NCBI GenBank assembly: GCA_016188605.1
Contig: JACPHP010000015.1
Location: 18,833-82,832, forward strand
Direction of reading: 5' to 3'
Origin: Candidatus Spechtbacteria bacterium
GTDB taxonomy: Bacteria > Patescibacteriota > Minisyncoccia > Spechtbacterales > JACPHP01
Length of the DNA: 64,000 bases
Shown here: one piece after another, positions 1 through 64,000 of the stretch
Position numbering within the stretch: the stretch's first letter is position 1
Layout of the letters: each line of letters begins with the position of its first letter
Translations under genes and position numbers: made by a program
The notes under the pieces: generated by a model
Databases searched by the model: none
The model's input: only the letters and a program-made list of their open reading frames with translations
Told to the model about the DNA's origin: nothing

Positions 1-627
1 GGGCGTGTAAGGAAAACCGCCATCGTTATTTTGCGCGCTCTTAAGATAAGTTAAGGCGCTTTGTATACGAGAATCAGAGTTTGGCGTGCCTGCTGAAAGA
101 AGCGCGAGTATTGCCGCGCTTGTCATATTCGTATCCGAATCAGATACTGTCGCAAACCCCCACCCGCCATCTGTATTCTGACGCGAGATTATGAAGTCTT
201 TGGAATCTGCGATTGCGGAATCACTTACTGAAACGCCTGCGGAAATTAACGCGAGAATACCAAAATAGTCATCATTCAACATCGCGACGTCGCCGATCTG
301 GCCGTTAATGTGATAGCTTTTCAGCCCAGCGACATAATCCGAGGAACCGAACGTGCGAGGATCTTTGCCCATTGCGGTAATAGCAAGAATAGGCGCCTCA
401 TAGCTAACAGCGCTTCCGCCGCTTACAGTGGTAAGCGATGGCGCGGAAGATGATGATGGCATTGAATCAAGGGCGACAAGCCCCATCACGCTCCACGGGC
501 TATCGCCATGCGCGGCTAGATATGTTTGCGCGCCGCTAGTGCTGTAAGATGCGCTAACGTAATTAAAAGGAATTACTATAGAAATAACCAGTAAAACTGC
601 GATGAACTTTGAAAAATTATTTTTCAT
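1..627 (-). CDS. Secreted prenyltransferase/squalene-oxidase (terpenoid-cyclase-like) repeat protein; N-terminal part only, the gene runs off the window start
   Basis: ATG at 625-627 on the minus strand, reading frame open to position 1. N-terminal signal peptide MKNNFSKFIAVLLVISIV. Repeated QNTDGGWGF / QNNDGGFPY motifs typical of prenyltransferase alpha-alpha toroid repeats. Absent from the ORF track because there is no in-window stop. Confidence 0.5.
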   Translation of the reverse strand, partial: MKNNFSKFIAVLLVISIVIPFNYVSASYSTSGAQTYLAAHGDSPWSVMGLVALDSMPSSSSAPSLTTVSGGSAVSYEAPILAITAMGKDPRTFGSSDYVAGLKSYHINGQIGDVAMLNDDYFGILALISAGVSVSDSAIADSKDFIISRQNTDGGWGFATVSDSDTNMTSAAILALLSAGTPNSDSRIQSALTYLKSAQNNDGGFPYTP

Positions 628-1006
628 ATATTACGTTTAATTATCAAACGAAAACCACGCTCCGAGTGGAAGCGTGGTTTTATAAATAAAGTAAAAACGC
701 GGCTTCCCTTTGGCTCGAAGAGAATGCAAATATTCTTAAGATAGCTAGTTAGCATTCTGACTACTTTGTCCGAGCGCTCGGACAAAGATTACAGTTGCGG
801 CACAGCGCCGGAATTTTCCATTCGCGTAATTGCGAAGTGGAAGCACCGGACTTCCCTAACCGACTCTCGTGCATGGCACAAGAGAACTATCAAACATGTT
901 GGTAAAGTAATTATAAGTTTATAACCTCATAATTTTTCTGTCAAATAGATGTATGCGTCCACAATAGAAAAGCCCCACGTTTGTGGGGCGATTAACAAAG
1001 AATACG

Positions 1007-1306
1007 CTATGCCTGTTTCTGTAGAGTAGCTTCATAGGCCGCTTTTCGGTCGGCGTGGATCTCGGCGCGCTGCTTCTTAATAGTCTCAACGATATCGGCG
1101 GTTTGGGCTGCATCTTTTCCGGCGCTAGCATACGCTTGCCTAATTGTCTTAGCCGCACCACCAAAAGTGGCATGGCTAGATATCATAATCTCCGGATCGT
1201 CTTCATACTTAACGACGACCCAAAAGAACAAATGCTTAGAAACTATATAAATCCCGTATCTATCGGATATATAGCGCAAAAAACGATCGTGACCCATTCC
1301 TCCCAC
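1007..1306 (-). CDS. Hypothetical small protein
   Basis: 99-aa ORF followed (minus sense) by the hairpin gccccacaaacgtggggc at 970-995. No recognisable domain. Confidence 0.25.
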   Translation of the reverse strand: MGGMGHDRFLRYISDRYGIYIVSKHLFFWVVVKYEDDPEIMISSHATFGGAAKTIRQAYASAGKDAAQTADIVETIKKQRAEIHADRKAAYEATLQKQA

Positions 1307-1467
1307 CTTTTCTTTACAATCGTCCTACGCGGCAAAAGCACTATTAAATTGATTCCTGAATTCTACGCCTACCCATACTTTTGTCAAGGGCAATGCCAGT
1401 AACCGCTATGATAGATGTCACTCGCCCGTCTAACTATGCTACAATGAAATTAATTAACAAATGAAAA

Positions 1468-2100
1468 ATGAAAAATACTATTGCTTTTATAGTTGTTGGC
1501 TTAGCTCTAATTGGCGCGCTGTTTGTTTTCTATTCCAAAGATGCAAGCGCGCCTACTGAAACTCCAAATAGCACTCCGCCACCAGCTCAAGAAGGTCTGC
1601 CTGGTATGCAAACGTCAGATGCACCATGGAAGGTAGAACTGGAACACTTGAGAGAACGTCTTGACGCAATTGGCCTGCCTGCTCTAGCCCAAGAAGGCAT
1701 GGCGCTTCACACTCATCAGCACCTTGATATATATATTAACGGTAATACTTCGATGATAATCCCCGCCGGAATTGGCATGCATCAACTGGAGAACTTCATA
1801 TCTCCTATTCACGCGCATGCACCAGACAATATTATTCATATTGAATCTCCCGAAATAAAAGATTTCACCTTGGGCCAATTCTTTGATATTTGGGGAGTGC
1901 GCTTTACTACTGATTGTATTGGCGGATATTGCGCGAGTGATGACAAGATTTTGCGAGTATTTGTAAATGGTTCTCAAATACAAGGAGATCCGAGGCAAAT
2001 AAAGCTCGAGGAGCTACAAGAAATCGTTATAACTTACGGCACCGAACAAGAAATGCCAAACCCGATACCGCAAAACTATCCATCTATTCCTGGCGAATAA
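1468..2100 (+). CDS. Hypothetical secreted/membrane-anchored protein with His-rich motifs
   Basis: N-terminal hydrophobic segment IAFIVVGLALIGALFVF. Motifs HTHQHLD and HAHAPDN. No family recognised. Confidence 0.5.
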   Translation: MKNTIAFIVVGLALIGALFVFYSKDASAPTETPNSTPPPAQEGLPGMQTSDAPWKVELEHLRERLDAIGLPALAQEGMALHTHQHLDIYINGNTSMIIPAGIGMHQLENFISPIHAHAPDNIIHIESPEIKDFTLGQFFDIWGVRFTTDCIGGYCASDDKILRVFVNGSQIQGDPRQIKLEELQEIVITYGTEQEMPNPIPQNYPSIPGE

Positions 2101-2357
2101 TTCTAACTAAAAAAGCCCCGTGTGAACTGTACCCTCTACAGTAGACACTGAAAAAAAAGCTACTAGGCAGTTTCTAAAAGATGATTCCTGTATTCTACGG
2201 GGGTCATCTTTTTTCTTTGAAGCTTTGTTGAAGCCAGGCTTCAACGCGCGCGTGGAAGCCTGGCTTCAACAAACTGGTATAGAACAGAAAAAAGTGGACA
2301 CTTTTAGTGTCCACTTTTGGGGGTACAGTTCATCGCGGGGCGTTTTTAGTTAGAATC

Positions 2358-3620
2358 TTACAAAAATGCAAAGAAACCAACGGCTACCGCTGTCATTAAT
2401 GTAATAATAAAAATACCTAATACATTTGAAGTAGCGGAATTGGTAAACCGCCCCATTATATTTTTATTATTGGAAATAAGTAAAATGAGGACTAATATAG
2501 GGGGAGCAATAATAGCATTTAACGCCGCGGAATAAATAAGCATGCGAAAGGGGCTAATTGGCAAGAAGTTTACAAGCAACCCTATAAGCATAGCGGCTAT
2601 TATAACTCCGTAGAATCCATGCGCCTGTTTAAAATTTCTATAAAGCCCTTCCTTCCAGCCCAAGCTTTCAGACAGCGCGTATGAAGCAGAGCCTGCAAGT
2701 ACAGGCACGGCAAGCAGGCCAGAACCAATAATGCCTATTGCAAATAGCAAGGATGCAAAATTTCCCGCAATCGGCTTAAGCGCCAAAGCTGCCTGCGCGG
2801 GTGTTTCAATGCTCGCGATACTAGATTGCCCCAAGGTGGAAGCTGCCGCTATCATAATAAAGAATACAATAATATTGGAAAAAATCATGCCGATCTTAGT
2901 ATCAGTATTCATAGCGTTAACATCTCCCATATTGATTTTAGGCGTTCCCCTGCCCATCATGCGCAATTTATTACTCGCGACCTCTTCTTCAACTTCCTCA
3001 TTTGCCTGCCAAAAAAATAAATAGGGCGACATATTTGTTCCCAAAATAGCAAGTAGTCCCAGTAGAAAAGATTTATTTAATTCGATGTTAGGAATAATCG
3101 TTGCGAAAAAAATTTGCGTCCAGTCTTGTTTAACAGCAAATGCCACGCCCGCGTAAGACAATAACAAGATCGCTGAATATTTTAAGAATTGCGCATAAAT
3201 TCGATAAGAAATAACAACTTCAAGAAATAGTATAAATGATGCTATGCCAAAGAGCAGAAAGGCAAAAGGGATTGGCACGAGCAACTGCATGGATGCCGCC
3301 ATCACTCCTAAATCAGCTCCGATATTAATGGTATTGGAAACTAAAAGTAGCACTACGATAACGTACAATAAACTCTTAGAGTAGGTTTGCTTGATAACAC
3401 CAGCTAGCCCCTTGCCAGTGACCAAACCGATACGGCCGCACATCTCCTGAATCGCCACCATAAATGGTAAGGTAAACAGCGCCGTCCACAACATACCATA
3501 GCCAAACTGCGCGCCGGACTGCATGTGCGCGGCTACGCCTGTAGGGTCGTCATCCGCGGCGCCGCTAATAAAGCCAGGACCCAATATATTAAATATGTTT
3601 TTCTTTTGTTTTTCCGGCAT
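2358..3620 (-). CDS. mntH: NRAMP-family divalent metal (Mn2+/Fe2+) transporter
   Basis: GPGFISGAADDDPTGVA... MVAIQEMCGRIG motif region and multi-TM architecture typical of Nramp/MntH. Confidence 0.75.
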   Translation of the reverse strand: MPEKQKKNIFNILGPGFISGAADDDPTGVAAHMQSGAQFGYGMLWTALFTLPFMVAIQEMCGRIGLVTGKGLAGVIKQTYSKSLLYVIVVLLLVSNTINIGADLGVMAASMQLLVPIPFAFLLFGIASFILFLEVVISYRIYAQFLKYSAILLLSYAGVAFAVKQDWTQIFFATIIPNIELNKSFLLGLLAILGTNMSPYLFFWQANEEVEEEVASNKLRMMGRGTPKINMGDVNAMNTDTKIGMIFSNIIVFFIMIAAASTLGQSSIASIETPAQAALALKPIAGNFASLLFAIGIIGSGLLAVPVLAGSASYALSESLGWKEGLYRNFKQAHGFYGVIIAAMLIGLLVNFLPISPFRMLIYSAALNAIIAPPILVLILLISNNKNIMGRFTNSATSNVLGIFIITLMTAVAVGFFAFL

Positions 3621-3628
3621 ATGGCATT

Positions 3629-4465
3629 TTATGAAGTCTTTTTAACCACAATCATAACTTTTTCTACTGAAAAAATGATTTCGTGGTTGCCGGTGGGATA
3701 ATCTTGAAGCGCGTTATATAACACATCTTCTGCGTAACGATATTTTTCGCCGCGTCTTGTTCCCGAGTCATTAGTGATAAATTCTTTAGTTGCCGAGTCG
3801 TACCCGCGAATAAGAATATTGTGCTGTATCGGACCGGGAGGCACATAAAAAGGATTGCGCAATTTCCTACCATTAACAGGCACAATTACCATGTTTCCCC
3901 TTTCAAGCTCCGCCTTAATATCCGTAGTAGTAATATTCTCCTTAAGTTCCACATTACTATAACCAAAATATCCTTTGAATATTCTATCAATAGTATCTTG
4001 CGCCTTCGTGTCGCGGTACTCACCGTACATTTTTTGCTCCCAATCAGAAATGGTGATAATCTGGCTCTCCGCGTCTAAAGGAGCAATTGATTTCTTGCCC
4101 CGTACCCACAACATCGCCATAAGGACAGAAGCTTCTTCGCATCCCGCTTCTTGCCGCTGGTCTGCCCAATTGCCTAACGGAGCTTGCGATATAAATGGCA
4201 CGCTAAGAGAGGTTGCGCTACTTGATATGGCCGTTGGCGTAGATGCTGTTGGTGTTGGAGTTACTGGCGCAGCTACGGGAAGTTTGACCGGAGTATTAAT
4301 TGGACGCAACGATTGTTTTATGGATGTTGTAGTAGTTGTTATCTGTTTATCAGTGTACATCCCAATAACTACGCCACCTAAAACCAAGGCAAGACAAATC
4401 AAAAATCCCCAAAGTATTATTGGGGCGTAACTGGATGATGATTGCGTTTTTTGCACTCCTTTCAT
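3629..4465 (-). CDS. Membrane-anchored protein with Thr/Pro-rich linker and C39-like cysteine-peptidase-like domain
   Basis: N-terminal TM, TTTTS...PVTPTPTASTPTA linker, and GNWADQRQEAGCEEASVLMAML resembling Peptidase_C39_2. Recognised by memory only. Confidence 0.4.
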   Translation of the reverse strand: MKGVQKTQSSSSYAPIILWGFLICLALVLGGVVIGMYTDKQITTTTTSIKQSLRPINTPVKLPVAAPVTPTPTASTPTAISSSATSLSVPFISQAPLGNWADQRQEAGCEEASVLMAMLWVRGKKSIAPLDAESQIITISDWEQKMYGEYRDTKAQDTIDRIFKGYFGYSNVELKENITTTDIKAELERGNMVIVPVNGRKLRNPFYVPPGPIQHNILIRGYDSATKEFITNDSGTRRGEKYRYAEDVLYNALQDYPTGNHEIIFSVEKVMIVVKKTS

Positions 4466-4553
4466 TATAAAATTATATTACAACAAAATAACCCTTAGGT
4501 CTAAAAATGGCGGGGCAGCAAGCCAGTATTCTGTATTCCGTATTCTTGATTCT

Positions 4554-4937
4554 ATGTTCGTTCTATGCTACTCTGAAAGGAGTTCTATGGGTCTTATACT
4601 CAAAATCATTATCACAATTGCAGCCAACAGTCTTGCGGTTTACATCGCCTCGCTTTACATTCCCGGCTTTACATTCACCGGAAATTGGCTTATGCTGGCC
4701 ACAACAGGATTCTTTCTTGCTGTGGGGCATTCTATCGTCCGGCCGATACTGAAAATTCTCACTTTCCCACTCATAATTATTACATTTGGCCTCTTTAACT
4801 TCGTAATCAATATCATTATTATCTGGGGTGTGCATATGCTCGTCCCGGAGCTTGGCATTCAAGGCATATTGCCTCTTATCGAAGCTACGCTACTATTTAG
4901 CGTTACTAATGCCATGCTACATTTATTTAGACTATGA
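4554..4937 (+). CDS. Small 4-TM membrane protein (phage-holin-4_2 / YvlD-like family)
   Basis: 127 aa, four hydrophobic helices. Sequence pattern of the PF04020-like family. Confidence 0.5.
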   Translation: MFVLCYSERSSMGLILKIIITIAANSLAVYIASLYIPGFTFTGNWLMLATTGFFLAVGHSIVRPILKILTFPLIIITFGLFNFVINIIIIWGVHMLVPELGIQGILPLIEATLLFSVTNAMLHLFRL

Positions 4938-5209
4938 CTCTTCCCAACATACCAGTTCCATCATTTACTCATTTGCCGTCGTTGCTTCCCTCTAGCGCGG
5001 GGTGGATCTCTATTGCGCAGATTGCCATTGCGATTCTTTTGGTTATCGCGATCCTTCTCCAACAGCGCGGCTCAGGCCTTTCAAGCGCTTTCGGCGGACA
5101 GGGTGGCGTATATTATCAAAAACGCGGTTTTGAAAAAGTTCTCTATTGGAGCACTATTGTTCTTGGCGCCCTATTTGCCGGAGCGGCGTTCCTGATGCTG
5201 CTAGTGTAA
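4934..5209 (+). CDS. secG: Preprotein translocase subunit SecG
   Basis: LLQQRGSGLSSAFGGQGG motif and two TM helices. True start may be internal. Confidence 0.5.
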   Translation: MTLPNIPVPSFTHLPSLLPSSAGWISIAQIAIAILLVIAILLQQRGSGLSSAFGGQGGVYYQKRGFEKVLYWSTIVLGALFAGAAFLMLLV

Positions 5210-5214
5210 TCAAC

Positions 5215-5310
5215 GAATAACGAATCCGACACGAATATACGAATACTCTTGGGCAGTAATTCGTTTATTCGTAAAAATTCGTTATTCATTGATTAACTTA
5301 CCGTTATTCG
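5215..5310. repeat. Word-palindrome (cgaataacgaat words), sister copy of 34495-34600
   Basis: See 34495-34600. Confidence 0.6.
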
Positions 5311-7035
5311 TTGATAATTTCCATGTTTCGCTTACGACAATTACTGACAAAATTTTCTATTTTATTAAATAACCTTTCATCAACCGAACGATACATAGTC
5401 GGCTTTTTATCTGTAGTAGTTCTAGCATCTCTTATTGCATTTGCGGTACAATACTATCTTAGCAATACAAAACTCGCGCCCTCCACGGGAGGAAATTATC
5501 GCGAAGCAATGATTGGCCTGCCGCGTTTTATCAATCCGGTGCTTGCGCCCGGCAGTGATATTGATCGTGACATCGCGCGGCTTATTTATCCTTCACTTCT
5601 TAAATATGATGCGGAGGGAACCCTTGTGCCCGACCTTGCGGAATCTTATCAAGTCCTCAATAATGGCAAACAATACCGCTTTATAATTAAGGATCGCGCG
5701 CAATGGGAAGATAATACGCCAATTACTGCTGCCGATGTTGTTTTTACCATTAGCCTAATTCAAGATCAAAAATACAGCAGCCCCCTACGACAAAATTGGA
5801 TAGGTGTCGCCGCGAGCCAAGAGGGAGATCGCGTAGTAATTTTCAACCTTGATTCTCCTTACCCGCCTTTTACGGAAAATACAACGGTCGGCATTCTCCC
5901 TAAGCATATCTGGGAGAACGTGGCGCCGAATAGTTTTTTGCTTGCAGACGCCAATCTAAAACCAATTGGCGGTGGCCCGTTTAAATTTAATAAATTTCAA
6001 AAAGATTCTACGGGATATATTTTTTCATATGATCTTGCGCGCAATGATAAATACTATGCGCAGAAGCCATACTTAGATGGTATTTCGTTTAGATTCTTTG
6101 ATAGTGAAGATGAAGCGATTAGAGCGTATAATAGAAGGGCAGTGGACGCCGTAAGCACAATTTCCGCTACAGCTCTCGACCAACTCCACTTAACTTCACA
6201 AACTACCGTATATTCATTTACCCTACCGCGCTATTTTGCTATTTTCTTTAATCAAAACCAAAACCCAGCCCTGCAAGACAGCTCGGTGCGCCAGGCGTTG
6301 CAATTTGCAACTGACAAGGACTCGCTCGTCTCCTCCGCGTTAAACGGAAGGGGAGAAAAAGTTTCCACTCCCATCCTGCCGTTCATGCCGGAATTTAACC
6401 AAGCGGCGGGAGCAATATATTCGTTTGATGCTGATAGGGCCCGCGCATTGTTGGATAAAGCCGGCTGGCAAATTAGTGAAAACGATGGCACGCGCGCTAA
6501 AAAAAGCGGCGCTATATCTATGGCGCTGGACATTACGCTTGCCACGGTAGCATGGCCAGAGCTTCAAGATATCGCCACGGAATTACAAAAGCAGTGGGCA
6601 GCGGTTGGAGTTCGCCTTAAAGTAGAAACATATCAACTGGGAGAACTTCAGCAAAATATAATGGCGCCACGGAATTACAGCATGCTTCTATTTGGGCAGG
6701 TGCTTAGCCTTGAGCCCGATCCATTTTCTTTTTGGCATTCATCGCAAAAGAAGGATCCGGGATTAAACTTATCGTTATACGGCAATAATAACGTGGACAA
6801 ACTTCTTGAAAATGCGCGGCAAGAACAAAATCCAGCAACGCGAAATTCCGACCTTCAGCAATTCCAACAAATCCTGATGAACGACAATCCCGCAATTTTT
6901 CTTTACAACCCTTCATATCTTTACCCCGCCAATAACACGATAAAAGGTATTGAAAACGGCACGGTCGCGGATCCGTCATGGCGATTTGCGAATATTACGA
7001 ATTGGTACGTTAATACGAGGAGAGAAAATAAATAA
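5311..7035 (+). CDS. ABC transporter substrate-binding protein, family 5 (peptide/nickel type)
   Basis: 574 aa, N-terminal anchor. LVPDLAESYQV...YRFIIKDRAQWEDNTPITAADVVFT pattern of SBP_bac_5. Confidence 0.6.
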   Translation: MIISMFRLRQLLTKFSILLNNLSSTERYIVGFLSVVVLASLIAFAVQYYLSNTKLAPSTGGNYREAMIGLPRFINPVLAPGSDIDRDIARLIYPSLLKYDAEGTLVPDLAESYQVLNNGKQYRFIIKDRAQWEDNTPITAADVVFTISLIQDQKYSSPLRQNWIGVAASQEGDRVVIFNLDSPYPPFTENTTVGILPKHIWENVAPNSFLLADANLKPIGGGPFKFNKFQKDSTGYIFSYDLARNDKYYAQKPYLDGISFRFFDSEDEAIRAYNRRAVDAVSTISATALDQLHLTSQTTVYSFTLPRYFAIFFNQNQNPALQDSSVRQALQFATDKDSLVSSALNGRGEKVSTPILPFMPEFNQAAGAIYSFDADRARALLDKAGWQISENDGTRAKKSGAISMALDITLATVAWPELQDIATELQKQWAAVGVRLKVETYQLGELQQNIMAPRNYSMLLFGQVLSLEPDPFSFWHSSQKKDPGLNLSLYGNNNVDKLLENARQEQNPATRNSDLQQFQQILMNDNPAIFLYNPSYLYPANNTIKGIENGTVADPSWRFANITNWYVNTRRENK

Positions 7036-7039
7036 CAAA

Positions 7040-7170
7040 CTAATTTTCAATTTTCAAATCCCAGTTTTCAATGAATTTACAATGAAACAATTTTCAATAC
7101 GCCGTGTTTTTGACATTGAAAATTAAGATATTCATTGTAAATTGAAAATTGATCATTGAAAATTTACTCT
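7040..7170. repeat. AT-rich word-palindrome (ttttcaat / attgaaaa words) at an operon boundary
   Basis: Inverted arrays of short words between the SBP gene and pgi-like gene. Confidence 0.5.
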
Positions 7171-7171
7171 T

Positions 7172-8182
7172 ATGGTCTCACAAGTAGACAAATCAAACAT
7201 GCGCCAAGTAATATTGGATTTTCCTACCCAGCTTGAGACGGGATTAAAATGCGCGCAGCGCGCTATTCCCATAATTAAAAACCCTGTAACTAAAATTGTC
7301 ATTGCTGGCATGGGCGGCTCGGCATTGCCGGGTGAGCTGTTGAAGCTTGTTGCGGGCAATGGCTCTATTCTTTCGCGTCCTGCTGAAATACACATCCATC
7401 GTAATTACGGACTGCCCTACTACGCGGATGATCAAACGCTTGTCATCTGTATTTCATATTCCGGAGGCACTGAAGAAGCAATCAGCGCATATGATGAAGC
7501 TCGCGTAAGAAAATTGCCCGTAGCTGTTATCGCCATGGGTGGAGCCCTGCTTGAAAAAGCTCTTCGCGACGGCGTGGCGGTGGCGCAAATTCCAACAACA
7601 CATATTCAGCCAAGATCGGCGATTGGATACCAATTTGCTGCTTTGATAAAAATTTTAAGCAACGCCGGAATTATTTCTTTACAAGACGATGCGCTTATCG
7701 CCGCCGCCAAATCACTATCGCCCGCTTCGTCAGAAAGACATGGGAAAACTATTGCTGTAAAGCTAGCAAGGCGCACACCGCTTTTCTACGCCTCACAGGC
7801 TAACAAGGCGCTTGCGTATATATTGAAAATAAAAATAAATGAAAACGCCAAAACAATGGCTTTCTACAATTATTTTCCTGAGCTTAACCATAATGAAATG
7901 GTCGGGTTTACCCAGCCGCAAAACAAATTTTCTATCCTTATGTTGACTGATAGGAGTGATAATCCTCATATTCAGCGCCGCATGGACCTCACCGCTGACA
8001 TCGCCAAAAAATACCACATTCCCGTACTTCCTATTGACATTACAAATGAGAGGATATATAATAAAGTATTCAATGCCCTATTGCTGGGCGACTGGATCTC
8101 TTATTATCTTGCAATTCTCTACAAAACCGACCCAACGCCGGTAAAAATTGTGGAGGAGTTAAAAAAACGATTGGCGAAATAG
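7172..8182 (+). CDS. Bifunctional phosphoglucose/phosphomannose isomerase (SIS-domain, archaeal-type PGI/PMI)
   Basis: IVIAGMGGSALPGELLK and ICISYSGGTEE SIS motifs. ~336 aa as for the bifunctional PGI/PMI family. Confidence 0.55.
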   Translation: MVSQVDKSNMRQVILDFPTQLETGLKCAQRAIPIIKNPVTKIVIAGMGGSALPGELLKLVAGNGSILSRPAEIHIHRNYGLPYYADDQTLVICISYSGGTEEAISAYDEARVRKLPVAVIAMGGALLEKALRDGVAVAQIPTTHIQPRSAIGYQFAALIKILSNAGIISLQDDALIAAAKSLSPASSERHGKTIAVKLARRTPLFYASQANKALAYILKIKINENAKTMAFYNYFPELNHNEMVGFTQPQNKFSILMLTDRSDNPHIQRRMDLTADIAKKYHIPVLPIDITNERIYNKVFNALLLGDWISYYLAILYKTDPTPVKIVEELKKRLAK

Positions 8183-8324
8183 ATTTACGATTTAAGAGAT
8201 AAGATTTAAGAATTATTGTTTTTAGTTTTGTAATTCTTGTTTTAATTTTCAATCAATTGACAATAACTAAATTTTCTCCGCCTGAGACGCCTGCCCGCCT
8301 CTGGCGGGGATCAGCCTTAGCGTA

Positions 8325-8415
8325 AAATTACATTTTGTTGTAATTTTTGTTAAACGTAGAAATACATTTTGTTGTATTTTTTGTTAAACGTAGAAATACA
8401 TTTTGTTGTATTTCT
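8325..8415. repeat. Tandem repeat, ~34 bp x ~2.9 (aacgtagaaatacattttgttgtattttttgtta)
   Basis: Direct reading of 8325-8415. No spacer/repeat alternation, so not CRISPR. Confidence 0.6.
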
Positions 8416-8532
8416 TGCTCTGGCTGAAAACATAGTCATTGAGAATTGTGACATTGTAAATTCATTGCGTAGAGCAACGTGGTTGCCACGCAACTCTACG
8501 TTGTAAATTGTAAATTGAAAATTCTTTAATCG

Positions 8533-8585
8533 CGGACGTGGTATCCTGCGCTAAAGCTTCGGAATACCCGATCCCTGTAAGAAAA
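8533..8585 (+). pseudogene. Degenerate partial copy of the tRNA-Leu 5' half
   Basis: gcggacgtgg matches the first 10 nt of the tRNA-Leu at 8634. The following tgcgctaaagcttcgg resembles its anticodon-arm region, with the D-arm deleted. Confidence 0.35.
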
Positions 8586-8633
8586 TTATTTTTAGATAAA
8601 CTGCTTGCAGTTCCGAAGTTTTAACGAAGGACT

Positions 8634-8719
8634 GCGGACGTGGCGAAACTGGCATACGCGCTAGCTTCAGGTGCTAGTAGCCGCAAGGCTGTGGAGGTTC
8701 AACTCCTCTCGTCCGCACC
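8634..8719 (+). tRNA. tRNA-Leu (anticodon CAG)
   Basis: GCGGACGTGGCGAAACTGGCATACGCGCTAGCTTCAGGTGCTAGTAGCCGCAAGGCTGTGGAGGTTCAACTCCTCTCGTCCGCACC. 7-bp acceptor stem, anticodon loop TTCAGGT, long variable arm, T-loop TTCAACT. Close match to E. coli tRNA-Leu(CAG). Confidence 0.8.
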
Positions 8720-8723
8720 TAGT

Positions 8724-8838
8724 AATCTCAAAACTCAAAACTAAAATCGCAAATCTGAATTTCAAATTTAAAATCTTCGCTCGTAGTTTTTAGATTTGAG
8801 CTGTAGTTTTGAGATTTGCCATTTGAGATTTGAGATAT
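8724..8838. repeat. 'atctcaaa' AT-rich word-palindrome element
   Basis: Left arm made of aatctcaaa/actcaaaac words, right arm of tttgagatt words. Family recurs at 10845, 14385, 18955, 27990, 44965 and 63560. Confidence 0.6.
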
Positions 8839-8905
8839 TATGCCTATTTTTACAAATCCAATAACATTTAACATTCTTATCAAATAACTAAAATTAAAAT
8901 AATTT

Positions 8906-10840
8906 ATGTCCCCAGTAGAACCAAAACAACCAACATCACCGCGGGTTCCTCATAGACCGCGACATCGAGGCCTTGATATATCGAGGCACAATCCTTCAGG
9001 GCGTGGCACATCGGGCCAAAAAAGGTCTAGATTCGGCAGCCATGACCGCCAGCGACGCATTCGTGTCGCCCAATCACCGCTCACCGGCGCGCAGCCGGCG
9101 GGTTTTAACGTAGCTCCACAGCTTTCAGCAACCCCAGATGACCATGTAAAGATTATTCCAATGGGCGGGCTTGAGGAAGTAGGCCGAAATATGACAATTA
9201 TTGAGTATCGCGATAAGGTGCTCATAATAGACATGGGCTTACAGTTTCCAGAAGAAGATATGCCGGGCATCGATTACATCATCCCGAATATCTCATATCT
9301 TACCGAACCAACGCCTAATGGCCCTGGCCTGAATAAGATTGAAGGCAAAAAGAAAGAAGTGGTGGGCGTGGTAATCACCCACGGCCACATGGATCATGTC
9401 GGAGCAATTCCTCTTATTATTCCCAAAATAGATAATCCAACAATTTATGCTTCCGCTCTTTCGCGCGGCATCATCTTGAAGCGCCAGCAAGATTACCCAA
9501 ATGCGGCTCCGCTAGATATCCGAGAAGTAACCAAAGACACCGTGCTTGAGCTTGGCGCATTCCATATAGAATTTTTCCATGTAAACCACAACATTCCGGG
9601 AAGCTTGGGCGTGGTTGTAAAAACACCTATGGGCACAATAATGCACACGGGCGATTTTAAATTTGACCATTCGCCCGTTGGCGACGAGCCAGCTGACTTT
9701 GCGCGCATCGTAGCGCTCGGTTCACAAGGGATTGATGTGCTAATGTCCGATTCAACAAATTCAGAAACTCCAGGCTATACAATTTCTGAAACACAAGTAC
9801 AAAAAAATCTTGAAGATATTGTAAAATCCGCGCCTGGCCGCATTGTGGCGGCAACATTCGGCTCGCTTGTAAGCCGCATCCAACAGCTCGTTATTATCGC
9901 GGAAAAATATAACCGCAAAGTAGCGCTTGATGGATATAGCATGAAGGCCGCGTTTGAAATTTCGCGCGAGCTTGGCTTTATCAAAGTTCAACGCGACACT
10001 ATGATTGATGTAAAAAATATCAACGACTACCCCGCTAACCGCGTTATGCTAATTTGCACGGGCGCGCAAGGCGAGGGCGAGGCGGTGCTGATGCGCATCG
10101 CAAACAAAGAGCACCGCTATTTTACTATTCAAAAAAATGACACGGTTATCTTTTCTTCGTCAGTCGTTCCCGGCAACGAGCGCACTGTTCAATCGTTGAA
10201 AGATATCTTAATGTATCAAGGCGCGCGAATGTACCATTCGCGATTGATGGATATTCACGCCTCCGGCCACGCCCAAGTGGAAGACCTGAAGCTGATGATT
10301 AACTTAGTTAAACCGCGCTATATTATCCCTATTCATGGAAACCACTATATGTTGCGCTTGCACGGTGATATTGCCGAAAGCATTGGCATGATCCCAAACC
10401 ATGTTCTTGTAGTAGGCAACGGCCATGTTGTTACGATGCGCAACCACGAGCTAACCGTCACCAAAGATCGAGTACAGACAAGCTATGTGATGGTTGACGG
10501 ACTTGGCATAGGAGACGTCGGCAATGTTGTGTTGCGCGACCGCCAGGCAATGGCGCAAGATGGCATGCTTGTGGTAATCGCAACAGTAGATAGCCAAACC
10601 GGTAAAGTTAAGGGTAATCCTGATATTATTTCCCGCGGGTTTATTTACCTGCGCGAATCAAAACCATTGCTCGCTGAAGTGCGCAAACGCACCAAAGAGA
10701 TCGTGGAGCACGCTTCAGCCCCCGACCGCGACAGCAACTGGGCGTATATAAAAACAGTTCTGCGCGACAAGCTTGGCGATTTCCTATTCCAGCAAACCAA
10801 ACGCCGCCCGATGGTGCTGCCAGTGGTGATTGAAGTATAA
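8906..10840 (+). CDS. rnj: Ribonuclease J
   Basis: HGHMDHVGAIP metallo-beta-lactamase motif and beta-CASP/RNase J architecture. Has an Arg-rich 85-aa N-terminal extension in a G+C-rich stretch. The true start could be the internal MGGLEEVGRNM. Confidence 0.85.
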   Translation: MSPVEPKQPTSPRVPHRPRHRGLDISRHNPSGRGTSGQKRSRFGSHDRQRRIRVAQSPLTGAQPAGFNVAPQLSATPDDHVKIIPMGGLEEVGRNMTIIEYRDKVLIIDMGLQFPEEDMPGIDYIIPNISYLTEPTPNGPGLNKIEGKKKEVVGVVITHGHMDHVGAIPLIIPKIDNPTIYASALSRGIILKRQQDYPNAAPLDIREVTKDTVLELGAFHIEFFHVNHNIPGSLGVVVKTPMGTIMHTGDFKFDHSPVGDEPADFARIVALGSQGIDVLMSDSTNSETPGYTISETQVQKNLEDIVKSAPGRIVAATFGSLVSRIQQLVIIAEKYNRKVALDGYSMKAAFEISRELGFIKVQRDTMIDVKNINDYPANRVMLICTGAQGEGEAVLMRIANKEHRYFTIQKNDTVIFSSSVVPGNERTVQSLKDILMYQGARMYHSRLMDIHASGHAQVEDLKLMINLVKPRYIIPIHGNHYMLRLHGDIAESIGMIPNHVLVVGNGHVVTMRNHELTVTKDRVQTSYVMVDGLGIGDVGNVVLRDRQAMAQDGMLVVIATVDSQTGKVKGNPDIISRGFIYLRESKPLLAEVRKRTKEIVEHASAPDRDSNWAYIKTVLRDKLGDFLFQQTKRRPMVLPVVIEV

Positions 10841-10844
10841 TAAT

Positions 10845-10970
10845 AAAATTATCTCAAATCTCAAATGGCAAATCTTAAATCTAAATCGCAAATCTAAAAT
10901 CTTATCCGTAGTTTTAAGATTTGAGTTATAGTTTTGCGATTTAAGATTTGAGTTTTGAGATATAATATTA
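10845..10970. repeat. 'atctcaaa' word-palindrome element
   Basis: tctcaaatctcaaatggcaaatct ... agatttgagttttgagat. Confidence 0.6.
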
Positions 10971-11032
10971 TTAGCACTTAAAAATTACAACATATTTTCT
11001 TAAATCGTAAATTTTATCTCTTAAATCTACTT

Positions 11033-12001
11033 ATGCGTATCTTAAGCGGCATCCAACCTACCGGCCAGCTCCATTTGGGAAACTATCTTGGAGCTTTGCA
11101 AAACTTTGTGGCATTGCAGGAAACTAACGACTGCTATTTCATGATAGCGGACTTGCACGCGCTAACAGTGGCGCACGAGCCAAAACAGCTCGCGCAAAAC
11201 ACGCGCGAGCTTATGCGCGCTTTTCTTGCCATTGGTCTTGATCCGAAACGTTCCGTGCTTTTTGTGCAATCGCATATTCCCGCGCACACCGAGCTTGCGT
11301 GGATCTTTAACACCATCACTCCGCTTGGCGAGCTTGAGCGCATGACACAATTTAAAGAAAAAACGGAACAGTCGTCATCTATAAATCTAGGGCTTCTTAG
11401 CTATCCCGTACTGATGGCGGCGGATATTTTACTGTATAAACCCCACGCAATACCCGTTGGCGAAGATCAGGTGCAACATCTTGAGATGACGCGCAGCATC
11501 GCTCGCAAATTCACCAATTTTTACGGAAAACTTTTTGTTGAGCCGGAAGCGATTTTAACAAAAAGCACCTCTCGTGTGATGTCGCTGCAAGACCCGACAA
11601 AAAAAATGTCCAAATCTCTTGGGCCGCAAAATTATGTTGGAATTTTTGAAGACGAAGAAATAATAAAGGATAAAATAAAAAAAGCCGTAACTGATTCAGG
11701 AAGCGAAGTAAAATATAATCCGAAAGCAAAGCCCGCCATTTCAAATCTTCTTGCAATTTACAGCATGATAAGCGGCATGACTATCCCGCAACTTGAAAAA
11801 AGATATGAGGGCCGAGGATACGCTGATTTTAAAAACGAACTTGCAGACGCCGTTATTAAACACCTTAAACCAATCAGAGAAAAATTCCAAAATATTTCAG
11901 ATGACGAAGCGGCTGAAATATTTGAAAAAGGCGGCCGCAAAGCAAGAACGGAAGCAGATGCGGTAATGAAGGTGGTGCGAAAACGAGTTGGACTGGTTTA
12001 G
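11033..12001 (+). CDS. trpS: Tryptophan--tRNA ligase
   Basis: GIQPTGQLHLGNYLG (HIGH-class motif) and KMSKS present. Length 322 aa. Confidence 0.9.
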   Translation: MRILSGIQPTGQLHLGNYLGALQNFVALQETNDCYFMIADLHALTVAHEPKQLAQNTRELMRAFLAIGLDPKRSVLFVQSHIPAHTELAWIFNTITPLGELERMTQFKEKTEQSSSINLGLLSYPVLMAADILLYKPHAIPVGEDQVQHLEMTRSIARKFTNFYGKLFVEPEAILTKSTSRVMSLQDPTKKMSKSLGPQNYVGIFEDEEIIKDKIKKAVTDSGSEVKYNPKAKPAISNLLAIYSMISGMTIPQLEKRYEGRGYADFKNELADAVIKHLKPIREKFQNISDDEAAEIFEKGGRKARTEADAVMKVVRKRVGLV

Positions 12002-12039
12002 TGAGTCGACTAAGATGTTGAATAGGAAAACGAAATAAC

Positions 12040-12165
12040 GAATCATCCTCATAATCCTCGGCAGACAGGTGAATACAGAATCATGAATAGTGAATAGTGA
12101 ATACTAGAATACCGTATATCTAAATACAGTATTCATGATTCGTGATTCACTATTCACGATTCTAA
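12040..12165. repeat. Word-palindrome (gaatcatgaatagtgaat words)
   Basis: Inverted arrays gaatcatgaatagtgaatagtgaata ... tattcatgattcgtgattcactattcacgattc. Related element at 35760-35850. Confidence 0.55.
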
Positions 12166-12167
12166 GG

Positions 12168-13694
12168 TCACACGTACCCCAACTTTCCTGTCAATGACGC
12201 CACATGCTCGCGATCAAGCTTGTCTTGAATTTCCGGAAATGTCTCTAAAATATCCGCGAAGATATTTTTCATCTCCAGCACCCTCTCATCCGTCAACGCT
12301 TCAAAGCGCGCGGTGAGATACGGCGAGGTGTTGGATGCGCGGATCAACCCCCATGACTGCGCGTCAAACATCACGCGCGCGCCGTCAATTGTAATGACGT
12401 TGTATTTTTGCGACAACTCCGCGGACACGCGGCTTACTACATCGTGCTTTACGCTATCCTCGCACGGCAATTTAATTTCCGGCGTGCGCACGCGATGCGG
12501 AATAATAGAGAACATAGATGAAAATGGCCCGTCGTGCTCCGATAGTAAGCGCAGCATTAACGCCGCGGCATAAAAAGCATCATCAATCTTGTAGTAATCC
12601 TCGCAAATATAGATATGGCCGGATTTTTCTCCACCGAGAATAATATCCGGATCATGGCGCAGTGTGTCCTTAATATTAGCGTGCCCCGTGCGGTGCATCA
12701 AAGGAATGCCACCCAACTGCGGAATCATTTCTACCAGCACCTGGCTGCACTTAACGTCAAAAAGAATCTTTTTGCCAGGATTTCGCGACAGCGCGTCTTT
12801 GGCAAGAAACAGAATAAAATCATCGGCGTTTACGAATGTGCCGTTTTCATCCACAAAACCCACACGATCGCCGTCCGCGTCAAAGCCAATGCCGATATCG
12901 GCGCCAAGCTCCTTTACTCTTTTTGAAAGCATCTGCATATTTTGCGGAGCTTCAGGGTCGGGAATATGATTTGGAAAATACGCGTTCGGCTCAAGATACA
13001 AACCTTCCATTACATTACAGCCAAGCTTTGTAAAATAATCCATCACATACAATCCGGGCGTACCGTTGCCGCAATCAATTACAATGTTTAATTTCTTTTT
13101 TAATTTAATTCGCTCCAGGGCGTAGTCGCGATATTGCTCGTATGCGTTATTAAGCATTTCAATATTGCCCCTACTTTCCGCAACGTCGTAATCGTCATCA
13201 AGAACCATCTGGCGCATTCTTTGAAGTTCCTCGCCGTATATCGGAGCAGTGCCTTTTTTCGTCGGCTTAAAACCATTAAAAAAATACACATTGTGGCTAC
13301 CGGTAATGTTCACCCCCCCGTCCAAACCCAAATAAGACACCAGAAAATAAATCATCGGCGTCATGGTTTTGCCCGCGTCAACAACGTCAATGCCAACGCT
13401 AAGAATGCCGCCTACAAAAGCTCCTTTCAATTCCTCGGCATACGGGCGAATCTCGTAGCCGATAATTACTTTCTTTCCGCCGCCACGCTTTATTATGGCG
13501 CCATAAGCCATGCCGATTGCTTTTGCGGTTTCTAAATTAATAGTGACGCCCGGAAACTTTCCGTACCATTTTTCATACTCAGCAATTGCTTCGGATGTAA
13601 ATTCCACCCCAGCGACACCACGTATGTCATACTCACGGAATATATAGGGATCGATGTTCATAAAAATATGAATTTTTAATTTTGAATTTATCAC
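12168..13694 (-). CDS. Phosphoglucomutase/phosphomannomutase family protein
   Basis: GITGSHNV active-site serine loop and GFDADGDRVGFVD metal-binding loop. Confidence 0.75.
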   Translation of the reverse strand: MINSKLKIHIFMNIDPYIFREYDIRGVAGVEFTSEAIAEYEKWYGKFPGVTINLETAKAIGMAYGAIIKRGGGKKVIIGYEIRPYAEELKGAFVGGILSVGIDVVDAGKTMTPMIYFLVSYLGLDGGVNITGSHNVYFFNGFKPTKKGTAPIYGEELQRMRQMVLDDDYDVAESRGNIEMLNNAYEQYRDYALERIKLKKKLNIVIDCGNGTPGLYVMDYFTKLGCNVMEGLYLEPNAYFPNHIPDPEAPQNMQMLSKRVKELGADIGIGFDADGDRVGFVDENGTFVNADDFILFLAKDALSRNPGKKILFDVKCSQVLVEMIPQLGGIPLMHRTGHANIKDTLRHDPDIILGGEKSGHIYICEDYYKIDDAFYAAALMLRLLSEHDGPFSSMFSIIPHRVRTPEIKLPCEDSVKHDVVSRVSAELSQKYNVITIDGARVMFDAQSWGLIRASNTSPYLTARFEALTDERVLEMKNIFADILETFPEIQDKLDREHVASLTGKLGYV

Positions 13695-13767
13695 TATTTA
13701 CTCAATCCCAGTATACTCGCCTACGGGCATCTTCACAAGCTCTAAATACTATGCTAGACTGCCAGAC

Positions 13768-14379
13768 ATGGAAACTAAAACTACACCACAATCAAAAGAG
13801 GTGCGGACGTACCAGCTGACTTACATTCTTCCTCCCACAATCACCGAGGAAGCTGTGGCGCAGCGAAGAAATGAAATAACACAACAACTCACTGAAAAAG
13901 GAGCAAACGTCACTGAGGGTCGCGATGCATCGAAAAAGAAGCTCGCTTATCCTATTGCCGGGCAAACATACGGCTTTATGGGGGAAATACAATTCTGGGC
14001 ATCTTCGGAGGCTCTCCCCGCAATACAACAAGCCATCAAGCATATTGACGATTTGACGCGTTTTATGATTACTTACGAAAAACCGCGCAAGACGCAACAG
14101 CGCGTACGCCCAAGCATCAATAAAACAGCGGGGGCAATAGCAGAAAACCAGGCGAAAACAACTTCGCATGAAATAAAAGAAGCGCCTGCCTTCGCTAAAA
14201 GCTACGACGAGGCTAGGGAAGCGCCAAAGCAACCAACCGAAATTACGGCGGAAAAAACGGAAGGATTTGCGCGGGTATTTGACCAGCAAGAACAGCCGAA
14301 GAAAGAAACACACTTCAAAGAAAAAATCAGCATTGAAGATATTGATAAGCGATTGGATGAGATAATGAAGAACATATAA
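13768..14379 (+). CDS. rpsF: 30S ribosomal protein S6 with long C-terminal extension
   Basis: N-terminal YQLTYILPP...EITQQLTEKGANV pattern. Sits in the conserved rpsF-ssb-rpsR arrangement. Confidence 0.6.
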   Translation: METKTTPQSKEVRTYQLTYILPPTITEEAVAQRRNEITQQLTEKGANVTEGRDASKKKLAYPIAGQTYGFMGEIQFWASSEALPAIQQAIKHIDDLTRFMITYEKPRKTQQRVRPSINKTAGAIAENQAKTTSHEIKEAPAFAKSYDEAREAPKQPTEITAEKTEGFARVFDQQEQPKKETHFKEKISIEDIDKRLDEIMKNI

Positions 14380-14384
14380 TTTAA

Positions 14385-14510
14385 TCTCAAAATTCAAATG
14401 TCAAATGTCAAAACTACGGTGTGAGTTTTCTTAAAGAAAACTCACTTATATAATCGCCATAGGCGATACCATAGTTTTGCGATTTGCGTTTTGAGATTTA
14501 AGATTAATTA
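14385..14510. repeat. 'atctcaaa' word-palindrome element
   Basis: tctcaaaattcaaatgtcaaatgtcaaaact ... gttttgcgatttgcgttttgagatt. Confidence 0.55.
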
Positions 14511-14516
14511 AATACT

Positions 14517-15014
14517 ATGAATCTCAACAAAGCATTTGTCCTGGGACGACTAACTCGCGATCCTGAATCGCGCTCTACTCCATCAGGCCAGCAAGTGTGC
14601 AACTTCAGTATCGCTACCTCACGCATCTGGTACGATCAAGCGCGTCAAAAACAGGAAAAAACAGAATTTCACAATATAGTCGCCTGGGGACGGCTGGCGG
14701 AAATAGCGGGGCAATACCTCACGAAAGGCGCGTTGGTACTTGTTGAGGGACGTATTGAAACGCGGAGCTGGGAAGATCAGACGGGAGTAAAAAAATATCG
14801 CACGGAAATAATTGCCGAGAACATGCAAATGGGTCCACGAGCGCAAAACGCGGGTGGTGGAGCGCTGACGCAGAGCCAAGGCGCGTCGTCTTCACCAATG
14901 AATAATACCGCGCCAGTTCAATCAGCTCCATCACAAGACATTCCAACAATTGAGTCTGATACTCCCTATTCAAACGCAGATGATGAGATTGACGTAAAAG
15001 ATATACCTTTTTAG
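14517..15014 (+). CDS. ssb: Single-stranded DNA-binding protein
   Basis: OB-fold N-terminus (FHNIVAWGRLAE, LVEGRIETRSWED). Gly/Gln-rich tail ending in the acidic DDEIDVKDIPF. Confidence 0.85.
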   Translation: MNLNKAFVLGRLTRDPESRSTPSGQQVCNFSIATSRIWYDQARQKQEKTEFHNIVAWGRLAEIAGQYLTKGALVLVEGRIETRSWEDQTGVKKYRTEIIAENMQMGPRAQNAGGGALTQSQGASSSPMNNTAPVQSAPSQDIPTIESDTPYSNADDEIDVKDIPF

Positions 15015-15129
15015 TCTCATTAGCGGCGTCACCGCTAATGAGACTCGCAGAATAACGCAGACTAAACGCAGAAAGACGCAGAAGACCTAAAAATAATTTT
15101 TCACTTTCAATTTTTATTTTAGTAAAAAT

Positions 15130-15339
15130 ATGATAAAACAATGCTATTATTGCACGCACGCGCAAAAGCCAGTTGACTGGAAAGATATCCAGACACTGCG
15201 CAAGTTCACCTCCACGCAAGGTAGAATCCTTGCTCCACGAGTTACAGGCGCGTGCAGCAAGCATCAAAGGAAAATCGCCCGCGCAATAAAGCGCGCTCGC
15301 GTCATGAGCTTGATGCCATTCACAATCCAGGCAGTATAA
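15130..15339 (+). CDS. rpsR: 30S ribosomal protein S18
   Basis: YCTHAQKPVDWKDIQTLRKFTSTQGRILAPRVTGACSKHQRKIARAIKRAR. Confidence 0.8.
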   Translation: MIKQCYYCTHAQKPVDWKDIQTLRKFTSTQGRILAPRVTGACSKHQRKIARAIKRARVMSLMPFTIQAV

Positions 15340-15467
15340 TCAAAAACACCACTGCAATTGCAGTGGTGTTTTTGATTTAGACAAAATAGAAGGCTACTTG
15401 GTGAAATGGAAAAGGACGGCATACGCTGTCCTTTTCCATTTTTTGTACTACCCATCTTACATATGTC

Positions 15468-16256
15468 TTACTTACTGTTAGAAATATTGTTCATTTTTTT
15501 ATCTATTTCCTCGTAAAGCTCTAACCCTGCTTGCTCAAAAACCTTCAATAAATCTTCATAGGTATCACTACCGCCAAGAAAATCCCAGAACTCAACACCT
15601 ACTAATACCTCATTTTGTAGATCAAAAAGCCCTTGCAGCGTCCAGCGTTCATATGGCCTTGGTTCGTAGGGATTATATGGAATAGCAACAATTGTTTTTA
15701 CTTTCGCTTTCGGATTTTCGCTTCCACGCATTGCGATCCAATCGAGCATTTGTTTCTTGATTCCGGTAAATTCATTAATATTTGGTTTTGCGCTTTTTAC
15801 TTCAAAATAATATTCTGTTTCATCTTCCATCTCCACGAAAAGATCGACGCGCTTTTTTAGTTTCTTTCCCATTTCACCTTTACCGGAGACAGACAGCACC
15901 TCTTTTGTTTCATTTTCTTTATCCGGTGATCGCGAAGTAGAGCGCAACTCGCGCATTATGCTATCAATTTTCAAAACTGCTTCACTGCTTATATATCCCT
16001 CAAACTCTTTATATTGTCCGATTGCGCGTTTGGCTCGTGGTTCGGCAATTATTTTTCCAACCTGTTCAAAAATCGATGTCCCAAGTATTGTATTTACCGA
16101 TTGAATAAAGGAAAACAGCGCCATTCTATCTTTGCCAAGCAAACGAAAATGAAATGGCATTGAATTTGTCTCGGGATTATACGTTACTAATTTTTGACGA
16201 ATTCTTCCAACCAAATACTCCTTAATTTGTTTCCTTTGTTGTATTGTAAGTGCCAT
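15468..16256 (-). CDS. Putative type II restriction endonuclease (PD-(D/E)xK-like), cognate of the adjacent methyltransferase
   Basis: Sits immediately downstream of and co-oriented with the MTase. EMEDETEYYFEVKSAK resembles a D...E-x-K nuclease core. Family assignment is from memory only and uncertain. Confidence 0.4.
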   Translation of the reverse strand: MALTIQQRKQIKEYLVGRIRQKLVTYNPETNSMPFHFRLLGKDRMALFSFIQSVNTILGTSIFEQVGKIIAEPRAKRAIGQYKEFEGYISSEAVLKIDSIMRELRSTSRSPDKENETKEVLSVSGKGEMGKKLKKRVDLFVEMEDETEYYFEVKSAKPNINEFTGIKKQMLDWIAMRGSENPKAKVKTIVAIPYNPYEPRPYERWTLQGLFDLQNEVLVGVEFWDFLGGSDTYEDLLKVFEQAGLELYEEIDKKMNNISNSK

Positions 16257-16262
16257 ATTAAA

Positions 16263-17864
16263 TTAATTTCCGTTTTTAAAATGAAAAATTATTTCTGAAT
16301 ATGGATTTCTATCTCGTTCTGTACGATTCAATACGGGGCGCTTAAACTGATTCACGATCTTCATTCCTGATTTTTCAGCAATTGCAGGATAGAGATTATA
16401 TTTATCATTCGCAACAAGAAATGCATCAAAATCGTCAGTTAAAAATTTTCTACAATTAAGCAAAACTTTTGAGATTCCATCGACATACGATGCGCGTGCT
16501 TCTGCGCCCTGTCCTTTATAAAGAGGTCCTATTTCTAAACCATCATTACGCTCAAAGCCAAATAGATCGTATGCATAGGCATGCTGTTCGTGATAATCTA
16601 TCTGACCTACATACGGTGGTGAAGTAAAGATACCTTGTATTTTTTGTTTTTGTAAAACTTCATAACACTGCTTATTTCGTTTCCTAACCTCTTTAAAAAT
16701 ATCAACTGTCCGCGAATCGGCAGGAATAACCGAGTAATGAGCGCCAGTTTTCAATCCGGAAAATATTTTTAGTCGATAAACTGTATCAGTCGCATAATAA
16801 TCAAACCATGACTTGATAGAAAAAAGAGGCTTACATATTTTCTTATGCTTCCAGCAATAATAAGTAGTCAGTTGTGGTTCTTTGAGTGTCGCTAGGTCTG
16901 AATGAGTAGTGGCGCGACACGATCTAATAGTACGGCTTAAAATTACTGCTAAAGCTTTTTTGTTTTTGATATCCTTAATCTTTTTTACTTGCTCAAAGGC
17001 GAAGTCGATTTCTTTTCTAACATTTTTTATATACCACTTATCCAAGAAAGTCTTATCTTCCAATTGTTTTAATTCAATTCCATATTTTTTTACAAGATTC
17101 TTATAAATGCTTAAAAACTCCATTTCTTTTTCTGTGGCATATTTCTTTTCGTCATTGATTTGCCCACGCTGAACTTTATATTTAAAGTCTGGGCTTGGAA
17201 AATAAGAGTTATTAAACTCCGCCATAGATTCTAACAGCTCATTTTCAAATGCAATCATCTTACCATCTACCTCGTAACCCGTCATGGCTTGCTTAATTTT
17301 TTTTACCTCATTTTCAAGAGAGGTAATATCATAATCAAGTAACTTTACATCCGTCATCATGCAGTTGAAATGAGAAATATCGATGCCAATTGAATGCATG
17401 CCCATTTCAGTTGCTTGTACAAGTGTTGTGCCAGAGCCGGAAAACGGGTCCAAAATAATATCACCTGACTTGAAATACGCGCTTGTTTTAAAATCGTCGG
17501 TGTGGCTATCAATAAAATACTCTACTAATTGCGGAATAAACTTGCCCTTGTAGGGATGAAGCCTGTGGATATGTTTGGTCGTATCTTTCTCACGTAAATT
17601 GTCAAAAGATAATGCCCAATTTAAATCATTGCCAAGCTGCTTTTTCCAATTTATCTCTCTCTGCCCTTGATACGAGCCATAGTAATTTTTAAGATCACTA
17701 ACATCAACAAAAATAGAGTTACCGCCATTGTGCTTTTTCACTTTCCCGTACTGCACCAAATACGAGATATTCGATTCACTAACATCACGCTTGAGAAAAT
17801 CACTGGCCCACTGGCTAGCTTCTTTAATGGTTAGTAAATTTTTAGTTTGTTGTAAGATATTCAT
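16263..17864 (-). CDS. DNA amino-methyltransferase (N4-cytosine or N6-adenine), alpha-like motif order
   Basis: HPYKGKF...DPFSGSGTT (motifs X and I) near aa 100-150, and TSPPY (motif IV) near aa 415. SPPY favours m4C. Confidence 0.75.
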   Translation of the reverse strand: MNILQQTKNLLTIKEASQWASDFLKRDVSESNISYLVQYGKVKKHNGGNSIFVDVSDLKNYYGSYQGQREINWKKQLGNDLNWALSFDNLREKDTTKHIHRLHPYKGKFIPQLVEYFIDSHTDDFKTSAYFKSGDIILDPFSGSGTTLVQATEMGMHSIGIDISHFNCMMTDVKLLDYDITSLENEVKKIKQAMTGYEVDGKMIAFENELLESMAEFNNSYFPSPDFKYKVQRGQINDEKKYATEKEMEFLSIYKNLVKKYGIELKQLEDKTFLDKWYIKNVRKEIDFAFEQVKKIKDIKNKKALAVILSRTIRSCRATTHSDLATLKEPQLTTYYCWKHKKICKPLFSIKSWFDYYATDTVYRLKIFSGLKTGAHYSVIPADSRTVDIFKEVRKRNKQCYEVLQKQKIQGIFTSPPYVGQIDYHEQHAYAYDLFGFERNDGLEIGPLYKGQGAEARASYVDGISKVLLNCRKFLTDDFDAFLVANDKYNLYPAIAEKSGMKIVNQFKRPVLNRTERDRNPYSEIIFHFKNGN

Positions 17865-17865
17865 C

Positions 17866-18936
17866 TTACGCTTCGTGAATGCTCACTTTAATCTTCTTCT
17901 CAATTTCCTTGAGCACTGCTGAATTCTCTATCAAAAACTTTCGCGCGCCTTCCATGCCCTGGCCTAATTTGGTATCACCGTAGGCAAACCACGAACCCGC
18001 GCGCTCAACCACGTTATACTTTAATCCCACGTTAATTACATCAGCTATATAGGAAATACCTTCGTTGTACAAAATATCAAACTCCGCCGTACGGAAAGGC
18101 GCTGCCACTTTATTCTTTACTACTTTGGCATGTACTCTATTACCGATAATTTCTTCGCCTTGCTTAATTTGCGCGGCGCGGCGTACTTCTAGGCGCACTG
18201 ACGAGTAAAATTTCAGCGCGTTTCCGCCAGTGGTTGTTTCAGGATTCCCATATACAACGCCGATCTTCATGCGGATTTGATTGATGAAAATTACTGTAGT
18301 GTTTGTTTTGCTGGTAATTGCCGTGAGCTTGCGCAAAGCCTGCGACATTAGTCGCGCCTGAAGACCCATGTGCGAATCGCCCATCTCGCCCTCAATTTCC
18401 GCGCGTGGCGTCAGCGCCGCCACAGAGTCAACGATGATTACATCAACACTACCGGAACGCACGAGCGCTTCCACAATCTCAAGCGCCTGCTCGCCCGTAT
18501 CTGGCTGCGAAATAAGAAGAGTTTTAATATCTACCCCGATGCGCTTTGCGTATTCCGGATCAAGCGCGTGCTCCGCGTCAACAAATGCCGCGACTCCGCC
18601 GAGCTTCTGCGCCTGTGCCGCTATATGTAGCGTGAGTGTGGTTTTGCCTGAACTTTCCGGGCCGTAAATTTCAATGACACGGCCTCGTGGGATCCCTCCC
18701 ACGCCAAGCGCGATATCCAACGACAAAGAACCGGTAGGAATAATCTCTATGTTTTTGGCCGGCGCATCACCCATTTGCATAATCGCGCCCTCTCCAAAAC
18801 GCTTGCGAATATCGTTGATTGCCGCGTTCAGCTCTAGGGACTTGCCCTCCTTGCCCTGAGCATTGCCGAAGGGTTTGGCCTGGGATTTTGCTGAAGCCAA
18901 TTCATCTTTTTCTTCTTTCTGTGGTTTCTTGGACAT
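17866..18936 (-). CDS. recA: Recombinase RecA
   Basis: [10 protein letters not shown] Walker A. Full-length RecA pattern. Confidence 0.95.
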
Positions 18937-18954
18937 AAAATTTTTATTAATTAT

Positions 18955-19070
18955 ACTTATCTCAAATCTTAAATCGCAAAACTCAAAACTGAATCTAAAA
19001 TCTCAAAACTTTTTCTGTAGATTTAAGGTTTGAATTGTAATTTTGCGATTTGCAATTTGAGTTTTGAGAT
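18955..19070. repeat. 'atctcaaa' word-palindrome element
   Basis: ttatctcaaatcttaaatcgcaaaactcaaaact ... ttgcgatttgcaatttgagttttgagatt. Confidence 0.55.
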
Positions 19071-19792
19071 TACTCACTCACTCTAATTATTTTTCTCATA
19101 ACCTCCACCGATTGTCCATTATAACCAGATCCTTTAATGTATATTGTGTTTACGCCGTCGTTCAAAGATATGTCTATGCTGAAATTTCCGTCGCGACCGA
19201 TATTTGCATTTTTACCTGCGATCGTTAAACGCGCGGCGTACTGCGCGTGACCCGTAATTGTAATCTGCTGATCATGGACTATAATTTCCATCGCCTGCGG
19301 AGAAAAGATGTCAATACGAGGCTGTTTAGCCAATATAAAATACTGATAACCAAAAAAAGCTGTAATAATCAATGCGGCGACACCTCCCAAAAAATAAAAG
19401 ATGGGGCGAGATGTGATAACAAATGAACTTGCGGGCATACCAAGCCTTTTTTCACCTTGCCGCGCGCGCAAAAAGAATTCGTTTATGCGATCAAATTGAT
19501 CTAGCAACTCCGGTTTGTCCGCATTGCAAGCTTCCGCCCAATGCTTAACAAACCCCCGCACGTACACGGGCGGGGGAAGCGCGTCAAATTCTTCTGCTTC
19601 AAGACGCTCCAAATATTTTCTTTGAATTTTTGTTCTTACTGCAAGTTGTTCTACGGAAAAACCAGCGTCCTCGCGTGCTTTCTTCAGCCGCTCACCAAAA
19701 GACAATATATTTTGTGTTTTATTCGCTTGGATCATAACTTTGAAAACTCTGGAATACCTCTCTAGGCTTAGCGCCCTCACCCGGCCCAACAA
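19070..19792 (-). CDS. RodZ-like protein (XRE-type HTH, single TM, C-terminal domain)
   Basis: ILSFGERLKKAREDAGFSVEQLAVRTKIQRKYLERLE HTH, then TM PIFYFLGGVAALIITAFFGY. Start is probably the internal M (~19735) because of overlap with the ftsK 3' end. Confidence 0.45.
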   Translation of the reverse strand: MLGRVRALSLERYSRVFKVMIQANKTQNILSFGERLKKAREDAGFSVEQLAVRTKIQRKYLERLEAEEFDALPPPVYVRGFVKHWAEACNADKPELLDQFDRINEFFLRARQGEKRLGMPASSFVITSRPIFYFLGGVAALIITAFFGYQYFILAKQPRIDIFSPQAMEIIVHDQQITITGHAQYAARLTIAGKNANIGRDGNFSIDISLNDGVNTIYIKGSGYNGQSVEVMRKIIRVSE

Positions 19793-21902
19793 CTCCTCTA
19801 TCCTCCATCATATCTATCAAGCGGGCGGCACGCGCATAGCCGACGCGCAGGCGGCGTTGAAGTAGTGACGCTGAAGCGCGCTGGGCCTCAATCACCACAC
19901 GCCGCGCTTCTTCATACATTGGGTCATCACCATCTTCCCCCATTTCATCAACTGCGTCAAAGTTTACTTCCTTTTTATGACTATCTACTATATCATCGAT
20001 ACTTTCCTGAGCCACATCCTGGCCAAGGCGCAGACTTTCTTCACGCAAAAAGTCTGCGACACGCTTTACTTCTTTGTCAGAAACAAACGCGCCTTGCACG
20101 CGACGAGGCTTGGAATTTTCCGGCGCAAGATACAGCATGTCTCCTGCACCGAGCAATTTTTCCGCGCCAGCCATATCAAGCACTGTACGCGAATCGATCT
20201 GCGATGCTACCTGAAACGCCATGCGCGCGGTAATGTTAGCTTTAATAAGTCCAGTGATAACCTCAACCGAAGGCCGCTGTGTTGCAAGCACTAAATGTAT
20301 ACCCACCGCTCGAGACATCTGCGCTAAACGCACAATAAGCGCTTCCGCTTCTTTGCCGCGCGATGTCATAATATCGGCGAGCTCATCGATGACAAGTACG
20401 ATGTACGGCAATGGCCCGTTTTCCTCCACTACTTTTTTGTTGCTGTTATAGCTTTGAATATCGCGCGCGTGTGCTTTAGACAAAACCTCAAAACGATGTT
20501 CCATTTCACCCACTGCCCAGCGCATCGCATTCACCGCTTTTTGATTGTCAACCACAACTGGCGCGAGCAGATGAGGAATGTCGGAATATACCGGAAACTC
20601 CACGCGCTTCGGATCAATTAAAATAAGACGCAAAAGTTCAGGCGGATTTTGATAAAGCAAGCTTACAATAAGAGTATTGAGGGCAATGGTTTTACCCGAC
20701 CCGGTACTGCCTGCGATAAGCAAGTGTGGCATTTTGGCAAGATTAGCATACACCGGCGCGCCTGTAACATCTCGTCCAAGTGCAAGAGTGAGATGGCCGA
20801 TATGATTACGGAAATCTTCTTGCTCTACAATATTACGCAAACGTACCGTCGTAATACCCTTATTGGGAACCTCAATGCCTATAAGGGCGCGCCCCGGAAT
20901 AGGAGCTTCAATACGCAGAGGGTGCGCGGCGAGAGCAAGAGAAAGATCGTTGTGCAGTGCCGTAATTCGCGCCAGTTTTATACCCTCTGCCGGTTTTAAT
21001 GTAAATTGTGTTACGGTTGGGCCAATGTTTACCTCACCCATTTCTACATCAATACCAAAATTCTGCAACGTGCGCTTAATGATATTCGCGCTTGAAACTA
21101 TATCGCCGCTATGCGGCTTGCCTGTATCCACTTCTAGCAACTCTGGCGGCGGCAAGCGAAAATCAGATGCCAATGCCTTTGGCGGAATTAATTCAAAATC
21201 ATCTTTTTGCTTCTTTTCCGTTTTCTTTTCTTCTTTTAGTTTTTCTACGGAAGCTAATGTTGCTTTCGCTAACGCGGGATTAAGCTGCTCTATTTTGCTT
21301 TGTTCTCCAAACGTTTTTACCTCCACAGATTCTTCTTTCTTAACCACCTCACCATCTTCGCCCAGCAACTCTTCTTTTTTACGTTTAAACCACTTGCCTA
21401 CCGGCACATTGAAACTAATAAGAATTGATGAAATAAAAGCCGTAACGAGAATAAGCGCCGCTCCCCATACACTAAAAAGCCGCGCGAGTGGCCAATCAAT
21501 AATGAAACCCCACATACCACCGCGCGCGCCGTCATCGGTTGTAAGCGACAGAGCGCCTAGAATACTAGATAAAAAAAGCACGACGCCAAGAAAAGTTGCG
21601 CCATATACAGTCCGCCTCCATGAAGTAAAAAATATGACCGCCATTGCCACGAGCACCAAAGGCAAAATGTACCTTCCTATTCCCAGTAGCCAGTCAGAGA
21701 ACTCCACAAGCATGCTTCCAGCGATACCGCCCATACCAAAAAAACTCATGGAGAGAAAAATAGAAGAGGCAATAAAAAATATACCCCAAACTCCTTTAAG
21801 CACATCGGGGTCAAGGTCAAAAAGCGGCTTTTTTTCCTTCTCGCCGTCTCGTAGTCTTTTAAAATCCTTATCGTTATTCTTACCGTTCTTTTTCTTTGCC
21901 AT
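19719..21902 (-). CDS. ftsK: DNA translocase FtsK/SpoIIIE
   Basis: N-terminal TM region, GSTGSGKT Walker A, C-terminal winged-helix (gamma) region. Confidence 0.9.
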   Translation of the reverse strand: MAKKKNGKNNDKDFKRLRDGEKEKKPLFDLDPDVLKGVWGIFFIASSIFLSMSFFGMGGIAGSMLVEFSDWLLGIGRYILPLVLVAMAVIFFTSWRRTVYGATFLGVVLFLSSILGALSLTTDDGARGGMWGFIIDWPLARLFSVWGAALILVTAFISSILISFNVPVGKWFKRKKEELLGEDGEVVKKEESVEVKTFGEQSKIEQLNPALAKATLASVEKLKEEKKTEKKQKDDFELIPPKALASDFRLPPPELLEVDTGKPHSGDIVSSANIIKRTLQNFGIDVEMGEVNIGPTVTQFTLKPAEGIKLARITALHNDLSLALAAHPLRIEAPIPGRALIGIEVPNKGITTVRLRNIVEQEDFRNHIGHLTLALGRDVTGAPVYANLAKMPHLLIAGSTGSGKTIALNTLIVSLLYQNPPELLRLILIDPKRVEFPVYSDIPHLLAPVVVDNQKAVNAMRWAVGEMEHRFEVLSKAHARDIQSYNSNKKVVEENGPLPYIVLVIDELADIMTSRGKEAEALIVRLAQMSRAVGIHLVLATQRPSVEVITGLIKANITARMAFQVASQIDSRTVLDMAGAEKLLGAGDMLYLAPENSKPRRVQGAFVSDKEVKRVADFLREESLRLGQDVAQESIDDIVDSHKKEVNFDAVDEMGEDGDDPMYEEARRVVIEAQRASASLLQRRLRVGYARAARLIDMMEDRGVVGPGEGAKPREVFQSFQSYDPSE

Positions 21903-21974
21903 ACATAAACATTATATACTAATTCTTCCAAATTTCCAAAATATATCTGGCCTTATGCACAGTAAACCGCTGAC

Positions 21975-22100
21975 CCCGCTCAACGTCGCGCCCTTCGGCT
22001 TGTGCGGAGGGGTGTAGGAGAGGTTTTTGTCACCAAGGGTAATTTCTTTTTGCATTTCTGGGCAGATCTTATTTAGCTTCGTTCTGCGCCCGTTCTACCA
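21975..22100. repeat. ~115-bp direct repeat, copy a (includes the last codons and downstream region of the 22069-23154 gene)
   Basis: tcgcgcccttcggcttgtgcggagg...cttatttagcttcgttctgcgcccgttcta shared with 23215-23340 at ~80% identity. Confidence 0.6.
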
Positions 22101-23154
22101 TGAATTTCACGCCATCCTCCATATTCTCTACTTCAAGCTTAATTTGAGGATGACTATGATGAAATACTCGGAAAACTTCGTCAGCAAATGCTTGCCCAAC
22201 CGTGGGAACTTTATCAAAATCAAAAACGATTGTCTTAAATTTTTCCAGTCCAGCCAATACTCTGCGTGCCTGCGAACGAGAAATATGTACGCCACCAATC
22301 GTGTAAAGTTTTACACGTATCTCTGTTTTATCGAAACCATAGTCATTGCCACCGCCTGCCAAGTTAGTATACTTCTTGAAAACCTCATCCAAATGCCTTT
22401 CTGATGTTGCGGATATCTTGAAAGTCACTTGCGTCCCCCTCTTTATTTTATTCACGGTTTTGACAAAAATATCTGGCAAGTCGTTATTTACAATAAGCTG
22501 AAACCCGAAACTATCAAGAGTAAAATTATCTCCTACTTTTGAAGTAAAGAATATGCCTTCGCCCGAGTGCGACTTGGGCATAGTAGTTGTCTTGCCTTTC
22601 AATATATCTTGGATTGCTTCAAGCTCTGAATTAAGACCTCTCTGCTTCATTACGTTGCGAAAAACACCAATACCTGAATCTTTAACTACGAAAGAAAGCA
22701 TCTTTTTTTGTACAGATACTTCTATGCCGATACGAATAGACTTGGAATGCTCAATTGCGTTATTAAGCATCTCTGAAAAAGCATACGTAAAGATACTACG
22801 CACGTTTTCAGGAAGATTTTTTAGCGTCGGAAAAGTCTGCTCAATTTGGTCCAGTACTATATGCTCTTCAAGACCTTTGTTCTTAAATGATTTAGCATAG
22901 ATTAATGGAAATATTTCTTGGTGGGCTTTAGCGTATTCGTTGGTTACATAAAATGCCTTTTTTGTAGAACCAAGCTTAATAAGCTTGTTTTCCATAACAA
23001 GCTTGGATACTAAAAGGATTATATACTGCCGAGAAACTTTAAACTGCTCCACCAGATCCCTGGAATACAGCCTGCCTCGTTCCTCGGCCATTTGTAGTAT
23101 TTGTTCTTCTGTTATCATAGATTGTAAAGTAATTGTAAACCAATCTATATTCAA
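22069..23154 (-). CDS. Putative regulator: N-terminal winged-HTH plus histidine-kinase-like ATPase (HATPase) domain
   Basis: N-terminal wHTH-like segment. FSEMLNNAIEHSK N-box and DSGIGVF G1-like motif of the GHKL ATPase fold. Confidence 0.45.
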   Translation of the reverse strand: MNIDWFTITLQSMITEEQILQMAEERGRLYSRDLVEQFKVSRQYIILLVSKLVMENKLIKLGSTKKAFYVTNEYAKAHQEIFPLIYAKSFKNKGLEEHIVLDQIEQTFPTLKNLPENVRSIFTYAFSEMLNNAIEHSKSIRIGIEVSVQKKMLSFVVKDSGIGVFRNVMKQRGLNSELEAIQDILKGKTTTMPKSHSGEGIFFTSKVGDNFTLDSFGFQLIVNNDLPDIFVKTVNKIKRGTQVTFKISATSERHLDEVFKKYTNLAGGGNDYGFDKTEIRVKLYTIGGVHISRSQARRVLAGLEKFKTIVFDFDKVPTVGQAFADEVFRVFHHSHPQIKLEVENMEDGVKFMVERAQNEAK

Positions 23155-23214
23155 TTGTCAAGCAATTGACAAGTAACCCCAAAACACCGCCGCAGACCTG
23201 TCCAAATGAACCGA

Positions 23215-23340
23215 AATTCTCATCCGTCGCGCCCTTCGGCTTGTGCGGAGGGTGTAAGTAATAGTATTATCGCTAAGAGTGATTTCCTTTCGCATGTCCG
23301 AACAGATTCTTATTTAGCTTCGTTCTGCGCCCGTTCTATT
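23215..23340. repeat. ~115-bp direct repeat, copy b (carries a duplicated ...ERAQNEAK-stop gene tail)
   Basis: See copy a. Lies between hicA and the 22069-23154 gene. Confidence 0.6.
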
Positions 23341-23386
23341 TATTGAAGTTAAGCTTCAATGAGCTCGTTTAAGCTTAACTTCAATA
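23341..23386. terminator. Perfect 16-bp-arm palindrome (tattgaagttaagctt ... aagcttaacttcaata) downstream of hicA
   Basis: Direct reading. Likely a bidirectional terminator. Confidence 0.5.
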
Positions 23387-23419
23387 AATAAATTTATCCT
23401 CTTCTATAAAGTCTATCGG

Positions 23420-23686
23420 CTACAATTCTTTTTGAATATCCTCCCAGGTCACACCGCTAATATTTTCTATTTCTTTAAGCACATAATATAACGTGGACTT
23501 CTTTAGGTCGTACGGCAGGGTGACAGATTTTTGATTCTTTGGCCATGTAATTTTATAATGGCTGCCATTTCCACCCTTTTCGTCTAAAACAAAACCAAGG
23601 CGCGCTAAAGCCTTGGCTAGTTTGTTCCTCTTAATTTCTCCTGGAAGTTGGCTAAGCGAGGGCATAATCCTTTTGCTCTGCTCCAA
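23420..23686 (-). CDS. hicA: HicA-like mRNA-interferase toxin
   Basis: 88 aa. KLAKALARLGFVLDEKGGNGSHYKI pattern (YcfA/HicA dsRBD-like). Overlaps the upstream HicB-like gene by 35 nt. Confidence 0.5.
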   Translation of the reverse strand: MEQSKRIMPSLSQLPGEIKRNKLAKALARLGFVLDEKGGNGSHYKITWPKNQKSVTLPYDLKKSTLYYVLKEIENISGVTWEDIQKEL

Positions 23687-23987
23687 CTTTTACAATATTA
23701 GCTTCTTTAGCGTAAGAAGAAGGAATCTCAAATGCAGTCAGAATCGCATCTTTAATATTCTTATCCAGTTCTGCTAAATTTTTGCCGCTGGTAATAATGG
23801 AACCGAAACGAAAATTATTAGACACGGCGGTGATAGTTCCATCTTCATTATTATGAAAGTCGAAAGAGATTGGCCGGTAATGCATCATATACTGGCTCAA
23901 CTCAAAAAGCCCTTTTGGACGAAGATCGCTAGGGGTAAAAACTTTTTTTATAATATAATCATTTATAACTTTGAAAACTCTTGCCAT
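23652..23987 (-). CDS. hicB: HicB-like antitoxin (RNase H-like fold, UPF0150-like)
   Basis: 111 aa. FDFHNNEDGTITAVSNNF...GKNLAELDKNIKDAILTAFE pattern. Partnered with hicA. Confidence 0.5.
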   Translation of the reverse strand: MARVFKVINDYIIKKVFTPSDLRPKGLFELSQYMMHYRPISFDFHNNEDGTITAVSNNFRFGSIITSGKNLAELDKNIKDAILTAFEIPSSYAKEANIVKVGAEQKDYALA

Positions 23988-24035
23988 ATGCTGTACATTT
24001 ATTCCTATGATAAATAAATAGTAACTATTGCTAAT

Positions 24036-24092
24036 ATGAATGTCTACAGTTTATACCGAATAGTAGACATTGTCAAGAAAAATGTCTACTGT
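24036..24092 (-). promoter_or_regulatory. Candidate hicBA promoter with triple operator half-sites (aatgtctac / gtagacat)
   Basis: Minus-strand TTGACA, 17 nt, then TAAACT, with three copies of the (a)tgtctac palindromic word overlapping the -35 and -10. Confidence 0.35.
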
Positions 24093-24277
24093 TTTATTAT
24101 AGCCCAAAAGCAGTAATTTATCCTAACATGCAATATGCATTTTTTACACATTGCTTTTTGTAGATTTGTTGAAGCGATGGGACTGTTGTACTTTTTGCAA
24201 CAGTCCCATCCCGCCTAGATGGAGTGGTTATGAGGGAGTGTTATTCATGATTCACAATTCTGCATTCATGATTCAAC

Positions 24278-24320
24278 TCAACAACAAAACAGCCCTTTTT
24301 TTGGGCTGTTTTGTTGTTGA
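24278..24320. terminator. Long perfect hairpin (caacaacaaaacagccc-ttttttt-gggctgttttgttgttg) downstream of rpoC
   Basis: Stem of ~17 bp with a T/A run. Bidirectional rho-independent terminator geometry. Confidence 0.7.
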
Positions 24321-24326
24321 GTTCTC

Positions 24327-27300
24327 TTACTGCTTCCCGTATCCTGTCCCTGCTGGGATTAATTTGCCTATGATGACGTTCTCTTTTAGTCCTCTTAGGC
24401 GGTCTACTCGGCCTTCTATGGAGGCCTCTATTAGGACTCTGGCTGTTTCCTGGAAGGAGGCGGACGAGAGGAAGCTGGTGGTTGTGAGCGCTACTTTGGT
24501 AATACCTAGCAAGAGAAGCGAGACTTTGGCTTCTTTTTTGCCGGCTTGCTTTAGTATGCGGTTTGCTGATAGCGCCTCTGAACGCTCCACCACTTCGCCC
24601 GGGCTGAATGTGGAATCTCCTGAATCCTCAATCTGCACGCGAGAGAACATTTGGCGGATAATTACTTCGATGTGCTTGTCGTGAATGGAAGCGCCTTGTG
24701 AGGTGTAAATCTTCTGCACTTCATTTACGATGTAGCGCACGGTTGGCTCCATGCCGACGTGCTCAAACAATTCTTTCAAGTCCATATGACCTTCGGAAAG
24801 CTGAACGCCAGGGGCGATTAAATCGCCTTTTTCAACAAGAATACCAACGTTTGGCGGAAGCACGTATTCACGAGTATTTTCCTCAACCGTGGTTGCTGAT
24901 TTTTTCTTTCGCTTTGGCGCGGCTAAAGTTTTTGCGCTCTGCGTGCCGAGTGCAACGCGAATAATACGCTCATTCTCTTTGTAGATAACTTCTTCCACCA
25001 CACCATCAACATCAGCGACTGTCGCGCGGCCTTTCGGCGCGCGCGCTTCAAAGATTTCCTCAACACGAGGAAGACCTTGCGTGATGTCCGCGCCACCTGC
25101 TACCCCTCCCGTATGGAACGTACGCATTGTTAGCTGTGTGCCTGGCTCTCCAATTGCCTGTGCGGCAACCACACCGACTGTCGCGCCAATTTTCACTGGC
25201 TTGTTCTGGCCAAGATCCCAGCCATAGCATCTAATACAAACACCGCGCTCTGCTTTACATGTTAGCGGTGAATACACGGCGACTTCAAGAATTGATTCAT
25301 CACCATCGATGCGACGTGCGATTTGCGCGTCTATCATATCGCCTGCTTTGACAACTACATCTTTACCAATCTTGATGTCGTCTACCACATTGCGGCCGAC
25401 AATTTTTTCCTCAAGCGGAAGTCCGACTTCGGCTGCCTCACTACGGCGAATGATAAATCCTTCTTTATCTGAGCATTTAGCGTCACCTACAACTACGTCC
25501 TGCGAAACGTCTACCAAGCGGCGTGTGAGGTAACCTGCGGTTGCTGTACGAAGAGCCGTGTCCGCGGTTCCCTTTCGAGCGCCGTGCGTGGAAATAAAGT
25601 ACTCAAGTGCGGTAAAACCTTCCTTGAAACTTGATTCCACTGGCAATTCCATGGTTTGCCCAGCCGGGTTAATAACCAAGCCCTTCATGCCCATCATTTG
25701 ATTTGGCTGTGACCATGAACCACGGGCGCCGGAGCTAATAATCATCGCGACAGAGCCGTGTGGGTCCAAATATTTTGGCACAAGTGCCGTTACTTCGTTC
25801 TTTGCTCCGTGCCACACGTCAATAATCATGTTGCGGCGTTCCTGAACGCTCAACAGACCTTCGGCGAATTGCTCTTTTATTTTATCAACACTTGCGTGCG
25901 CGCGATTGATAATTTCTGCTTTTTCTTTTGGCACTTCCAAGTCGCCCATCGCCCAGCTCACGCCGGAAATAGTGGAATAATTAAATCCAATGTCTTTGAT
26001 GCGATCAAGCACCGCGGCGGCTTCGTCTCTGGTATAACGTTCAATAATGTCGGTCGTGATATTTTTTAGCATTTTGGCGCTGAACTCTTCGTTCACAAAA
26101 CCAAAATCATCTGGCAAAACGCGGTTGAATATCACGCGGCCGGCGCATGTTTCAATATATTTTTCATCGGCATTGGCGCGAGCACCAACTGGCGCTTCTT
26201 TATACCAAGTGCCTTTTGCAATTTTAATTTTTGCTTTAATACCCACAATATCGCAATCGTTTGCAAGCACTGCGTCATCCCCCGTTGCAAACACCATGCC
26301 CTCGCCTTTTGCACCTGGCAAAATCTTGCTCATCCAGAAAGCGCCGAGAACAATATCTTTTGTCGGAGTTACAATTGGGGAACCGGTCGCAGGCTTAATA
26401 AGGTTGTGCGAAGAAAGCATAAGCTCTCCTGCCTCTTCCTGTGCCTCCACTGCAAGTGGCAAGTGCACGGCCATTTGGTCACCATCAAAATCCGCGTTAA
26501 ACGCAGTACAAACGAGAGGATGTACTTTAATAGCTTCACCTTCAACAAGAATCGGCTGGAACGCCTGAATACCGAGTCGGTGAAGAGTTGGCGCGCGGTT
26601 AAGCAGAACATACTTGCCCTTAATCACCTCTTCCAAAATATCCCATACCTCTGGCGGCGCGGCCTCTATTATTTTACCCGCGGCGCGCACGTTATACGCA
26701 AGTTCGCGCTCAATAATTTTTTGTATAACAAATGGGCGAAACAGCTCAAGCGCCATTTTCTTTGGCAAACCGCACTGGTGGAGCTTTAAACTCGGACCAA
26801 CCACGATAACAGAGCGGCCTGAATAGTCCACGCGCTTACCAAGCAAGTTCTGGCGGAAACGCCCTTGCTTTCCTTTCAACATGTCAGCGAGGGATTTGAG
26901 CAAACGCTTGCCGCCGGTTGTGGCGGTAACGGTCTGGCCCTTGCGCGCGGAATTGTCGATAAGCGCGTCGACTGCTTCCTGCAGCATACGCTTTTCGTTG
27001 CGGCAGATAATTTCCGGCGCGTTAATTTCCTGTAATTTCTTTAAACGATTGTTCCTATTTATAACGCGGCGATAAAGATCGTTAAGATCTGATGTCGCGT
27101 AACGGCCGCCGTCCAACTGCACCATTGGGCGCAAGTCTGGCGGAAGAATCGGCAACATTGTCACAAACATCCACTCTGGACGGATTTTTGCTTCCGACAT
27201 GCGGCGAATCAGGCTCAGGCGGCGCTGCGCTTTCTTCTGCGCGAGTCCGATGGTGGTTGAGATTTCTTCTATCAATTCTTTGCGGATTTCTTCCAAGTCC

Positions 27301-27989
27301 ATTTTTTCCATTATTTTACGCACGGCTTCAGAACCGGTTGCCGCGGCAAATACCTCGCCATATTTCAAGCTTGTGGTGTGGTACTCGATTTCCGAAAGTA
27401 TGACTGACGGGCGCAATGCGCACAGACGATCTACTTCTTGATCGCGAGATGCTTTCAAGTTTGCCTGATCTTCTTTGTCTTTGAATTCTTTTATCTTCCG
27501 CTTATACTCATCATCAATTTGCTTTAATGCCGTGTCGCGCTTTACTTCATCAACCCAATGCACAATATATGAAGCGTAGTAAACAACCTTTTCAAGCTGC
27601 TGGACTGGCACGTCAAGCGCCATTCCCATTCGGGAAGGAATACCGCGCAAAAACCAAATGTGCGCTACAGGCACTGCCAGTTTTATATGCCCCATACGCT
27701 CACGGCGCACAGCGGCGCGGGTTACTTCAACTCCGCACTTATCGCAGATAATCCCTTTGTAACGAATGCGGCGATATTTACCGCAGTAACATTCGTAATC
27801 TTTTTCCGGACCGAAAATGCGCTCGCAAAACAGACCGTCTTTTTCCGGTTTTTGCGTGCGGTAGTTAATGGTCTCTGGCTTTGTAACCTCACCGTGAGAT
27901 TCCGCGAGGATTACTTCCGGGCTTGCGAGACGCAGGCGAATGGCGGAAAAATCAGATATTTTTGGCATAGGATGCAATGATAATGTCAA
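24327..27989 (-). CDS. rpoC: DNA-directed RNA polymerase subunit beta'
   Basis: 1220 aa. NADFDGDQMAVH catalytic motif. N-terminal zinc-binding cysteines. Confidence 0.97.
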   Translation of the reverse strand: MTLSLHPMPKISDFSAIRLRLASPEVILAESHGEVTKPETINYRTQKPEKDGLFCERIFGPEKDYECYCGKYRRIRYKGIICDKCGVEVTRAAVRRERMGHIKLAVPVAHIWFLRGIPSRMGMALDVPVQQLEKVVYYASYIVHWVDEVKRDTALKQIDDEYKRKIKEFKDKEDQANLKASRDQEVDRLCALRPSVILSEIEYHTTSLKYGEVFAAATGSEAVRKIMEKMDLEEIRKELIEEISTTIGLAQKKAQRRLSLIRRMSEAKIRPEWMFVTMLPILPPDLRPMVQLDGGRYATSDLNDLYRRVINRNNRLKKLQEINAPEIICRNEKRMLQEAVDALIDNSARKGQTVTATTGGKRLLKSLADMLKGKQGRFRQNLLGKRVDYSGRSVIVVGPSLKLHQCGLPKKMALELFRPFVIQKIIERELAYNVRAAGKIIEAAPPEVWDILEEVIKGKYVLLNRAPTLHRLGIQAFQPILVEGEAIKVHPLVCTAFNADFDGDQMAVHLPLAVEAQEEAGELMLSSHNLIKPATGSPIVTPTKDIVLGAFWMSKILPGAKGEGMVFATGDDAVLANDCDIVGIKAKIKIAKGTWYKEAPVGARANADEKYIETCAGRVIFNRVLPDDFGFVNEEFSAKMLKNITTDIIERYTRDEAAAVLDRIKDIGFNYSTISGVSWAMGDLEVPKEKAEIINRAHASVDKIKEQFAEGLLSVQERRNMIIDVWHGAKNEVTALVPKYLDPHGSVAMIISSGARGSWSQPNQMMGMKGLVINPAGQTMELPVESSFKEGFTALEYFISTHGARKGTADTALRTATAGYLTRRLVDVSQDVVVGDAKCSDKEGFIIRRSEAAEVGLPLEEKIVGRNVVDDIKIGKDVVVKAGDMIDAQIARRIDGDESILEVAVYSPLTCKAERGVCIRCYGWDLGQNKPVKIGATVGVVAAQAIGEPGTQLTMRTFHTGGVAGGADITQGLPRVEEIFEARAPKGRATVADVDGVVEEVIYKENERIIRVALGTQSAKTLAAPKRKKKSATTVEENTREYVLPPNVGILVEKGDLIAPGVQLSEGHMDLKELFEHVGMEPTVRYIVNEVQKIYTSQGASIHDKHIEVIIRQMFSRVQIEDSGDSTFSPGEVVERSEALSANRILKQAGKKEAKVSLLLLGITKVALTTTSFLSSASFQETARVLIEASIEGRVDRLRGLKENVIIGKLIPAGTGYGKQ

Positions 27990-28105
27990 AGCTCAAATTA
28001 CAAATGTCAAATCAAATCCAAATGACTAAATGTCAAAAGTTTTGGATTTTAGATTTTGACATTGATTTGTAATTTGACATTTGGATTTTGACATTAAGTA
28101 ATAAA
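27990..28105. repeat. Word-palindrome element (caaat/gtcaaa words) between rpoC and rpoB
   Basis: gtcaaagctcaaattacaaatgtcaaatcaaatccaaatg ... gattttgacattgatttgtaatttgacatttggattttgac. Confidence 0.55.
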
Positions 28106-28120
28106 TTAAATACTTTATAT

Positions 28121-31100
28121 TTATTTCTCCTCCAGTCCCTGATCTGATTTTTTCGTCTCGACTTCGACCTGCAAGCCAAGAGATTTAAGCTCTGACACAA
28201 GAACGTTGAATGATTCCAAAAAATTCGGTCTCTTTAATGCCTCATTTTTGATGATAGATTCGTATGCCGCGGCGCGTCCCATCACGTCATCAGATTTAAT
28301 AGTGAGCATTTCCTGAAGGGTGTATGCGGATCCATATCCTTCAAGAGCCCACACCTCCATTTCTCCGAAGCGCTGACCGCCAAATTGCGCCTTTCCACCA
28401 AGCGGCTGTTGCGTAATTAGCGAGTACGGGCCGATTGATCGCATGTGAATCTTGTCCTCCACCATATGGATAAGCTTCAATATATACATATAGCCGACAG
28501 TAACTTTTTGTTCAAAAGGAAGACCCGTGCGACCATCGTAAAGCGTGATGCGTCCATCTTTCGGCAAACCGGCTTTTTCAAGCTCGTTACTGATGTCCTC
28601 TTCAATTGCACCAGAAAATACCGGCGTTATTGCTCGGTAATCAAGTTCGTGTGCCGCCCAGCCAAGGTGTGTTTCCAAAATTTGCCCAATATTCATACGT
28701 GAAGGCACGCCAAGCGGGTTTAAGATAATATCAACCGGAGTACCGTCTGGAAGGAATGGCATATCCTCTACCGGCAAAACGCGGGAGATAACACCTTTGT
28801 TGCCGTGGCGTCCCGCAACTTTGTCGCCCGCGCCAATGTTGCGAAGTTCCGCAATTTCAATTTGAATTGATTTAATAACACCGGCTGAAAGACGATCGCC
28901 GTTATCACGCGAGAATATCTTTACGCCGACAACGCGACCGCGCTTGCCGTGCGGCATAGTGAGGGATGTATCTTTTACGTCGCGTGCCTTTTCTCCGAAG
29001 ATTGCGCGCAACAGCCGTTCCTCTGCCGTGAGATCTGCCTCACCTTTAGGAGAAATTTTTCCTACCAAAATATCGCCGGGCCCAACTTCCGCGCCGATAC
29101 GCACAATGCCCTCTTCGTCCAGGTCTTTGAGTTTATCTTCGCCGACATTAGGAATGTCGCATGTTGTAACCTCGGGACCAAGTTTTGTTTCACGCACATC
29201 AATCATAAAGTCTTCAATATGGATTGAAGAAAAAGTATCGTTACGAACTAGCCGTTCACTGATAAGCACCGCGTCTTCAAAGTTTCCGCCGCGCCAAGGA
29301 ATGAACGCGACCAGAATATTTTTGCCGAGCGAAAGAACGCCGTCTTTCACGGATGAGGCATCTGCCAAAACCTGACCACTTTTTACTTTATCACCTGGTT
29401 TTACAAGCGCTCTCTGATGGATAACCGTGTACTGATTAGAGCGCATGAAAGTATTTAATATATAGGTAAATGTTTTGCCTTTGGACAGGCTGGATGCTGA
29501 AGTTTTAAGAACAATCCTTCTGCCATCTGCTTCTTCAATTTCGCCATCGTCATCGGCAAGCACAACAAGACCAGAATCTTGCGCGACACGATCCTCCATA
29601 CCAGTACCGACTAGCGGCGCTTCTGGCCGAACACACGGCACCGCTTGGCGCTGCATATTCGAACCCATGAGCGCGCGGTTTGCATCATCGTGTTCCAAAA
29701 ATGGAATAAGTGACGTGGCAACGGAAATTGACTGTGTCGGCGAAACGTCGATGTACTGCACGCTCTTTTTATCAATAGCTACAGGCGTGCCTTTCACGCG
29801 CGCGGAAACTTGCGCATCAAAAATTTTGCCATCTTCGCCTACGCGGGTTGCGGAAGACGCGATTGCCGCGCGCTCCTCCTGCAAAGCATTAAGATATTCC
29901 ATTTCATTTGTAACTCGCCCGTTTTCTACTTTGTAGTACGGCGTTTCAATAAATCCATATTCGTTAAGCCGCGCGTATGAGGCAAGATGGCCTACCAAAC
30001 CGATATTCGGACCTTCCGGTGTTTGAATAGGACAAATGCGGCCGTAGTGTGACGGCTGAACGTCACGTACATCAAATCCCGCTCGTTCTCTCGTAAGTCC
30101 GCCGGGGCCTGTGGCTGACAAACGGCGCTTGTGCTCAAGCTCCGCAAGAGGATTTGGATTATCCATAAACTGCGACAGCTGACCGGTAGTGAAAAATTCT
30201 TTTACGATCGCCATGAACGGACGAGGGTTAATAAGCTGCGCTGGGGTCAATGTGTACACATCGAGTGTGGACATGCGGTCGCGGATAATACGCTCCATGC
30301 GTGTTAAACCAATGCGCAAACGATTTTGCAAAAGCTCACCTGCCGCGCGAACACGGCGGTTGCCCAGGTGGTCAATGTCGTCTGGATGCGCCTCTGGATC
30401 GTTGTTCATGCGAATAATTTCCGCGATAACGCCAATAACATCTTCCATTAACAAAACGCGCTGTTCTTTTGTATATTCTTGTGTTTTTGGCGGTGTAATG
30501 CCAAGCATTTCATACGCTCCGGCCAAACGCTGGTCTAGCTTCCAGCGGCCAACGCGTGAAAGGTCGTAGCGATCAAAGTTGAAGAACATGTTTTCAAACA
30601 AATTCTTGGCATTATCAATCGTTGCTAGATCCCCGGGGCGCACTCGCTTATAAATTTCAATGATTGCTTCGTCCGCAGTTTTGGCGGTGTCGTGCGCCAA
30701 CGTCTCTTCTATATATTTTGCAGATGGATTGATATCTACTTTGGCAAACGCGGCGCGAATTTGGTCATCCGTTTCCATTGGCAAAAACGCCTGCTTTTTA
30801 GCGCCGTTTTCCTTTCCTTTTTCCTTCTTGCCCGTTTCTCGCGATAAGACTCCGCTCATTGCGCGCAAAAGCATACTGACAGGAACTTTTCGACGCCGAT
30901 CAATTTTTACCGCCAAGAATCCCGCGGGATCAGTTTCAAACTCAAGCCACGCGCCACGATTTGGAATAATTTTAGAACCAAATAGTTGTATCCCGTGCCA
31001 ATTTTGCGACGTGAAAAAGGCGCCCGGCGAACGAATAAGCTGAGAAACTATAACACGCTCAACACCATTAACCATGAATGTTCCGCGTGTTGTCATTAGG

Positions 31101-31429
31101 GGAAATTCACCCAAATACACCTCCTGCTCTTTTATTTCACCTGTTCGCTTGTTGTGAAGTTTCAAACGAACTCGTAGTGGCGCCTCGTATGAAGCATTGT
31201 GCTCACGAGCAGTCAGCTCCGTATATTTAAAATCATCTAAATGGTACTCACCAAACCACAATTCCAAATCTTTTTCGCCATAATCACGGATAGGAGAAAT
31301 CTCATCAAATAGCTCCTGCAAACCCTCTTTCCAAAACCAATCGTATGACTGGCGCTGAATCTCCAGCAAGTTTGGCAGAGGCATTTCGCGATAAGTATGG
31401 TGAGAGAAACTTTTCACACGTGTTGCCAT
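28121..31429 (-). CDS. rpoB: DNA-directed RNA polymerase subunit beta
   Basis: 1102 aa. Conserved rif-cluster and catalytic regions (e.g. GDKVAGRHGNKGV). Confidence 0.97.
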   Translation of the reverse strand: MATRVKSFSHHTYREMPLPNLLEIQRQSYDWFWKEGLQELFDEISPIRDYGEKDLELWFGEYHLDDFKYTELTAREHNASYEAPLRVRLKLHNKRTGEIKEQEVYLGEFPLMTTRGTFMVNGVERVIVSQLIRSPGAFFTSQNWHGIQLFGSKIIPNRGAWLEFETDPAGFLAVKIDRRRKVPVSMLLRAMSGVLSRETGKKEKGKENGAKKQAFLPMETDDQIRAAFAKVDINPSAKYIEETLAHDTAKTADEAIIEIYKRVRPGDLATIDNAKNLFENMFFNFDRYDLSRVGRWKLDQRLAGAYEMLGITPPKTQEYTKEQRVLLMEDVIGVIAEIIRMNNDPEAHPDDIDHLGNRRVRAAGELLQNRLRIGLTRMERIIRDRMSTLDVYTLTPAQLINPRPFMAIVKEFFTTGQLSQFMDNPNPLAELEHKRRLSATGPGGLTRERAGFDVRDVQPSHYGRICPIQTPEGPNIGLVGHLASYARLNEYGFIETPYYKVENGRVTNEMEYLNALQEERAAIASSATRVGEDGKIFDAQVSARVKGTPVAIDKKSVQYIDVSPTQSISVATSLIPFLEHDDANRALMGSNMQRQAVPCVRPEAPLVGTGMEDRVAQDSGLVVLADDDGEIEEADGRRIVLKTSASSLSKGKTFTYILNTFMRSNQYTVIHQRALVKPGDKVKSGQVLADASSVKDGVLSLGKNILVAFIPWRGGNFEDAVLISERLVRNDTFSSIHIEDFMIDVRETKLGPEVTTCDIPNVGEDKLKDLDEEGIVRIGAEVGPGDILVGKISPKGEADLTAEERLLRAIFGEKARDVKDTSLTMPHGKRGRVVGVKIFSRDNGDRLSAGVIKSIQIEIAELRNIGAGDKVAGRHGNKGVISRVLPVEDMPFLPDGTPVDIILNPLGVPSRMNIGQILETHLGWAAHELDYRAITPVFSGAIEEDISNELEKAGLPKDGRITLYDGRTGLPFEQKVTVGYMYILKLIHMVEDKIHMRSIGPYSLITQQPLGGKAQFGGQRFGEMEVWALEGYGSAYTLQEMLTIKSDDVMGRAAAYESIIKNEALKRPNFLESFNVLVSELKSLGLQVEVETKKSDQGLEEK

Positions 31430-31996
31430 AGAAATAATTTAATAATTATTTACAGATATAGAACAATGAAATATCGTGGCTTCATTGTCTCATTGCTTCA
31501 TTGTTTCATTGTTGGCTTCATTGATAGAAAATAGAAATACAAAAAAGACACCAAAACCCGGCCCTCGTTGGTCGGGTTATTAAATATTCAATTTAAGACT
31601 GATACTGGTTCACGTGTAGATAAAAATGTGAACGTTTATTATTCTCGTATCTTACATGAGCTAGAAAAATATGTCAAGACTTCTGATTGTTACTGCGCAC
31701 ACCCTCTCATAACTGGCTTTACGTTGAGGTTAAACCTTACCAGATTACATTGTTCCATTGCTCTATCGTTACATTGTTACATTGTTGCATGGTTTCATGG
31801 TTACATAAACAATGAAACAATGGAGCAATGAAGGGGAAATGTAACGGTCGGCAATAACTGCTCATGCGTCTTCAAAAATGGTTTATGTAAGCCAAATCAT
31901 TATCCGGGGGTGTGAGCAGTTGCTTCGGGCTATGCTTACCGCCTATGTGCTATCGCCGCGCGGGCAGTTGTCGGTAGTCGGCTAGCAAGCAACACA

Positions 31997-34489
31997 TTAA
32001 AGCCCCGAAGGGGACTTGCTATCCTCCTGCGAAACAGGCTCTTCGATGCGCTGATCAAGTGGCGGTGTTATCCCGTCTAGGGCTCCTCTGCCCTGTTGCA
32101 AGTTATCTACAATTTTTTTGACCTCGCTATTATCCGGGTTAAGTTCTGCCACTTTTTGAAATTGTTCCAGCGCCTTTTGCCCCATGTCCTGTTTATCATA
32201 TATAACACCAAGAAAATAACGCGCGTTGGAATAGTTGGGTGATAATGTTATCGCCTTTTTAAACTGCTGTTGTGCTTTCGCGATCTGATCGTCAAAATAG
32301 TACAGCACGCCTAATTGATATATTACACCAATATCTTGAGGATTTATTTCCTGCGCCTTAATTGTCTTTTCAATAGCAAGCGAACGATTGCCCTGCCTGT
32401 CATATATTTGCGCGGCGAGAAAATGCGCGGGCGCGTAATCACTCTTCTTTTCAATGGCTTTATTCACGTAATCAATCGCATTGTTAAGATAGTCTGATTT
32501 TTGCTGACGCGCCTTAGCAACATCATCTTGCGAACCCTGTTGCGCTGAAAGCCGTTTTATCACCATTTCAATCTTATCCGCGCTGTTTACATAGGTTTGC
32601 GCGACCAATAAATCAGCGGCAGGATTTTTGGGATCAAGCTGTTCTGCCTTTATATAGTTATCAATTGCCAATGATTCCGCGCCTCCAACCGCAAAAAGAA
32701 CACTGTCGTAGATGGCGCCAAGCTGTTGTAAATTAAGCGAATCGATCGGATTTGCCTGAATAGCAAGCTGCGCGAATTGCGTTGCGGGAGTAAACTTCTG
32801 CTCAAAACTCTTCTGAAGATTATTAGAATCGCCGCCAGAATTTTTCTTGAGAACATCAATTGCCTGCAGAGCATATAGCTGAGCCAATGTTCGTAAAAAA
32901 TTATCGTTAGACGAGTCCAAATTAACTGCCAGTTGAACGCGAGATGTGGCTTTGTTCAAATCCTGATTGCTGTTATATATCTTTACACCAGAAGTATGAA
33001 TGGCGGCGGCCACATATTTTTGAACATGCCAATATGCAGTCATGATAATGAAAGTTAGGAGCACGATGGTAACAAGCGAAACTCCAAAAATACGCTGCGG
33101 CAAGCGCGCAAAATAGAAACTGTACTCGGTAATCGCGTTACCCGCCCGAAGGCTTGCGATAACAAGTCCGGCAAACAAAAAAGTAAATAATAGTGTTGTA
33201 AGGTCTGCCGTATAAAAGAATAGTGAGAATGTCAGGAAAACAAATCCCGCGAACGCAACAATAGCCGACTTTTCAAAGGGAGAAGCTTCCTTGTTAAGTG
33301 TCGTAATTCCACGCATGCTGACTGCAAGAATATAAGCCAATGTGCCGATAAATAACACTGTTCCGACCACACCTAACGAAACCAAAATTGTTGTAATGTA
33401 AGAAAACCCTTGCATAAATCGCAAGCCGAAAAATGCGGTCTGGTTAATTGTGAGTGGACGATATGCCAGATATTGGTACGTGAATGTAGCTGGTCCTGAA
33501 CCAAGTATTGCTTTTTTCCAACTTGAAGCGAAAGATTCTTTGGCAATTTGTATAGAGGAATTTAAGCTTGGGCTCACCCTTGCCGGCAAGGGTTGTATAA
33601 GATTTGCCATCGGAGGCCTCACGAAAAAAAGAACCGCGGAAATAATCATCAAGACAAGAAATACGCTATAACTCGGAAGCGCGTGCTCTTTTTGCTGCGC
33701 GGAAACAGGTTGCTTTAAGCTCTGCATAATCTGCCATGAGGCAACTATGGCAAACGCAACCATAAGACCCAGCCAAACAAATGGCGTGTTTATAAGCAGA
33801 AGCGTAGCCATTAAAACAAGCGCGAAACATCCAAATAAAATACGCAAATTCAACGAAAGGCGCAAGCTTGCCAAGATTCCAGAGACAACGACTAATCCTA
33901 ATCCAAGAAAAACTCCAAGATTTGGTATGGAGCCGATAAGATTGAAGGCGTTGCTTCGTGCAAAATCAAGAGGAATAATATATATGCCAAAAAATTGCAA
34001 CAAAGAATAAACCGCCACAACAACCGCGGACCCGCTGAACGCAAACAGCAAAGTTATTATATTTGCCAAATCCCTCACCCAAATAGGCACAAAGAATAAA
34101 GCGCCTAATATAAGGAGTGTGCCTAATAACGTGTCGGGCTGGCTATTATTACCCCAGATACTTACCACGGACGAAGTCGAAAAAATAGTTGAAATGCCAA
34201 CGAACGCGAAAAATCCCAACGCCGCAAACCAAAGCGATGTCTTGGGAACATCAATACGGCCGACAGCCAGTACCTTAGCCAGCCAAGCCCCTGCCATACA
34301 TAATATTGCCAAACCCACAAACAATTCTTTTGCGTCTTCAATTGGCTGAGCGGTGAATGGCAGAAACCAAATAGGTATCAGCCCGAAAAGAATATAGGCG
34401 CACGCAAGGCCCACCCTATCCCAAATCATACCTTTTATAACTGTGTTCTCAACGACATCCACTTTTGGTTCTATTGTAGTGTTTTTCAT
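31997..34489 (-). CDS. Large polytopic membrane protein with O-antigen-ligase-like core and C-terminal TPR repeats
   Basis: Many TM helices over aa 20-470, then TPR-like repeats (AxxYxxLG... patterns) over aa 520-800. Confidence 0.5.
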   Translation of the reverse strand: MKNTTIEPKVDVVENTVIKGMIWDRVGLACAYILFGLIPIWFLPFTAQPIEDAKELFVGLAILCMAGAWLAKVLAVGRIDVPKTSLWFAALGFFAFVGISTIFSTSSVVSIWGNNSQPDTLLGTLLILGALFFVPIWVRDLANIITLLFAFSGSAVVVAVYSLLQFFGIYIIPLDFARSNAFNLIGSIPNLGVFLGLGLVVVSGILASLRLSLNLRILFGCFALVLMATLLLINTPFVWLGLMVAFAIVASWQIMQSLKQPVSAQQKEHALPSYSVFLVLMIISAVLFFVRPPMANLIQPLPARVSPSLNSSIQIAKESFASSWKKAILGSGPATFTYQYLAYRPLTINQTAFFGLRFMQGFSYITTILVSLGVVGTVLFIGTLAYILAVSMRGITTLNKEASPFEKSAIVAFAGFVFLTFSLFFYTADLTTLLFTFLFAGLVIASLRAGNAITEYSFYFARLPQRIFGVSLVTIVLLTFIIMTAYWHVQKYVAAAIHTSGVKIYNSNQDLNKATSRVQLAVNLDSSNDNFLRTLAQLYALQAIDVLKKNSGGDSNNLQKSFEQKFTPATQFAQLAIQANPIDSLNLQQLGAIYDSVLFAVGGAESLAIDNYIKAEQLDPKNPAADLLVAQTYVNSADKIEMVIKRLSAQQGSQDDVAKARQQKSDYLNNAIDYVNKAIEKKSDYAPAHFLAAQIYDRQGNRSLAIEKTIKAQEINPQDIGVIYQLGVLYYFDDQIAKAQQQFKKAITLSPNYSNARYFLGVIYDKQDMGQKALEQFQKVAELNPDNSEVKKIVDNLQQGRGALDGITPPLDQRIEEPVSQEDSKSPSGL

Positions 34490-34494
34490 ATAAA

Positions 34495-34600
34495 TATAAT
34501 CAACGAATAACGAATCCTACACGAATATACGAATACTGCTTAGCCGATTCGTTTATTCGTAACAAATTCGTTATTCGTTGATGATCTGCTTGATGATATT
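34495..34600. repeat. Word-palindrome (cgaataacgaat words), near-identical to 5215-5310
   Basis: caacgaataacgaatcctacacgaatatacgaatact ... cgtttattcgtaacaaattcgttattcgttg, vs 5215: caacgaataacgaatccgacacgaatatacgaatact... Confidence 0.6.
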
Positions 34601-34656
34601 AATAATAATCATAAAATCTTTAAGTCACTATTCTACAGTATAGCACAAACCCTCCC

Positions 34657-35772
34657 CTACTCTGCAATAGTCGCGTAAGAGAAAAAACTGTGCGATCTCA
34701 TAAAAATGCTTTGTAAGAAACCTAACGCTATAAAAGAGCTGACGATACTGCTTCCCCCGTAGCTTACAAATGGCAAGGGAATTCCAGTTATTGGCATAAC
34801 GCCTACATTCATTCCAATATTTACAAAAGATTGAGAAAACAGCATCATGGCAAAACCCATAGAGGTGAGGCGCGCAAAATTATTCGGAGAATTTTTGGCA
34901 AGCTGTATAATCCGCCATATTAGCAAGGCGAAAAGGAAAAGCACAAGGCCGGCACCGATTACGCCAAACTCCTCCGAGATGGCAGCGAAAATAAAATCCG
35001 TGTGCATTTCTGGCAAGAATCCGAATTGAGTTTGCGTACCGTGGCCTGCGCCCTGGCCTAGCCACCCGCCGGAGCCAACAGCCGTGATTGACTGGATTGC
35101 GTTGTAACCATTACCATGCGGATCTTTAGTTGGGTCGAGGAATGTCAATACGCGCGCCCTCTGATAGTCGTGCAAGCCAAAGCTCCACGCTAAAGAAATA
35201 AGCACTATCGCGCTAATAATAAGAATTACGATCTGCTTATAATTTATGCCAGCCACAAGCATGACGCCAATCCAAATGCTAACAATAATAATAAATGAGC
35301 CGAGCTCTGGCTGTAATATCACAAGGAAAGATGGGACTGCCGCATACAATCCGGAAACAATAATATGGCGAAAGCGATATATCTCTATATGGCGCATGGC
35401 AAAATATTTCGCCAGCAAAAGAACCAATGTAAGCTTTACAAACTCTATCGGAGTAATAACAAGGGGACCAATAACAAGCCAACTTTGCGCGCCTCTGATT
35501 GCAGACCCCACAATTAAAACAGTAGTAAGAAGAATGGCTCCAAGGATGTAAATGACTAAAACAGGCAATGAGTAATGACGAAAAATACGATAATCAATCG
35601 CGCTTATCGCGACAAATAGCACGATACCAAGCATTATCCATAAAAATTGATGTTCAAAAAAATTATAATCCCCGCGCGCGATATTAAACTGCGAAATTAA
35701 ACCGAGCGCCGCGAGTGAGATTGCGGCACCGACCATATACCAGTCGTAGCGCTTGAGTAATGATAGAATCAT
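34657..35772 (-). CDS. ftsW: SEDS-family peptidoglycan glycosyltransferase (FtsW/RodA)
   Basis: 10-TM architecture and conserved C-terminal loop (GGSSIVSSFIALG) typical of FtsW/RodA/SpoVE. Confidence 0.8.
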   Translation of the reverse strand: MILSLLKRYDWYMVGAAISLAALGLISQFNIARGDYNFFEHQFLWIMLGIVLFVAISAIDYRIFRHYSLPVLVIYILGAILLTTVLIVGSAIRGAQSWLVIGPLVITPIEFVKLTLVLLLAKYFAMRHIEIYRFRHIIVSGLYAAVPSFLVILQPELGSFIIIVSIWIGVMLVAGINYKQIVILIISAIVLISLAWSFGLHDYQRARVLTFLDPTKDPHGNGYNAIQSITAVGSGGWLGQGAGHGTQTQFGFLPEMHTDFIFAAISEEFGVIGAGLVLFLFALLIWRIIQLAKNSPNNFARLTSMGFAMMLFSQSFVNIGMNVGVMPITGIPLPFVSYGGSSIVSSFIALGFLQSIFMRSHSFFSYATIAE

Positions 35773-35854
35773 GAATGGTGAATCATGAATTGTGAATCAT
35801 GAATGGTGGGCCTAGTATTCATTATTCACTATTCATGATTCGCTATTCTAATTG

Positions 35855-36673
35855 TCAGCCTTTAATTAAATTATCCGCCAAAAAAAGATTAGAATTGACA
35901 TATATATCATATCGCTGAGCTTGCGCGGAAAATGGCGCCGACCAAAAAACCGTAAACGCTCTTTTCTGGCCGCTTGGAAGTGTCTGCATGTCAGAATGGT
36001 TTACGGCTATAGGATTATTTAAAGCATCAAAAACAACCATATCAACATCGATAAAGCGCAGACCATATGGTGAATTATTTGATACCACGCCAGATATTTT
36101 TGCAAATATATTAGAATCGCCTAGGGGCATTTCCAGCTTCTTTTGTTCAACAGAAAAACCGGGGTCAGTATATCCATCAATTTTCTTCCAGTCTACGTTA
36201 GTAATTTCGAAAGAAACACTGGCTGGATCTTGTGGAATCGCAATAGCCTGCCGCACGACGTATCTTGCGCCGTGAGGGAGTATATATGTTGTTCCTGTTA
36301 TGGCGCTAATCTCTTTGCCAGAATTATCAAGAATATGAAAAGCATAATCTATCTCCTGCCCGCCGTAAGTGTAGTTGAGATTTTCAATTGAGCTTGCAAG
36401 ATCATAAATTCCTTGCTTTTGACGAAAGATTTTTGCCCATTTAACATCAATTTTCTGCAAAAGCGTTTCTTCGGGTGTAAGGCAAGCAGAGCAAGCGCCG
36501 CCGCAATCCACGCCCGTTTCGTTTTGGTTTTGGATTTTGTCAAAACATGTACCTACATAAACTTGTTTTGGCCAAAAGACAAAAGCTAGCGCGCCCACGG
36601 CGAGGAAAAAAATTATATACGTGGCGCCTATAACAATTCTTTTTTCTATGCGGTTTAACATTTGTAATTTCAA
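35855..36673 (-). CDS. Hypothetical membrane-anchored Cys-rich protein
   Basis: N-terminal TM, GVDCGGACSAC cluster. No family recognised. Confidence 0.35.
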   Translation of the reverse strand: MKLQMLNRIEKRIVIGATYIIFFLAVGALAFVFWPKQVYVGTCFDKIQNQNETGVDCGGACSACLTPEETLLQKIDVKWAKIFRQKQGIYDLASSIENLNYTYGGQEIDYAFHILDNSGKEISAITGTTYILPHGARYVVRQAIAIPQDPASVSFEITNVDWKKIDGYTDPGFSVEQKKLEMPLGDSNIFAKISGVVSNNSPYGLRFIDVDMVVFDALNNPIAVNHSDMQTLPSGQKRAFTVFWSAPFSAQAQRYDIYVNSNLFLADNLIKG

Positions 36674-36848
36674 AATTATTGAAGTTCAAAATTATTGAAG
36701 TTAAACTTCAACTAGCTAGTTGAAGTAGTTGAAGTTTAACTTCAATAATTCTTCCTTGCGCATTGTAATTGTATTTTACATTTACTATAGGAATTTGGAT
36801 AGATTGACCGTGTTAGAAATTAATGACAAATTTCTAAAATTAAAAATA

Positions 36849-36923
36849 GGGGGCTCGCTTTGTGCGAGCCCCCTATAAAGTATTGCGATTAAAAAACAAA
36901 AGGCGAGAGTAGAAACTCTCGCC
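36849..36923 (-). terminator. Two tandem hairpin terminators (gggggctcgc...gcgagccccc and ggcgagag...ctctcgcc, each followed by a T-run on the minus strand)
   Basis: Direct reading, downstream (minus sense) of the G+C-rich ORF. Confidence 0.55.
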
Positions 36924-36979
36924 TTTTAGTCTCCCGATCGGGAGACCTTGATCACCTCCTTTCTCTAGGCAGAGACGGA

Positions 36980-37810
36980 CTACCACGTCCCTGCCAAATC
37001 CCTATCCTCCCACGTCGCCGCCTCAACCCCAGAGGCGTCGGTGGCGACGTGATAGTAGTGGGACTTTGGCCCACCGTACAGCCGCCCGCTGTACGTGGTG
37101 CGGAACACCGCGCCGGCGGACATGAGCACGGCGAACTGTTCGCCGCTACCCATATTGCCGGCATCGCCCTGGGCGATCCGGCCGCGGGCCAATATCTGGC
37201 CCGGGAACGGCAGGAACGTGGGATTCGCCGGGGTGCTGGGCAACACTCCGGCGTCGGGGTGGGCATACGTCGAGGGCCCACCCCATATAGCCCCCTTAGT
37301 GGAGGTCACCAAAGTGACATCCACACCGCAGGCCGCGCAGTCCGCGGCCTCGTCCTCCGTGTAATACCCGTCGGCATCCTTGTGCCGCCGGGTGCCGTAG
37401 TTATTGGCAACCTGCCCTCGGCTAGGGCAGGAAACCTCACCGCGATCGCCTGTGTGGCTATTGCCGCCCCGGTACCCAATCGGGGTCGGCAGAACCACGA
37501 TGACCGCGTCCTCGCTCAGCGAGGCGCGGTCATCGACCGCGATCAGCTTCGGCGCGCCATTGCGCGTCGTGCCGATCCTCGCGGCCATGAGCCGCGAGGC
37601 CAGCACAGTCCCGCGATCGGCGGAGTGCGCCACGCGCGTGCCACCATCCGCCCGAGCGGAGGTGACAAACGCTTCCCCACACCGCGGGCACGTGCCCAAC
37701 GGCGTGGGGATTGCGGTGATACTGCCCCGGTCTGGGCAGGGCCGCATCGGGACGTTCTCCACGGCCAGAAGGCCGAGAGTGCGCCCCCGACCCGCTTCGC
37801 CAACGGCCAC
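36980..37810 (-). CDS. Foreign-looking high-G+C ORF (hypothetical; CPRCG zinc-ribbon-like motif), possibly frameshifted
   Basis: 276-aa ORF in a ~1-kb block of ~65-70% G+C. A second overlapping frame (37968-37543) reads like an N-terminus (MYRIFTAAGGKVVAGG...), suggesting a frameshift or pseudogene. The opposite-strand ORF is Arg-rich antisense noise. Confidence 0.35.
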   Translation of the reverse strand: MAVGEAGRGRTLGLLAVENVPMRPCPDRGSITAIPTPLGTCPRCGEAFVTSARADGGTRVAHSADRGTVLASRLMAARIGTTRNGAPKLIAVDDRASLSEDAVIVVLPTPIGYRGGNSHTGDRGEVSCPSRGQVANNYGTRRHKDADGYYTEDEAADCAACGVDVTLVTSTKGAIWGGPSTYAHPDAGVLPSTPANPTFLPFPGQILARGRIAQGDAGNMGSGEQFAVLMSAGAVFRTTYSGRLYGGPKSHYYHVATDASGVEAATWEDRDLAGTW

Positions 37811-38348
37811 GACTGGGGGATAGTCGTGCCATTGGCAAGCCGGTGCGCCGTGATGGCGCCGCCGGCCACGACCTTACCGCCCGCGGCGGTAAAAATACGA
37901 TACATGACTTGCCCCTTTCCTGCGAAGCCCAGCGCTTCTGCCGGCTCCGCCTCCCCCTCGCGTCCCATGACGCTAGTGAAATTTAAATTTAAAAATATAT
38001 GAATCTAAAAGCCCGACACACCAAGTGTCGGGCTTTGTCTGCATTATCCCGCAAGACAGGGGCTAGGCGTTTATTCAACCCACCGATGACTAAGCCCGTC
38101 TGTGGAAAAATACAGTTCTTTACAATCTCGTGAAGCCCACGAGCTATTGTAGCTACTCTGGTAATAGCCAATTTATGCCACAGTCCAGAATGAACCGTTG
38201 TCGAGGGGAAATCTATGATCATCCTAGTGGCCATAGAGTTTAACCACTACCACCCTATGGGCATAGTGAGAGAACCCGACTGTTCGTTCTAGATCACACC
38301 AACTGTCTGCCTGCGCTGTATGGGTGAGGCCTTAATCCGACTGAAAAA

Positions 38349-38398
38349 GTCAATAGCAAAAATCCTGCCAGTTAACTGGCAGGATTTTTGCTATTGAC
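38349..38398. terminator. 22-bp-stem perfect hairpin (tcaatagcaaaaatcctgccag-ttaa-ctggcaggatttttgctattga) downstream of the 5S rRNA
   Basis: Direct reading. rRNA-locus terminator geometry. Confidence 0.65.
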
Positions 38399-38417
38399 CC
38401 TATTCTAATCATTCAAC

Positions 38418-38522
38418 GGCGGCTACCTACTTTCCCGGGACGAACCAAGTATCATCGGCCTTGGAGCATTTCACTTCTGTGTTCGGAATGGGAACAGGTG
38501 GGACAACTCCAGTATCGCCGCC
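38418..38522 (-). rRNA. rrf: 5S ribosomal RNA
   Basis: Reverse complement reads GGCGGCGATACTGGAGTTGTCCCACCTGTTCCCATTCCGAACACAGAAGTGAAATGCTCCAAGGCCGATGATACTTGGTTCGTCCCGGGAAAGTAGGTAGCCGCC. Helix I ends pair. Confidence 0.8.
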
Positions 38523-38844
38523 ATTGAATGACTACAATAAAATATTCTTTGACGAAATAAACAATTAAGATTCTTTTATTGAAAAGAGCCTTGTAATTCT
38601 GCGGTTGCGCATCATACAAATAAAGTCGGATATACTTAGTACTGCTCGGCTTAATCCCTCTCGGGGCTTACACCTGCAGCCTATCAACCTGATAATCTTT
38701 CAGGAATCCTGAGTTCTAATCTTGGGGCGAGTTTCACGCTTATATGCTTTCAGCGTTTATCTCTTACGAACGTAGCTACCCAGCAATGCTCTTGGCAGAA
38801 CAACTGGTAGACCAGAGGTTCGCTCTCTCCGGTCCTCTCGTCAC

Positions 38845-39720
38845 TTTTCCCCCTATTTCTAGGAGCGCAGACTATATCTTCATCCTCTCTAATTTTAATT
38901 AGAGTAGGAGTTGGCGTATTACCCATATGTCAGCGTATTCTTCCTTGTCAGCCTCTGCATGAATTACAAATAAATGTAATTCAACGCTTAGGCTGAGTGG
39001 AATACTTGCAGAACATATAAGTCGTTATGTTCGATTAATCTCAAACATAATCAGTCGTTACGGGGTTAAATCTAGAATTTTATACAATTCGCTTTTTGTT
39101 TTCTTCCTCTTAGTAACGTAATTTTCTCTTTGGATTACTAAGATAAAGTCAACAAGTTCTGCTAATTGCTTTTTTGTTAGCTGATTAAATTTTGTAGAGG
39201 CTAGAATTTCGCATGCTTTAAGTAATGCGGAAGCTTGAAGTTCCTTGAAACGAATATAAGGCAATAAATTTTTAAGAATATCTCTTATTTGCTTATAACC
39301 ATTTATCCGAAGCTCGGTCATCCCATCATTTCTTTTGGAAATATAACCGATTCTTAGAATTTCTTGTATCCAATACAAAGTTTTTTCATGTCTGGTGTCT
39401 TGATAAAAACAAATGACTGGCATAAATCGAATTCCGATTGCGCCATCCTTACGCTTTTTTATTTGAAGCATAAGACTTCCGTCTCCATCAAGGAAACCAG
39501 ATATGTACGCTAACTCAATTTTAGATCGACTTCCCACGGTATTATCTTATCACATTCTGGTCCTCAAGCAAATTCCGACATATCTAAGGACCGTGTGATA
39601 TGTTTTCTCATTCGAACCAAAATAATAATTAAGATTTCACCGTTATTAGCCAAATTGTCATCGCAAATTACTTCGCGAAGTAGCAGGGCCTTAAAGGCCT
39701 ACTAGGAGAGACCCCCCTCA
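38845..39720 (-). mobile_element. Group I intron (I1) in the 23S sarcin-ricin-loop region, carrying a LAGLIDADG ORF
   Basis: Exon breaks after ...CTCCTAGTA and resumes ...TGACGAGAGGACC. Conserved group I S-element GATGAAGATATAGTC at 38880-38866. Boundaries approximate. Confidence 0.6.
39058..39537 (-). CDS. LAGLIDADG homing endonuclease (single-motif)
   Basis: YISGFLDGDGSL motif. 159 aa, inside intron I1. Confidence 0.8.
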   Translation of the reverse strand: MGSRSKIELAYISGFLDGDGSLMLQIKKRKDGAIGIRFMPVICFYQDTRHEKTLYWIQEILRIGYISKRNDGMTELRINGYKQIRDILKNLLPYIRFKELQASALLKACEILASTKFNQLTKKQLAELVDFILVIQRENYVTKRKKTKSELYKILDLTP

Positions 39721-39861
39721 AAACTCGACGCCTGCAACAGATAGAGACCAACCTGTCTCACGACGGTTTGAACCCAGCTCGCGTACCGCTTTAATTGGCG
39801 AACAGCCAAACCCTTGGGAGCTTCTCCACCCCCAGGATGCGACGAGCCGACATCGCTGTCG

Positions 39862-40285
39862 AATTTTTTTGTGATCCATACTTTCATATGGCTTAGACTA
39901 TATCTTCATCTCGTCTCGGATACCAGTGTTAAATAACACATCATATCTCAATTTTTTTGACGAGAGTCGGCGTGTTGCCTTGCACTAAATGGCAAAGCCT
40001 CCCCTTTCGGGTCAGTCGTTACGGGGTTACAACCGGTGCCAATGCACCGGAAATCCCAAATCCCAATTTTCAATTTCCAATCAAATCCCAATTACTTAAA
40101 TCCCAAAACGTTTTGGTCATTAAATCATTTAGTCATTGATTGGTCATTGGAGTTTGGTCATTGGTCATTCCAGCACTTTGTGCTGGTCGAACTTCCCACG
40201 GTGTTGCCGGGCGACATGTCTCTATCATGTCACTGACGGGTTCTCCGTTATAAGCCGAATTTGTTGGTAGAGCATTGCTGCTCTA
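39862..40285 (-). mobile_element. ORF-less group I intron (I2) at the ~L2500 site of 23S
   Basis: Exon GTTTGGCACCT | intron | CGATGTCGGCTC. S-element GATGAAGATATAGTC at 39907-39893. Interior contains tcccaaa/ggtcattg simple repeats. Confidence 0.55.
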
Positions 40286-40419
40286 GCACCCCGATGTTTC
40301 AAGGTGCCAAACCGGGCCGTCGATATGGACTCGCGGGCCCGATTAGCCTGTTATCCCCAGGGTAACTTTTGTCTGATGATCTTCTCCTTTTCTATGAAAA
40401 AGAGTCGGTTCACTAAGTT

Positions 40420-40545
40420 CTGCTTTCGCAACTTGCCAATGCTCCGCATTGGCACACTGATATACACAGATACGAACACGGATATACACCGATTTTATCT
40501 GTGTTAATCCGTTTTCTTATCCACGTTAATCCGTGTGTCAGTGCG
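40420..40545 (-). repeat. IVS-like insertion, family A copy 1 (in 23S, near E. coli ~2375)
   Basis: ccaatgctccgcattggcacactgatatacacagatacgaacacggatatacaccgattttatctgtgttaatccgttttcttatccacgttaatccgtgtgtcagtgcgaagcactgacatc. Identical to 44207-44332. Confidence 0.7.
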
Positions 40546-40693
40546 AAGCACTGACATCTTATACTCCCGCTTGATTTTACTCTCGAGGTTTCTAAGAGCG
40601 CGGCTTACTTGCCTTGCAGTAAAGCCAGTTTGTGCCTTTACGCGACCACTCCGATTTCCATCCGGAGTTAACTGACCTTAATAAACGCCTCCG

Positions 40694-41344
40694 CTACAAT
40701 TTAGGCAATGTGTTCCCTAGCATTCCTAGCTTATACCGCATTGATGGCAAAATATATGGATCTATCAATTCTACAAATTTTTCAACCGTAGAACTGTTTA
40801 TATACAATTGCCAAAGGTTTCTCTGCGGCCGCAAATGTGTTTGAACACCAAATTTATTTTCCAATATCTTAATTAGTATAAGATTTTCTGCTTTGGAAAA
40901 ACTTTGCGTATTCAATATCAGCGCGCGATGATGCTTTGATTTTATTGAGCCATCATCCATAAACCAAACTGCTAATACTAATGGCGTGAGCCAACGTTCG
41001 ATCTGTCTCGGTAAAACTTTATGCTTATCTTTATAAAATTGTTGGGCATAAAATCTAAACGCTCCATGACTGATCGTTGAAAACCAATGTTCACGATATA
41101 TCCTATCAAATACAACATGTTGTTTTTCTTGAGGCGGGGTTAATACCCATTCTTTGAATTTTTCATATAACCAAAGAGTGTATTTTTCCTGCCAATATGC
41201 ATGTTCAATCTTCAAACGATAGGTACGTTCGTGATTTTGGGTTTCAAGATGTCCATCACCAAGTAGTACACCAATGAGAATCTCTTTCTGCCCCTCCGAT
41301 AACCGAAGCGTTTGTTTATACGCCTCAATCTTCTTTGATCTCAT
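40694..41344 (-). CDS. LAGLIDADG homing endonuclease (two-motif)
   Basis: LIGVLLGDGHL and LAVWFMDDGS motifs. 216 aa. Confidence 0.8.
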   Translation of the reverse strand: MRSKKIEAYKQTLRLSEGQKEILIGVLLGDGHLETQNHERTYRLKIEHAYWQEKYTLWLYEKFKEWVLTPPQEKQHVVFDRIYREHWFSTISHGAFRFYAQQFYKDKHKVLPRQIERWLTPLVLAVWFMDDGSIKSKHHRALILNTQSFSKAENLILIKILENKFGVQTHLRPQRNLWQLYINSSTVEKFVELIDPYILPSMRYKLGMLGNTLPKL

Positions 41345-41626
41345 AAATGTAGGTGATCCTTACGGATCCTTATGGTCGCCCATAAGTTCAGACTATATCA
41401 CCCTCATTACTCCATAAAGTAATGAGTTTCAGCGTGTAGTCGTTGAGGGGAATGCAATCTTCAAAAATTATGCATTCTTCCCTGCTGATAAGCCGCATTA
41501 CGTGATTTTCACCCTTTCGACTAGGTACACGTACATACTGCATCCATTTAAGGAACGGTTTTCCCAGCATATAGCTGATTTTGCAATGCAATCTTACGAC
41601 TGCATGGCCCCTGTGGCTGTAGCAAG
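40706..41626 (-). mobile_element. Group I intron (I3) near 23S ~L2240, carrying a double-motif LAGLIDADG ORF in its 3' part
   Basis: Exon ...GGGGCGCTAGCCTCAAGAGT | intron | AGCGGAGG.... S-element GTGATATAGTCTGAAC at 41410-41396. The ORF stop TAG overlaps the 3' junction. Confidence 0.55.
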
Positions 41627-41949
41627 CCACTCTTGAGGCTAGCGCCCCACTAAAACTGCCTACCATCCACTGTTCCCTGTGTTTCGCGCAAGGTTAGTTT
41701 TTACATTTTAAAAGATGGGTGTTGCATTGACGGCTCCATCTCGCCCGAAAGCGAAACTTCAAAGCCTACCCACTACGCTACGCAGTCAAAATATAAAAAC
41801 AATGGAAAGCTGCAGTAAAGCTCCTGGGGTCTTTTCGTCTTGTTGCAGGACAACGGCATCTTTACCGTTACTGCATTTTCACCTAGCTCTTCGTTGAGAC
41901 AGTTGCCCAGTCATTACACCTTTCGTGCGGGACAGAAGTTACCTGCCAC

Positions 41950-42994
41950 AATTATGTTACTACCCCAAATACAAATTGAGGACGGAAAGAGCGCTTCGGC
42001 TCCTTCTCTCTATGTCGCCATAGAGTTCAGACTATATCACATTCTCTGGACGAAATCGTACAGAGAGCTTTGGCATGTAGTCGTTGAGGGTTCGTTGCAA
42101 TTTATCTAATTTTTTTCTTTGCGTTATATGTCGTAAAGGATACTGATGAAGAAATATATTTGCAAAAGCTATAATCGTACTTTTTGCATTTGTTTCCCAA
42201 TGACGCAATCCATCCTTTCGCTTTCTCGTATTCCCAAAACCCGTAAAAGCTTTGAGAAGAGAGATAATCTTTTCATCTTTCATTGCGACTGCTATATAAG
42301 GCTCAAGACGATCGTTGCTTCTTTTCCAGCCGAATGATCCTTCGCCATCAATCACTCCAGCTAAAAAATATCCTACCGCATCACGAGAACTTTCCAATAA
42401 AGAAAAACTCTTTTTAATGCGTCCTTCTTCCTTTACTCTCCTTAACGCTTTTCTATATACGCCCATCACTATTGTCTTGCGGCGATGCTCTGCATGACCT
42501 TTATGTTGGTCAAGATATGAAACCGCAGCGCGCATAATTCTAATTCGTTCATTTCCCAAATCGCCACAAATTAGTGGGTACGTGGCAAGAAATGATAAAA
42601 TTATCTTTACTTTTCTTTTACCTCGAAAAGAAAGATTTAGAGCTCCTTTTACTTTAGAAATAACTCCATCATCCTCTCCAACAATTCTATTTATATCTTC
42701 AAGTAATACTCTATCAGAATTAGTTACGGTAATATCTGGCATATAGTAATGCCCAACAGGATGCTTGTTCCGAAACTTAATTACAGAACAAGACATTTCT
42801 GCAGCAAAAAATCCAGAATAATAGTGATGCGAAACTTGCAACGTTTCCTGCTGATTGTCTGACGGCCAAAAATTGACCACACCCGCAGCATTTTTACTCA
42901 TTATATATATTATACACTGAGTAGCTTAGGTTCTCCAGATGTTCCAGCATATAGCCAAATTTTCCAATAAGAGTCACCTCTTATGGTCCCCTGA
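41950..42994 (-). mobile_element. Group I intron (I4) at 23S ~L1931 (after GCGAAATTCC), carrying a LAGLIDADG ORF
   Basis: Exon ...GGTCCTAAGGTAGCGAAATTCC | intron | TTGTGGCAGGTAACTTCTGTCCCGCACGAA. S-element GTGATATAGTCTGAAC at 42044-42031. Confidence 0.6.
42032..42901 (-). CDS. LAGLIDADG homing endonuclease (289 aa, degenerate first motif)
   Basis: YFLAGVIDGEGSF motif, and an upstream YYSGFFAAEMSCS degenerate copy. Confidence 0.75.
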   Translation of the reverse strand: MSKNAAGVVNFWPSDNQQETLQVSHHYYSGFFAAEMSCSVIKFRNKHPVGHYYMPDITVTNSDRVLLEDINRIVGEDDGVISKVKGALNLSFRGKRKVKIILSFLATYPLICGDLGNERIRIMRAAVSYLDQHKGHAEHRRKTIVMGVYRKALRRVKEEGRIKKSFSLLESSRDAVGYFLAGVIDGEGSFGWKRSNDRLEPYIAVAMKDEKIISLLKAFTGFGNTRKRKDGLRHWETNAKSTIIAFANIFLHQYPLRHITQRKKLDKLQRTLNDYMPKLSVRFRPENVI

Positions 42995-43037
42995 CAGAGG
43001 AATTTCGCTACCTTAGGACCGTTCTTTAGTGTTAACT

Positions 43038-43397
43038 CATAGTCGCCTATGAGATCGGACTATATCATACCCATTGCAAGCTCTTCGGCATTCATTGAGC
43101 TTACGGGTTCTTGCGTATAGTCTCTGAGGATTCCCCACCAGAGTGGGGTCTTTCCTGCTGATTGTCCGCGTCACCGAATGGATTATTACTCAAAGAGTAC
43201 CATCGGATTCATGCGGAGTTTCCAGTCCCGCAAGCCTTCCACCATTCATAATTTACGAACGACGTGACTTACGGTTTCCCGATATTGTTTTTGATCGCCA
43301 CAGCAATACTGCGGGATCTAGATTTGTAGCTACTAGCTATTATCACAGACAAATCGGGAACATATAGCAAGATTTTTTAGCGTAACTACAACGGTCA
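43038..43397 (-). mobile_element. Compact ORF-less group I intron (I5) at 23S ~L1900-1917
   Basis: Exon ...GGCCGTAACTATAA | intron | (C)GGTCCTAAGG. S-element GATATAGTCCGATC at 43063-43045. Confidence 0.5.
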
Positions 43398-43439
43398 ATT
43401 TATAGTTACGGCCGACATTCACCGGCGCTTACAGCACGA

Positions 43440-43545
43440 GCCATCCTTCGCTCCTCACTTCGTGCGGAGCTACGGAGTGGCAAGCTGCTTTTACTGAAAG
43501 CATGCATCGCTCCGAAGCTCTTTGCGGAGCAAAGAGCGAAGGACG
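43440..43545 (-). repeat. Structured insertion, family B copy 1 (23S helix ~1850-1880 expansion)
   Basis: ccttcgctc...cttcg...ggagctacggagtggcaagc...gctctttgcggagcaaagagcgaaggacg with a perfect internal hairpin gctctttgc-gga-gcaaagagc. Related copies at 45405-45530 and 59285-59400. Confidence 0.6.
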
Positions 43546-44206
43546 ACAAGCGCTGTTTGACGTTCCGGCATTGGTCAGGTGTCACCCCCTATACATCCTC
43601 TTACGAGTTAGCAGGGAGCTGTGTTTTTGTTAAACAGTTGCCAGGCAAAATTTAACTGCGCCCATCTTGCGATGGGAAGGCATATTCCGAAGTTACGCCT
43701 AGCTTTTTTGCCGAGTTCCTTAACGAAGACTCGCTAGTTCACCTTGGGCTACTCGCCCTGCCTACCTGTTTCGGTTTGTGGTACGGGCCCAACTCATCTG
43801 ATCGTAGAGAATTTTCTTGGAAGACTGCTCTCTTAAATCGGTCTTGACGTGTCAAAACCTGTTTCCTACTTCATCGGTTTATACCATGCGGATTTACCTA
43901 CATGGCGACCTCAAAATAGAAACGTAAATCCAATAATACGCTTAAGATACAAATCTCCGTCATCCCATAGAAATGAGTTGAGGGGCTGGAATATTAACCA
44001 GCTGTCCATCCCCCAGAGCCTTTCGGCTGAGAGGTTAGGGCCGCCTAACCCTTGGATGATTGCCATTGCCAAGGAAACCTTAGGCTTTCGGTGGGCCGAT
44101 CTCGCATCGGCCATGCGGTTACTCATGCCAACATTCTCACTTCTCTACGCTCCACCGCCCCTCACGAGACGACTTCACAGCATAGAGAATGCTCTCCTAC
44201 CACGCC

Positions 44207-44332
44207 AATGCTCCGCATTGGCACACTGATATACACAGATACGAACACGGATATACACCGATTTTATCTGTGTTAATCCGTTTTCTTATCCACGTTAATC
44301 CGTGTGTCAGTGCGAAGCACTGACATCCACGT
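44207..44332 (-). repeat. IVS-like insertion, family A copy 2, at the classical 23S helix-45 (~1170) IVS site
   Basis: Identical to 40420-40545. Flanking exon TACCGAAGACGTG | A | GCGTGGTAGGAGAGCATTCTC aligns with E. coli 23S ~1160-1180. Confidence 0.7.
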
Positions 44333-44964
44333 CTTCGGTAATATATTTGAGCCCCGGTACATTTTCGGCGCAAGAACTCTCGACTAGTAAGCTGTTACGC
44401 ACTTTTTAAAGGATGGCTGCTTCTAAGCCAACCTCCTAGCTGTCTGAGAATTCTCACCTCCTTTTCCACTTAATATATATTTAGGGACCTTAGACTGTGA
44501 TCTGGACTGTTTTCCTCACGAGCGCGGAGCTTAGCCCCCGCGTTCTAACTCCCTTCTTATCAATTCAGGAATTTGGAGTTTGATTGATTCGCCTAGGCGA
44601 AAGCCACGACAAATCATCCAGTGCTCTACCTCCTAAATGAAACAGAAGAGGCCAGCCCTAGAGCTGTTTCGGAGAGAACCAGCTATTACCAGGCTCGATT
44701 AGTTTTTCGCTACTCCCCACAGTTCATCACATAGTTTTGCAAGGCTAACGTGTACGGGCCTCCCTCCAGTTTTATCCGGAGTTCACCCTGACCATGGGTA
44801 GCTCGCCTGGCTTCGGGTCTTATGTGTGCCGCCAAGTACGCCCTATTAAGACTTGGTTTCCCTACGCCTTCGTTCCCATCGGAACTTAGACAAGCGACAC
44901 AGATAAACTCGTTGGCTCATTCTTCAATAGGCACAGCGTCACTCCTCGCTACCGCTCGGAGCTC

Positions 44965-45095
44965 CGAAATCAAATCTCAAAAATCAAATCTCAAAATTGT
45001 GGTATCGCCTTGCGGCGATTATATAGTCTCGCAAAGCGAGACACCTTAGTTTTGAGATTTGAGATTTTAATTTTGAGATTAGAAGCTCGGAGCGA
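44965..45095. repeat. 'atctcaaa' word-palindrome element inserted inside the 23S gene
   Basis: ...gctcggagc|tccgaaatcaaatctcaaaaatcaaatctcaaaattg...ttttgagatttgagattttaattttgagattagaa|gctcggagc.... 9-bp direct repeat gctcggagc at both borders. Confidence 0.55.
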
Positions 45096-45162
45096 TAGCG
45101 ATAAAGCTCCGCTTCTCTGTAGGCATATGGTTTCAGGTACTATTTCACTGCCCTCACCGGGC

Positions 45163-45201
<39 letters not shown>

Positions 45202-45404
45202 ATCATCAAAAGTATTTAGCCTTAGCTAATAGTATAGCTAGATTCGCTCGAGGCTTTCGTTCCTCGAGTTACTCAAGAATAGCAACAGGAGATGTGAATT
45301 TTTCGTCTACGGGACCATTACCCTCTTTGGTCGCCCTTTCCAGGGACATTCGACTAAATTGCACATTTTGTGACTCCTTTGGATTGCTCCAATGCTGCCA
45401 TCTT

Positions 45405-45530
45405 ACAACCCCCATCCTTCGCTCTTTACTTCGTAAAGAGCTTCGGAATGGCAAGCCACTATATAAATTTCTGGCATGCTGTTCCGTAGCTCCTTGCGGA
45501 GCAAAGAGCGAAGGACGGGTTTGGGCTTTT
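45405..45530 (-). repeat. Structured insertion, family B copy 2 (23S 5' domain)
   Basis: ccttcgctctttacttcgtaaagagcttcggaatggcaagcc...ctccttgcggagcaaagagcgaaggacg. Confidence 0.55.
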
Positions 45531-45829
45531 CCCTGTTCGCTCGCCGCTACTGAGGGAATCATAGTTATTTTCTTTTCCTCCGCTTACTGAGATGTTTCAC
45601 TTCAGCGGGTGTGGGTTCCAGCTTGCGCTGGAAGAATGCGGTTTTGCCGCACTGAGTTTCCTCATTCGGAAATCCCCGGATCATAGGTTGCTAGGCACCT
45701 CCCCGAAGCTTATCGCAGCCATGCTACGTCCTTCATCCCCTTTTGATGTCAAGGCATCCACCATACGCCCTTAAAAATGTTTGCATGATGCAGTTAAATG
45801 CTCCTCGCTATGCTCGCTCGTCGCAGACG

Positions 45830-45930
45830 CGGATTAATGCTGATACTACCGATAAATGCTGATATATAAATATCTGCATAAATCAGCTAAATCCGTATAG
45901 ATCAGCGTTGTTCCGAGCGCAGTGAGGAAC
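45830..45930 (-). repeat. Family-A-related insertion in the 23S 5' leader
   Basis: ggattaatgctgatactaccgataaatgctgatatataaatatctgcataaatcagctaaatccgtatagatcagcgttgttccgagcgcagtgaggaac. Shares the ccga(a/g)cgcagtgaggaac end with 58797-58940. Confidence 0.45.
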
Positions 45931-46427
45931 TATAAGAACCGCAGAATTACAAGACTCTATTCAAATCGCCAATGCGAAGCACTGACGATAAAAGACCTTA
46001 TTGTTTATTTTATGAAATTGACAATGTTCAGTCGTTTCTGAAAAATGTCATCGCTATCGGAGAAAAAATGCCTAACTCGTATTGCGCATCTTTTCTCTAA
46101 CAACGATGGATGAATGGTGTCCCGCCTTCGTCCGCCCTGGGTGGACTTCGGCGTGGCGAAGCAAAATAAAAACCGCTCTAGGCGGCTACGCAAACCAGCA
46201 AGAAAATTCGGTTTAAGCGCCGCTCTTTTTTTGGTTAACAATTGCTTCTTTTTGCATATAAAACAATGGGTGCTTAAAAGGTATAAACCTACTTTTTTTA
46301 ATTAAAGGTATGATAGCAGAATGCAATAATTACTGTCAAGCGGCATCTTGTACAATACAAGATGAGCTCCAAACTACAACGAAAAACGCTCCGCAAGCCG
46401 GAGCGTTTTTTAAATTACAGTAAGAAT

Positions 46428-47111
46428 CTATCCGTTAATATCTTTTTTAATCCCTTCCAAAATTTCGCGGGCTACTCCCTGGCCACCGAGGCCGAAGGCT
46501 AATCCGCTCGCCAAGGCAAGCATGGCAACAATGCCCATAAACAACGTGTTGACCATGGCTGTTGCAACGCCAAGCTGGTTTAATGCGGCTAGAATACCAA
46601 ATGCCCACACAGCCCAACGCGTCACCAAGCCCACAAAACGAGATGAGCCACCAAGTTCAGTTGCCTGTAATGCTGTGCGTGTAGCTTTCTCTAAGAAATC
46701 ACCGAGAATTGCCGCCACCACAATTACGAGAGCCGCGACTACTATATTAGGAATATAGAGCACTATTTGCTGCAAAAATGTTGCGACAGCAGTTAACCCC
46801 ATAATCTCTACCGCGGCCATAAAGAACGCGATGACGAAAAACCATTTCACCAGCATGCCGAGTAAAGAACTTATTTCAATCGTCATGCCTGCGCGATGAA
46901 GCATTTGCGTTACAGAAAGCTGGCTCATAAATTTATCCAGCTGCGCCATTTGCAAAAGGCGCGTTACAACCATACCAAAAGCGACCGCAATAATCCAACC
47001 TACAATAAATACAATGATTGCCCCGAGAAAACTCGGAACGAATTGCATAAAACCTTGCCAAATTTGCTGCAAGGATACAACTACTACTTCACTCCATTGT
47101 TGTACTAACAT
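46428..47111 (-). CDS. Membrane protein with repeated conserved TM helices (MscS-N-terminal-like 'TM helix' repeats)
   Basis: 227 aa, four-plus TM segments with repeated AxxLG-rich pattern. Family assignment tentative. Confidence 0.4.
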   Translation of the reverse strand: MLVQQWSEVVVVSLQQIWQGFMQFVPSFLGAIIVFIVGWIIAVAFGMVVTRLLQMAQLDKFMSQLSVTQMLHRAGMTIEISSLLGMLVKWFFVIAFFMAAVEIMGLTAVATFLQQIVLYIPNIVVAALVIVVAAILGDFLEKATRTALQATELGGSSRFVGLVTRWAVWAFGILAALNQLGVATAMVNTLFMGIVAMLALASGLAFGLGGQGVAREILEGIKKDING

Positions 47112-47251
47112 AATGTATATTTTAAAGAGAATAAATCTCAGTTAATTTTATTAATTATTTGAATATCGACGTTAGGTAAAAAGTACAAGACCTTTCTAAT
47201 AACATTATAGCAGTAATTCAGCAGAATTTAATATAGCTCTGTGGATAACTA

Positions 47252-47292
47252 TGGCAGAGGAGTTGCCGCGCTAGCGCGGCAACTCCTCTGCC
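47252..47292. terminator. Perfect 17-bp-stem hairpin ggcagaggagttgccgcg-cta-gcgcggcaactcctctgcc
   Basis: Direct reading, between the two minus-strand membrane-protein genes. Confidence 0.55.
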
Positions 47293-47301
47293 ATCAATTA
47301 T

Positions 47302-47808
47302 TTACGATAATCGTTTAACTGATGTATACTCGAGAACTGATTGCACTAACCACGCAAACGTAATCGCAATTACAATGCTACCGATAATATCAACCCCGTG
47401 GTGCACGCCAACGTAAATTCGTGAAAAACCTACTATAATTGTCAACGCCCATAGCGCAATGCTAACTTTTTTATTAAACGGCCAAAGGGCAGCTGCAATC
47501 GCAGCGCTAATCAGTGTGTGATCGGAGGGAAAACCATTATCCGCCACATGCGCAATAAGCGGAGTGAAGCCATCAGTTACGAACGGCCGCGGGTAATAAA
47601 AGAAAAATCCCAAGATTTTTGCCGCGAGATAGGTCAACGGCAAAGCCAGCACAGCAAAAACAATCATCCGCTTTTGCACGTCACGCTTTTGCAACATAAG
47701 ATATGCTAACGCGATACCAATAATGGCAATAAAAAGATACTTAGCAGATAAAATAAAGAATAGAGAAGCTATGTCCATAATATTGAAGTTCACGACCCAT
47801 ATTAGCAC
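47302..47808 (-). CDS. PAP2-family phosphatase (undecaprenyl-diphosphatase-like)
   Basis: YPRPF ... FPSDH ... SRIYVGVHHGVD signature triad of PAP2 acid phosphatases. Confidence 0.7.
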   Translation of the reverse strand: MLIWVVNFNIMDIASLFFILSAKYLFIAIIGIALAYLMLQKRDVQKRMIVFAVLALPLTYLAAKILGFFFYYPRPFVTDGFTPLIAHVADNGFPSDHTLISAAIAAALWPFNKKVSIALWALTIIVGFSRIYVGVHHGVDIIGSIVIAITFAWLVQSVLEYTSVKRLS

Positions 47809-48008
47809 GCGTTGAAGAAAGAAAAAAGGCCACCTACAAATAGAAAAACTCGCCTATGGCGAGTTTTTCTATTTGTCTGGTCAAGTCTAATACTCAAAAA
47901 ATTAACTACGCGAGGGAGTATGAAAAATGGTCGTTAAAATAGACAATATTTCGAATACTGCAAGAATCGGACTCCTCTCGCGATAATAAGCGTTAGCATT
48001 TATAGCTT

Positions 48009-48048
48009 TGGTGGACCATGGGAGAATCGAACTCCCATCTCCCGGATG
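48009..48048 (-). pseudogene. Partial duplicate of tRNA-Ala (3' 40 nt, anticodon loop through CCA) plus 12 nt of 3' flank
   Basis: tggtggaccatgggagaatcgaactcccatctcccggatg identical to 48127-48166. Shared flank atttatagcttt. Confidence 0.7.
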
Positions 48049-48126
48049 TCCCAGAAAAACAAGGAGCTTTGCGACTATGTTTTTCGCGATACCGGCAAAA
48101 TAATGAGCGTTAAGTATTTATAGCTT

Positions 48127-48200
48127 TGGTGGACCATGGGAGAATCGAACTCCCATCTCCCGGATGCAAACCGGGTGCTCTGCCACTAAGCTAATGGCCC
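48127..48200 (-). tRNA. tRNA-Ala (anticodon TGC), CCA encoded
   Basis: GGGCCATTAGCTTAGTGGCAGAGCACCCGGTTTGCATCCGGGAGATGGGAGTTCGATTCTCCCATGGTCCACCA. G3:U70 Ala identity pair present. Confidence 0.85.
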
Positions 48201-48278
48201 AAATTTTGAATATTTTGTTAAATATCCTCACTCCGCTGCGCTGCGCTCGGTGTAATCAAAAGAGGTGCACTGGAAAGT

Positions 48279-48313
48279 TTTCAGCCTGAGGCTGATCCGC
48301 CTCTGGCGGAAAA
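48279..48313. repeat. Twin-hairpin G+C-rich repeat (cagcc-tgag-gctg / ccgcc-tct-ggcgg), copy at the tRNA side of the foreign cassette
   Basis: ttcagcctgaggctgatccgcctctggcggaaaa. Inverted near-identical copy at 56162-56196. Related copies at 8281-8315, 56010-56030 and 56390-56415. Confidence 0.65.
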
Positions 48314-48377
48314 CCGCCTCGCTAAAGCGAGAGGCCAAACCTAAACTTTCCGACGAAAGCCAAGCAGTTGGCTTTCG

Positions 48378-48403
48378 TCCTCTGCCACTAAGCTAATGGC
48401 CCA
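48378..48403 (-). pseudogene. Partial duplicate of tRNA-Ala (5' 23 nt)
   Basis: ctctgccactaagctaatggcccaa identical to 48178-48203. Confidence 0.65.
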
Positions 48404-48519
48404 ATGCGCGCAAATTACAAAGCACAGAACACAAAAGCCAAACAAACCACAAAAGCACAAAATTACAAACACGAAACGTTTGGGATTTGTAATTTGTGTT
48501 TTGGAATTTACAAACCTAG

Positions 48520-48591
48520 TGGGCGCGGAAGGAGTCGAACCTTCCGCCTCTTTCTTATCAGGAAAGCGTTCTACCGCTGAACTACGCGCCC
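48520..48591 (-). tRNA. tRNA-Ile (anticodon GAT)
   Basis: GGGCGCGTAGTTCAGCGGTAGAACGCTTTCCTGATAAGAAAGAGGCGGAAGGTTCGACTCCTTCCGCGCCCA. Anticodon loop CTGATAA. Confidence 0.85.
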
Positions 48592-48711
48592 GCAATAAAG
48601 AATACAGAATCTAGAATACCGAATACAGGGACGGAATAAACTGCGATACTATCTTTTTTACAACAATAACCAATATGGCACAAGTACCACATATTTGTCA
48701 GGGTTCTGATA

Positions 48712-48739
48712 TTGACTTATAGTTTAATCGTTTTATAAT
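48712..48739 (+). promoter_or_regulatory. Near-consensus sigma70 promoter (TTGACT, 16 nt, TATAAT) for the 48822 gene
   Basis: Direct reading, followed by a leader with AAAGGAGGT SD 5 nt before GTG. Confidence 0.6.
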
Positions 48740-48821
48740 CACGACACTCTCTTGAACTGCACAGAAATGCAAACGAGAAGCTGTATTTTCACAAATTATA
48801 ACAATCGAAAGGAGGTATCTG

Positions 48822-50645
48822 GTGCTAACATCATTAGTTCCAGTCGAGTCATTACTCGACCCCGTTCTTGCTGCCGCAGTATGGCCTGAAAGTATTACAA
48901 GCAATGAAGTTTTCAAACAACAGCTTGAACGGCGCAGGGAGCTGATAAAACGCCTCGAAGACGTCATTTGCTCTCTGCCCCGGCCAGATATGCCTATCGG
49001 GACAGCTATTGATCTGGGGTATATCACCGAGGAACAAGTTGCGGCACTCTATGAATCTCTAAGCGATTTGCTGCAAGACCCGTACTACAAGCGCATTGTC
49101 TTCTATCTTCCATTTGAATTCTTGCCCAACAGAACGTGGGACCATTTCGGGGAAAAACTCCGACAGGTCGCTAGACTATTTAGGCAGGTATACATGGATG
49201 CTTGGTGGCATCTGCTTCTAGTGCAAGACGTACGCGCCAATTTCGTAGATGGCGACGTGCTTGAAGTAGGGCAGAGAGTCGGCGACTTGCCGCGAGTAGT
49301 GAAGGCGGCTCATCTCATACCCAAGCTCGTTGAAAACGGCTTGCTAGAGATTGAGGACGTCATATCTCTCATGGAAAAAGCCAACGATCAGGTGCTGAAA
49401 GATAGCATTGCCGATGCGCTCCCCGTTCTAGCAGATATGGGATTTATTCCAGATACAGAAGCTGACACAGAATCAGCTGAAGCAACACCAAAGCCGATTA
49501 CGCTTACATATGTTCGCAAAAAATTGGATAAAGCGTTCTCTAGAATAGATACTGAAGATTTCGGCAGTATCACGAAGGGTCGAAAAAATTGGCTTGTACA
49601 AAAAAAGAGGCAAGAAGCCATCGATGCCGCTGGAGAAGATATATGCACAGCAATCGTTCGAGGAGAGCTCTCTAATGAAATAACGGCGAGCTTTCTCGCT
49701 TACGGAGATTCTGCTATGCAGCGAGTGCTTGTCGAAGGAATTAGAGCGGCCATTGAGTCCGTCGCGCTAACTAACGTTAGCAGGGCGCACGCACTGTACG
49801 CTCAGTATAAAGAAACTTTGCTAGCACTTTGGGAGAGCGACGATCCTGATATCGGGGAAGCGCTATCCAAAACTTTCCGCCGGCTCCATTACCTCGGTAT
49901 TGTTGATGACCAACGGCTGTCGGAGTTAGGAATAGTCATTCCACGTCTCGCAGGACCTTTCTCTAAAAATCTTAGGTCAATGGGAAAGGACTTGCGCGAT
50001 ATAGAAACGATGGCCGCGTCTATCAAATGCAACAGCGAGCTGTCGCGGCTCATATACCCGGGGGTTCTCATGTACGGCTCGCGCATCAAGGGATACGGCG
50101 CGCAAAATTCTGATATTGACCTTGCCGTATTTGTGAGGCCGGGAACGCCTTTTGCTGGCAGGTCGGAGCTACAAAAACTACTTGGACAAACTTTCGCGCA
50201 TAATGCGATTCGCGGCCAAGTTGTTGAATTCTGGCTGGAAGAAAAGGGCGAGATACTTCGAATTCGTGACTTCAATAGTTCTGATGTATATCTGGGAGAA
50301 AGCTATTGGACACATGTCCTGTTTGGCGCCGTATGGATGGGCGGCGATGATACAATACGTGAGTTGTATGAAAAACTGCTGACTCCATATATGCGCGATG
50401 ACGGTAATATAATTTTTGGCCGCGGCGCAATAAGCATCTACTTGGAGGAAACAGAACGAGACACTCTACAGTACAGGTTGATGCATAAAGGATATGAACG
50501 ATTCTTCCCGCCATGCGGCGGCATACACACACCCCATTCAGATAGAATTAATGATAGTAGCATGTTCTGGGATTCGGGATACAGGCAACTTGCAACAATG
50601 CTGTTTGTAAGCAGAGTTTTTCTGCCGAATATCCCAGTTGTATAA
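48822..50645 (+). CDS. Large protein with C-terminal pol-beta-type nucleotidyltransferase domain (GS...DID minimal NTase core)
   Basis: 607 aa. LMYGSRIKGYGAQNSDIDLAVFV fits hG[GS]x9-13Dh[DE]h. ~400-aa helical N-terminal region of unknown type. Strong SD, GTG start. Confidence 0.5.
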   Translation: MLTSLVPVESLLDPVLAAAVWPESITSNEVFKQQLERRRELIKRLEDVICSLPRPDMPIGTAIDLGYITEEQVAALYESLSDLLQDPYYKRIVFYLPFEFLPNRTWDHFGEKLRQVARLFRQVYMDAWWHLLLVQDVRANFVDGDVLEVGQRVGDLPRVVKAAHLIPKLVENGLLEIEDVISLMEKANDQVLKDSIADALPVLADMGFIPDTEADTESAEATPKPITLTYVRKKLDKAFSRIDTEDFGSITKGRKNWLVQKKRQEAIDAAGEDICTAIVRGELSNEITASFLAYGDSAMQRVLVEGIRAAIESVALTNVSRAHALYAQYKETLLALWESDDPDIGEALSKTFRRLHYLGIVDDQRLSELGIVIPRLAGPFSKNLRSMGKDLRDIETMAASIKCNSELSRLIYPGVLMYGSRIKGYGAQNSDIDLAVFVRPGTPFAGRSELQKLLGQTFAHNAIRGQVVEFWLEEKGEILRIRDFNSSDVYLGESYWTHVLFGAVWMGGDDTIRELYEKLLTPYMRDDGNIIFGRGAISIYLEETERDTLQYRLMHKGYERFFPPCGGIHTPHSDRINDSSMFWDSGYRQLATMLFVSRVFLPNIPVV

Positions 50646-50648
50646 AAT

Positions 50649-50677
50649 AAAGCCGTTGGTTTCACCAACGGCTTTTG
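50649..50677 (+). terminator. Hairpin aaagccgttggt-ttca-ccaacggcttt followed by tg/taatt
   Basis: Immediately after the 48822-50645 stop, between convergent genes. Confidence 0.55.
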
Positions 50678-50746
50678 TAATTGAAGAAGACCACCCCGCA
50701 ACTGCAAGGTGGCCTCAATTTTATAGATTAAAGAACAAAAAACGAA

Positions 50747-51892
50747 TTAGTTACCGCTACGGCGGTGTTCAGTGCCAATACCGGTAAGCCGTTTACTTGC
50801 AGACGCGCTGGCGCTGAGCTGGTCCCAGGGAATCTGGGAGCCAAGCATGTACAGCGCGCCAAAGTACTGCAATTCTTCATTGCCGGCTGGCTGATCCTTG
50901 ACCCGCATGACCGCCAACACGAATCGAGTCAGGTTGGTCTCCAGCCGCGGATACGTGGCAGAAACCGCTACACCGAGCTGTCGAATCATCTGGTCACGGT
51001 TAGCGGCACCGATCAACGCTGGCAGACGGGTATTTTCCAGGGTTTCTTTGATCTTGGATGCGTCATAAGCGAGCGCAGCCGCGATCTGAACTCCCGTTCC
51101 CGCAAAAACCTTGTTTACAGAATCGGCCATTGCATCTGCTGCGTCACGCAGCCCGCCTGTATCCGGCGGCTGCATCATGCCCGAAGGCATAGCGCCACCA
51201 CCGCCGACCATCGCCATCATGGCATTCATCATAAGAGCAGGATTTGCTGCGCCCTGCACCCACGCATCCTGCCAGGATTTAAGCTGTCCATAGAAAGTCG
51301 TAATCGCTGGCCAAAGATGCTCATCAATGCGCTGAAAAAGCTGCTTCTTTCGCGCTTCAGTCACATACGAACCATCCAAACCGTCGATCGCCGCAAAGAT
51401 CTCAGCATAGCTGCGTCGCGTCATTTCCTTTCGAAGCTTAAAAAACTCCGGATCAACCTGCTCTTCGTTCGTATCCGCAAATCTCTCCATCAAGCCAGCG
51501 AGCACATCCGGGATACTGAAGAGGCCTGCCCGGTATGCCAGTGCCGCCCGAACTGCCGAAATAACAGTGGATTGATCAACCTTGAGGATTCCACCAGTTC
51601 GAAGCGCTTCCAGCCAAGAAGCATCGGTGGGCACTGCGGGAAGCACAGCATCAAAAGAAATGGCTCCCATTGTACTTACTGCGGGCGGCTCAGCCACTGG
51701 CTTAGCCGGTGCAAGCGCTTTGAGCAAATTCCTTGCCGGCAATACTTTCATGCCGACTCCGACGAGGTCTTGCTCTGTCAAACCAGCCAGATCTTCCACG
51801 GTCGTAGCACCAAGATCAGAAATAATCTTCTCAATCACTTCAGATGCAACGCCCATAGACTCAAGTTTGGCAGTTACTTCAGTGACTTCCAT
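50747..51892 (-). CDS. Hypothetical protein with N-terminal tandem helix-hairpin-helix-like segment
   Basis: GVASEVIEKIISDLGATTVEDLAGLTEQDLVGVGMKVLPARNLLKAL. SD AAAGGGG 8 nt upstream of ATG. Confidence 0.4.
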   Translation of the reverse strand: MEVTEVTAKLESMGVASEVIEKIISDLGATTVEDLAGLTEQDLVGVGMKVLPARNLLKALAPAKPVAEPPAVSTMGAISFDAVLPAVPTDASWLEALRTGGILKVDQSTVISAVRAALAYRAGLFSIPDVLAGLMERFADTNEEQVDPEFFKLRKEMTRRSYAEIFAAIDGLDGSYVTEARKKQLFQRIDEHLWPAITTFYGQLKSWQDAWVQGAANPALMMNAMMAMVGGGGAMPSGMMQPPDTGGLRDAADAMADSVNKVFAGTGVQIAAALAYDASKIKETLENTRLPALIGAANRDQMIRQLGVAVSATYPRLETNLTRFVLAVMRVKDQPAGNEELQYFGALYMLGSQIPWDQLSASASASKRLTGIGTEHRRSGN

Positions 51893-51914
51893 TTTCTTTA
51901 CCCCTTTCGCGGTT

Positions 51915-53300
51915 CTACCTGCACATCTTATCCCGCTCGGTACTTCCCAGCGAGATCATTCTAACTTGCACTCCCAGCTTTTCTCCAATTATACTGGCAC
52001 AAAACGAGTAAAGCTCGCTTGGTGTGGCGGGCGATGGAACTTTCAGGGTCGTAATTTCCGGCTTGCAGCGCGAAAGCTGTTTGCCGAGCGATTCCTGATA
52101 TTCCAACTGATTGTTATCCGTTCCCACACGGACTTTGATTGCGCCCGTGGGCGTAAAATATGTAGGATCGTCCGCGCCGAGATAACGGTCGCATATACGC
52201 CACTCTCCGTTAGCCACAATTTGATCGAACCATGTGACGGCCAGGCCATTGAATGCATTTGGGCCGCCGCAAACTTCTATAGCGTAACGAAGTAAAACGA
52301 GATCCAGCGCCCCTACGCGCACTTCTCCCTGATAGCGGTTGCTTTCTTTGTGACTGCCTGGAAGCAATCTTTCTGCCATCTCGGGATTGGCAGTAGGCAT
52401 CGGACCCGCACCGTGGCGAATTGCGTATGCTCGGAACACTCCGAAATTCACAATCTCTCCGTCGTAGCCAGCATCTATAAGCATCGCTTGCGTAAAGCAC
52501 GGCAATGTTCGAATGGCGCTTACGTGCGGATAGAAACCGTGAAAGTGATCGGTGATAACTCCGTGCGAGCTTTCAACTACAACCACACCGTCCCGAGCAA
52601 GGACTTCTCGCTCAAGATATTCATGGCCGACAATCTTAGCTCGCCGCGATACTTCTTCAAACCGTTCGGCAATATAGTCGAGGAAGCCGTCATCATAAAG
52701 AAGAGCAACTTCCTTTTGCATCGCCTCACGGTCGCTAGGCAAGAACTCGCCGCCAATAGTCTCGTTGAGATCGCTGCGTATTTGCTCTCGCACGCAAACA
52801 AGCAAATCTTTCAGATCGGGCCGCGACAAATCGCAGGCTCGAATCGTAAGATCCGGATACTGTTGCAAATAGCGATACGCTTCACCAACGCCTGTGCCAA
52901 TCGTGCCGCGAGGATTATTACCACGTGACATTTCTTTCAGGCGCGACGCAATTCCGTGATAAGGCGTGGCGCACAATGCCATTTCATCTACCGTCAGCAG
53001 ACCAAACGGATTGTGTATGCCGTGCTGATATCGAAGTGCGTCAGACTCATTAAGTAAACCTTCTGGAGAAACGATAAACCGAGCGGAGATATGCGTGTTA
53101 ATGCCTTCGAATGTGCCGCATCCCCACTGGCTGAAAGCAAAGCTCTCGCCACGCGAAGTGCGGACACCGTGGCTTCCCTGCGCGCCTCCGACTTTCACGA
53201 CGGTGTGGGCACGCATCATTGTTGCGATTTTGTGCACCACACCGCCCTTGCCGCCGTCACCAGGACCGAGGTCGGTGACGGTGTAGACTTTCTTGGTCAT
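51915..53300 (-). CDS. Divergent adenylosuccinate-synthetase (PurA)-like enzyme
   Basis: P-loop GPGDGGKGGVVHK (PurA GDEGKGK); VKVGGAQGSHGV (PurA GGHNAGHT); NPRGTIGTGVGEAY (PurA TTGRGIGPAY); ESSHGVITDHFHGFYPHVSA (PurA [21 protein letters not shown]); HGAGPMPT (PurA RVGAGPFPT). The aspartate-binding TTGRRRRTGW loop is replaced by SNRYQGEVRVG. ATG at 53300 with GAGGAAGGTGG SD. Confidence 0.6.
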   Translation of the reverse strand: MTKKVYTVTDLGPGDGGKGGVVHKIATMMRAHTVVKVGGAQGSHGVRTSRGESFAFSQWGCGTFEGINTHISARFIVSPEGLLNESDALRYQHGIHNPFGLLTVDEMALCATPYHGIASRLKEMSRGNNPRGTIGTGVGEAYRYLQQYPDLTIRACDLSRPDLKDLLVCVREQIRSDLNETIGGEFLPSDREAMQKEVALLYDDGFLDYIAERFEEVSRRAKIVGHEYLEREVLARDGVVVVESSHGVITDHFHGFYPHVSAIRTLPCFTQAMLIDAGYDGEIVNFGVFRAYAIRHGAGPMPTANPEMAERLLPGSHKESNRYQGEVRVGALDLVLLRYAIEVCGGPNAFNGLAVTWFDQIVANGEWRICDRYLGADDPTYFTPTGAIKVRVGTDNNQLEYQESLGKQLSRCKPEITTLKVPSPATPSELYSFCASIIGEKLGVQVRMISLGSTERDKMCR

Positions 53301-53310
53301 CGTCGCCACC

Positions 53311-53350
53311 TTCCTCGGTACGCCGAAGTCTCGCTTGGCGAGACTTCGGC
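53311..53350. promoter_or_regulatory. Perfect 17-bp-stem palindrome ggtacgccgaagtctcgc-ttgg-cgagacttcggcgtacc inside the cassette operon, abutting the PurA-like SD
   Basis: Direct reading. No T-run, so more likely a processing/stability or attenuator element than a terminator. Confidence 0.4.
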
Positions 53351-53379
53351 GTACCTTTCAATCTTGATTTGGTAACTGG

Positions 53380-54537
53380 CTAGAGCCAGTTGGGTCCGTC
53401 GTCGGAGTCCTCGTCTTCGGAATCTCCAGAAGTAGCCGAATCAATTTCACTAGGATCGACCGGCCAGAGGTCGGTCTTTTCCCTGAAAAGATCGCCGGCC
53501 TTCGGAAGCTTATCGAAGTTCGGAGAAAGCATCTGAGCTCCGAGAGGAATATGCGCAACTGCGTGAATAATCTGACGCGCACTGAATTCTGAAACATTAT
53601 GCTCCGTAAGAAATTCCAAAGCAGACCCCAGGCTCAGCACGCCCTCCATGAGACCGATGATTATTGCCTTTACACAGTGCAGGTTGTTCGTACCTTCAGG
53701 AAGCATAACGAAATGACCAGCTCCATACAAATCGCTCCACTGATCTGCAACATCCCGACGATTTCCAACCTGCAAAAAGAAGGCATGCGCCTTGGTCTGT
53801 AGATCCCTGACTACTTGCGCGGTGTTAGGCAGTTTTCCATTACTGAAGTCATAACCATTTTCTTTGGCATGCTCCAGTACGTCATCTCCGTAAATCTTCT
53901 TCAGCCAACGCGGATCGATAGTTTCAACGATCGGCTCGTCAGAGATCGTGAAGTGATAGTACTTCAAGCCCCATCGGTTAATCGCTGCATTAGTCAAGTA
54001 CACAGCGCCGAAAAGACCGAACTGTGGATCTTCCTTGCCGTTACCTTGACCCCTACGGCCAGGCACTAAATGAGTCATCTGGGAAGCAATTTTCTCGTCC
54101 ATCTCAAATTGAGTACGACATAGCACAGGCACGTCTTCTCCATCTTCAACGTCGTTGAATATGGCAGTTGCAATCTGAACGTCATATCGACCTAAAATAG
54201 GACGACTGCCGCTGGTCAGCATCTCGTAAGAACTAGGCAAGACATCAAATGCTGTATCTACGTTGCCCCCCATAGAACCGGTTGTATCTAGCAAATCTTC
54301 TTCAGCCATAGGAATACCGCAAGTCAGGACCCATAAGTTACCGCGCTTCTCAAAACGCGGCAGAGATCGACGAATGGGCCCGAGATGAGCAGGTCCTTTC
54401 GGATCCACCAGCGGATCTAGACCTTGTCCTTGGTGCATTCGCTCTTCAGCACCGCTGGTAGCTTTCTTGGTTCCATTAGACGTAGCGCTATAACGAACTC
54501 CGGTATAACCAGACCTTGAAAATGTATTCTTCCCCAT
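53380..54537 (-). CDS. Hypothetical protein with vWA-like (MIDAS DxTxS) segment and acidic C-terminal tail
   Basis: LLDTTGSMGG MIDAS-like motif. C-terminal SGDSEDEDSDDGPNWL. SD AAAGGGG upstream. Confidence 0.4.
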   Translation of the reverse strand: MGKNTFSRSGYTGVRYSATSNGTKKATSGAEERMHQGQGLDPLVDPKGPAHLGPIRRSLPRFEKRGNLWVLTCGIPMAEEDLLDTTGSMGGNVDTAFDVLPSSYEMLTSGSRPILGRYDVQIATAIFNDVEDGEDVPVLCRTQFEMDEKIASQMTHLVPGRRGQGNGKEDPQFGLFGAVYLTNAAINRWGLKYYHFTISDEPIVETIDPRWLKKIYGDDVLEHAKENGYDFSNGKLPNTAQVVRDLQTKAHAFFLQVGNRRDVADQWSDLYGAGHFVMLPEGTNNLHCVKAIIIGLMEGVLSLGSALEFLTEHNVSEFSARQIIHAVAHIPLGAQMLSPNFDKLPKAGDLFREKTDLWPVDPSEIDSATSGDSEDEDSDDGPNWL

Positions 54538-54567
54538 ATTATTCGCCCCTTTCTTTGCTATACACGC

Positions 54568-55380
54568 CTACAATGATTCCGTAGTGAAAGGATGATACTT
54601 GCGCTCCCAGAGCAAATCGATTAGTTCATAGAACGCCAAGTGCGCTCTTTCCGCGTTGCTCTCGCTACCGCGGGCTAGACGCCAAAGATAGTCTGTGTAC
54701 CTACGAAAAGCCTCGTCGCCGTCATTTGGGATTGTACCCGTTTTTAGGTCGCCTCCCAGCGCAACAACAACCGATTGCGCCGCTTGAGAAATCTCTTGGC
54801 GCCTAACCTCTACGGGAACTGTGTCGGTATGTATCTGCGCGAATGACCATTCAAAAATCACCACATAGTGTTCCTTCGGCTCAATCACTATATTCTTCCC
54901 GCTCAACAAGTTAACCGAGATTCCTTCGTTGTGCAAGAACGCAAGCAACTTGAGAAGTTTGCCCATAATCCATGCGCTAGTGCGCAAATCAACCCGCAGG
55001 CGGTCTTTTGCCGTGATGTTAATCAGCGGCACCATATCGCCTACATTCTCTACATTCCTAAACGCAAAAACATTAACTTGACGCCCGCCCTGCTCAGTAC
55101 AGATGAAGCTATCCATAAGCTCGGGGAAACCAAGCTGGTAGTTAAGAGGTTCATCGGGACGAGCGTACTCCACTTCGAGCTCTTCAGCACGGCGCTGCAG
55201 TTCTTTAAGAATATAGGCGGCACGCTGAAGCGCGCCGTTGTCCTTAGTTTCGTTAGCAATCTGCAAAATATATTCGCGCTTTACTCCTTCCTGCGTACAT
55301 AGGTAAAGCCGATATTTGCCGGCTTCTGCTACCTTTTTGCCGACTTGATAAACGTGATGACCATTGCGTATAGTGATCAC
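54568..55380 (-). CDS. Protein-kinase-like fold protein with degenerate catalytic motifs (atypical kinase or pseudokinase)
   Basis: LHNEGISVNLLSGKNIVIEP resembles the HRDLKPENI catalytic loop with D->N. DFG replaced by IFEWSF. Likely GTG start at 55380, preceded by SD GAAAGGAGGG. The track ORF extends to 55536 through the leader. Confidence 0.4.
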   Translation of the reverse strand: MITIRNGHHVYQVGKKVAEAGKYRLYLCTQEGVKREYILQIANETKDNGALQRAAYILKELQRRAEELEVEYARPDEPLNYQLGFPELMDSFICTEQGGRQVNVFAFRNVENVGDMVPLINITAKDRLRVDLRTSAWIMGKLLKLLAFLHNEGISVNLLSGKNIVIEPKEHYVVIFEWSFAQIHTDTVPVEVRRQEISQAAQSVVVALGGDLKTGTIPNDGDEAFRRYTDYLWRLARGSESNAERAHLAFYELIDLLWERKYHPFTTESL

Positions 55381-55391
55381 CGAATTTCCCT

Positions 55392-55668
55392 CCTTTCGTA
55401 CTTGTATTGTAAAGGGACACAATAAACTAGTGCTGATAGTATTGTGTATAACCTGTCTTGTCAAGAGCGGCGTAAGTAACCCCTCACACCCCTCGTGAGT
55501 CATTGCGAGCCCCAAGGGGGCGTGGCCCGCCAGCAACGCCTTAAGCGTAGCTTTGGCGGGCTGGCAATCCCGCTCGTATGTGGTAACGAGATTGCTTCAC
55601 GCTACGCTCGCAATGACGTATAATAAGATTTTGATATAGGGGGTGTGGGGGGTTACCATAGCGACGCA
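55392..55668 (-). promoter_or_regulatory. Structured ~280-nt 5' leader of the cassette operon (candidate cis-regulatory RNA)
   Basis: 12-nt perfect inverted repeat GTCATTGCGAGC ... GCTCGCAATGAC enclosing ~100 nt of nested G+C-rich stems (agcgtagc/gctacgct, cccgcc/ggcggg). No match to a riboswitch class I can name. Confidence 0.35.
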
Positions 55669-55678
55669 TTATATGGCA

Positions 55679-55706
55679 TGATTCCTAATGCTCAATATAT
55701 TTTAAA
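55679..55706 (-). promoter_or_regulatory. sigma70-like promoter (TTGAGC, 16 nt, TATAAT) reading into the cassette operon
   Basis: Direct reading on the minus strand. Confidence 0.5.
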
Positions 55707-55796
55707 AGAACTTTATTTAAGATTAGCAAATGGTGATAATAGTGTCAATAGTACACTATTAACAGGTTAAAATTTTATGAATTATTTATGCGGTTT

Positions 55797-55838
55797 TGAA
55801 TTTCACTTATCATACACGGCCGTGTATGATAAGTGAAA
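55797..55838. terminator. Perfect 20-bp-arm palindrome atttcacttatcatacacgg-ccgtgtatgataagtgaaat
   Basis: One of a run of hairpins (also 55920-55945 and 55960-56000) downstream of the 16S 3' end. Confidence 0.5.
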
Positions 55839-56161
55839 TTCAAAATGTTAACAAAATAATCCACCTATGATAAAGCAGAGGCAATAAGTATCACAAACAA
55901 AACAAACTAGTTCTTCGGGGACGGCAGAAATGCCGTCCCTTTTTCATACAATGCAAAACCCTCTGCCTTAGGCAGAGGGTTTTGCATAACTGACAGAATC
56001 ATTGCGTAAAGAAAATTTCTTATCCGCCTCAGGCGGAACATTGAACATCTAAGAGTTGCTCCAAATTGGTAACTCTTTTCTTGCGAAAAGAGATTTTAGT
56101 CTCAGACATTTGAAGGCTTTGAGACTAACGCCTTGCCTACCTTTAGCTAATCATACAGAAG

Positions 56162-56196
56162 CTTTTCCGCCAAAGGCGGATCAGCCTCCGGCTGAA
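56162..56196. repeat. Twin-hairpin G+C-rich repeat, inverted copy at the 16S side of the foreign cassette
   Basis: Reverse complement reads ttcagccggaggctgatccgcctttggcggaaaagc. 33/35 match to 48279-48313. Confidence 0.65.
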
Positions 56197-56344
56197 GCGA
56201 AGGCGGGCAGATATTAAAGCACGAATTCGATGCTTCAATATCGTCGACTCCCGATATTGTATCAAGCAAAAGCTTAATAAAAAATCAAGAAAAAATGATC
56301 CATCCACAGCTTCCGCTACGGATGCCTTGTTCATGTTTACCTGT

Positions 56345-56790
56345 ACTTTTCAATACAGCACGGACTATATCTTCATCCTTTTGTTTTGTAACAATCCGCC
56401 TGAGGCGGACAAAAAGGAGCCAACGTGTAGTCTCTACGGGGTTAATGTGTGCTAAATGATGGGGGCGAGAGAACGCGCTCTCTCGCCTTGATGAAAGAAA
56501 TAAAATGCATTCGTGCTCTTTGTGCGGGCGATTTTTCGGCTTGGGTATGCATCCCCGCGCCGATATAACGTGCGCGGCCACGCTCACTAGCACTTTGCGC
56601 ACAAGTTACACAGAACTACTTCATTCTCCCATCATTCAGCACACATAACTTCCCTCGGTATTGCCTTCATTCCTTTATTATACAACGAATGTCACATAAT
56701 AAAGAGGAGGGTTTCACCGATACAGTTAGATTTTGCAATTGCCTTGCGGCAAAAGGTCGCAACGACCAGAATGGTCTGACGACTTCGTCC
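56345..56790 (-). mobile_element. ORF-less group I intron at the 16S ~S1506 site (between GAAGTCGT and AACAAGG)
   Basis: Exon comparison with E. coli 16S. S-element GATGAAGATATAGTCCGTG at 56384-56365. Confidence 0.55.
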
Positions 56791-56869
56791 TTGTCACTGA
56801 TCTTACCGTGGGCCCACTTACGTGAGACTTCGGGTACTACCAGCTTCACTGACGTGACGGGCGGTATCG

Positions 56870-57893
56870 GGATCAATGAGCATATCATCGTCCCACGCCA
56901 CCGGACGAACGGTTTTACCGTATCCTGGCGGCTTCCATCGAATGCTTCTTGCCAAGAAAACGCATCTGTTCACGCAATCGCACCATTTCGCTGAAACCCT
57001 TATCTGTAAGGTGTTCTTTATTGCGATACATAGTGACAATTCTCTTAAACAGTATGTATGTTTTTGCTTTCTTTGCTTGAAGATGATTTGCATCTAAAAA
57101 TGGAAAAAGATACGCTACCAAATCTTTTGAACTGGTAATTTTATACTTCGCGTGGGGGTACCATCCGTACCTCTCATACGAGCAATCATATATTTTCCCA
57201 CAACCAATTGTCACAAGAATTCGTTCGAGGATTTCACGATCATCTGCGCGGAGTTCGATTTCAAACTCGGCACGTATTTCGACAGAGCGAGGATGTTTAT
57301 AATCTCGTTCTTTTCGTTTTCCAACGCTTACCGCAAACGATCCTTCACCATCAATGAATCCTGCGACATATTGAGGAGGCAATTTTTTTCGATGAATTCG
57401 CTCCTTTCCAATCGGACCCTTCAAAGATAAATTTCTTTGGAAAGGTTTACGACTGGTACTACGAGCTCTGCTGACTTCTTGCATGGAATAAATAAAAATT
57501 ACTTTCTATCCTTCTATAATCCCAAGGTTATTTTACCGTGGAAATTAATACCAAACAAGATCTCCCCCGGTCATCTATAAAACAATTTGAAAACATCTCG
57601 ATCACCCTATACGTAGCAATAAATATACACAAAGTGACTTCCCCATGTACTCGAAGGGTGGTCTTATTACTACGCCTCAACAGTGATTCAAGCTATCTTC
57701 TGCTACCCTCGATTGTAGTTGTAACTATAATCGAGACCAAGTTTAACTTGATTTCGCCCTTCATCCTGGGGGTCACCCCTCGCAGGACTGCGATTTTGCT
57801 TCAAAGCGCTTTGTTCGCTTCGGTTGGACTTCTCACCAACAATAAAGTGGAAAGTCACCAACTCGTTCCATAAACTGCAGGGCACCCGAGTAC
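56870..57893 (-). mobile_element. Intron in 16S at ~S1391-1396 (after CTTGTAC) carrying a LAGLIDADG ORF
   Basis: Exon discontinuity CTTGTAC | ~1 kb | ACCGCCCGTCAC. No canonical S-element seen, so intron subclass is uncertain. Confidence 0.5.
56915..57484 (-). CDS. LAGLIDADG homing endonuclease (single-motif)
   Basis: YVAGFIDGEGSF motif. 189 aa. Confidence 0.8.
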   Translation of the reverse strand: MQEVSRARSTSRKPFQRNLSLKGPIGKERIHRKKLPPQYVAGFIDGEGSFAVSVGKRKERDYKHPRSVEIRAEFEIELRADDREILERILVTIGCGKIYDCSYERYGWYPHAKYKITSSKDLVAYLFPFLDANHLQAKKAKTYILFKRIVTMYRNKEHLTDKGFSEMVRLREQMRFLGKKHSMEAARIR

Positions 57894-58357
57894 AAGACTC
57901 GGGAACGTATTCACCGCGCCATAGCTGATGCGCGATTACTAGCGATTCCGGCTTCATGAGGTCGAGTTGCAGACCTCAATCCGAACTGGGGCTAATTTTG
58001 ATGGGATTTGCTCCGCCTTACGGCTTGGCGTCCCTCTGTAATTAGCCATTGTATCATGCGTGTTGCCCAGGGCATCAAAGGGTCATGCTGATTTGGCGTC
58101 ATCCCCACCTTCCTCCCCGTTATGCGGGGCAGTATCGTGTGACACATATAACACACAATAGGGGTTGCGTTTGTTACCGGACTTAACCGAGCGCCTCACG
58201 GCACAAACTGACGACAACCATGCAACACCTGCCCAATTGTCCTTGTGAGACATTCTCCCTTTCGGGAGAACTTCAACTGGGTGTCAAGCCCTGGTGAGGT
58301 TCCTCGTTTGTCATCGAATTGAACCGCATGATCCACCGCTTGTGCGAGTCCCCGTCT

Positions 58358-58389
<32 letters not shown>

Positions 58390-58796
58390 ACCCAGGCGGA
58401 ATACTTAACGCGTTAGCTTCGCCACGTGTAGGGTCGACACTACACACAGCTAGTATTCATCGTTTACAGCGTGGAATACTGGGGTATCTAATCCCATTCT
58501 CTCCCCACGCTTTCGTCCCTCAGCGTCAGAGTCATGCCAGCTGATTGCCTTCGCCTTTGGTGTTCCCCATGATATCAACGGATTTCACTCCTACACCATG
58601 AGTTCCATCAGCCTCTCATGCTCTCTAGTTTTGACGTTTCCTGCGCAGATTCAAGGTTAAGCCCTGAAATTTAACACTGGACTATCAAAACCGCCTACGG
58701 ACGCTTTACGCCCAATAATTCCGGATAACGCTCGGGGCCCTCGTATTACCGCCGCTGCTGGCACGAGGTTAGCGGCCCCTTATTCCTGAAGTACAA

Positions 58797-58940
58797 TCAA
58801 ACCGCTCCTCGCTACGCTCGGAGCACACCGATAAACGCAGATACGAACACGGATATACGCGGATATAATAATCCGTGTAAATCCATTTTCTTATCCGTGT
58901 GAATCCGTGTACGTTCCGAACGCAGTGAGGAACGGTCTTT
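58797..58940 (-). repeat. IVS-like insertion (family-A-related) in the 16S ~450-480 variable loop
   Basis: ~140 nt absent from E. coli 16S between ...CTGAAGTAC and GAAAAGCAGTTTACAACCCGAAGG. Shares cgaacacggatatac / ccgtgt words and a ccgaacgcagtgaggaac end with the 23S copies. Confidence 0.6.
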
Positions 58941-59284
58941 TTCCTTCAGAAAAGCAGTTTACAACCCGAAGGCCTTCATCCTGCACGCGGCGTCGCTCGG
59001 TCAGGCTTTCGCCCATTGCCGAAGATTCTCGACTGCAGCCTCCCGTAGGAGTAGGGCCCGTGTCTCAGTGCCCTTGTTGGGGGTCGTGCTCTCACACCCC
59101 CTACCCGTCATAGCCTTGGTGGGCCATTACCTCACCAACTAGCTGATAGGCCACAGGCCATTCCAGTACCACCTGAGTTTTACTTGCTCTTGCGAGCAAG
59201 ACCATCAAGTATTAGCTCCGATTTCTCGGAGTTATTCTTGAGTACTGGGTATGTTCCTATGTATTACTAACCCGTTCGCCACTA

Positions 59285-59400
59285 TCCTACGCTCCGCGCT
59301 ACGCGCGGAGCTACGGAATAGCAAGCTCTCCCATATTTTGAGCGCCTGCGATTCCGAAGCTCCTCACGCAGTGAGGAGCGAAGGATCGTTCGACTTGCAT
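59285..59400 (-). repeat. Structured insertion, family-B-related, in the 16S 5' domain (V1 region)
   Basis: cgctccgcgctacgcgcggagctacggaatagcaagctc...gcgattccgaagctcctcacgcagtgaggagcgaaggatcg. Confidence 0.5.
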
Positions 59401-59408
59401 GCCTTATC

Positions 59409-59440
<32 letters not shown>

Positions 59441-59940
59441 GAACTCTTAAAATAAACGAAGTTTATTTTAAGCCCATCCGAAGTTCCGACGAAGTCGGAA
59501 CGCAGGAGGGCCATACAAAACTTCGTTAAATACCAATTTGAAACAACTCTTGAATGTTCAACGTAAAGTTGCAGAGCAACCACGTTGCAAGCAACATAAA
59601 GGGCTCTACGCCCCACGTTGCAAGCAATAATTGTTTTTGTTTCTCGCACATTTGTATATTTGAGGGTGTTGCTCCTCGCCTATACGTTGCCCCCTTCGGG
59701 GGACTTGGCTCTAAAATGTTACGTAGAAATATAAATAAATATACTTCTACGTTTAATAATAATTACAACGTAAAGTTGCGTGGCAACTCCGTAAAGAGGG
59801 CGTGGCCCTCCACGGAGGGTTTTACGCCCCACGTTGCTTTACGCAAGAAAATGTAATTATTATTAAAGCTGATTCTGTTCAGTTGTTAATGTTCATCCGA
59901 AATATTTTCTATTAAATACAATACTTTCGGATACGTAGAC

Positions 59941-59969
59941 ATATTACACATTCGCTAATATCTTGTCAA
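59941..59969 (-). promoter_or_regulatory. Near-consensus sigma70 promoter (TTGACA, 17 nt, TAATAT) reading toward the 16S
   Basis: Direct reading on the minus strand. Followed by a ~480-nt leader with caacgtaaagttgc / cgccccacgttgc repeat words. Confidence 0.55.
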
Positions 59970-60132
59970 CAAAAGAATAAAAAAGGCGCGTGCCGAGTGG
60001 CAAGCGCCTTTGGTAATGCTTTGGAATTATTGAAGTTCGAGCGGGCTATCTGCCCAAAGATGCTTTATATCCTCTCGAAGCCCAAGATACTTTATTTGTC
60101 CAAGCGTAAGGGATGTAGCGTATATATAGTTG

Positions 60133-60360
60133 CTAGAAAAAAACACATTCGCTATAATGTCCGCTTCGGCAACGATCGCTTTCCTCGACTCGTAATTTCC
60201 TACGAGATCCCCCGACACCTCTATCATGCATGGTTAGGCCTAGTATAATCGTATTATCATTGACTTCTGGAAACTCTTCCCGCAAACAAGATTCGCATCT
60301 TCTTAACAGCCTATATGGCGTTGATCCTGACAAGCACACTTTGCATTGATAATTAGACAT
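60133..60360 (-). CDS. Hypothetical small Cys-rich (zinc-ribbon-like) protein
   Basis: CKVCLSG...RRCESC. Overlaps the upstream small ORF by 8 nt. Confidence 0.3.
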   Translation of the reverse strand: MSNYQCKVCLSGSTPYRLLRRCESCLREEFPEVNDNTIILGLTMHDRGVGGSRRKLRVEESDRCRSGHYSECVFF

Positions 60361-60613
60361 TCAGTACCTCCTTTAGAAAACAGTCCTCCGACAATCCAAT
60401 CTCTCTTGCTAGAATACGGCCAACTTCTTGGCGACGCTGTTCAGGCCATTTTGGCGTTGCGTCAAAGGAAAGTTGCGCGGCCATTTTTGCCAATGCCACG
60501 TGCTCCGGATTAGCGCAGACAGTAAAATTGCTTTCGACCGTAGAATCTTCACCGCAATAACGACATGCCAGATACATGCTCATTGCACATCCTCCTTTTT
60601 CTTCCTTCTTCAA
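60353..60613 (-). CDS. Hypothetical small protein (CRYCGED motif)
   Basis: 86-aa ORF, translationally coupled to 60133-60360. Confidence 0.3.
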   Translation of the reverse strand: MKKEEKGGCAMSMYLACRYCGEDSTVESNFTVCANPEHVALAKMAAQLSFDATPKWPEQRRQEVGRILAREIGLSEDCFLKEVLNV

Positions 60614-60627
60614 CCTGTCCCTACATT

Positions 60628-61647
60628 TTAGAATAGAAGATATGGCCGCACAATATCCATATTATTCTGTGCCCACCACACTCCTCCACCGACACACAGC
60701 GCGACAAGAAGACCAATGAATGCATACCCGATTGCGCTATCAACCGGGATTTCAAATGGCTTCTCGATAAGATATAGCACGAAGAATGTACCACCAATCC
60801 CGAGCAGCTGCGGCACTCCGAATACAGAACCAACCGCTATCGCCGCAAAGCCCAATAAAATAGTCGTCACCTGCATAATGGGATACGTCCTTGCGTTACC
60901 ATACCACCTGCTTGAAGCAATCAGAAGCCCCAAGTATCCAACAAAGCTACCCATCCAAAGTGCTCCCTGTTCAAAAACTTGCATGTAAGGAATAGTCGTC
61001 CTTAGCACATGGAGCCCCACGAATACGCCTAGCACCATGAATGCGGCAGTAGTCGCCTTTGCAACAGCATCCTCATCTTCAAAGCCAAGTGCATACATGC
61101 CCGGCGCTATTAAAACAGAGAAGCCGAGCATTCCCATAAAAGCCGCGACGGCAATAAAGCCTACCACCTCGTTCTGATAATACAGCGCAACTGCGCTCCA
61201 TACAAGAAAAAGGATTCCGAAAAACCGATCTGGCTTGTTGAATTGCACCGGATGAAGAGCCGCCGTTATGGTAAGCGCCACTCCGAAAAGAAGAGAACCG
61301 CCCAAGACCGGCCAGAGCTGATTTATTGCAGAGACCCAGTGTCCAGAGACAACGAGTCCAATGCTTGCGATGTAGAGCAGAACCTCGTATACCTCTTCGG
61401 GCACGTGCAAAAATATCTCAATAAGCCATCTGAACCATCGCGAGATCAAGTATCCAAAACAAATAACGGCGAGGGCAATTGCGAAAACCTGAAGGATATT
61501 CATCCATGTAACAAATCCCGCTGCTATCTGAAGCCCCGTGAGCTCTACGCAATCAGTACTTGGACCGCCTGCCAATACAGCCGTTGCGGGATAGAATGCT
61601 GATAGCCCCACCGCGCTAAGCAAAGTAAGAAGCAAAGAACGAAGCAC
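60628..61647 (-). CDS. Hypothetical polytopic membrane protein (~10 TM)
   Basis: Hydrophobic helices throughout. No motif recognised. Confidence 0.5.
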   Translation of the reverse strand: MLRSLLLTLLSAVGLSAFYPATAVLAGGPSTDCVELTGLQIAAGFVTWMNILQVFAIALAVICFGYLISRWFRWLIEIFLHVPEEVYEVLLYIASIGLVVSGHWVSAINQLWPVLGGSLLFGVALTITAALHPVQFNKPDRFFGILFLVWSAVALYYQNEVVGFIAVAAFMGMLGFSVLIAPGMYALGFEDEDAVAKATTAAFMVLGVFVGLHVLRTTIPYMQVFEQGALWMGSFVGYLGLLIASSRWYGNARTYPIMQVTTILLGFAAIAVGSVFGVPQLLGIGGTFFVLYLIEKPFEIPVDSAIGYAFIGLLVALCVGGGVWWAQNNMDIVRPYLLF

Positions 61648-61786
61648 GACTGCCCTCCTTATTGTTAAATACCAACGCCTACCTTAAGGCGTCTAGTGAA
61701 CAAAATATACCGTTTACACTAGCTAGTCAAATCAACTGAAATACCTAATAATAATGCGGACGAATTATCGTCCGCATTTTGTGACT

Positions 61787-62104
61787 TTACGCAAACATCA
61801 CTCCGCCCATTCCCCAGAAAACTCCTTTTGAGATTTCTTCTTCTCGGACAAGAACCCAGTCTGCTAAAAGCATTTCGTCTGAAATATCTGGCACATCTCT
61901 ATAAGCCTCAAGGATGATTTTACGTTCATCTTCAGACATGCCCATCAAAGTGAGAGCTTCCTCTGAAAGATGACCCATAGCATTATAGGCATCGCGCTCG
62001 TCTTCAAGAAGAAAACCTCTGGCCTCTTCTTCAGAATCAGCAAAAATTATTTTGCAATCTCCTTGCCGATATTGGCCACGTGTTTCGAACAGATATATTT
62101 TCAC
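61787..62104 (-). CDS. Hypothetical small acidic protein
   Basis: 105 aa, Glu/Asp-rich. Confidence 0.35.
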   Translation of the reverse strand: MKIYLFETRGQYRQGDCKIIFADSEEEARGFLLEDERDAYNAMGHLSEEALTLMGMSEDERKIILEAYRDVPDISDEMLLADWVLVREEEISKGVFWGMGGVMFA

Positions 62105-62180
62105 AGCCCACCTCCTGAATAAACATATATCACCTTTTACAGACAGTGTAAATAAAAAGCGCTCGCCGAAACGAGCGCTT

Positions 62181-62576
62181 TTATATTCTTTCTTCCGCGA
62201 AGAATGGAGTTTTGGAAATTGTGTACACCACGCGCTTTATGCCAACGATCTTCAACAACTCCATACAATCTTCGCAGGGCTTGGCTAGGGCAGGCGTGCC
62301 GTTTTTGAATTCGCGCCACACCCAAACCGTAGCTCCCTTCATTACGCTCAAATCAGCCTGCTTTATCGCATGCACCTCCGCGTGACGATACCAAACCGAC
62401 TTACGCCTTCCAGGAACTGAAATCGTTGAGGTCCCCATGCGATTGCAAGCAATACTCAATACGCTATTACCTTTTGTAATGACAGCTCCGACGCGAATAC
62501 GCCGCGGAAATGAATCCGCATTTCGAGCTTCTGCCCGAGCTAGCTGAAGCGGATAAGCCTGAAGCGAAATCTGCAA
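62181..62576 (-). CDS. dCMP/cytidine-type zinc-dependent deaminase (ComEB-like)
   Basis: RVGAVITKGNSVLSIACN ... HAEVHAI ... PCEDCMELLKIVGIKRVVY (H-A-E and PCxxC zinc ligands). Confidence 0.6.
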   Translation of the reverse strand: MQISLQAYPLQLARAEARNADSFPRRIRVGAVITKGNSVLSIACNRMGTSTISVPGRRKSVWYRHAEVHAIKQADLSVMKGATVWVWREFKNGTPALAKPCEDCMELLKIVGIKRVVYTISKTPFFAEERI

Positions 62577-62588
62577 AGAGCACCTCCT

Positions 62589-62813
62589 TCAGCATAGCGA
62601 GCTGGCATGTTCACGAAAACTCTTCCACTCATCTTCCAGCGTGCCTACGCGATACTCCAACCCGCCAATTCGGCCGTCCACACCATCAAGACGATTATCC
62701 ACACCATCAAAGCGCTCGTTCACTTTTTCAAAATCTTTCTGTATTGAACGCGCAAGAGGTTCCATTGCCTCCAACACGGCATCTTTTATATCTTGTTTAT
62801 TTAGCTCAGCCAT
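62589..62813 (-). CDS. Hypothetical small coiled-coil protein
   Basis: 74 aa with DGVDNRLDGVDGRIGGLEYRVGTLE repeats. Confidence 0.3.
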   Translation of the reverse strand: MAELNKQDIKDAVLEAMEPLARSIQKDFEKVNERFDGVDNRLDGVDGRIGGLEYRVGTLEDEWKSFREHASSLC

Positions 62814-62853
62814 AGATGCACTATATCACATTACTGGTAAAAAACATACAAGA

Positions 62854-63561
62854 TTACGAGCTTCGCCGGCGCGCTTCGCGCCAGGCGGCAATTTTTTTAT
62901 GGTCGCCGGACAAAAGCACTTTCGGTACGCGGTATTTTTTACCTTTGTATTCTAAAATTTCCGGACGAGTATAGTGAGGATATTCAAGCAATTCTTCCTG
63001 CTTCGCGTCTTTTTCTTTTTTTAATAAATTATTCCAGTGCGATTCTTCTTCCAGCGATTCCAAACGAATAACTCCAGGGACCAAGCGTGCAACTGCCGAA
63101 ACGATTGTCATAATAGCCACGTCGCCATCAGTAAGCACATACGGACCAATTGAAACCTCCTCGGCGCGCAATACTTTTTTCACGCGCTCGTCAATCCCCT
63201 CGTAGCGGCCGCTGACAAAAACTATGCGGTCGTATTTTTTAGCCCAGCTATATGCCGTTTTCTGGTTGAATGGTTTGCCTTTGGCAGACAGCACCACTAC
63301 TTTTGTTTTTTTACTCCGCGCGTCACCTACAATACTATCAAATGCCTTTAGTATCGGGTCTGCCAACATCACCATACCAGCGCCTCCGCCGTACGGCTTG
63401 TCGTCGGCAGTGCGATGTTTATCCACCGCAAAATCGCGTACGTTATACGTCGCTATTTCTATAATTCCTTTTTCCTGAGCGCGCTTCAAAATAGAAGCGT
63501 TGAAATAGCCTCCGAAGATTTCGGGAAATAGGGTTAGGATGTCGAAATGAAGGTGGGGCAT
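62854..63561 (-). CDS. trmD: tRNA (guanine37-N1)-methyltransferase
   Basis: DILTLFPEIF...ATYNVRDFAVDKHRTADDKPYGGGAGMVM pattern of TrmD (SPOUT). Confidence 0.85.
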   Translation of the reverse strand: MPHLHFDILTLFPEIFGGYFNASILKRAQEKGIIEIATYNVRDFAVDKHRTADDKPYGGGAGMVMLADPILKAFDSIVGDARSKKTKVVVLSAKGKPFNQKTAYSWAKKYDRIVFVSGRYEGIDERVKKVLRAEEVSIGPYVLTDGDVAIMTIVSAVARLVPGVIRLESLEEESHWNNLLKKEKDAKQEELLEYPHYTRPEILEYKGKKYRVPKVLLSGDHKKIAAWREARRRSS

Positions 63562-63685
63562 GATTACAAAATCTCAAAACTCAAATCGCAAAACTAAAAT
63601 CTAAATCGTAAATCTCAAATCTTCGCCGTAGTTTTAAGATTTGAGATTCAGTTTTGCGTTTTGCGATTTGATTTTTGAGATAATA
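63560..63685. repeat. 'atctcaaa' word-palindrome element
   Basis: caaaatctcaaaactcaaatcgcaaaactaaaatct ... gttttgcgttttgcgatttgatttttgagat. Confidence 0.55.
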
Positions 63686-63773
63686 ATCTTTATAACACAA
63701 ACGGCACTACAATTGTAGCACCGTTTGTGTTGATTCCGAAAGCCTTCAATTCGATTCAGGCCGAAGAATCTGA

Positions 63774-63992
63774 TTATATATTGAGATCTCCCATCGCATC
63801 ATCAACATTCGGTGCTGATTCGCGACGGCGAGCCGCTACGTGGGTTGAGCCTTCTGGCTCTTCAATCTTCAAGTTCACACGTGCATTGTTCTTGATGCCG
63901 ACAATTCGCAAAAGATTGCGGATTGAGCGGGCCGTCGAACCCTGCTGGCCAATCACTTGACCCATATCTTGAGGATGTACGTGGAGTGTCAA
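63774..63992 (-). CDS. KH-domain RNA-binding protein (KhpA/YlqC-like)
   Basis: MGQVIGQQGSTARSIRNLLRIVGI KH GxxG-like core. 72 aa. Confidence 0.5.
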   Translation of the reverse strand: MTLHVHPQDMGQVIGQQGSTARSIRNLLRIVGIKNNARVNLKIEEPEGSTHVAARRRESAPNVDDAMGDLNI

Positions 63993-64000
63993 AAGAACAC

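Follow-up and report, generated by a model that had tools for sequence, protein, structure and literature searches.

What do the five protein-coding genes that lie within the rRNA operon of a Candidatus Spechtbacteria bacterium do together, and where did they come from? The DNA analysed (the window) is a stretch of 64,000 nucleotides in which the rRNA operon is on the minus strand throughout, with the 16S upstream of the five genes and tRNA-Ile, tRNA-Ala, 23S and 5S downstream. An earlier note on this DNA had described a foreign cassette between the 16S and the tRNA/23S block, in which one plus-strand gene converges on four minus-strand genes. Both the position, in the 16S/tRNA-Ile spacer, and the layout were borne out, and the five genes, running from 48822 to 55380, are real. 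The 16S end placed at 57844 was wrong: the true 3' end is near 56290, and the 16S has two introns. The mechanical open reading frame of gene E extends to 55536, and its start was set at 55380 according to its SD motif and its homologues.

48127-48200, minus strand: tRNA-Ala, downstream of the module
48519-48591, minus strand: tRNA-Ile, downstream of the module
48822-50645, plus strand: gene A, 607 aa, GTG start at 48822
50747-51892, minus strand: gene B, 381 aa
51915-53309, minus strand: gene C, 464 aa
53380-54537, minus strand: gene D, 385 aa
54568-55380, minus strand: gene E, 270 aa

All five genes carry an SD motif 6-12 nt 5' of the start (GAAAGGAGG for gene A, GAAAGGGG shared by genes B and D, GAGGAAG for gene C and GAAAGGAGGG for gene E). 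A comparable motif was found in just 2-3 of the 29 other long ORFs of the window, broadly as claimed before for host genes. The 3' end of the host 16S reads GGATCATTTTTTCTT and has no CCUCC, i.e. it is without an anti-SD sequence, a trait reported for about half of Parcubacteria (PMC9297842). The G+C of the five genes is 0.48-0.54; most host ORFs in the window have 0.35-0.49, the richest 0.499. The elevated G+C that had been claimed is therefore modest, being clear for genes B (0.54) and C (0.53), which exceed every other long ORF in the window, while genes A, D and E reach only the upper edge of its range.

The module to which the five genes belong is widely shared. About 80 genomes, most of them of Patescibacteria, have this gene order between flanks that are unrelated, and nearly all of 79 loci read E-D-C-[B1, B2 or none]-<A, with gene A convergent to the operon in 63 loci. 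The fourth gene is a variable slot (B1, B2 or none), B being missing from about 8 CPR loci. The earlier note would have given up the set if its genes never co-occurred elsewhere; they co-occur strongly. The position in the 16S-tRNA-Ile spacer is not shared by other genomes, rRNA lying within 10 kb of the module at only 1 of about 80 loci, and would be without functional meaning. No published description of the module was found in the literature. The kinase-vWA-PurA-like core (E-D-C) is also present in Bxz1-type mycobacteriophages and in Saccharimonadaceae chromosomes, and in Rhizobium jumbo phages at least as a D-C pair (genes EVB95_018 and EVB95_019). In phage LRRHood, gp253 resembles a kinase and has an HPD tripeptide close to the N-terminus; gp254 is 24% identical to the gene D product over 256 aa, LDVTGS MIDAS motif included, and gp256 is PurA-like. 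Among the 1142 homologues of gp254, 58-77% identical, are those of Saccharimonadaceae, and the four gp254-homologue contexts that were looked up (L087-L090) all read Pkinase-vWA-Adenylsucc_synt. The phage versions lack genes B and A, and no phage homologue of gene A was found. The nearest relatives of gene D are 65-72% identical and labelled Moranbacteria, Daviesbacteria and Saccharibacteria; the Paceibacterota copies are 42-50% identical. The SD motifs on five genes in a host with an anti-SD-less 16S, the nearest relatives in other CPR phyla and the elevated G+C make the proposed foreign origin, and hence horizontal acquisition of the module in this genome, plausible. For a recent transfer, the retained SD motifs are hard to square with relatives only 70-80% identical.

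Gene C belongs to the core of the module. It matches Pfam PF00709 (Adenylsucc_synt) over its full length (8.5e-37), and its best phage-family match is phrog_1211 (4.5e-46). It reaches 83-91 bits against PurA equivalog models with cut-offs of about 400, 4-5 fold short (82.6 bits for TIGR00184, cut-off 395), and 21 bits against the PurZ NCBIfam NF038379, cut-off 300. The divergent PurA-fold enzyme that had been predicted is thus upheld. We compared the residues of 69 CPR sequences using E. coli PurA numbering. The family retains G12, D13, K16, H41, D333 and S414, and the P-loop GDxGKG is present in gene C. In all 69 sequences, other residues stand in place of two of the four IMP 5'-phosphate ligands (T129 to I/V and R143 to E/D). 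The aspartate site is rebuilt at all four ligands, again in 69/69 (T300 to Y/W, T301 to Q, R303 deleted, R305 to V). Further changes are Q224 to H, K331 to W and an invariant V273 to H. Since the IMP-phosphate and aspartate ligands are lost and the GTP/phosphotransfer residues are kept, C appears to be neither PurA nor PurZ; judged by these residues, it is a predicted PurA-fold GTP-dependent enzyme and not an adenylosuccinate synthetase. Retention of the fold and of the GTP and catalytic residues makes oxygen phosphorylation followed by amine displacement plausible for C. The 6-substituted purine nucleotide chemistry suggested before is doubtful, because T129 and R143 of the IMP 5'-phosphate site and T300, T301, R303 and R305 of the aspartate site are all replaced.

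It is very unlikely, then, that the locus represents ordinary purine salvage, with C acting as a genuine adenylosuccinate synthetase on the IMP to AMP branch, next to four genes that have nothing to do with it. C does share with PurA (EC 6.3.4.4) the full-length fold, the P-loop, the catalytic Asp13/His41 and the guanine-specificity Asp333/Ser414, CPR bacteria depend on salvage, and phage homologues are publicly annotated 'PurA-like adenylosuccinate synthetase'. However, the scores fall far short of every PurA equivalog cut-off, the phosphate ligands, Q224 and the aspartate site are changed, and no purB is adjacent. Unlike a housekeeping purA, the C gene is strictly linked to D and E across CPR and phages, always 3' of the vWA gene and the kinase-like gene. 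A pathway of phage origin for 2-aminoadenine (Z base), as with PurZ, or for another DNA base replacement is already close to refuted. PurZ, the succino-amino-deoxyadenylate synthase of Z-genome phages, is also a PurA fold repurposed by phages; it belongs to the same PHROG as C, phrog_1211, whose name '2-aminooxy adenylosuccinate synthetase' derives from PurZ, and C too has homologues in phages. Yet PurZ retains aspartate as nitrogen donor and the ligands it needs for it are missing from C, the PurZ model is matched far below its cut-off, no gene of the DatZ, MazZ or DpoZ type that partners PurZ occurs in the module or its flanks, and the module is chromosomal in cellular genomes.

The domain predictions for the other four genes also held. 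The AF2 model of gene D (pLDDT 91, pTM 0.90) has a vWA fold, and its top Foldseek matches in the PDB are integrin beta I-like domains and vWF A3 (E 1e-6 to 1e-4). The MIDAS residues D84, T86, S88 and D200 are invariant in 82 sequences. The protein ends in an acidic disordered tail with a Trp-Leu terminus, W384 being present in 79/82 sequences; it has no Pfam match, and its homologues form 520 clusters. Gene E matches phrog_3043 'kinase' (1.4e-11), and its family profile matches CK2-alpha (E 2e-7). Among 72 family sequences, none has the Asp of the HRD position, 42 have Gln and 26 have Lys at the beta3 Lys position, 60 keep the DFG Asp and 68 the Asn; gene E here has Gln and Glu at the beta3 and DFG positions, respectively. 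E has a protein-kinase fold with degenerate catalytic residues, as a pseudokinase or an atypical kinase. In gene A, an uncharacterised N-terminal region of about 400 aa precedes a pol-beta-type nucleotidyltransferase core at about 412-480. In 26 of 28 homologues, Polbeta/NTP_transf_2 matches reach the Pfam cut-offs or fall just short of them, and G419, S420, D431 and D433 do not vary. A weak PDB match to the small hypothetical protein HI0073 includes the GS...DxD stretch, and there are faint poly(A)-polymerase-like matches. The same core is carried by MntA/HI0073 minimal NTases (HEPN-MNT antitoxins), but A scores only 25.7 bits against the MntA-family NCBIfam (cut-off 60), has 600 aa with a conserved C-terminal extension in addition to the N-terminal region, and lacks a HEPN partner. 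Gene B has an N-terminal (HhH)2/SAM-like domain, as the HhH prediction had it, followed by a Pro/Ala linker and an all-alpha domain of about 300 aa with a Met/Gly/Pro-rich loop; this N-terminus, in both B and B2, resembles RNAP alpha-CTD, the RAD51 N-domain and XPF.

The sequences upstream of the two transcription units provide a further clue.

48712-48739, plus strand: promoter-like site of gene A, TTGACT-16-TATAAT, 11/12, the best of the region
55668-55695, minus strand: promoter-like site of the E-D-C-B operon, TTGAGC-16-TATAAT, 10/12, the best minus-strand site
55739-55759, no strand assigned: 21-bp perfect palindrome ATAGTGTCAATAGTACACTAT, NrtR-type operator, core GT-N7-AC

The gene A site, 83 nt upstream of the GTG at 48822, is exactly the sigma70 promoter reported before; the one reported for the operon (55679-55706) overlaps the best site, 55695 to 55668, but is about 11 nt off. 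A single promoter-like site is weak evidence, because the region has 23 of them against 10.7 ± 3.5 expected. It counts against the operator that the palindrome does not cover the best -35 element but stands some 45 nt upstream of it. NrtR motifs are 21-bp palindromes with a GT-N7-AC core (PMC2330246), and TAGTGT-N7-ACACTA (55740-55758), upstream of the operon, is the sole exact match in the 64 kb, where 0 are expected. Over all loci (1.45 Mb), exact matches to the box number 37, as against 2 in shuffled sequence. It also stands 5' of pncA/pncB and nadD/nadE in L026, L043, L046, L049 and L087, and in L002 5' of the gene for PRPP synthetase, a known NrtR target class (PMC2330246). The commonest families among 146 flanking ORFs were NrtR_WHD/NUDIX (9), NAD_synthase (4), Isochorismatase (3), CN_hydrolase (3) and ADP_ribosyl_GH (2). 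Of about 84 loci, 17 have nrtR no more than 10 kb from the module, 9 have pncB, 8 nadE, 8 pncA and 5 nadD. Several Saccharibacteria have the module in the midst of their NAD salvage genes, flanked by pncB-pncA on one side and by nrtR-nadE-nadD on the other, and adjoining nrtR. The 64-kb window contains neither nrtR nor any NAD gene, which leaves a single operator-like palindrome as the basis for regulation here.

Several observations speak against the NAD link. As defined, the operator core occurs in the 400 nt upstream of E at just 16 of 67 loci as an exact match and at 25 with at most one mismatch, and at most loci the nearest 10 kb hold no NAD gene. When genomes are very small, genes may also be neighbours by chance or by shared Saccharibacteria ancestry. 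Phage copies are found beside polynucleotide kinase/phosphatase and RlaP-type genes, by which RNA repair is equally indicated. The module resembles the NrtR regulon of the Preiss-Handler cluster (pncA, pncB, nadD, nadE, prs) in that the box 5' of it is identical to the one 5' of pncA/pncB, nadD/nadE and prs in related genomes, but none of its five proteins is in a known NAD biosynthetic family; the searchable published NrtR regulons do not list its genes. NARP pathways rebuild NAD+ from its breakdown products, and ADP-ribose, which feeds NARP1, also induces NrtR regulons. Like the module core, NARP1 (Adps + Namat), NARP2 (Nampt + Nmnat) and NARP3 (PnuC + NadR-like) are compact phage-borne sets, and in a Rhizobium phage a PRTase and an NMNAT/NUDIX gene lie 3-5 kb upstream of the vWA-PurA-like pair. 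Unlike the NARPs, the module has no Prs-like, Nampt-like, Nmnat or NadR protein, and NAD rebuilding by it is hypothesis only. The operator, the NAD link, the variable fourth gene and the phage triad were all missed in the earlier note.

Our preferred reading, to which we give a probability of about 0.45, is that of a conserved, horizontally acquired Patescibacteria accessory module, the operon E-D-C-B plus convergent A, with an ADP-ribose/NAD-responsive nucleotide-ligase function. The module would belong to the NrtR regulon, and ADP-ribose, an NAD breakdown product, would free the repressor and turn it on. With GTP, C may place a phosphate on an oxygen of a nucleotide related to NAD or ADP-ribose rather than of IMP, the phosphate then being swapped for a nitrogen nucleophile other than aspartate; we infer this substrate from the lost residues only. 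Such chemistry would rebuild or remodel the NAD/adenine-nucleotide pool. The MIDAS of D may bind a carboxylate or phosphate of a partner or substrate and its acidic W-L tail may dock, with E a putative non-catalytic nucleotide-binding scaffold, so that D and E would form the regulatory or substrate-presenting part of a complex. B, in the variable slot, and A are probable CPR-specific accessories. The module would have landed in the 16S-tRNA-Ile spacer by horizontal acquisition. It counts against the NAD reading that nothing accounts for a metabolic enzyme requiring such partners as a vWA protein, a pseudokinase, a SAM-like protein and an NTase of 600 aa.

The NTase, vWA and kinase-like proteins together are what suggested a conflict or defence module in the earlier note. 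In an anti-phage or inter-bacterial system, detection of the invader would fall to the vWA protein and the pseudokinase, a nucleotide acting as signal or poison would be made or destroyed by the PurA-like enzyme and the NTase, and an ADP-ribose-sensing Nudix regulator would switch the system on. vWA, pseudokinase and pol-beta NTase domains are common in predicted conflict systems, the distribution is patchy and accessory, and the similarity pattern departs from taxonomy. The TerY-P triad likewise pairs a vWA protein with a Ser/Thr kinase, although here the kinase is degenerate, the conserved enzymatic partner is a PurA-fold protein, and PP2C phosphatase, ADP-ribosylglycohydrolase and Ter proteins are lacking. 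NrtR-like Nudix-HTH regulators and vWA 'chaperones' are predicted in ADP-ribose-processing immune systems, and in the Nudix/WYL-regulated ADP-ribosylglycohydrolase systems predicted by Aravind and co-workers an ADP-ribose-sensing Nudix-HTH regulator stands over a system with a vWA protein (PMC9503650). We nevertheless consider this explanation unlikely. PADLOC models match none of B, C, D and E, and A matches PDC-S09 NTase models just at E 4e-4 to 0.04 on a 30-residue NTase motif; the flanks in about 80 genomes hold housekeeping and NAD genes and no defence islands; lytic phages encode the core triad; the operator is identical to that of pncA/pncB and nadD/nadE; and effector-type domains (nuclease, TIR, SIR2, pore, protease) are lacking. 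Distinctly unlikely is an RNA repair or base-modification module, in which C would activate a base carbonyl oxygen in tRNA or rRNA with GTP for replacement by an amine, nucleic acid binding would be the part of the (HhH)2 protein, and the NTase would serve to add or repair a 3' end. Lysidine and agmatidine synthetases deal with the carbonyl oxygen of C34 in the manner proposed for C. Loss of the 5'-phosphate pocket suits a base within a polymer, and the nature of A and of the B and B2 N-termini fits. Phage copies lie near a polynucleotide kinase (LRRHood gp250) or HAD_PNKP, R2K and RlaP genes, L090 has a 2',5'-RNA-ligase-family gene, NADAR and NUDIX close by, and the module here adjoins tRNA and rRNA genes. 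The last point holds in this genome only, however, and B and A are missing in phages, B also in some CPR loci. No conserved RNA ligase, RtcB, Hen1 or anticodon-nuclease partner occurs, and the NrtR operator and the NAD-cluster position are left without account.

Hairpin elements were also located in the region.

48280-48313, no strand assigned: twin hairpin, left copy, CAGCC-N3-GGCTG AT CCGCC-N3-GGCGG
50649-50675, no strand assigned: terminator-like hairpin, 12-bp stem with 6 G-C pairs, then a T-rich tail (minus strand)
53317-53355, minus strand: perfect hairpin in the D-C spacer, 18-bp stem, ending just 5' of the gene C SD
56163-56196, no strand assigned: twin hairpin, right inverted copy, in the 16S 3' trailer

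The inverted repeat formed by the twin hairpins is real: its 34 nt are 94% complementary with differences confined to the hairpin loops, and it is the sole such pair in the window (0 expected). The two arms are not the termini of a cassette, as had been thought. No transposase or integrase is present. The left arm has tRNA-Ala on one side and a 28-nt copy of the tRNA-Ala 5' part on the other, and since it lies between tRNA-Ala and tRNA-Ile, the supposed bracket encloses tRNA-Ile. The right arm lies between the mature 16S 3' end (about 56290) and the processing-stem arm at 56038-56071, and the single hairpin CCGCC-N3-GGCGG is a dispersed family with 6 copies in the window. The twin hairpins are probably not part of the module. 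The terminator-like hairpin lies between the stops of the convergent genes A (50645) and B (50747), and the D-C spacer hairpin, seen at this locus, may serve mRNA processing, stability or translational coupling.

The window belongs to a Candidatus Spechtbacteria bacterium (Patescibacteria/CPR). Its rRNA operon runs on the minus strand in the order 16S, tRNA-Ile, tRNA-Ala, 23S and 5S, and five long open reading frames (ORFs), A to E, are situated between its 16S and tRNA-Ile genes.

Genes A to E and the neighbouring genes of the rRNA operon
54568-55380, minus: gene E, long ORF, kinase fold
53380-54537, minus: gene D, long ORF, vWA protein
51915-53309, minus: gene C, long ORF, PurA-like protein
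50747-51892, minus: gene B, long ORF, (HhH)2/SAM-like protein
48822-50645, plus: gene A, long ORF, pol-beta nucleotidyltransferase (NTase) protein
48519-48591, minus: tRNA-Ile
48127-48200, minus: tRNA-Ala
45770 down to 39731, minus: 23S, interrupted
38414-38525, minus: 5S

Because the gaps E-D, D-C and C-B are just 30, 70 and 22 nt, E, D, C and B are taken as one operon. Gene A converges on it, and a hairpin with a 12-bp stem (50649-50675) lies between the stop codons of A and B. D and the HhH protein B are 100% identical to NCBI entries HYV65_03330 and HYV65_03320, respectively; an exact-protein lookup of C gave no match, probably owing to a start-codon difference. An earlier note on this DNA had placed a promoter ahead of each transcription unit. 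The plus-strand site at 48712-48739 was recovered exactly, as TTGACT-16-TATAAT with 11 of 12 consensus matches. On the minus strand, where the note had named 55679-55706, the best site runs from 55695 to 55668 (10 of 12 matches), overlapping that position without being identical to it. The note was right about the raised G+C, which is 0.48-0.54 in the five genes versus 0.35-0.50 in the other long ORFs of the window, B and C being the richest ORFs of all. It was also right about the ribosome-binding sites. A purine-rich GGAGG, GAGG or GGGG motif precedes all five starts by 6-12 nt, and a comparable Shine-Dalgarno (SD) motif was found in just 2-3 of the 29 other long ORFs.

The SD motifs bear on the origin of the module once the 3' end of the 16S gene is correctly placed. 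The gene consists of three exons between 56290 and 59454 on the minus strand; the full-length Rfam hit (57844-59454) forces its 3' end into intron 1.

Structure of the 16S gene
about 57889, minus: end of exon 1, ...CTTGTAC
following exon 1, about 1 kb, minus: intron 1, at a decoding-centre position (about E. coli 1392), carrying a LAGLIDADG ORF at 56915-57484 (Pfam 7.5e-18)
about 56866-56772, minus: exon 2, ACCGCCCGTCAC...GAAGTCGT
56771-56341, about 430 nt, minus: intron 2, group-I-like (RF00028, 35 bits, sub-threshold), after GAAGUCGU (about E. coli 1506)
about 56340-56290, minus: exon 3, reading AACAAGGCATCCGTAGCGGAAGCTGTGGATGGATCATTTTTTCTT
56038-56071 and 59531-59564: processing stem, a 34-nt inverted repeat, 85% complementary, flanking the whole 16S as expected of a pre-16S stem

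Aligned with the E. coli 3' domain, for which a partly verified reference sequence was used, the three exons fit throughout. The 3' end (56290-56310, minus) reads GGATCATTTTTTCTT, a U-rich sequence in place of the anti-SD CCUCC. Loss of the anti-SD motif is reported for about half of Parcubacteria (PMC9297842). Most leaders of the host ORFs are AT-rich and without an SD motif, as follows from a 16S without anti-SD. The five genes thus bear SD motifs that cannot pair with the host ribosome, which argues for an SD-using donor and is the strongest single argument for such an origin. Elsewhere in the window, the sole other long ORF with a strong SD (AAGGAGGG) is at 60628-61647 (minus, 339 aa, no Pfam match), and it may be another acquired gene.

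Homologues of the module proteins are numerous. D and B gave 520 and 502 homologue clusters, the named ones nearly all from CPR lineages (Moran-, Davies-, Falkow-, Uhr- and Zambryskibacteria, Paceibacterota and Saccharibacteria). Four contexts on long contigs have the order E (about 270 aa), D (about 385), C (about 460), B (about 390) and A reversed (about 600-630), and their flanks are wholly different from one another. A D-profile scan of one genome per GTDB species returned 79 loci, a count that underestimates prevalence and comes from a biased sample since the scan used two short peptide patterns. About 10 of the 79 are labelled non-CPR (uncultured Gammaproteobacteria, Omnitrophota, Bdellovibrionales), the labels being taken as given. 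In tblastn and HMM searches with the five proteins, start codons in other loci being chosen automatically, E-D-C followed by A recurred in almost all loci that were long enough, which answers the question raised in the note of whether the gene set co-occurs elsewhere. The fourth position varies: it holds a protein of the type found here (B1) in about 55 loci, a second type (B2) in 10 and nothing in about 8. B2, about 330 aa long and encoded between C and A (loci L022, L027, L034, L048, L054, L061, L068, L069, L072 and L073), has a B1-like (HhH)2/SAM-like N-domain and a Met-rich stretch, a C-domain unrelated to that of B1, and an Arg-rich tail (...RGPRRxExMPRRRR...L). The closest D proteins, 65-72% identical, are labelled Moranbacteria, Daviesbacteria and Saccharibacteria, and Paceibacterota-labelled copies are 42-50% identical. 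By these identities the similarity of D does not track taxonomy, and this pattern, the mismatch of SD and anti-SD and the raised G+C together support horizontal acquisition.

C matches Pfam PF00709 (E 8.5e-37) with its residues 17-458 on profile positions 8-412 of 416, a full-length PurA fold, and the phage family phrog_1211 at 4.5e-46. Its scores are below the PurA equivalog cut-offs (TIGR00184, 82.6 versus 395.55 bits; PRK01117, 90.8 versus 402 bits) and below the PurZ cut-off (NF038379, 21.4 versus 300 bits). Residues were compared in an alignment of 69 CPR sequences, two phage homologues and E. coli PurA, whose sequence, the numbering reference, is only partly verified, the displayed parts agreeing with tool output. 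The P-loop is conserved (G12, D13, G15, K16, G17), and the GTP-site and catalytic residues G12, D13, K16, H41, D333 and S414 are kept in 61-69 of the 69 CPR sequences and in both phage homologues. The retention of the P-loop, H41, D333 and S414 indicates that the GTP-dependent phosphotransfer machinery is intact. The ligands of the IMP 5'-phosphate are replaced (N38 by Q, T129 by I or V, T239 by S, and R143 of the partner subunit by E, D or G), as are those of L-aspartate (T300 by Y or W, T301 by Q, R305 by V, with R303 deleted), so both substrate pockets have been rebuilt. V273 is His in 69 of 69 sequences, Q224 is His in CPR and K331 is Trp. C thus shares with PurA the fold and the GTP and catalytic residues and differs from it in model scores and in the ligands of both substrates. 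From PurZ it is set apart by its score and by the absence of datZ/mazZ/dpoZ-type domains from the module and the flanks examined. Judged from conserved residues, C is a PurA-fold enzyme that depends on GTP and has new substrate pockets. It would add a third functional branch to the fold, beside PurA and PurZ, and is a direct target for biochemistry. A gene of this type is easily annotated purA, so that the conversion of IMP to AMP may be wrongly ascribed to CPR bacteria and phages in metabolic reconstructions.

Profile and structure matches support the folds that the earlier note had predicted, PurA-like for C, vWA with a MIDAS for D, a degenerate kinase for E and a pol-beta NTase for A. D had no match in Pfam, vWA models included, and its AF2 model (pLDDT 91) has a vWA domain fold matched by Foldseek to integrin beta I-like domains and vWF A3 (E 1e-6 to 9e-5, probability 1.00). 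The MIDAS is of a DxTxS variant, its D84, T86, S88 and D200 being invariant in 82 of 82 sequences, and is predicted to bind metal; an acidic disordered tail ends with a conserved Trp-Leu. The kinase fold of E is seen in its family profile (CK2-alpha, E 2e-7; phrog_3043, 1.4e-11). The HRD Asp is conserved in none of 72 sequences, the beta3 Lys position is Gln in 42 and Lys in 26 (Gln40 here), and the DFG Asp is Asp in 60 (Glu177 here), leaving the metal-binding Asn as the only near-invariant one. With the fold of a Hanks-type protein kinase and without its catalytic residues, E is predicted not to be an active one. In B, a Pro/Ala linker follows the N-terminal domain and leads to an all-alpha domain with a Met/Gly/Pro-rich loop, for which no match was found in PDB, Pfam or a viral structure library. 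Sequence-profile searches of PDB returned noise or a weak SAM-domain match for D and B, and only the NTase motif for A. That motif, hG[GS]-x9-13-Dh[DE]h, is invariant in 28 sequences (G419-S420...D431-I-D433), 26 of which match PF18765. The NTase core is flanked by an N-terminal region of about 400 residues without an assigned family and by a conserved C-terminal extension. Against the MntA model NF047752, A scored 25.7 bits (cut-off 60). In MntA-HepT the MNT protein is small and beside a HEPN toxin, whereas A has 607 aa and no HEPN gene adjacent to it.

The core E-D-C is also carried by phages. The best annotated relatives of C are the 'PurA-like adenylosuccinate synthetase' proteins of more than 200 Bxz1-type (cluster C) mycobacteriophages, and E matches the 'serine/threonine kinase' of the same type of phage. 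In the mycobacteriophage LRRHood, the gene order is gp253 (kinase-like), gp254 (D-like), gp255 (a small protein) and gp256 (PurA-like). gp254 is 24% identical to D over 256 residues, the LDVTGS MIDAS motif included. gp253 has an HPD tripeptide near its N-terminus, which, read off the alignment alone, could be the mark of a DnaJ-type J domain. Rhizobium jumbo phages have a D-like gene directly ahead of the PurA gene; their EVB95_014 and EVB95_016 (Met-rich) were considered as counterparts of E or B and rejected at an hhalign probability below 1%. No phage homologue of A or B was found by tblastn in 50,697 phage records. gp254 has 1142 homologues, many 58-77% identical, on contigs that include Saccharimonadaceae/Saccharibacteria labels, one 'Acidimicrobiia' and one phage-like contig of 167 kb. 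All four of the contexts examined (L087-L090) have the order Pkinase (weak), vWA, Adenylsucc_synt. There are accordingly two versions of the module, a three-gene form in phages and some Saccharibacteria, and the five-gene form found here, which has a shorter pseudokinase and in addition B and A. Cultured Saccharibacteria live on Actinobacteria. The vWA proteins of Bxz1-type mycobacteriophage (LRRHood 4683-5738) and those encoded on Saccharimonadaceae chromosomes (L087 8001-9056) are 70-77% identical, which suggests a recent exchange between phages of Actinobacteria and bacteria with cultured relatives on Actinobacteria. This identity and the presence of the three-gene core in lytic phages of Mycobacterium and Rhizobium point to a tool common to very different parasites.

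A link to NAD metabolism emerged from the flanking genes. In a Pfam scan of 146 ORFs within 4.5 kb of the module in about 40 loci, the commonest families were NrtR_WHD, AraR_C and NUDIX, nine each, the domains of NrtR regulators. NAD_synthase (4), Isochorismatase (3), CN_hydrolase (3) and ADP_ribosyl_GH (2) were also found; the Isochorismatase matches are PncA-type, and CN_hydrolase is the glutaminase domain of NadE. Within 10 kb of the module in about 84 loci, tblastn seeds located nrtR 17 times, pncB 9, nadE 8, pncA 8 and nadD 5. In five Saccharibacteria loci, four of the five-gene form (L026, L043, L046, L049) and one of the three-gene form (L087), the module lies between pncB-pncA and nrtR-nadE-nadD. 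A palindrome, TAGTGT-N7-ACACTA, recurs in the upstream regions. Its core AGTGT-N7-ACACT has 37 exact matches in 1.45 Mb of loci versus 2 in a shuffle, and it occurs within 400 nt upstream of E in 16 of 67 loci exactly and in 25 of 67 allowing one mismatch, counts made on the same loci from which the box was defined, a circularity that the shuffle and the published motif class mitigate and do not remove. The copies are mostly 110-240 nt from the start codon and often overlap a TTGACA. In the same five Saccharibacteria loci the box stands beside pncA/pncB, beside the module and between nadE and nadD, with nrtR adjacent, and in L002 it is ahead of a PRPP synthetase gene. NrtR operators are 21-bp palindromes with a GT-N7-AC core, NrtR leaves the DNA upon ADP-ribose, and prs is a known target (PMC2330246). 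A perfect copy, ATAGTGTCAATAGTACACTAT, occupies 55739-55759 in the window, which has no second match in its 64 kb (0 expected); the -35 element of the best promoter of the operon follows about 45 nt downstream. Of the marks of an NrtR regulon, the operator motif is present here and in related genomes and the adjacent nrtR only in related genomes, no nrtR or NAD gene being found within the 64-kb window. By its motif, the box at 55739-55759 is a predicted NrtR-type operator.

On evidence that is computational throughout, we read the whole as an ADP-ribose/NAD-responsive nucleotide-ligase module acquired horizontally, with a probability of about 0.45. The operon would be de-repressed when ADP-ribose builds up, i.e. 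while NAD is consumed or destroyed. C would then phosphorylate an oxygen on an NAD- or ADP-ribose-related nucleotide; with the phosphate pocket lost, its acceptor is presumably not a nucleoside 5'-monophosphate. A nitrogen nucleophile other than aspartate would displace the phosphate in a site lined by the new His, Gln and aromatic residues. Since the genes for D and E always come directly before that for C and E has degenerate catalytic residues, the two are taken as a non-catalytic pair, which may present the substrate to C or regulate it: the MIDAS of D could bind an acidic or phosphorylated ligand, the acidic W-L tail could dock, and the pseudokinase E could bind a nucleotide. B, a variable slot whose N-domain may oligomerise or bind nucleic acid, and the NTase A would be CPR-specific additions. 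Each specific chemistry that might be proposed, a one-step conversion of ADP-ribose and nicotinamide to NAD+ for example, is improbable by itself. Equally speculative is a broader proposal in which the triad E-D-C is an ADP-ribose-induced enzyme complex serving the NAD and adenine-nucleotide economy of obligate parasites. Here C would use GTP to activate an oxygen, either on ADP-ribose or on some other precursor or breakdown product of NAD, and then install a nitrogen base or amine in one step, for instance giving NAD+ from ADP-ribose and nicotinamide, and the triad would have been exchanged between episymbiotic Patescibacteria and phages exploiting the same hosts. Patescibacteria, which account for much of the diversity of bacteria, live on other cells; they synthesise next to nothing themselves and have genomes of about 1 Mb. 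That a 7-kb module is retained in genomes of this size under a predicted NAD regulator implies that it must matter for obtaining or protecting nucleotides and cofactors.

The earlier note had pointed to a possible defence or conflict system. The patchy, horizontally moving distribution and the domain repertoire fit this, and Nudix-HTH regulators with vWA proteins are predicted in ADP-ribose-processing immune systems (PMC9503650). We consider it unlikely, however, as in PADLOC-DB A only weakly matches candidate PDC-S09 NTase models and B, C, D and E match nothing, the flanks are not defence islands, there is no effector domain, and the core is carried by lytic phages. RNA repair or base modification would account for the loss of the phosphate pocket, for the NTase and the (HhH)2 domain, and for the genes of polynucleotide-kinase and RlaP type near the phage copies; it leaves the NrtR box unexplained and is hard to reconcile with phage forms that are missing B and A, which makes it a doubtful reading. 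That C is an ordinary PurA is contradicted by the residue analysis and the model scores and is very improbable; the same evidence speaks against PurZ, for which the chance is close to nil. The known NAD+ reconstitution pathways NARP1-3 use Adps (Prs-like) with Namat, Nampt with Nmnat, or PnuC with a NadR-like protein, and profile searches found none of these among the five proteins. In open-access papers and preprints we found neither a description of a PurA-like/vWA/kinase module in CPR or phages nor an NrtR regulon listing these genes. The module thus lies outside every described kind of system, although its parts belong to known superfamilies. If the NAD-salvage role is true, the module would do a known job in a new way. 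The contest between host and invader over NAD+ is currently under active study, and the module adds a candidate to it.

The inverted twin hairpin described in the earlier note is real: two 34-nt copies, 48280-48313 and 56163-56196, are 94% complementary and form the sole such pair in the window. The right copy is within the 16S 3' trailer and the left between tRNA-Ala and tRNA-Ile. The note had described the pair as bracketing the cassette; a reading as cassette ends did not hold. tRNA-Ile is enclosed, no transposase, integrase or recombinase was found, and the single hairpin CCGCC-N3-GGCGG, with loops of 3 nt, occurs in 6 copies in the window versus 0.02 expected. On these grounds the repeats are read as copies of a dispersed hairpin element, and transposon ends were rejected. 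An RNA stem looping out the cassette was likewise rejected, since tRNA-Ile is inside, the two arms fold individually and the single hairpin also occurs elsewhere. On non-systematic inspection, the twin hairpins were no evident common feature of other module loci. A functional meaning of the rRNA-operon position was also discarded; rRNA is within 10 kb in just 1 of about 80 loci, so the position is peculiar to this genome.

Several other features of the window deserve mention. At 8295-8417, a hairpin identical to one twin-hairpin half (CCGCCTCTGGCGG) precedes a tandem repeat with 2.9 copies of a 34-nt unit (93% identity). Two partial copies of tRNA-Ala resemble scars left at the tRNA gene by integration or rearrangement: 54 nt of the 3' half and trailer (47995-48048, 98% identical, 118 nt downstream of tRNA-Ala) and 28 nt of the 5' part (48377-48404, 96% identical, 200 nt upstream). 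The left twin hairpin sits between the 28-nt copy and the intact tRNA-Ala. A mechanosensitive-channel-like gene (46428-47111) and a PAP2 phosphatase gene (47302-47808) separate tRNA-Ala from 23S and so break the rRNA operon at a second place. Across 39058-42901, several insertions split the 23S, with LAGLIDADG endonuclease ORFs at 39058-39537, 40694-41344 and 42032-42901 and a group I intron at 39875-40311. A perfect 52-bp palindrome (26 + 26 nt) at 55794-55845, between the 16S trailer and the NrtR-type box, may terminate or insulate 16S transcription or serve as a binding site for a protein. Next to 5S, about 1 kb (36980-38000) has 66.7% G+C in a genome of 44% G+C. Both strands have overlapping ORFs there, none with a Pfam match, and the stretch resembles a foreign insert or is possibly an assembly chimera. 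At 36925-36964 (plus), TCTCCCGATCGGGAGACCTTGATCACCTCCTTTCT comprises a hairpin and then a string identical to a canonical 16S 3' end with anti-SD, which is odd as the genome's own 16S has none; the opposite strand reads as a perfect SD (AAGGAGGTGATC) with no long ORF behind it.

Follow-up and report, generated by a model that had tools for sequence, protein, structure and literature searches.

We find that gene E, a 607-residue open reading frame in the window (the whole 64,000-nucleotide stretch analysed, from a Candidatus Spechtbacteria bacterium), probably encodes an active minimal nucleotidyltransferase (NTase) of the MNT type within the pol-beta superfamily, judging from its sequence, and that this catalytic core is carried by a large helical scaffold. 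The gene goes with a conserved CPR-specific operon, from which it is transcribed separately, and has a putative promoter and terminator of its own. Its reading frame, at positions 48,822..50,645 of the forward strand, agrees exactly with the one first proposed, with a GTG start and an end coordinate that takes in the stop codon; the product is 100% identical to NCBI HYV65_03315, a ‘hypothetical protein’ of Candidatus Spechtbacteria bacterium, and the opposite strand carries many stops. A Shine-Dalgarno sequence, AGGAGG (48,810..48,815, +), can be read 6 nt upstream of the GTG. Further upstream lies a putative sigma-70-like promoter (TTGACT-16-TATAAT; 48,712..48,739, +), which is near consensus (11/12 positions) and is named by consensus match only. 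Immediately after the gene, a 12-bp hairpin flanked on both sides by A/T-rich runs (50,649..50,675) is a putative bidirectional terminator for the convergent genes E and D, and 80% of related loci have a hairpin of −12 kcal/mol or lower no more than 85 nt from the stop codon of E. In the window, the rRNA operon is split, and the gene lies within it, with the 16S rRNA gene on one side and tRNA-Ile on the other. A spurious ORF antisense to rRNA is ruled out, as Rfam puts the 16S, 23S and 5S genes elsewhere with no overlap with gene E, and we dropped the idea of a functional tie to the rRNA/tRNA context because the arrangement is peculiar to the window.

The NTase core spans residues 405-507 (50,034..50,342, +). 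The GS-x10-DID signature LMYGSRIKGYGAQNSDIDLAVFV that first drew attention to this protein is present as G419-S420, ten residues and then D431-I-D433 (50,076..50,120, +), and the extended form Y-G419-S420-x10-D431-I-D433-L fits the superfamily motif hG[GS]-x9-13-Dh[DE]h of a beta1-alpha-beta2 unit. The match is not a chance one, since across 164 orthologs G419 and S420 are conserved at 100% and D431 and D433 at 99%. The AlphaFold model (pLDDT 91, pTM 0.90) places the motif within just such a beta1-alpha-beta2 unit of an alpha/beta core (residues 411-507), and structural comparison shows that this core resembles solved minimal NTases, with MNT antitoxins as the closest folds. Pfam Polbeta, Pfam NTP_transf_2 and the NCBIfam MntA model all align to residues 415-477, each under its curated cut-off: Polbeta (PF18765) scores 22.8 bits against a gathering threshold of 26.9, NTP_transf_2 (PF01909) 20.7 against 21, and MntA (NF047752) 25.7 against an equivalog cut-off of 60. 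Precomputed PF18765 or PF01909 matches do exist for some orthologs. Of the readings in the earlier note, then, the pol-beta superfamily and an MNT-like fold hold, and the GlnE/GlnD and CD-NTase/SMODS types do not. For GlnE/GlnD, an identity that would have spoken against the minimal-NTase proposal, we find neither a match to the GlnE or GlnD_UR_UTase models nor a glutamine synthetase or PII partner.

An active NTase is also expected to hold a second-metal acidic residue downstream of the motif, and one is found 36 residues past D433. This residue, E469 (codon 50,226..50,228, +), is a candidate third catalytic carboxylate: V468-E469-F470 lies on the adjacent beta strand of the AlphaFold model (beta3, residues 468-475), and we take its position to be that of the h[DE]h element in the pol-beta superfamily pattern. 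Position 469 is E in 140/164 orthologs, D in 1 and Q in 15 (E/D, 86%); in roughly 14% it is swapped for Q, K, A or M. These replacements, together with a solenoid that dominates the protein, are what one would expect if gene E encoded a catalytically dead NTase that acts as a structural scaffold only, a reading to which we give very little weight: at a mean identity among E sequences of only 38%, the G, the S and both metal-site Asp are kept at 99-100%, which argues for a maintained active site.

The remainder of the protein is helical. As predicted before any structure was at hand, about 400 residues of helical sequence precede the core in the AlphaFold model. These comprise an N-terminal HEAT/ARM-like domain (residues 1-215; 48,822..49,466, +), a variable, low-confidence linker (residues 216-227; 49,467..49,502, +) and a middle helical domain (residues 228-404; 49,503..50,033, +) with conserved R254, W257, G306 and E312. 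Near-invariant motifs of the N-terminal domain are P97-F98-E99, D136-V-R138-A-N140-F141-x-D143-G144-D145 and R158-VVKAA-H164. The stretch ‘HDVRAN’ was considered as an HD phosphohydrolase motif and rejected, as its His is not conserved and the window protein has Q there. Some homologues (782-826 residues) are longer and raised the prospect of informative domain fusions; this too was ruled out, the extra length being only a helical insertion of about 190 residues at the linker. The C-terminal region, for which a PAP/OAS-like substrate domain had been suggested, proves to be a helical domain of about 100 residues (509-607; 50,346..50,642, +) without a PAP-, OAS- or KNTase-type match, and conserves E545, R552, H555, S580 and D584-S585-G-Y587-R588. 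A Foldseek search against the PDB for a solved homologue of the whole protein gave generic repeat proteins at best (E 0.02), and profile searches against PDB sequences gave matches confined to the NTase core.

These comparisons bear on two further activities. The first is tailing or repair of RNA 3' ends, in which a poly(A)/CCA/TUTase-like enzyme would act on tRNA or rRNA; it can call on membership of the pol-beta superfamily, weak GLD-2 and MTPAP-like palm matches, RNA-associated proteins among the weak solenoid matches, and the placement between the 16S rRNA gene and tRNA-Ile in the window. The score against MTPAP-like_central is 17 bits (cut-off 27), the marks of a poly(A) polymerase, CCA enzyme or TUTase that we looked for were not found, and the structural matches include neither a PAP nor a CCA structure, so that we regard this activity as highly improbable. 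The second, the alternative raised in the earlier note, would have E work as a signal synthase of the CD-NTase/SMODS, OAS or HalB-like kind, making cyclic or linear oligonucleotides that its partners sense. The GS...DxD core would suit this activity, and HalB of Hailong gives a weak phmmer match, which at E 0.12 over 66 residues is not significant. Against it, no CD-NTase, cGAS or OAS structure is matched, the CD-NTase/SMODS/cGAS-OAS combination of a fold with helical substrate domain and a linked effector was not found, PADLOC reports no CBASS or Hailong match, the module has no HalA channel partner, and no effector or channel gene lies near gene E. A signal synthase is, in our judgement, very unlikely.

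The E family stands apart as a separate group of about 500 clusters, confined to Patescibacteria (CPR). Carriage by phages or plasmids was considered and rejected, as the family has no matches in IMG/VR, INPHARED or PLSDB (phage and plasmid collections), and a full-text literature search returned no description of the family or of the five-gene module. The flanks of E loci vary, with integrases near some copies, and sequence identity within the family does not track taxon labels. What is constant is the partner operon, with which gene E is convergent in 69/79 loci: its invariant members are a PurA-like ligase (gene C) and a MIDAS/vWA-like protein (gene B), usually with a pseudokinase-like protein (gene A) and a SAM-domain protein (gene D). 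In a second variant of the operon, an AAA ATPase and a pyruvate-kinase-barrel-like protein accompany B and C in place of A and D. The association of E with a PurA-like gene proposed from the sequence is thus upheld in 69/79 related loci; in the window the two are separated by gene D.

In the window, all four partners are on the reverse strand. Gene D (50,747..51,892, −; present at 51/79 loci) has a SAM-like domain at the N terminus, then a central domain, and ends in a basic tail preceded by an [ST]GIG(G) motif. Gene C (51,915..53,309, −; 69/79 loci), the second gene downstream of E, is a divergent PurA-like ligase that is probably GTP-dependent. It aligns to PurA over its full length (Pfam Adenylsucc_synt, 8.5e-37; PDB profile, 2.8e-33) and to a phage PurA/PurZ-like PHROG (4.5e-46). 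When mapped onto solved PurA, it keeps the P-loop Asp/Lys, the catalytic His and the guanine-specifying Asp, with changes at N38->Q, T129->V, Q224->H and in the aspartate loop (TTGRRR->YQGKVR). Because of these altered pocket residues and a score of 83-91 bits where PurA equivalog cut-offs are about 400, we do not consider it a bona fide PurA or PurZ; it is probably a repurposed PurA-like ligase with remodelled substrate pockets that uses GTP. In gene B (53,380..54,537, −; 65/79 loci) the MIDAS-type D83-x-T85-x-S87 ... D199 is intact and the C-terminal ...WL is conserved; we call the protein vWA-like from the MIDAS-type motif and three weak VWA_4 matches. Gene A (54,568..55,380, −) matches a PHROG kinase (1.4e-11) and a CK2 catalytic loop (1.4e-6) and is protein-kinase-like, more precisely pseudokinase-like, the catalytic Lys and Asp not being conserved. 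Its mechanical ORF extends to 55,536; from the sequence and ortholog lengths we chose the likely GTG start at 55,380, after AAGGAGG.

Upstream of the A-B-C-D operon are two promoter-like sites, both named by consensus match only, P1 (TTGAGC-16-TATAAT; 55,668..55,695, −) and P2 (55,436-55,464), and a predicted NrtR-type operator, the palindrome TGATAATAGTGT-N7-ACACTATTAACA (55,734..55,764), whose core TAGTGT-N7-ACACTA is perfect at 55,740-55,758. This core is 12-fold enriched in related loci (36 sites against 3.0 expected) and is found at 16/40 A operons. At the same loci it precedes both the partner operon and NAD salvage genes, being common to nrtR, nadE, pncA-like and nadK genes. No operator is found upstream of E in related loci, and a cognate NrtR gene is not among the window ORFs scanned. 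As a separate observation, NAD genes cluster near E loci. The partner operon is predicted to belong to an NrtR regulon, with predicted binding by NrtR, and its operator leads us to expect that A-D are switched on together with the NAD salvage genes as ADP-ribose accumulates.

How might the parts work together? The reading we put first, tentatively and with a confidence that falls short of even, is by analogy with GlnE: a constitutive, scaffolded protein nucleotidyltransferase would regulate an NAD/ADP-ribose-responsive enzyme module. Gene E would be expressed constitutively and the A-D operon switched on along with NAD salvage. Partner proteins would dock on the E solenoid, and the conserved peptide motifs at the C termini of B and D may be what it recognises. 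The core would move a nucleotide, most likely AMP, to a hydroxyl group on one of the partners, the best candidate being the PurA-like enzyme C. Nucleotidylation would then set the activity of the module post-translationally, as GlnE does for glutamine synthetase and MntA for HepT. GlnE adenylylates a ligase that works via a phosphorylated intermediate, glutamine synthetase, and so tunes a metabolic enzyme, and MntA controls HepT by nucleotidylation. Possible as well, at a lower level of confidence, is that the module constitutes a new CPR-specific, NrtR-controlled branch responsive to NAD/ADP-ribose, in which C would act on a new substrate with MIDAS/vWA help and be switched by E.

The same operator evidence also serves a somewhat less likely proposal, that E is a small-molecule NTase of a biosynthetic or salvage pathway under NrtR control; in it, and with equally doubtful standing, an NMP would be added to a metabolite that C makes or consumes (such as a nucleotide related to NAD or ADP-ribose) to give a dinucleotide-type product. 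The operator of the partner operon also stands before NAD salvage genes, and NAD genes lie nearby; the ligase encoded by C is of a nucleotide type, and its substrate pockets are remodelled; a pyruvate-kinase-barrel-like enzyme joins the module in variant 2; the invariant polar residues H164, R138, N140, E99, R254, E545, R552, H555, D584 and R588, all outside the core, could line a ligand pocket; and E has weak sequence matches to lincosamide NTases. However, gene E lacks the operator and occupies its own convergent transcription unit, which is odd for a pathway enzyme, and a 400-residue solenoid is atypical of such NTases. The score against LnuB is 14 bits where the cut-off is 525, the marks of a KNTase/Lnu enzyme were not found, and no KNTase- or Lnu-type structure is listed among the structural matches. 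Nor is E a general NadD replacement, as the family is patchy (about 500 clusters) and tied to B and C.

Unlikely, in our estimate, is that the module is a CPR-specific conflict system (anti-phage or toxin-antitoxin-like), in which E, an antitoxin or guard of the MNT type, would nucleotidylate and so keep inactive an effector complex aimed at nucleotides or NAD (PurA-like, vWA, kinase-like or AAA). The closest folds are indeed MNT antitoxins; the flanks are variable, integrases lie near some copies, and identity does not follow taxon labels; gene E has a strong, independent promoter-like site (by consensus match); and the module includes vWA, AAA and kinase-like components, reportedly typical of NTP-dependent conflict systems. 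Weighing the other way, the family lacks matches in the phage, IMG/VR and plasmid collections, no HEPN toxin (Rx4-6H) or other recognisable toxin is found among the neighbours of E, and the sharing of an NrtR operator with NAD genes of a housekeeping kind speaks for a metabolic role. PADLOC, used to look for a known defence system, gives no match for A-D and weak PDC-S09 matches only for the NTase core. The internal R158-x5-H164 of E was considered as a HEPN motif and rejected, since it falls within the HEAT/ARM-like domain and R158 is only 89% conserved.

The CPR, or Patescibacteria, account for a large part of the diversity of bacteria. Their metabolism is reduced to a minimum, they rely on hosts for nucleotides and cofactors, and the majority of the proteins peculiar to their lineages are without an assigned function. 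Here a ‘hypothetical protein’ becomes part of a defined system with a new minimal-NTase architecture, a PurA-like partner and a predicted NrtR input to NAD/ADP-ribose homeostasis. If the GlnE-like model is true, it would add a second case in which a scaffolded pol-beta NTase controls an enzyme in the manner of GlnE, and probably a new nucleotide-ligase reaction as well. The NrtR-branch reading would give ultra-small symbiotic bacteria both new enzyme chemistry and a new level of control akin to that by GlnE, and the small-molecule reading would give a new pathway for an NAD-related metabolite.

Among known systems, the closest folds to the E core are the MntA/MNT antitoxins of type VII HEPN-MNT systems (7ae2_B, 5yep, 8xeh and HI0073, 1no5). 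Those MNTs are stand-alone proteins of about 100-140 residues encoded beside a HEPN toxin, whereas E has 607 residues, 80% of them in an unrelated helical scaffold, and is partnered with a PurA-like ligase and a vWA-like protein. The NrtR regulon governs NAD metabolism through a 21-bp palindromic operator with the core GT-N7-AC (Rodionov et al., 2008; PMC2330246). The partner-operon site is likewise a palindrome with this family core that is shared with NAD genes; the difference is that no module protein is a known NAD enzyme and that the operator is missing before E. The likeness to GlnE is a functional analogy only: there, too, a pol-beta NTase domain is set in large helical domains and expressed apart from its target.

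The 607-aa ORF at 48822-50645 (+), gene E, is the nucleotidyltransferase (NTase) gene of this stretch. The reading frame proposed in the earlier note proves real: it is GTG-started, stops close the opposite strand, and its product is a 100% match to an NCBI 'hypothetical protein' from a Candidatus Spechtbacteria bin, which places the window in a CPR/Patescibacteria genome. A putative sigma-70-like promoter of near-consensus sequence (TTGACT-16-TATAAT, 48712-48739, +) precedes it, with a Shine-Dalgarno AGGAGG 6 nt 5' of the GTG on the same strand and a 12-bp hairpin (50649-50675) downstream of the stop codon; E is shown as a predicted transcription unit of its own. Because tRNA-Ile and tRNA-Ala (48130-48591) lie immediately upstream, we checked for rRNA overlap, which was ruled out, 16S, 23S and 5S being placed elsewhere in the window. 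E does lie within a broken-up minus-strand rRNA operon (38414-59454), which runs from 16S (57844-59454) through about 9 kb of protein genes to the tRNA pair, two protein genes between tRNA-Ala and 23S (PAP2, 47302-47808; MscS-like, 46428-47111), 23S with an intron, and 5S (38414-38525). The 23S was matched as two pieces (43414-45770 and 39731-41869), is interrupted by LAGLIDADG ORFs (42032-42901 and 40694-41344) and carries a group I intron (39875-40311); a further LAGLIDADG ORF (56915-57484) lies immediately downstream of 16S. That E is an RNA tailing enzyme is scarcely credible, since this rRNA/tRNA context is non-recurrent and E has no PAP/CCA-type match.

Two other regions of the window deserve mention. 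A TdeIII-type restriction endonuclease gene (Pfam 6e-76) adjoins a 533-aa ORF at 15468-17864 (-), where GC is 0.36 against about 0.45, probably a restriction-modification island; and two adjacent very large ORFs (1220 and 1102 aa) occupy 24327-31429 (-).

The GS-x10-DID motif on which the earlier note was built is present as G419-S420-x10-D431-I-D433. The Pfam models Polbeta and NTP_transf_2 and the NCBIfam model MntA match aa 415-477, each under its curated cut-off. Among 164 orthologs (mean pairwise identity 38%), G419 and S420 are 100% conserved and D431 and D433 99%. The further catalytic acidic residue that the same note proposed to look for was found as E469, in a V-E-F context 36 residues past D433, on the model's strand beta3; the position is E in 140 of the 164 orthologs, D in 1, Q in 15 and another residue in 8. 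The pol-beta superfamily has the pattern h[DE]h, and E469 as a candidate further catalytic carboxylate rests on this pattern and on conservation; alignment of E with solved MNTs did not reach the E469 region at significance. The conservation of the core residues is that of a maintained active site, and with metal-site residues 99-100% conserved it is most unlikely that E is a catalytically dead scaffold. Tests for the pol-beta NTase superfamily placed E inside it, and membership tests for MntA, GlnE/GlnD, CD-NTase/OAS, PAP/CCA, Lnu/KNTase and HalB were all negative. Oligonucleotide-signal synthesis, raised earlier as a possible role, finds neither a CD-NTase/OAS match nor effector genes, and we consider a signal synthase very improbable. 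E is a conserved MNT-type NTase, probably active, on a solenoid scaffold.

The AlphaFold2 model of E, built from 112 homologues, is a confident one (pLDDT 91, pTM 0.90). It places helical domains at aa 1-215 and 228-404, which bear out the large helical sequence described as flanking the core, joined by a variable linker (aa 216-227) and followed by the alpha/beta NTase core (aa 405-507) and a helical domain (aa 509-607). From these modelled domains, the PAP/OAS-like substrate domain suggested for the C-terminus is unsupported, and we saw no relationship to CD-NTase, KNTase, PAP or GlnE, the last named beforehand as a possible known-family match. R158-x5-H164 was considered as the sign of a fused HEPN domain and rejected on the same architecture. 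Across the 164 orthologs, near-invariant polar residues also lie outside the core (E99, D136, R138, N140, D143, D145, H164, R254, W257, E312) and C-terminal to it (E545, R552, H555, S580, D584, Y587, R588). The loop at aa 135-160 has the highest conservation yet the lowest model confidence within the N-domain, which suggests a ligand- or partner-binding surface. E is best regarded as a known kind of enzyme in a new architectural variant.

A word-indexed search returned at least 332 full-length homologues (45-61% identity), all from Patescibacteria-type sources. An exhaustive profile search of 1.84 billion representatives gave only 568 hits at E<=1e-3, 474 of them at E<=1e-30, with lengths mostly 560-660 aa among the 150 of 568 matches listed; on these numbers the family stands apart in sequence space as a discrete island, and no outliers were detected. 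In a few members of 782-826 aa the linker holds a helical insertion, not a fused domain. Among GTDB species representatives its members are spread over many CPR lineages (Parcubacteria orders, Microgenomates and Saccharimonadia among them), at identities of 27-56% that do not follow the taxon labels. Several MAGs with the CPR-specific gene (e.g. L007, L017, L021, L061) are labelled Gammaproteobacteria, Omnitrophota, Deltaproteobacteria or Fimivivens, probably through taxonomic mislabelling or mis-binned contigs.

Every long contig examined shows E convergent with one and the same operon, amid flanking genes that are wholly different. In tblastn searches of 79 loci with the window proteins, the PurA-like gene C (51915-53309, -) is found in 69, the vWA-like gene B (53380-54537, -) in 65, gene A (54568-55380, -) in 53 and gene D (50747-51892, -) in 51, missing genes falling mostly on truncated contigs; the order E> <D <C <B <A is constant. 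A 399-aa ORF antisense to D (50765-51964, +), with a like ORF in 7 loci, is most likely a shadow of conserved gene D, as gene calls and tblastn favour the minus-strand gene. ORF clustering reveals a second variant in 8 loci (L035, L043, L045, L048, L068, L069, L072, L079), ordered E> <C <B <H <B' <G <I, which swaps A and D for a classical AAA ATPase (G, 652 aa; PF00004, 4e-22), a pyruvate-kinase-barrel/HpcH-like protein (H, 309 aa; 1.4e-8), a second vWA-like paralogue and a 235-aa protein, His-rich at its C-terminus in the single member inspected. Since E, C and B are common to both variants, they are the module's invariant core; the link of E to a PurA-like ligase and a MIDAS protein is shown to be obligate, and the pairwise-identity matrices of the three correlate (r 0.69, 0.56, 0.70). 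A strong hairpin lies 3' of the E stop codon in 80% of loci which, with the convergent order, points to convergent transcription sharing a terminator as a conserved feature. A literature search found no published description of the module.

Although C can be aligned with PurA end to end, its 83-91 bits fall far short of the equivalog cut-offs, which lie near 400. Set beside the solved E. coli enzyme, C retains the Asp and Lys of the P-loop, the catalytic His (equivalent to H41) and the Asp that specifies guanine (equivalent to D333). Q replaces N38, V replaces T129, H replaces Q224, and the aspartate loop reads YQGKVR in place of TTGRRR; C has the look of a GTP-dependent ligase for a new pair of substrates. 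In B, D83-x-T85-x-S87 is invariant, as is D199, which stands in an 'hhhhSD' context; by its residues this is a MIDAS-type pattern, and weak VWA_4 hits come from a few members. The matches of A are a 'kinase' PHROG from phages (1.4e-11) and the region of the CK2 catalytic loop (1.4e-6). In A the conserved ATP-anchoring Lys is missing (Q in 28/39), and so is the catalytic Asp, whereas the loop Asn is kept and, for the most part, the DFG Asp as well; on this pattern A is pseudokinase-like. B ends in a low-complexity acidic or basic linker and a conserved '...WL' ('WKL', 'WQL' or similar in most variant-2 members), while D and its alternative form D2, of unrelated core, have nothing in common but a SAM-like N-terminus and a C-terminal '[ST]GIGG' with a short basic tail. 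These terminal motifs look like docking peptides, and those of B and D may serve in docking or modification.

NAD genes recur near the module, in 14/38 E lineages (clusters <50% identity) and 14/45 loci of >=14 kb: NrtR-like (NUDIX + NrtR_WHD, Pfam 2e-24), nadE, NAD kinase, pncA-like isochorismatase and ADP-ribosylglycohydrolase. A palindrome search in nrtR-containing loci yielded the shared motif TAGTGT-N7-ACACTA, with 36 sites at <=1 mismatch in 1.05 Mb of loci (block shuffles: mean 3.0, max 7). The A-B-C-D operon is the commonest single target (11 sites); others are the variant-2 B/H junction, the pncA-like, nadE, nadK and ARH genes, and nrtR itself. At <=2 mismatches, a site lies within 400 nt upstream of 16/40 A operons versus 4/67 E genes. 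The window has a perfect copy at 55740-55758, within a 12+7+12 palindrome (55734-55764) that precedes, by about 45 nt, the -35 of a promoter-like site for the A operon; the window ORFs that were scanned include no NrtR gene. NrtR sites are 21-bp palindromes with a GT-N7-AC core, and ADP-ribose frees NrtR from DNA (Rodionov et al., PMC2330246). Given this site form and our sites, the A operon is predicted to belong to the NrtR regulon, and E falls outside it.

Two features adjoin this operator. Just upstream is a perfect 52-nt palindrome (55794-55845; 26-nt arms, no spacer), which could terminate the upstream unit or bind a protein. In the leader of A, between two promoter-like sites, a GC-rich segment of ~119 nt (55499-55617) with perfect 12-nt inverted-repeat flanks (GTCATTGCGAGC / GCTCGCAATGAC) is reminiscent of a small inserted element, though with no second copy anywhere in the window. 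The overlap of this segment with the 5' end of A's mechanical ORF favours the shorter start at 55380.

That E performs a small-molecule NTase step of a NAD-linked pathway seems doubtful, as its regulation is separate and its scaffold large. Less probable still is an MNT-like guard in a conflict system: there is no toxin and there are no defence-model hits, the family gave no hits in IMG/VR, among INPHARED phages or among PLSDB plasmids, so that mobile-element carriage was not found, and a NAD operator is present. Our own reading is tentative, a real possibility that falls short of an expectation: E would be made constitutively, its solenoid would dock the partner proteins, and as a protein nucleotidyltransferase it would modify one of them, most plausibly the PurA-like ligase, thereby setting the activity of the module. 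GlnE acts likewise on glutamine synthetase, and MntA on HepT; these two pairs are the analogues of the partner modification that we propose for E.

What the first reader, a model, noticed from the sequence alone, without database searches (positions are those of the whole stretch)
51915..53300. PurA-fold enzyme that keeps the GTP/IMP-site motifs but has lost the aspartate-binding Arg loop
Alignment by eye to E. coli PurA shows conserved blocks: GDxGKG P-loop; GGxxGxH; (N/T)xRGxIGxGxGxAY; GxxxDxxHGxYPxV; (V/H)GAGP(F/M)PT. The TTGRRRRTGW segment that binds L-aspartate is replaced by SNRYQGEVRVG, and the TKLDVLD block is divergent. From established PurA enzymology, this predicts the same phosphoryl-transfer activation of a 6-oxopurine nucleotide but a different nucleophile than aspartate. 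Phage PurZ is a precedent for PurA homologues making non-canonical purines (2-aminoadenine), but PurZ keeps the Asp ligands.
Basis: partly seen in the sequence, partly recalled or inferred. Interest (0 to 1): 0.7.

Follow-up and report, generated by a model that had tools for sequence, protein, structure and literature searches.

The report
PurA-like enzyme in NAD-regulated operon
This gene encodes a relative of the purine-synthesis enzyme adenylosuccinate synthetase that keeps the GTP-driven catalytic core but has lost the aspartate pocket; it sits in an apparently undescribed gene module, found in tiny CPR bacteria, other bacteria, plasmids and giant phages, that is wired into the control circuit for the cofactor NAD.

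Summary
ORF 51915..53300 (-) is a full-length adenylosuccinate-synthetase-fold protein. It keeps the P-loop, the catalytic Asp and His, and the guanine-specifying Asp. The aspartate loop TTGRRRR is replaced by YQG(K/E)V-R.

It is not a one-off. At least 1,300 clusters at 50% identity share these changes, so this is a large family distinct from PurA and PurZ.

The gene always follows a pseudokinase gene (carrying a J-domain outside CPR) and a vWA/MIDAS-protein gene. CPR genomes add a 381-aa protein and a helical-repeat/MNT nucleotidyltransferase. In some organisms that transferase is fused to the PurA-like enzyme.

A GT-N7-AC palindrome, the NrtR operator type, sits on the operon promoter in the window. 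The same motif precedes pncA, nadD, nadE and nrtR in related CPR genomes, and precedes the triad in Chloroflexota. A Rhodococcus plasmid has nrtR inside the operon. Mycobacteriophages carry a mycobacterial NrtR box in it. In jumbo phages the triad lies between nadV and an NMNAT gene.

The best reading is a GTP-dependent ligase acting in NAD+/ADP-ribose homeostasis, not in AMP synthesis. Its substrates are unknown. No paper describing the module was found.

The parts
51915..53300 (-). PurA-like enzyme, 461 aa from ATG 53300 (the mechanical ORF runs to a GTG at 53309). It has the adenylosuccinate-synthetase fold. The GTP site and the catalytic Asp and His are kept. The aspartate loop is remodelled.
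53380..54537 (-). vWA-domain protein (385 aa) with an intact MIDAS motif D84-x-T86-x-S88. It is the invariable upstream partner of the PurA-like gene.
54568..55380 (-). Protein-kinase-like protein (270 aa), a probable pseudokinase. The VAIK Lys is Gln and the HRD Asp is absent. The true start is the GTG at 55380 after AAGGAGG. ORF 54568..55536 is an artefactual extension.
   Evidence: PHROG kinase hit. Alignment with phage and Rhodococcus kinases. Start codon. Relatives outside CPR carry an N-terminal J-domain.
50747..51892 (-). 381-aa protein found only in the CPR form of the cassette. It has an N-terminal HhH/SAM-like domain. Its function is unknown. It is 63-74% identical between CPR lineages.
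48822..50645 (+). 607-aa protein, convergent to the operon. It has an N-terminal alpha-helical repeat region and a C-terminal minimal (MNT/MntA-type) Pol-beta nucleotidyltransferase domain (GS...D431xD433). In other organisms it is fused to the C-terminus of the PurA-like enzyme.
55740..55758 (.). Perfect palindrome TAGTGT-N7-ACACTA with a GT-N7-AC core, a predicted NrtR operator. It overlaps the -35 TTGACA (55748-55743) of a promoter whose -10 TAATCT lies at 55725-55720.
   Evidence: It is the only match in the 64-kb window, with 0.06 expected. Sequence shown. The same motif lies upstream of NAD genes and of the triad in related loci. The NrtR consensus comes from PMC2330246.
55436..55464 (-). 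Second promoter-like site (TTGACA-17-TACTAT) directly upstream of the pseudokinase gene, downstream of an inserted repeat element.
50649..50675 (.). Stem-loop of 12 pairs with T-runs on both sides, between the convergent 381-aa gene and the nucleotidyltransferase gene. It is a probable bidirectional terminator closing the operon.
53317..53354 (-). Hairpin with a 17-bp stem in the vWA/PurA-like intergenic spacer, just before the PurA-like RBS. Its role is unknown.

Best explanation
ORF 51915..53300 is not adenylosuccinate synthetase. It is the catalytic member of a conserved, so far undescribed module: a (J-domain-)pseudokinase, a vWA/MIDAS protein and a PurA-like enzyme. In CPR bacteria the module has two more parts, a 381-aa protein and a helical-repeat/MNT-type nucleotidyltransferase.

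Shown:
- The GTP-binding elements and the phosphoryl-transfer residues of PurA are conserved.
- The L-aspartate pocket and part of the IMP 5'-phosphate pocket are replaced by other residues that are themselves conserved across the family (His for V273, Gln for T301, Tyr/Trp for T300, Gln for N38).
- The operon carries an NrtR-type operator and is linked to NAD-salvage genes in five independent lineages.

Inferred:
- The enzyme uses GTP to O-phosphorylate a carbonyl or hydroxyl oxygen of a bound nucleotide-like substrate. A nucleophile other than aspartate then displaces the phosphate.
- The operon is switched on when ADP-ribose, the product of NAD+ breakdown, releases NrtR.
- The reaction therefore serves to rebuild or rebalance NAD+/ADP-ribose-derived nucleotides.

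My most likely concrete chemistries, none tested:
1. Aspartate-independent amination or amidation of a mononucleotide or dinucleotide. Examples are NaMN or NaAD to NMN or NAD+ with ammonia, or a hypoxanthine nucleotide to an adenine nucleotide.
2. Condensation of an activated ADP-ribose-type intermediate with nicotinamide.

The vWA protein and the pseudokinase are taken to be non-catalytic assembly or regulatory subunits. In CPR the nucleotidyltransferase acts together with the His-variant of the enzyme.
For: Fold and catalytic core:
- PF00709 matches full length at E 8.5e-37.
- The equivalents of G12, D13, G15, K16, G17, H41, D333, S414 and G416 are conserved in 88-99% of 133 diverse family representatives and in 117-119 of 119 CPR members.

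Not PurA or PurZ:
- NCBIfam PurA equivalogs score 47-91 bits against cut-offs of 368-700. PurZ scores 21 against 300.
- The aspartate loop and two IMP phosphate ligands are changed.

Family size:
- 1,313 clusters at 50% identity at E<=1e-30.

Synteny:
- Pseudokinase-vWA-PurA-like order holds in CPR, Chloroflexota, a Rhodococcus plasmid, mycobacteriophages and IMG/VR jumbo-phage contigs.

Link to the nucleotidyltransferase:
- There are PurA-like::nucleotidyltransferase fusion proteins.
- His at the Q224 position occurs in 48 of 48 loci that hold the transferase. Gln occurs in 27 of 27 loci that lack it.

Link to NAD:
- The cassette is flanked by nrtR, nadB, nadA, nadE, the NAD kinase gene, nadD, pncB, pncA and an ADP-ribosylglycohydrolase gene in L008, L009, L019, L025 and L029.
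- TAGTGT-N7-ACACTA has 46 near-perfect sites in 1.43 Mb against about 3 expected. Almost all are intergenic, upstream of the triad or of NAD genes.
- The motif lies upstream of the triad in 12 of 16 Chloroflexota-type loci and 9 of 48 CPR loci, against 0.045 expected per locus.
- The window has one perfect site, on the operon promoter.
- The motif's core equals the published NrtR core GT-N7-AC.
- The Rhodococcus operon ends with a full-length NrtR homologue (E 1e-29) and starts with the perfect palindrome TTTTAGT-N7-ACTAAAA.
- The mycobacterial NrtR box is matched at 15 of 16 positions inside the phage operon in two phages.
- Jumbo-phage operons read [NrtR box]-nrtR-nadV-...-vWA-PurA-like-kinase-NMNAT.
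Against: - No substrate, product or activity has been measured. The chemistry is inferred from conserved residues only.
- NAD genes or the operator are detectable near the cassette in only a minority of CPR loci (about 14 of 60). They were not found in the animal-associated Saccharibacteria loci.
- The window itself holds no nrtR or NAD gene.
- CPR clusters that hold the cassette already have a complete PncA-PncB-NadD-NadE route, so a missing step is not obvious.
- A J-domain pseudokinase with a vWA protein is more typical of signalling or conflict systems than of metabolic pathways.
- The mycobacteriophage NrtR box lies inside a coding region, not in a promoter.
- ORF calling in the fetched loci was crude.
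Confidence: 0.6

Rival explanations
1. The triad is a conflict (defence or counter-defence) system. The vWA protein and the J-domain pseudokinase sense or transmit a signal. The PurA-like protein is the effector that converts or depletes a nucleotide pool. NrtR control would only time its expression to NAD+ depletion during infection.
For: - The family is abundant in jumbo phages, mycobacteriophages and megaplasmids.
- vWA plus kinase-like plus J-domain partners are typical of regulated multi-component systems. Weak, non-significant hits to TCAD9 and EAD2 domains were seen.
- NAD+ depletion is a common defence outcome, and phages are known to counter it (papers listed).
Against: - No component matches any PADLOC model.
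- In CPR the PurA-like and 381-aa proteins are 63-79% identical across phylum-level lineages with tiny genomes. That looks like a housekeeping function.
- The operon sits inside NAD-salvage clusters rather than defence islands.
Confidence: 0.2
2. It is a genuine but very divergent adenylosuccinate synthetase (IMP + GTP + L-Asp). It would be the only PurA of purine-salvaging CPR bacteria.
For: - Full-length PF00709 match, with databases naming it adenylosuccinate synthetase.
- The catalytic Asp and His, the GTP motif and one Arg of the loop are kept.
- Most CPR members have Lys at the R303 position.
Against: - It scores 4-10 times below the curated PurA equivalog cut-offs.
- T300, T301, R303, R304 and one further Arg of the aspartate loop are replaced. 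In this protein the R303 position is Glu.
- The same family occurs as an extra copy on Rhodococcus plasmids, in Myxococcus and Chloroflexota genomes and in phages. By general knowledge these hosts have a normal purA.
- It is always linked to vWA and pseudokinase genes and never to purine genes.
Confidence: 0.07
3. It is a PurZ-like enzyme that makes a non-canonical purine (2-aminoadenine or another N6-modified base) for DNA or RNA.
For: - The best PHROG is the PurZ-labelled phrog_1211.
- Phage relatives exist.
Against: - The PurZ model scores 21.4 bits against a cut-off of 300.
- PurZ has Ser at Asp13 and no guanine motif, while this family keeps both.
- It is only 23% identical to phiVC8 PurZ.
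- No dATPase, MazZ or DpoZ-type neighbours are present. It is a chromosomal operon in CPR.
Confidence: 0.03
4. It is a non-catalytic GTP-binding switch of the SIMIBI class that only regulates or assembles its partner proteins.
For: - PurA belongs to the SIMIBI P-loop class, many members of which are dimerisation switches (general knowledge).
- The partners are protein-interaction modules.
- One fused subgroup has a degenerate P-loop.
Against: - The catalytic base (Asp13) and acid (His41) are conserved in more than 92% of the family, as are the glycine-rich nucleotide loops.
- So are new family-specific active-site residues (His for V273, Gln for T301).
- A pure switch would not need these.
Confidence: 0.05

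Closest known systems
Adenylosuccinate synthetase PurA (EC 6.3.4.4; Pfam PF00709; E. coli PurA, PDB 1ADE/1CG0)
   Same: - Same fold over the whole length.
- P-loop GDxGKG, catalytic Asp13 and His41, guanine-specifying Asp333 and the S414-x-G416 motif.
- Glycine-rich IMP loop (G127, G130, G132, G134).
- About 26% identity.
   Different: - The aspartate loop TTGRRRR is replaced by YQG(K/E)V-R, one residue shorter.
- V273->His and N38->Gln across the family.
- T129->Ile/Val, and no equivalent of R143.
- Q224->His in the CPR form, and K331->Trp.
- Far below the curated equivalog cut-offs.
- Always in an operon with vWA and pseudokinase genes.
- Under an NrtR-type operator instead of purine control.
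PurZ, the succino-amino-deoxyadenylate synthase of Z-genome phages (NCBIfam NF038379; phiVC8 gp27)
   Same: A PurA-fold paralogue that has changed substrate, and one that occurs in phages.
   Different: - PurZ has Ser in place of Asp13, lacks the TKLD-type guanine motif and the C-terminal part, and still uses aspartate.
- This family keeps Asp13 and the guanine motif and has lost the aspartate ligands.
- 23% identity.
NrtR regulon and phage NAD+ reconstitution pathways (NARP1 Adps+Namat, NARP2 NadV+NMNAT, NARP3 PnuC+NadR)
   Same: - The triad carries the NrtR-type GT-N7-AC operator.
- It is clustered with pncA, pncB, nadD, nadE, nadV and NMNAT genes.
- In jumbo phages it sits between the two NARP2-type genes.
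   Different: - None of the described pathways contains a PurA-fold enzyme, a vWA protein or a pseudokinase.
- No reaction has been assigned to the triad.
vWA + Ser/Thr-kinase signalling triads such as TerY-P, and vWA-centred 'ternary' systems (recalled from the comparative-genomics literature; not tested here)
   Same: A vWA/MIDAS protein is paired with a kinase-fold protein in one operon. Outside CPR, a J-domain links it to Hsp70.
   Different: - There is no PP2C phosphatase, Hsp70 or STAND NTPase gene in the operon.
- The kinase lacks the catalytic Asp.
- The third gene is a PurA-fold enzyme.
MntA/MNT minimal nucleotidyltransferases (HI0073; HEPN-MNT antitoxins)
   Same: The C-terminal domain of the 607-aa neighbour has the GS...DxD motif and the MNT fold.
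   Different: - It is fused to about 400 residues of helical repeats.
- It has no HEPN partner.
- It is genetically tied to, and sometimes fused with, the PurA-like enzyme.

Membership tests
Adenylosuccinate synthetase (PurA) | Adenylosuccinate-synthetase fold with P-loop GDxGKG and catalytic Asp13 and His41 | tested here: met
   PF00709 matches full length. G17, D18, K21, G22 and H47 are aligned and invariant.
Adenylosuccinate synthetase (PurA) | GTP specificity elements: K331/D333 of TKLD and S414-x-G416 | tested here: inconclusive
   D362 (D333), S453 and G455 are conserved at 88-99%. K331 is Trp here and His in actinobacterial and phage members. GTP use is likely but not shown.
Adenylosuccinate synthetase (PurA) | IMP ligands N38, T129, T239, R143' and Q224 | tested here: not met
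   N38->Q, T129->I, T239->S, no Arg at the R143 position, and Q224->H in this protein. The roles of these residues are taken from the E. coli enzyme literature, from memory.
Adenylosuccinate synthetase (PurA) | L-aspartate loop T300-T301-G-R303-R304-R305 | tested here: not met
   It aligns to Y326-Q327-G-E329-V330-(gap)-R331 in three alignments. The same change is seen across the family.
Adenylosuccinate synthetase (PurA) | Score above the curated equivalog cut-off | tested here: not met
   NF002223 scores 90.8 against 402. TIGR00184 scores 82.6 against 395.55. The archaeal type NF003295 scores 46.5 against 368.
Adenylosuccinate synthetase (PurA) | Formation of adenylosuccinate from IMP, GTP and L-Asp | not testable with these tools
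   This needs an enzyme assay or complementation of a purA mutant.
PurZ | Match to NF038379 above its cut-off; Ser at the Asp13 position; no guanine motif | tested here: not met
   21.4 bits against 300. Asp is kept and D333 is kept.
PurZ | Neighbourhood of Z-genome genes (dATP triphosphohydrolase, MazZ, DpoZ) | tested here: not met
   The neighbours are vWA, pseudokinase, the 381-aa protein and the nucleotidyltransferase. The window is a CPR chromosome carrying rpoB, rpoC, ftsK and rRNA genes.
NrtR regulon | Palindromic operator with a GT-N7-AC core in the promoter region | tested here: met
   A perfect TAGTGT-N7-ACACTA lies at 55740..55758 and overlaps the -35 box. It is the only site in 64 kb, with 0.06 expected. 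The consensus is from PMC2330246.
NrtR regulon | Same operator upstream of known NAD genes and of nrtR in related genomes | tested here: met
   Sites lie upstream of pncA, nadE/nadD, the ADP-ribosylglycohydrolase gene, nrtR, nadB-nadA and prs in L003, L008, L019, L025, L029, L079, L084 and L085.
NrtR regulon | nrtR present in the same genome; NrtR binds the site and ADP-ribose releases it | not testable with these tools
   There is no nrtR in the 64-kb window and the rest of the genome was not available. Binding needs an EMSA.
Protein kinase (for the 270-aa neighbour) | Catalytic VAIK Lys, HRD Asp and DFG Asp | tested here: not met
   The kinase-fold match is weak. Lys->Gln, HRD Asp->Leu/Ala/Arg, and the DFG Asp is variable. 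It is read as a pseudokinase.
vWA domain (for the 385-aa neighbour) | vWA fold with MIDAS DxSxS...T...D | tested here: met

The most novel reading that the evidence does not exclude
The pseudokinase-vWA-PurA-like triad is a new, GTP-driven enzyme system for regenerating NAD+ or one of its nucleotide precursors from NAD+ breakdown products. It would be induced through NrtR by ADP-ribose. CPR bacteria would use it as a housekeeping function. Jumbo phages and mycobacteriophages would use it as a fourth kind of NAD+ reconstitution pathway against NAD+-depleting immunity. It would also be the first PurA-fold enzyme whose acceptor or nucleophile is a pyridine or ADP-ribose-type metabolite.
Probability: 0.25. 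Interest if true: 0.9.

Novelty: new variant of a known kind. Interest (0 to 1): 0.78.

Why it matters
- Databases name this protein 'adenylosuccinate synthetase' in hundreds of CPR (Patescibacteria) genomes. Metabolic reconstructions that credit these organisms with IMP-to-AMP conversion on that basis are probably wrong.
- The protein marks a large uncharacterised enzyme family with a fixed pair of partner proteins. Its regulation and gene neighbours point to NAD+/ADP-ribose metabolism, which is central both to the dependent lifestyle of CPR bacteria and to phage-host conflicts over NAD+.
- If the reaction is identified, it would add a new chemistry to the PurA fold. It could also add a new NAD+ salvage or reconstitution route shared by bacteria and giant phages.
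- Cultivable systems exist for testing: Bxz1-type mycobacteriophages in M. smegmatis, Rhodococcus opacus and jostii plasmids, Oscillochloris and Myxococcus.

Tried and rejected
- **Phage window.** I first thought the window was a phage, because of the homing endonuclease and the strand bias. I rejected this: it is a CPR chromosome with rRNA genes, rpoB, rpoC, ftsK and ftsW, and P0001 is labelled Candidatus Spechtbacteria.
- **PADLOC.** A scan of eight cassette and flanking proteins gave nothing for the triad. It gave only weak PDC-S09 hits for the nucleotidyltransferase domain and homing-endonuclease hits for a flanking ORF.
- **Pfam at E<=5.** No domain for the vWA protein or the CPR pseudokinase, and only insignificant hits for the 381-aa protein.
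- **Profile searches against PDB sequences.** For the 381-aa protein and the nucleotidyltransferase these gave only a weak HhH/SAM-like N-terminus and the MNT domain.
- **Gizmo mycobacteriophage region.** No NAD genes lie near the triad.
- **Radical-SAM genes.** The ones next to the cassette in L008 and L102 are not homologous to each other.
- **The CPR-type motif elsewhere.** It was not found in the Myxococcota loci or in most animal-associated Saccharibacteria loci.
- **Literature.** Nine searches covered PurA-like phage proteins, Patescibacteria or Saccharibacteria with adenylosuccinate, NrtR with adenylosuccinate, vWA with adenylosuccinate, jumbo phages, and NAD+ reconstitution. They found no description of this module. 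NARP3 turned out to be PnuC plus NadR.
- **ADP-ribose anomeric phosphorylation.** I considered direct phosphorylation of the ADP-ribose anomeric OH, followed by attack of nicotinamide, as the main mechanism. I rank it below amidation or amination of a ring carbonyl or carboxylate. In PurA the GTP gamma-phosphate faces the base O6 position, not the ribose C1'. This is reasoning from the known E. coli structure, not a test.
Full report
**1. The observation**

The ORF is on the minus strand at 51915..53309, 464 aa from a GTG. The sequence upstream shows the RBS GAGGAAGG followed by an ATG at 53300. This gives the 461-aa protein that NCBI holds as P0001, 100% identical, from a Candidatus Spechtbacteria MAG.

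Pfam PF00709 (adenylosuccinate synthetase) matches from end to end at E 8.5e-37.

I aligned the protein to E. coli PurA in three ways:
- HMMER against PDB chains.
- MAFFT with E. coli PurA, phiVC8 PurZ and relatives.
- MAFFT with 119 family members.

All three agree. The residue roles below come from the E. coli enzyme literature, from my own knowledge.
- The P-loop G12-D13-x-G15-K16-G17, the catalytic His41, E221, G225, R272, G274, D311, the guanine-specifying D333 and S414/G416 are conserved.
- The aspartate loop T300-T301-G-R303-R304-R305-R306 aligns to Y326-Q327-G-E329-V330-(gap)-R331. It is one residue shorter and keeps one Arg.
- Further changes: N38->Q44, T129->I137, T239->S264, no Arg at the R143 position, Q224->H249, V273->H299, K331->W360.

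The refuting scenario of an Arg loop that is 'present but shifted' is excluded.

**2. A family, not an oddity**

The window is a CPR chromosome. It holds rpoB, rpoC, ftsK, ftsW and an RNase J gene, and an rRNA operon with introns.

The 120 best database relatives are 63-100% identical. Every one that carries an organism name is a metagenome-assembled or uncultured genome, and most of those names are Patescibacteria/CPR lineages.

A search of 1.84 billion cluster representatives found 5,442 relatives at E<=1e-3 and 1,313 at E<=1e-30. Solved canonical PurAs score only E 1e-16 to 1e-5 in the much smaller PDB search.

Curated PurA equivalog models score 47-91 bits against cut-offs of 368-700. The PurZ model scores 21 against 300.

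In 133 diverse representatives the family-wide invariants are:
- the PurA catalytic and GTP residues;
- four family-specific replacements: Gln for N38 (93%), His for V273 (97%), Gln at the T301/G302 position (86%), and a single Arg in the loop (97%).

The Q224 position is Gln in 106 representatives and His in 27.

More distant members (32-35% identical) are the 'PurA-like' genes of cluster-C mycobacteriophages and genes on Rhodococcus megaplasmids. The genome scan added Chloroflexota (for example Oscillochloris trichoides DG6) and Myxococcota. The IMG/VR scan added many contigs of 100-500 kb.

**3. The gene neighbourhood is fixed**

In four CPR contigs the gene is flanked in the same way:
- a 270-aa protein;
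- a 372-389-aa protein;
- the PurA-like gene;
- a 330-400-aa protein;
- a convergent protein of about 600 aa with a Pol-beta nucleotidyltransferase domain.

The window has exactly this arrangement: 54568..55380, 53380..54537, 51915..53300, 50747..51892 and 48822..50645.

BLASTP shows that the first two proteins are homologous to gp253 ('Ser/Thr kinase') and gp254 of phage LRRHood. They are also homologous to the two genes upstream of the Rhodococcus copy.

Across 80 genome loci and 80 viral loci the order kinase-like, 385-aa-like, PurA-like is nearly universal. The 381-aa protein and the nucleotidyltransferase are confined to CPR.

What the partners are:
- **The kinase-like protein has the protein-kinase fold signature.** The conserved elements are H..G......N.LI.P, D/E-W and P.E. 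It lacks the HRD Asp, and in CPR it also lacks the VAIK Lys. I read it as a pseudokinase.
- **Outside CPR it carries an N-terminal J-domain.** 39 of 44 long forms have HPD. A profile of this region matches the E. coli DnaJ J-domain at E 4e-20.
- **The 607-aa protein is about 400 residues of helical repeats plus an MNT/MntA-type minimal nucleotidyltransferase**.

Two cluster representatives, P0270 (1,129 aa) and P0383 (1,102 aa), are natural fusions of the PurA-like enzyme with this whole protein. They are 29% identical over about 600 residues, E 2e-75 and 6e-67. In their locus the fusion follows the kinase-like and vWA genes.

The Q224->His replacement tracks the transferase exactly. His occurs in 48 of 48 loci that have it. 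Gln occurs in 27 of 27 loci that lack it. Five further His cases sit on truncated loci. So there are two subtypes: a Gln-type triad, and a His-type five-gene cassette. The window holds the second.

**4. The link to NAD**

*Gene clustering in CPR.* In L008 the cassette lies within nrtR-nadB-nadA-[cassette]-nadE-rSAM-NAD kinase-Nudix-nadD-pncB. In L009 it lies within ADP-ribosylglycohydrolase...nrtR-[cassette]-pncA...pncB. Clustering all neighbours showed recurring nrtR (12 loci), ADP-ribosylglycohydrolase (8), pncB, nadE, nadD and pncA. nrtR lies directly upstream of the kinase-like gene in several loci.

*A shared operator.* Upstream of the kinase-like gene I saw a shared palindrome, TAGTGT-N7-ACACTA.
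- A scan of all 1.43 Mb of loci found 46 sites with at least 11 of 12 matches, against about 3 expected from base frequencies.
- Almost all are intergenic. They lie upstream of the triad in CPR and, often in tandem, in Chloroflexota.
- They also lie upstream of pncA/His-phosphatase, nadE/nadD, ADP-ribosylglycohydrolase, nrtR, nadB-nadA and prs/Nudix.
- With at least 10 of 12 matches the motif precedes the triad in 12 of 16 Chloroflexota-type loci and 9 of 48 CPR loci. The background is 0.045 per equivalent stretch.

*The window's own site.* It has one perfect site, 55740..55758, with 0.06 expected. This overlaps the -35 TTGACA of a promoter upstream of the operon.

*Agreement with published NrtR sites.* Rodionov et al. 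2008 describe NrtR sites as 21-bp palindromes with the core GT-N7-AC, and ADP-ribose as the ligand that releases NrtR (PMC2330246). The motif fits this description.

*Three further lineages agree.*
1. In Rhodococcus opacus pR1CP1 the 'NUDIX hydrolase' that follows the PurA-like gene is a full-length NrtR homologue (profile E 1e-29). The perfect palindrome TTTTAGTCATCTAGACTAAAA (GT-N7-AC core) ends 12 nt before the kinase-like gene.
2. The published Mycobacterium NrtR box is GTTTTCGA-N7-TCGAAAAC (PMC6800001). It is matched at 15 of 16 positions in phages LRRHood and Gizmo, inside gp253 and 377 nt upstream of the vWA gene. About 1e-4 such matches are expected in 8 kb.
3. In jumbo-phage contigs L102, L103, L104 and L107/L108 the triad sits in tight operons: nrtR (with the NrtR winged-helix domain), nadV (NAMPT), vWA, PurA-like, kinase-like and an NMNAT-like gene. 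GT-N7-AC palindromes stand at the head of these operons.

In a Pfam tally of 150 viral neighbour proteins, NAMPT was the joint top family. It appeared in only 4 loci.

**5. How it most likely works**

*Shown.* The residues that bind GTP and transfer its gamma-phosphate are intact. The residues that bind aspartate are replaced by a different, conserved set (His, Gln, Tyr/Trp). Part of the 5'-phosphate pocket is changed. The gene is co-regulated and clustered with NAD salvage.

*Inferred.* GTP-dependent O-phosphorylation of a bound nucleotide-like substrate is followed by displacement of the phosphate by a non-aspartate nucleophile. The operon is induced when ADP-ribose rises. The role is to rebuild or rebalance NAD+-related nucleotides.

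*Candidate chemistries.*
- I rank amination or amidation of a ring carbonyl or carboxylate first. Examples are NaMN or NaAD with ammonia, or a hypoxanthine nucleotide. In PurA the gamma-phosphate faces the base substituent, and related P-loop amidoligases activate carboxylates (general knowledge).
- Condensation of nicotinamide with an activated ADP-ribose comes second.

The vWA protein and the J-domain pseudokinase are probably assembly or regulatory subunits. Their presence keeps a conflict-system reading alive as rival 1.

*Weak points.*
- There is no biochemical evidence.
- The NAD linkage is visible in only a minority of CPR loci and not in the window beyond the operator.
- CPR clusters already contain a complete Preiss-Handler route.

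**6. Comparison with what is known, and novelty**

The protein is a PurA-superfamily member but fails the membership tests for PurA and for PurZ (see the table). The known NAD+ reconstitution pathways NARP1-3 use other enzymes. Nine literature searches found no description of this family, of the triad or of its NrtR link.

I class it as a new variant of a known kind: a PurA-fold enzyme with a new specificity inside an undescribed module. About one chance in four, it is a new NAD+-regenerating system shared by CPR bacteria and phages.

Noticed in passing
window 38414-59454: The rRNA operon on the minus strand is split. The 16S gene (57844-59454) is separated from tRNA-Ile (48520-48591), tRNA-Ala (48130-48200), 23S and 5S by about 9.2 kb. 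That stretch holds a homing-endonuclease ORF and the whole five-gene cassette, including a convergent gene pair. The 16S gene is therefore transcriptionally unlinked from the 23S gene.
   Followed up: partly
window 39731-45770: The 23S rRNA matches in two pieces (43414-45770 and 39731-41869), and its 3' end is not matched. ORFs lie inside or next to the gaps (42032-42901, 40694-41344, 39058-39537). A group I intron lies at 39875-40311. These look like CPR-type rRNA insertions with intron-encoded endonucleases.
   Followed up: no
window 56915-57484 (-): A 189-aa homing endonuclease lies in the spacer just downstream of the 16S gene (PADLOC HEase E 1.7e-23; PHROG HNH).
   Followed up: no
window ~55480-55652: A MITE-like element of about 173 bp has 13-nt terminal inverted repeats (CCCCCCACACCCC / GGGGTGTGAGGGG) and an internal inverted repeat (CATTGCGAGC...GCTCGCAATG). 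It is inserted between the NrtR-box promoter and the pseudokinase gene. It creates the spurious N-terminal extension of ORF 54568..55536.
   Followed up: partly
window 55799-55840: A perfect 21+21-nt palindrome (AATTTCACTTATCATACACGG|CCGTGTATGATAAGTGAAATT) lies just upstream of the operator. It could be a terminator of the upstream unit or another binding site.
   Followed up: no
window 53317-53354: A hairpin with a 17-bp stem (GGTACGCCGAAGTCTCG-CCAA-CGAGACTTCGGCGTACC) lies between the vWA and PurA-like genes, directly before the PurA-like RBS.
   Followed up: no
L005:4306-4328 and L091:33536-33558 (Mycobacterium phages LRRHood and Gizmo): A 15-of-16 match to the experimentally defined mycobacterial NrtR palindrome lies inside the phage kinase gene, upstream of the vWA and PurA-like genes. 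A host NAD regulator may control phage genes.
   Followed up: partly
L006:5697-5717 and L006:9166-9813 (Rhodococcus opacus pR1CP1): The gene annotated 'NUDIX hydrolase' after the PurA-like gene is a full-length NrtR-family regulator. A perfect 21-bp GT-N7-AC palindrome precedes the operon.
   Followed up: yes
L090:3421-6810 (P0270) and P0383: These are natural fusions of the PurA-like enzyme with the helical-repeat/MNT nucleotidyltransferase. In P0270 the P-loop is degenerate (GIGEETKS instead of GDGGKGG).
   Followed up: partly
L102:8483-9685 and L103:8410-9549 (jumbo-phage contigs): The NMNAT-like gene that closes the phage operon has about 200 extra N-terminal residues. By eye they resemble a CinA/PncC-type (NMN deamidase-like) domain. 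This was not tested with a profile.
   Followed up: no
window 50001-54000: G+C is 0.51-0.52 over the cassette against about 0.42-0.47 for most of the window. This may reflect strong coding constraint or a foreign origin.
   Followed up: no
L003:12526-15430: Next to the cassette lie a PRPP synthetase gene, a Nudix protein with an N-terminal winged helix, a phosphoribosyltransferase gene and a second Nudix gene. The same palindrome lies in the divergent promoter region (L003:13550).
   Followed up: partly
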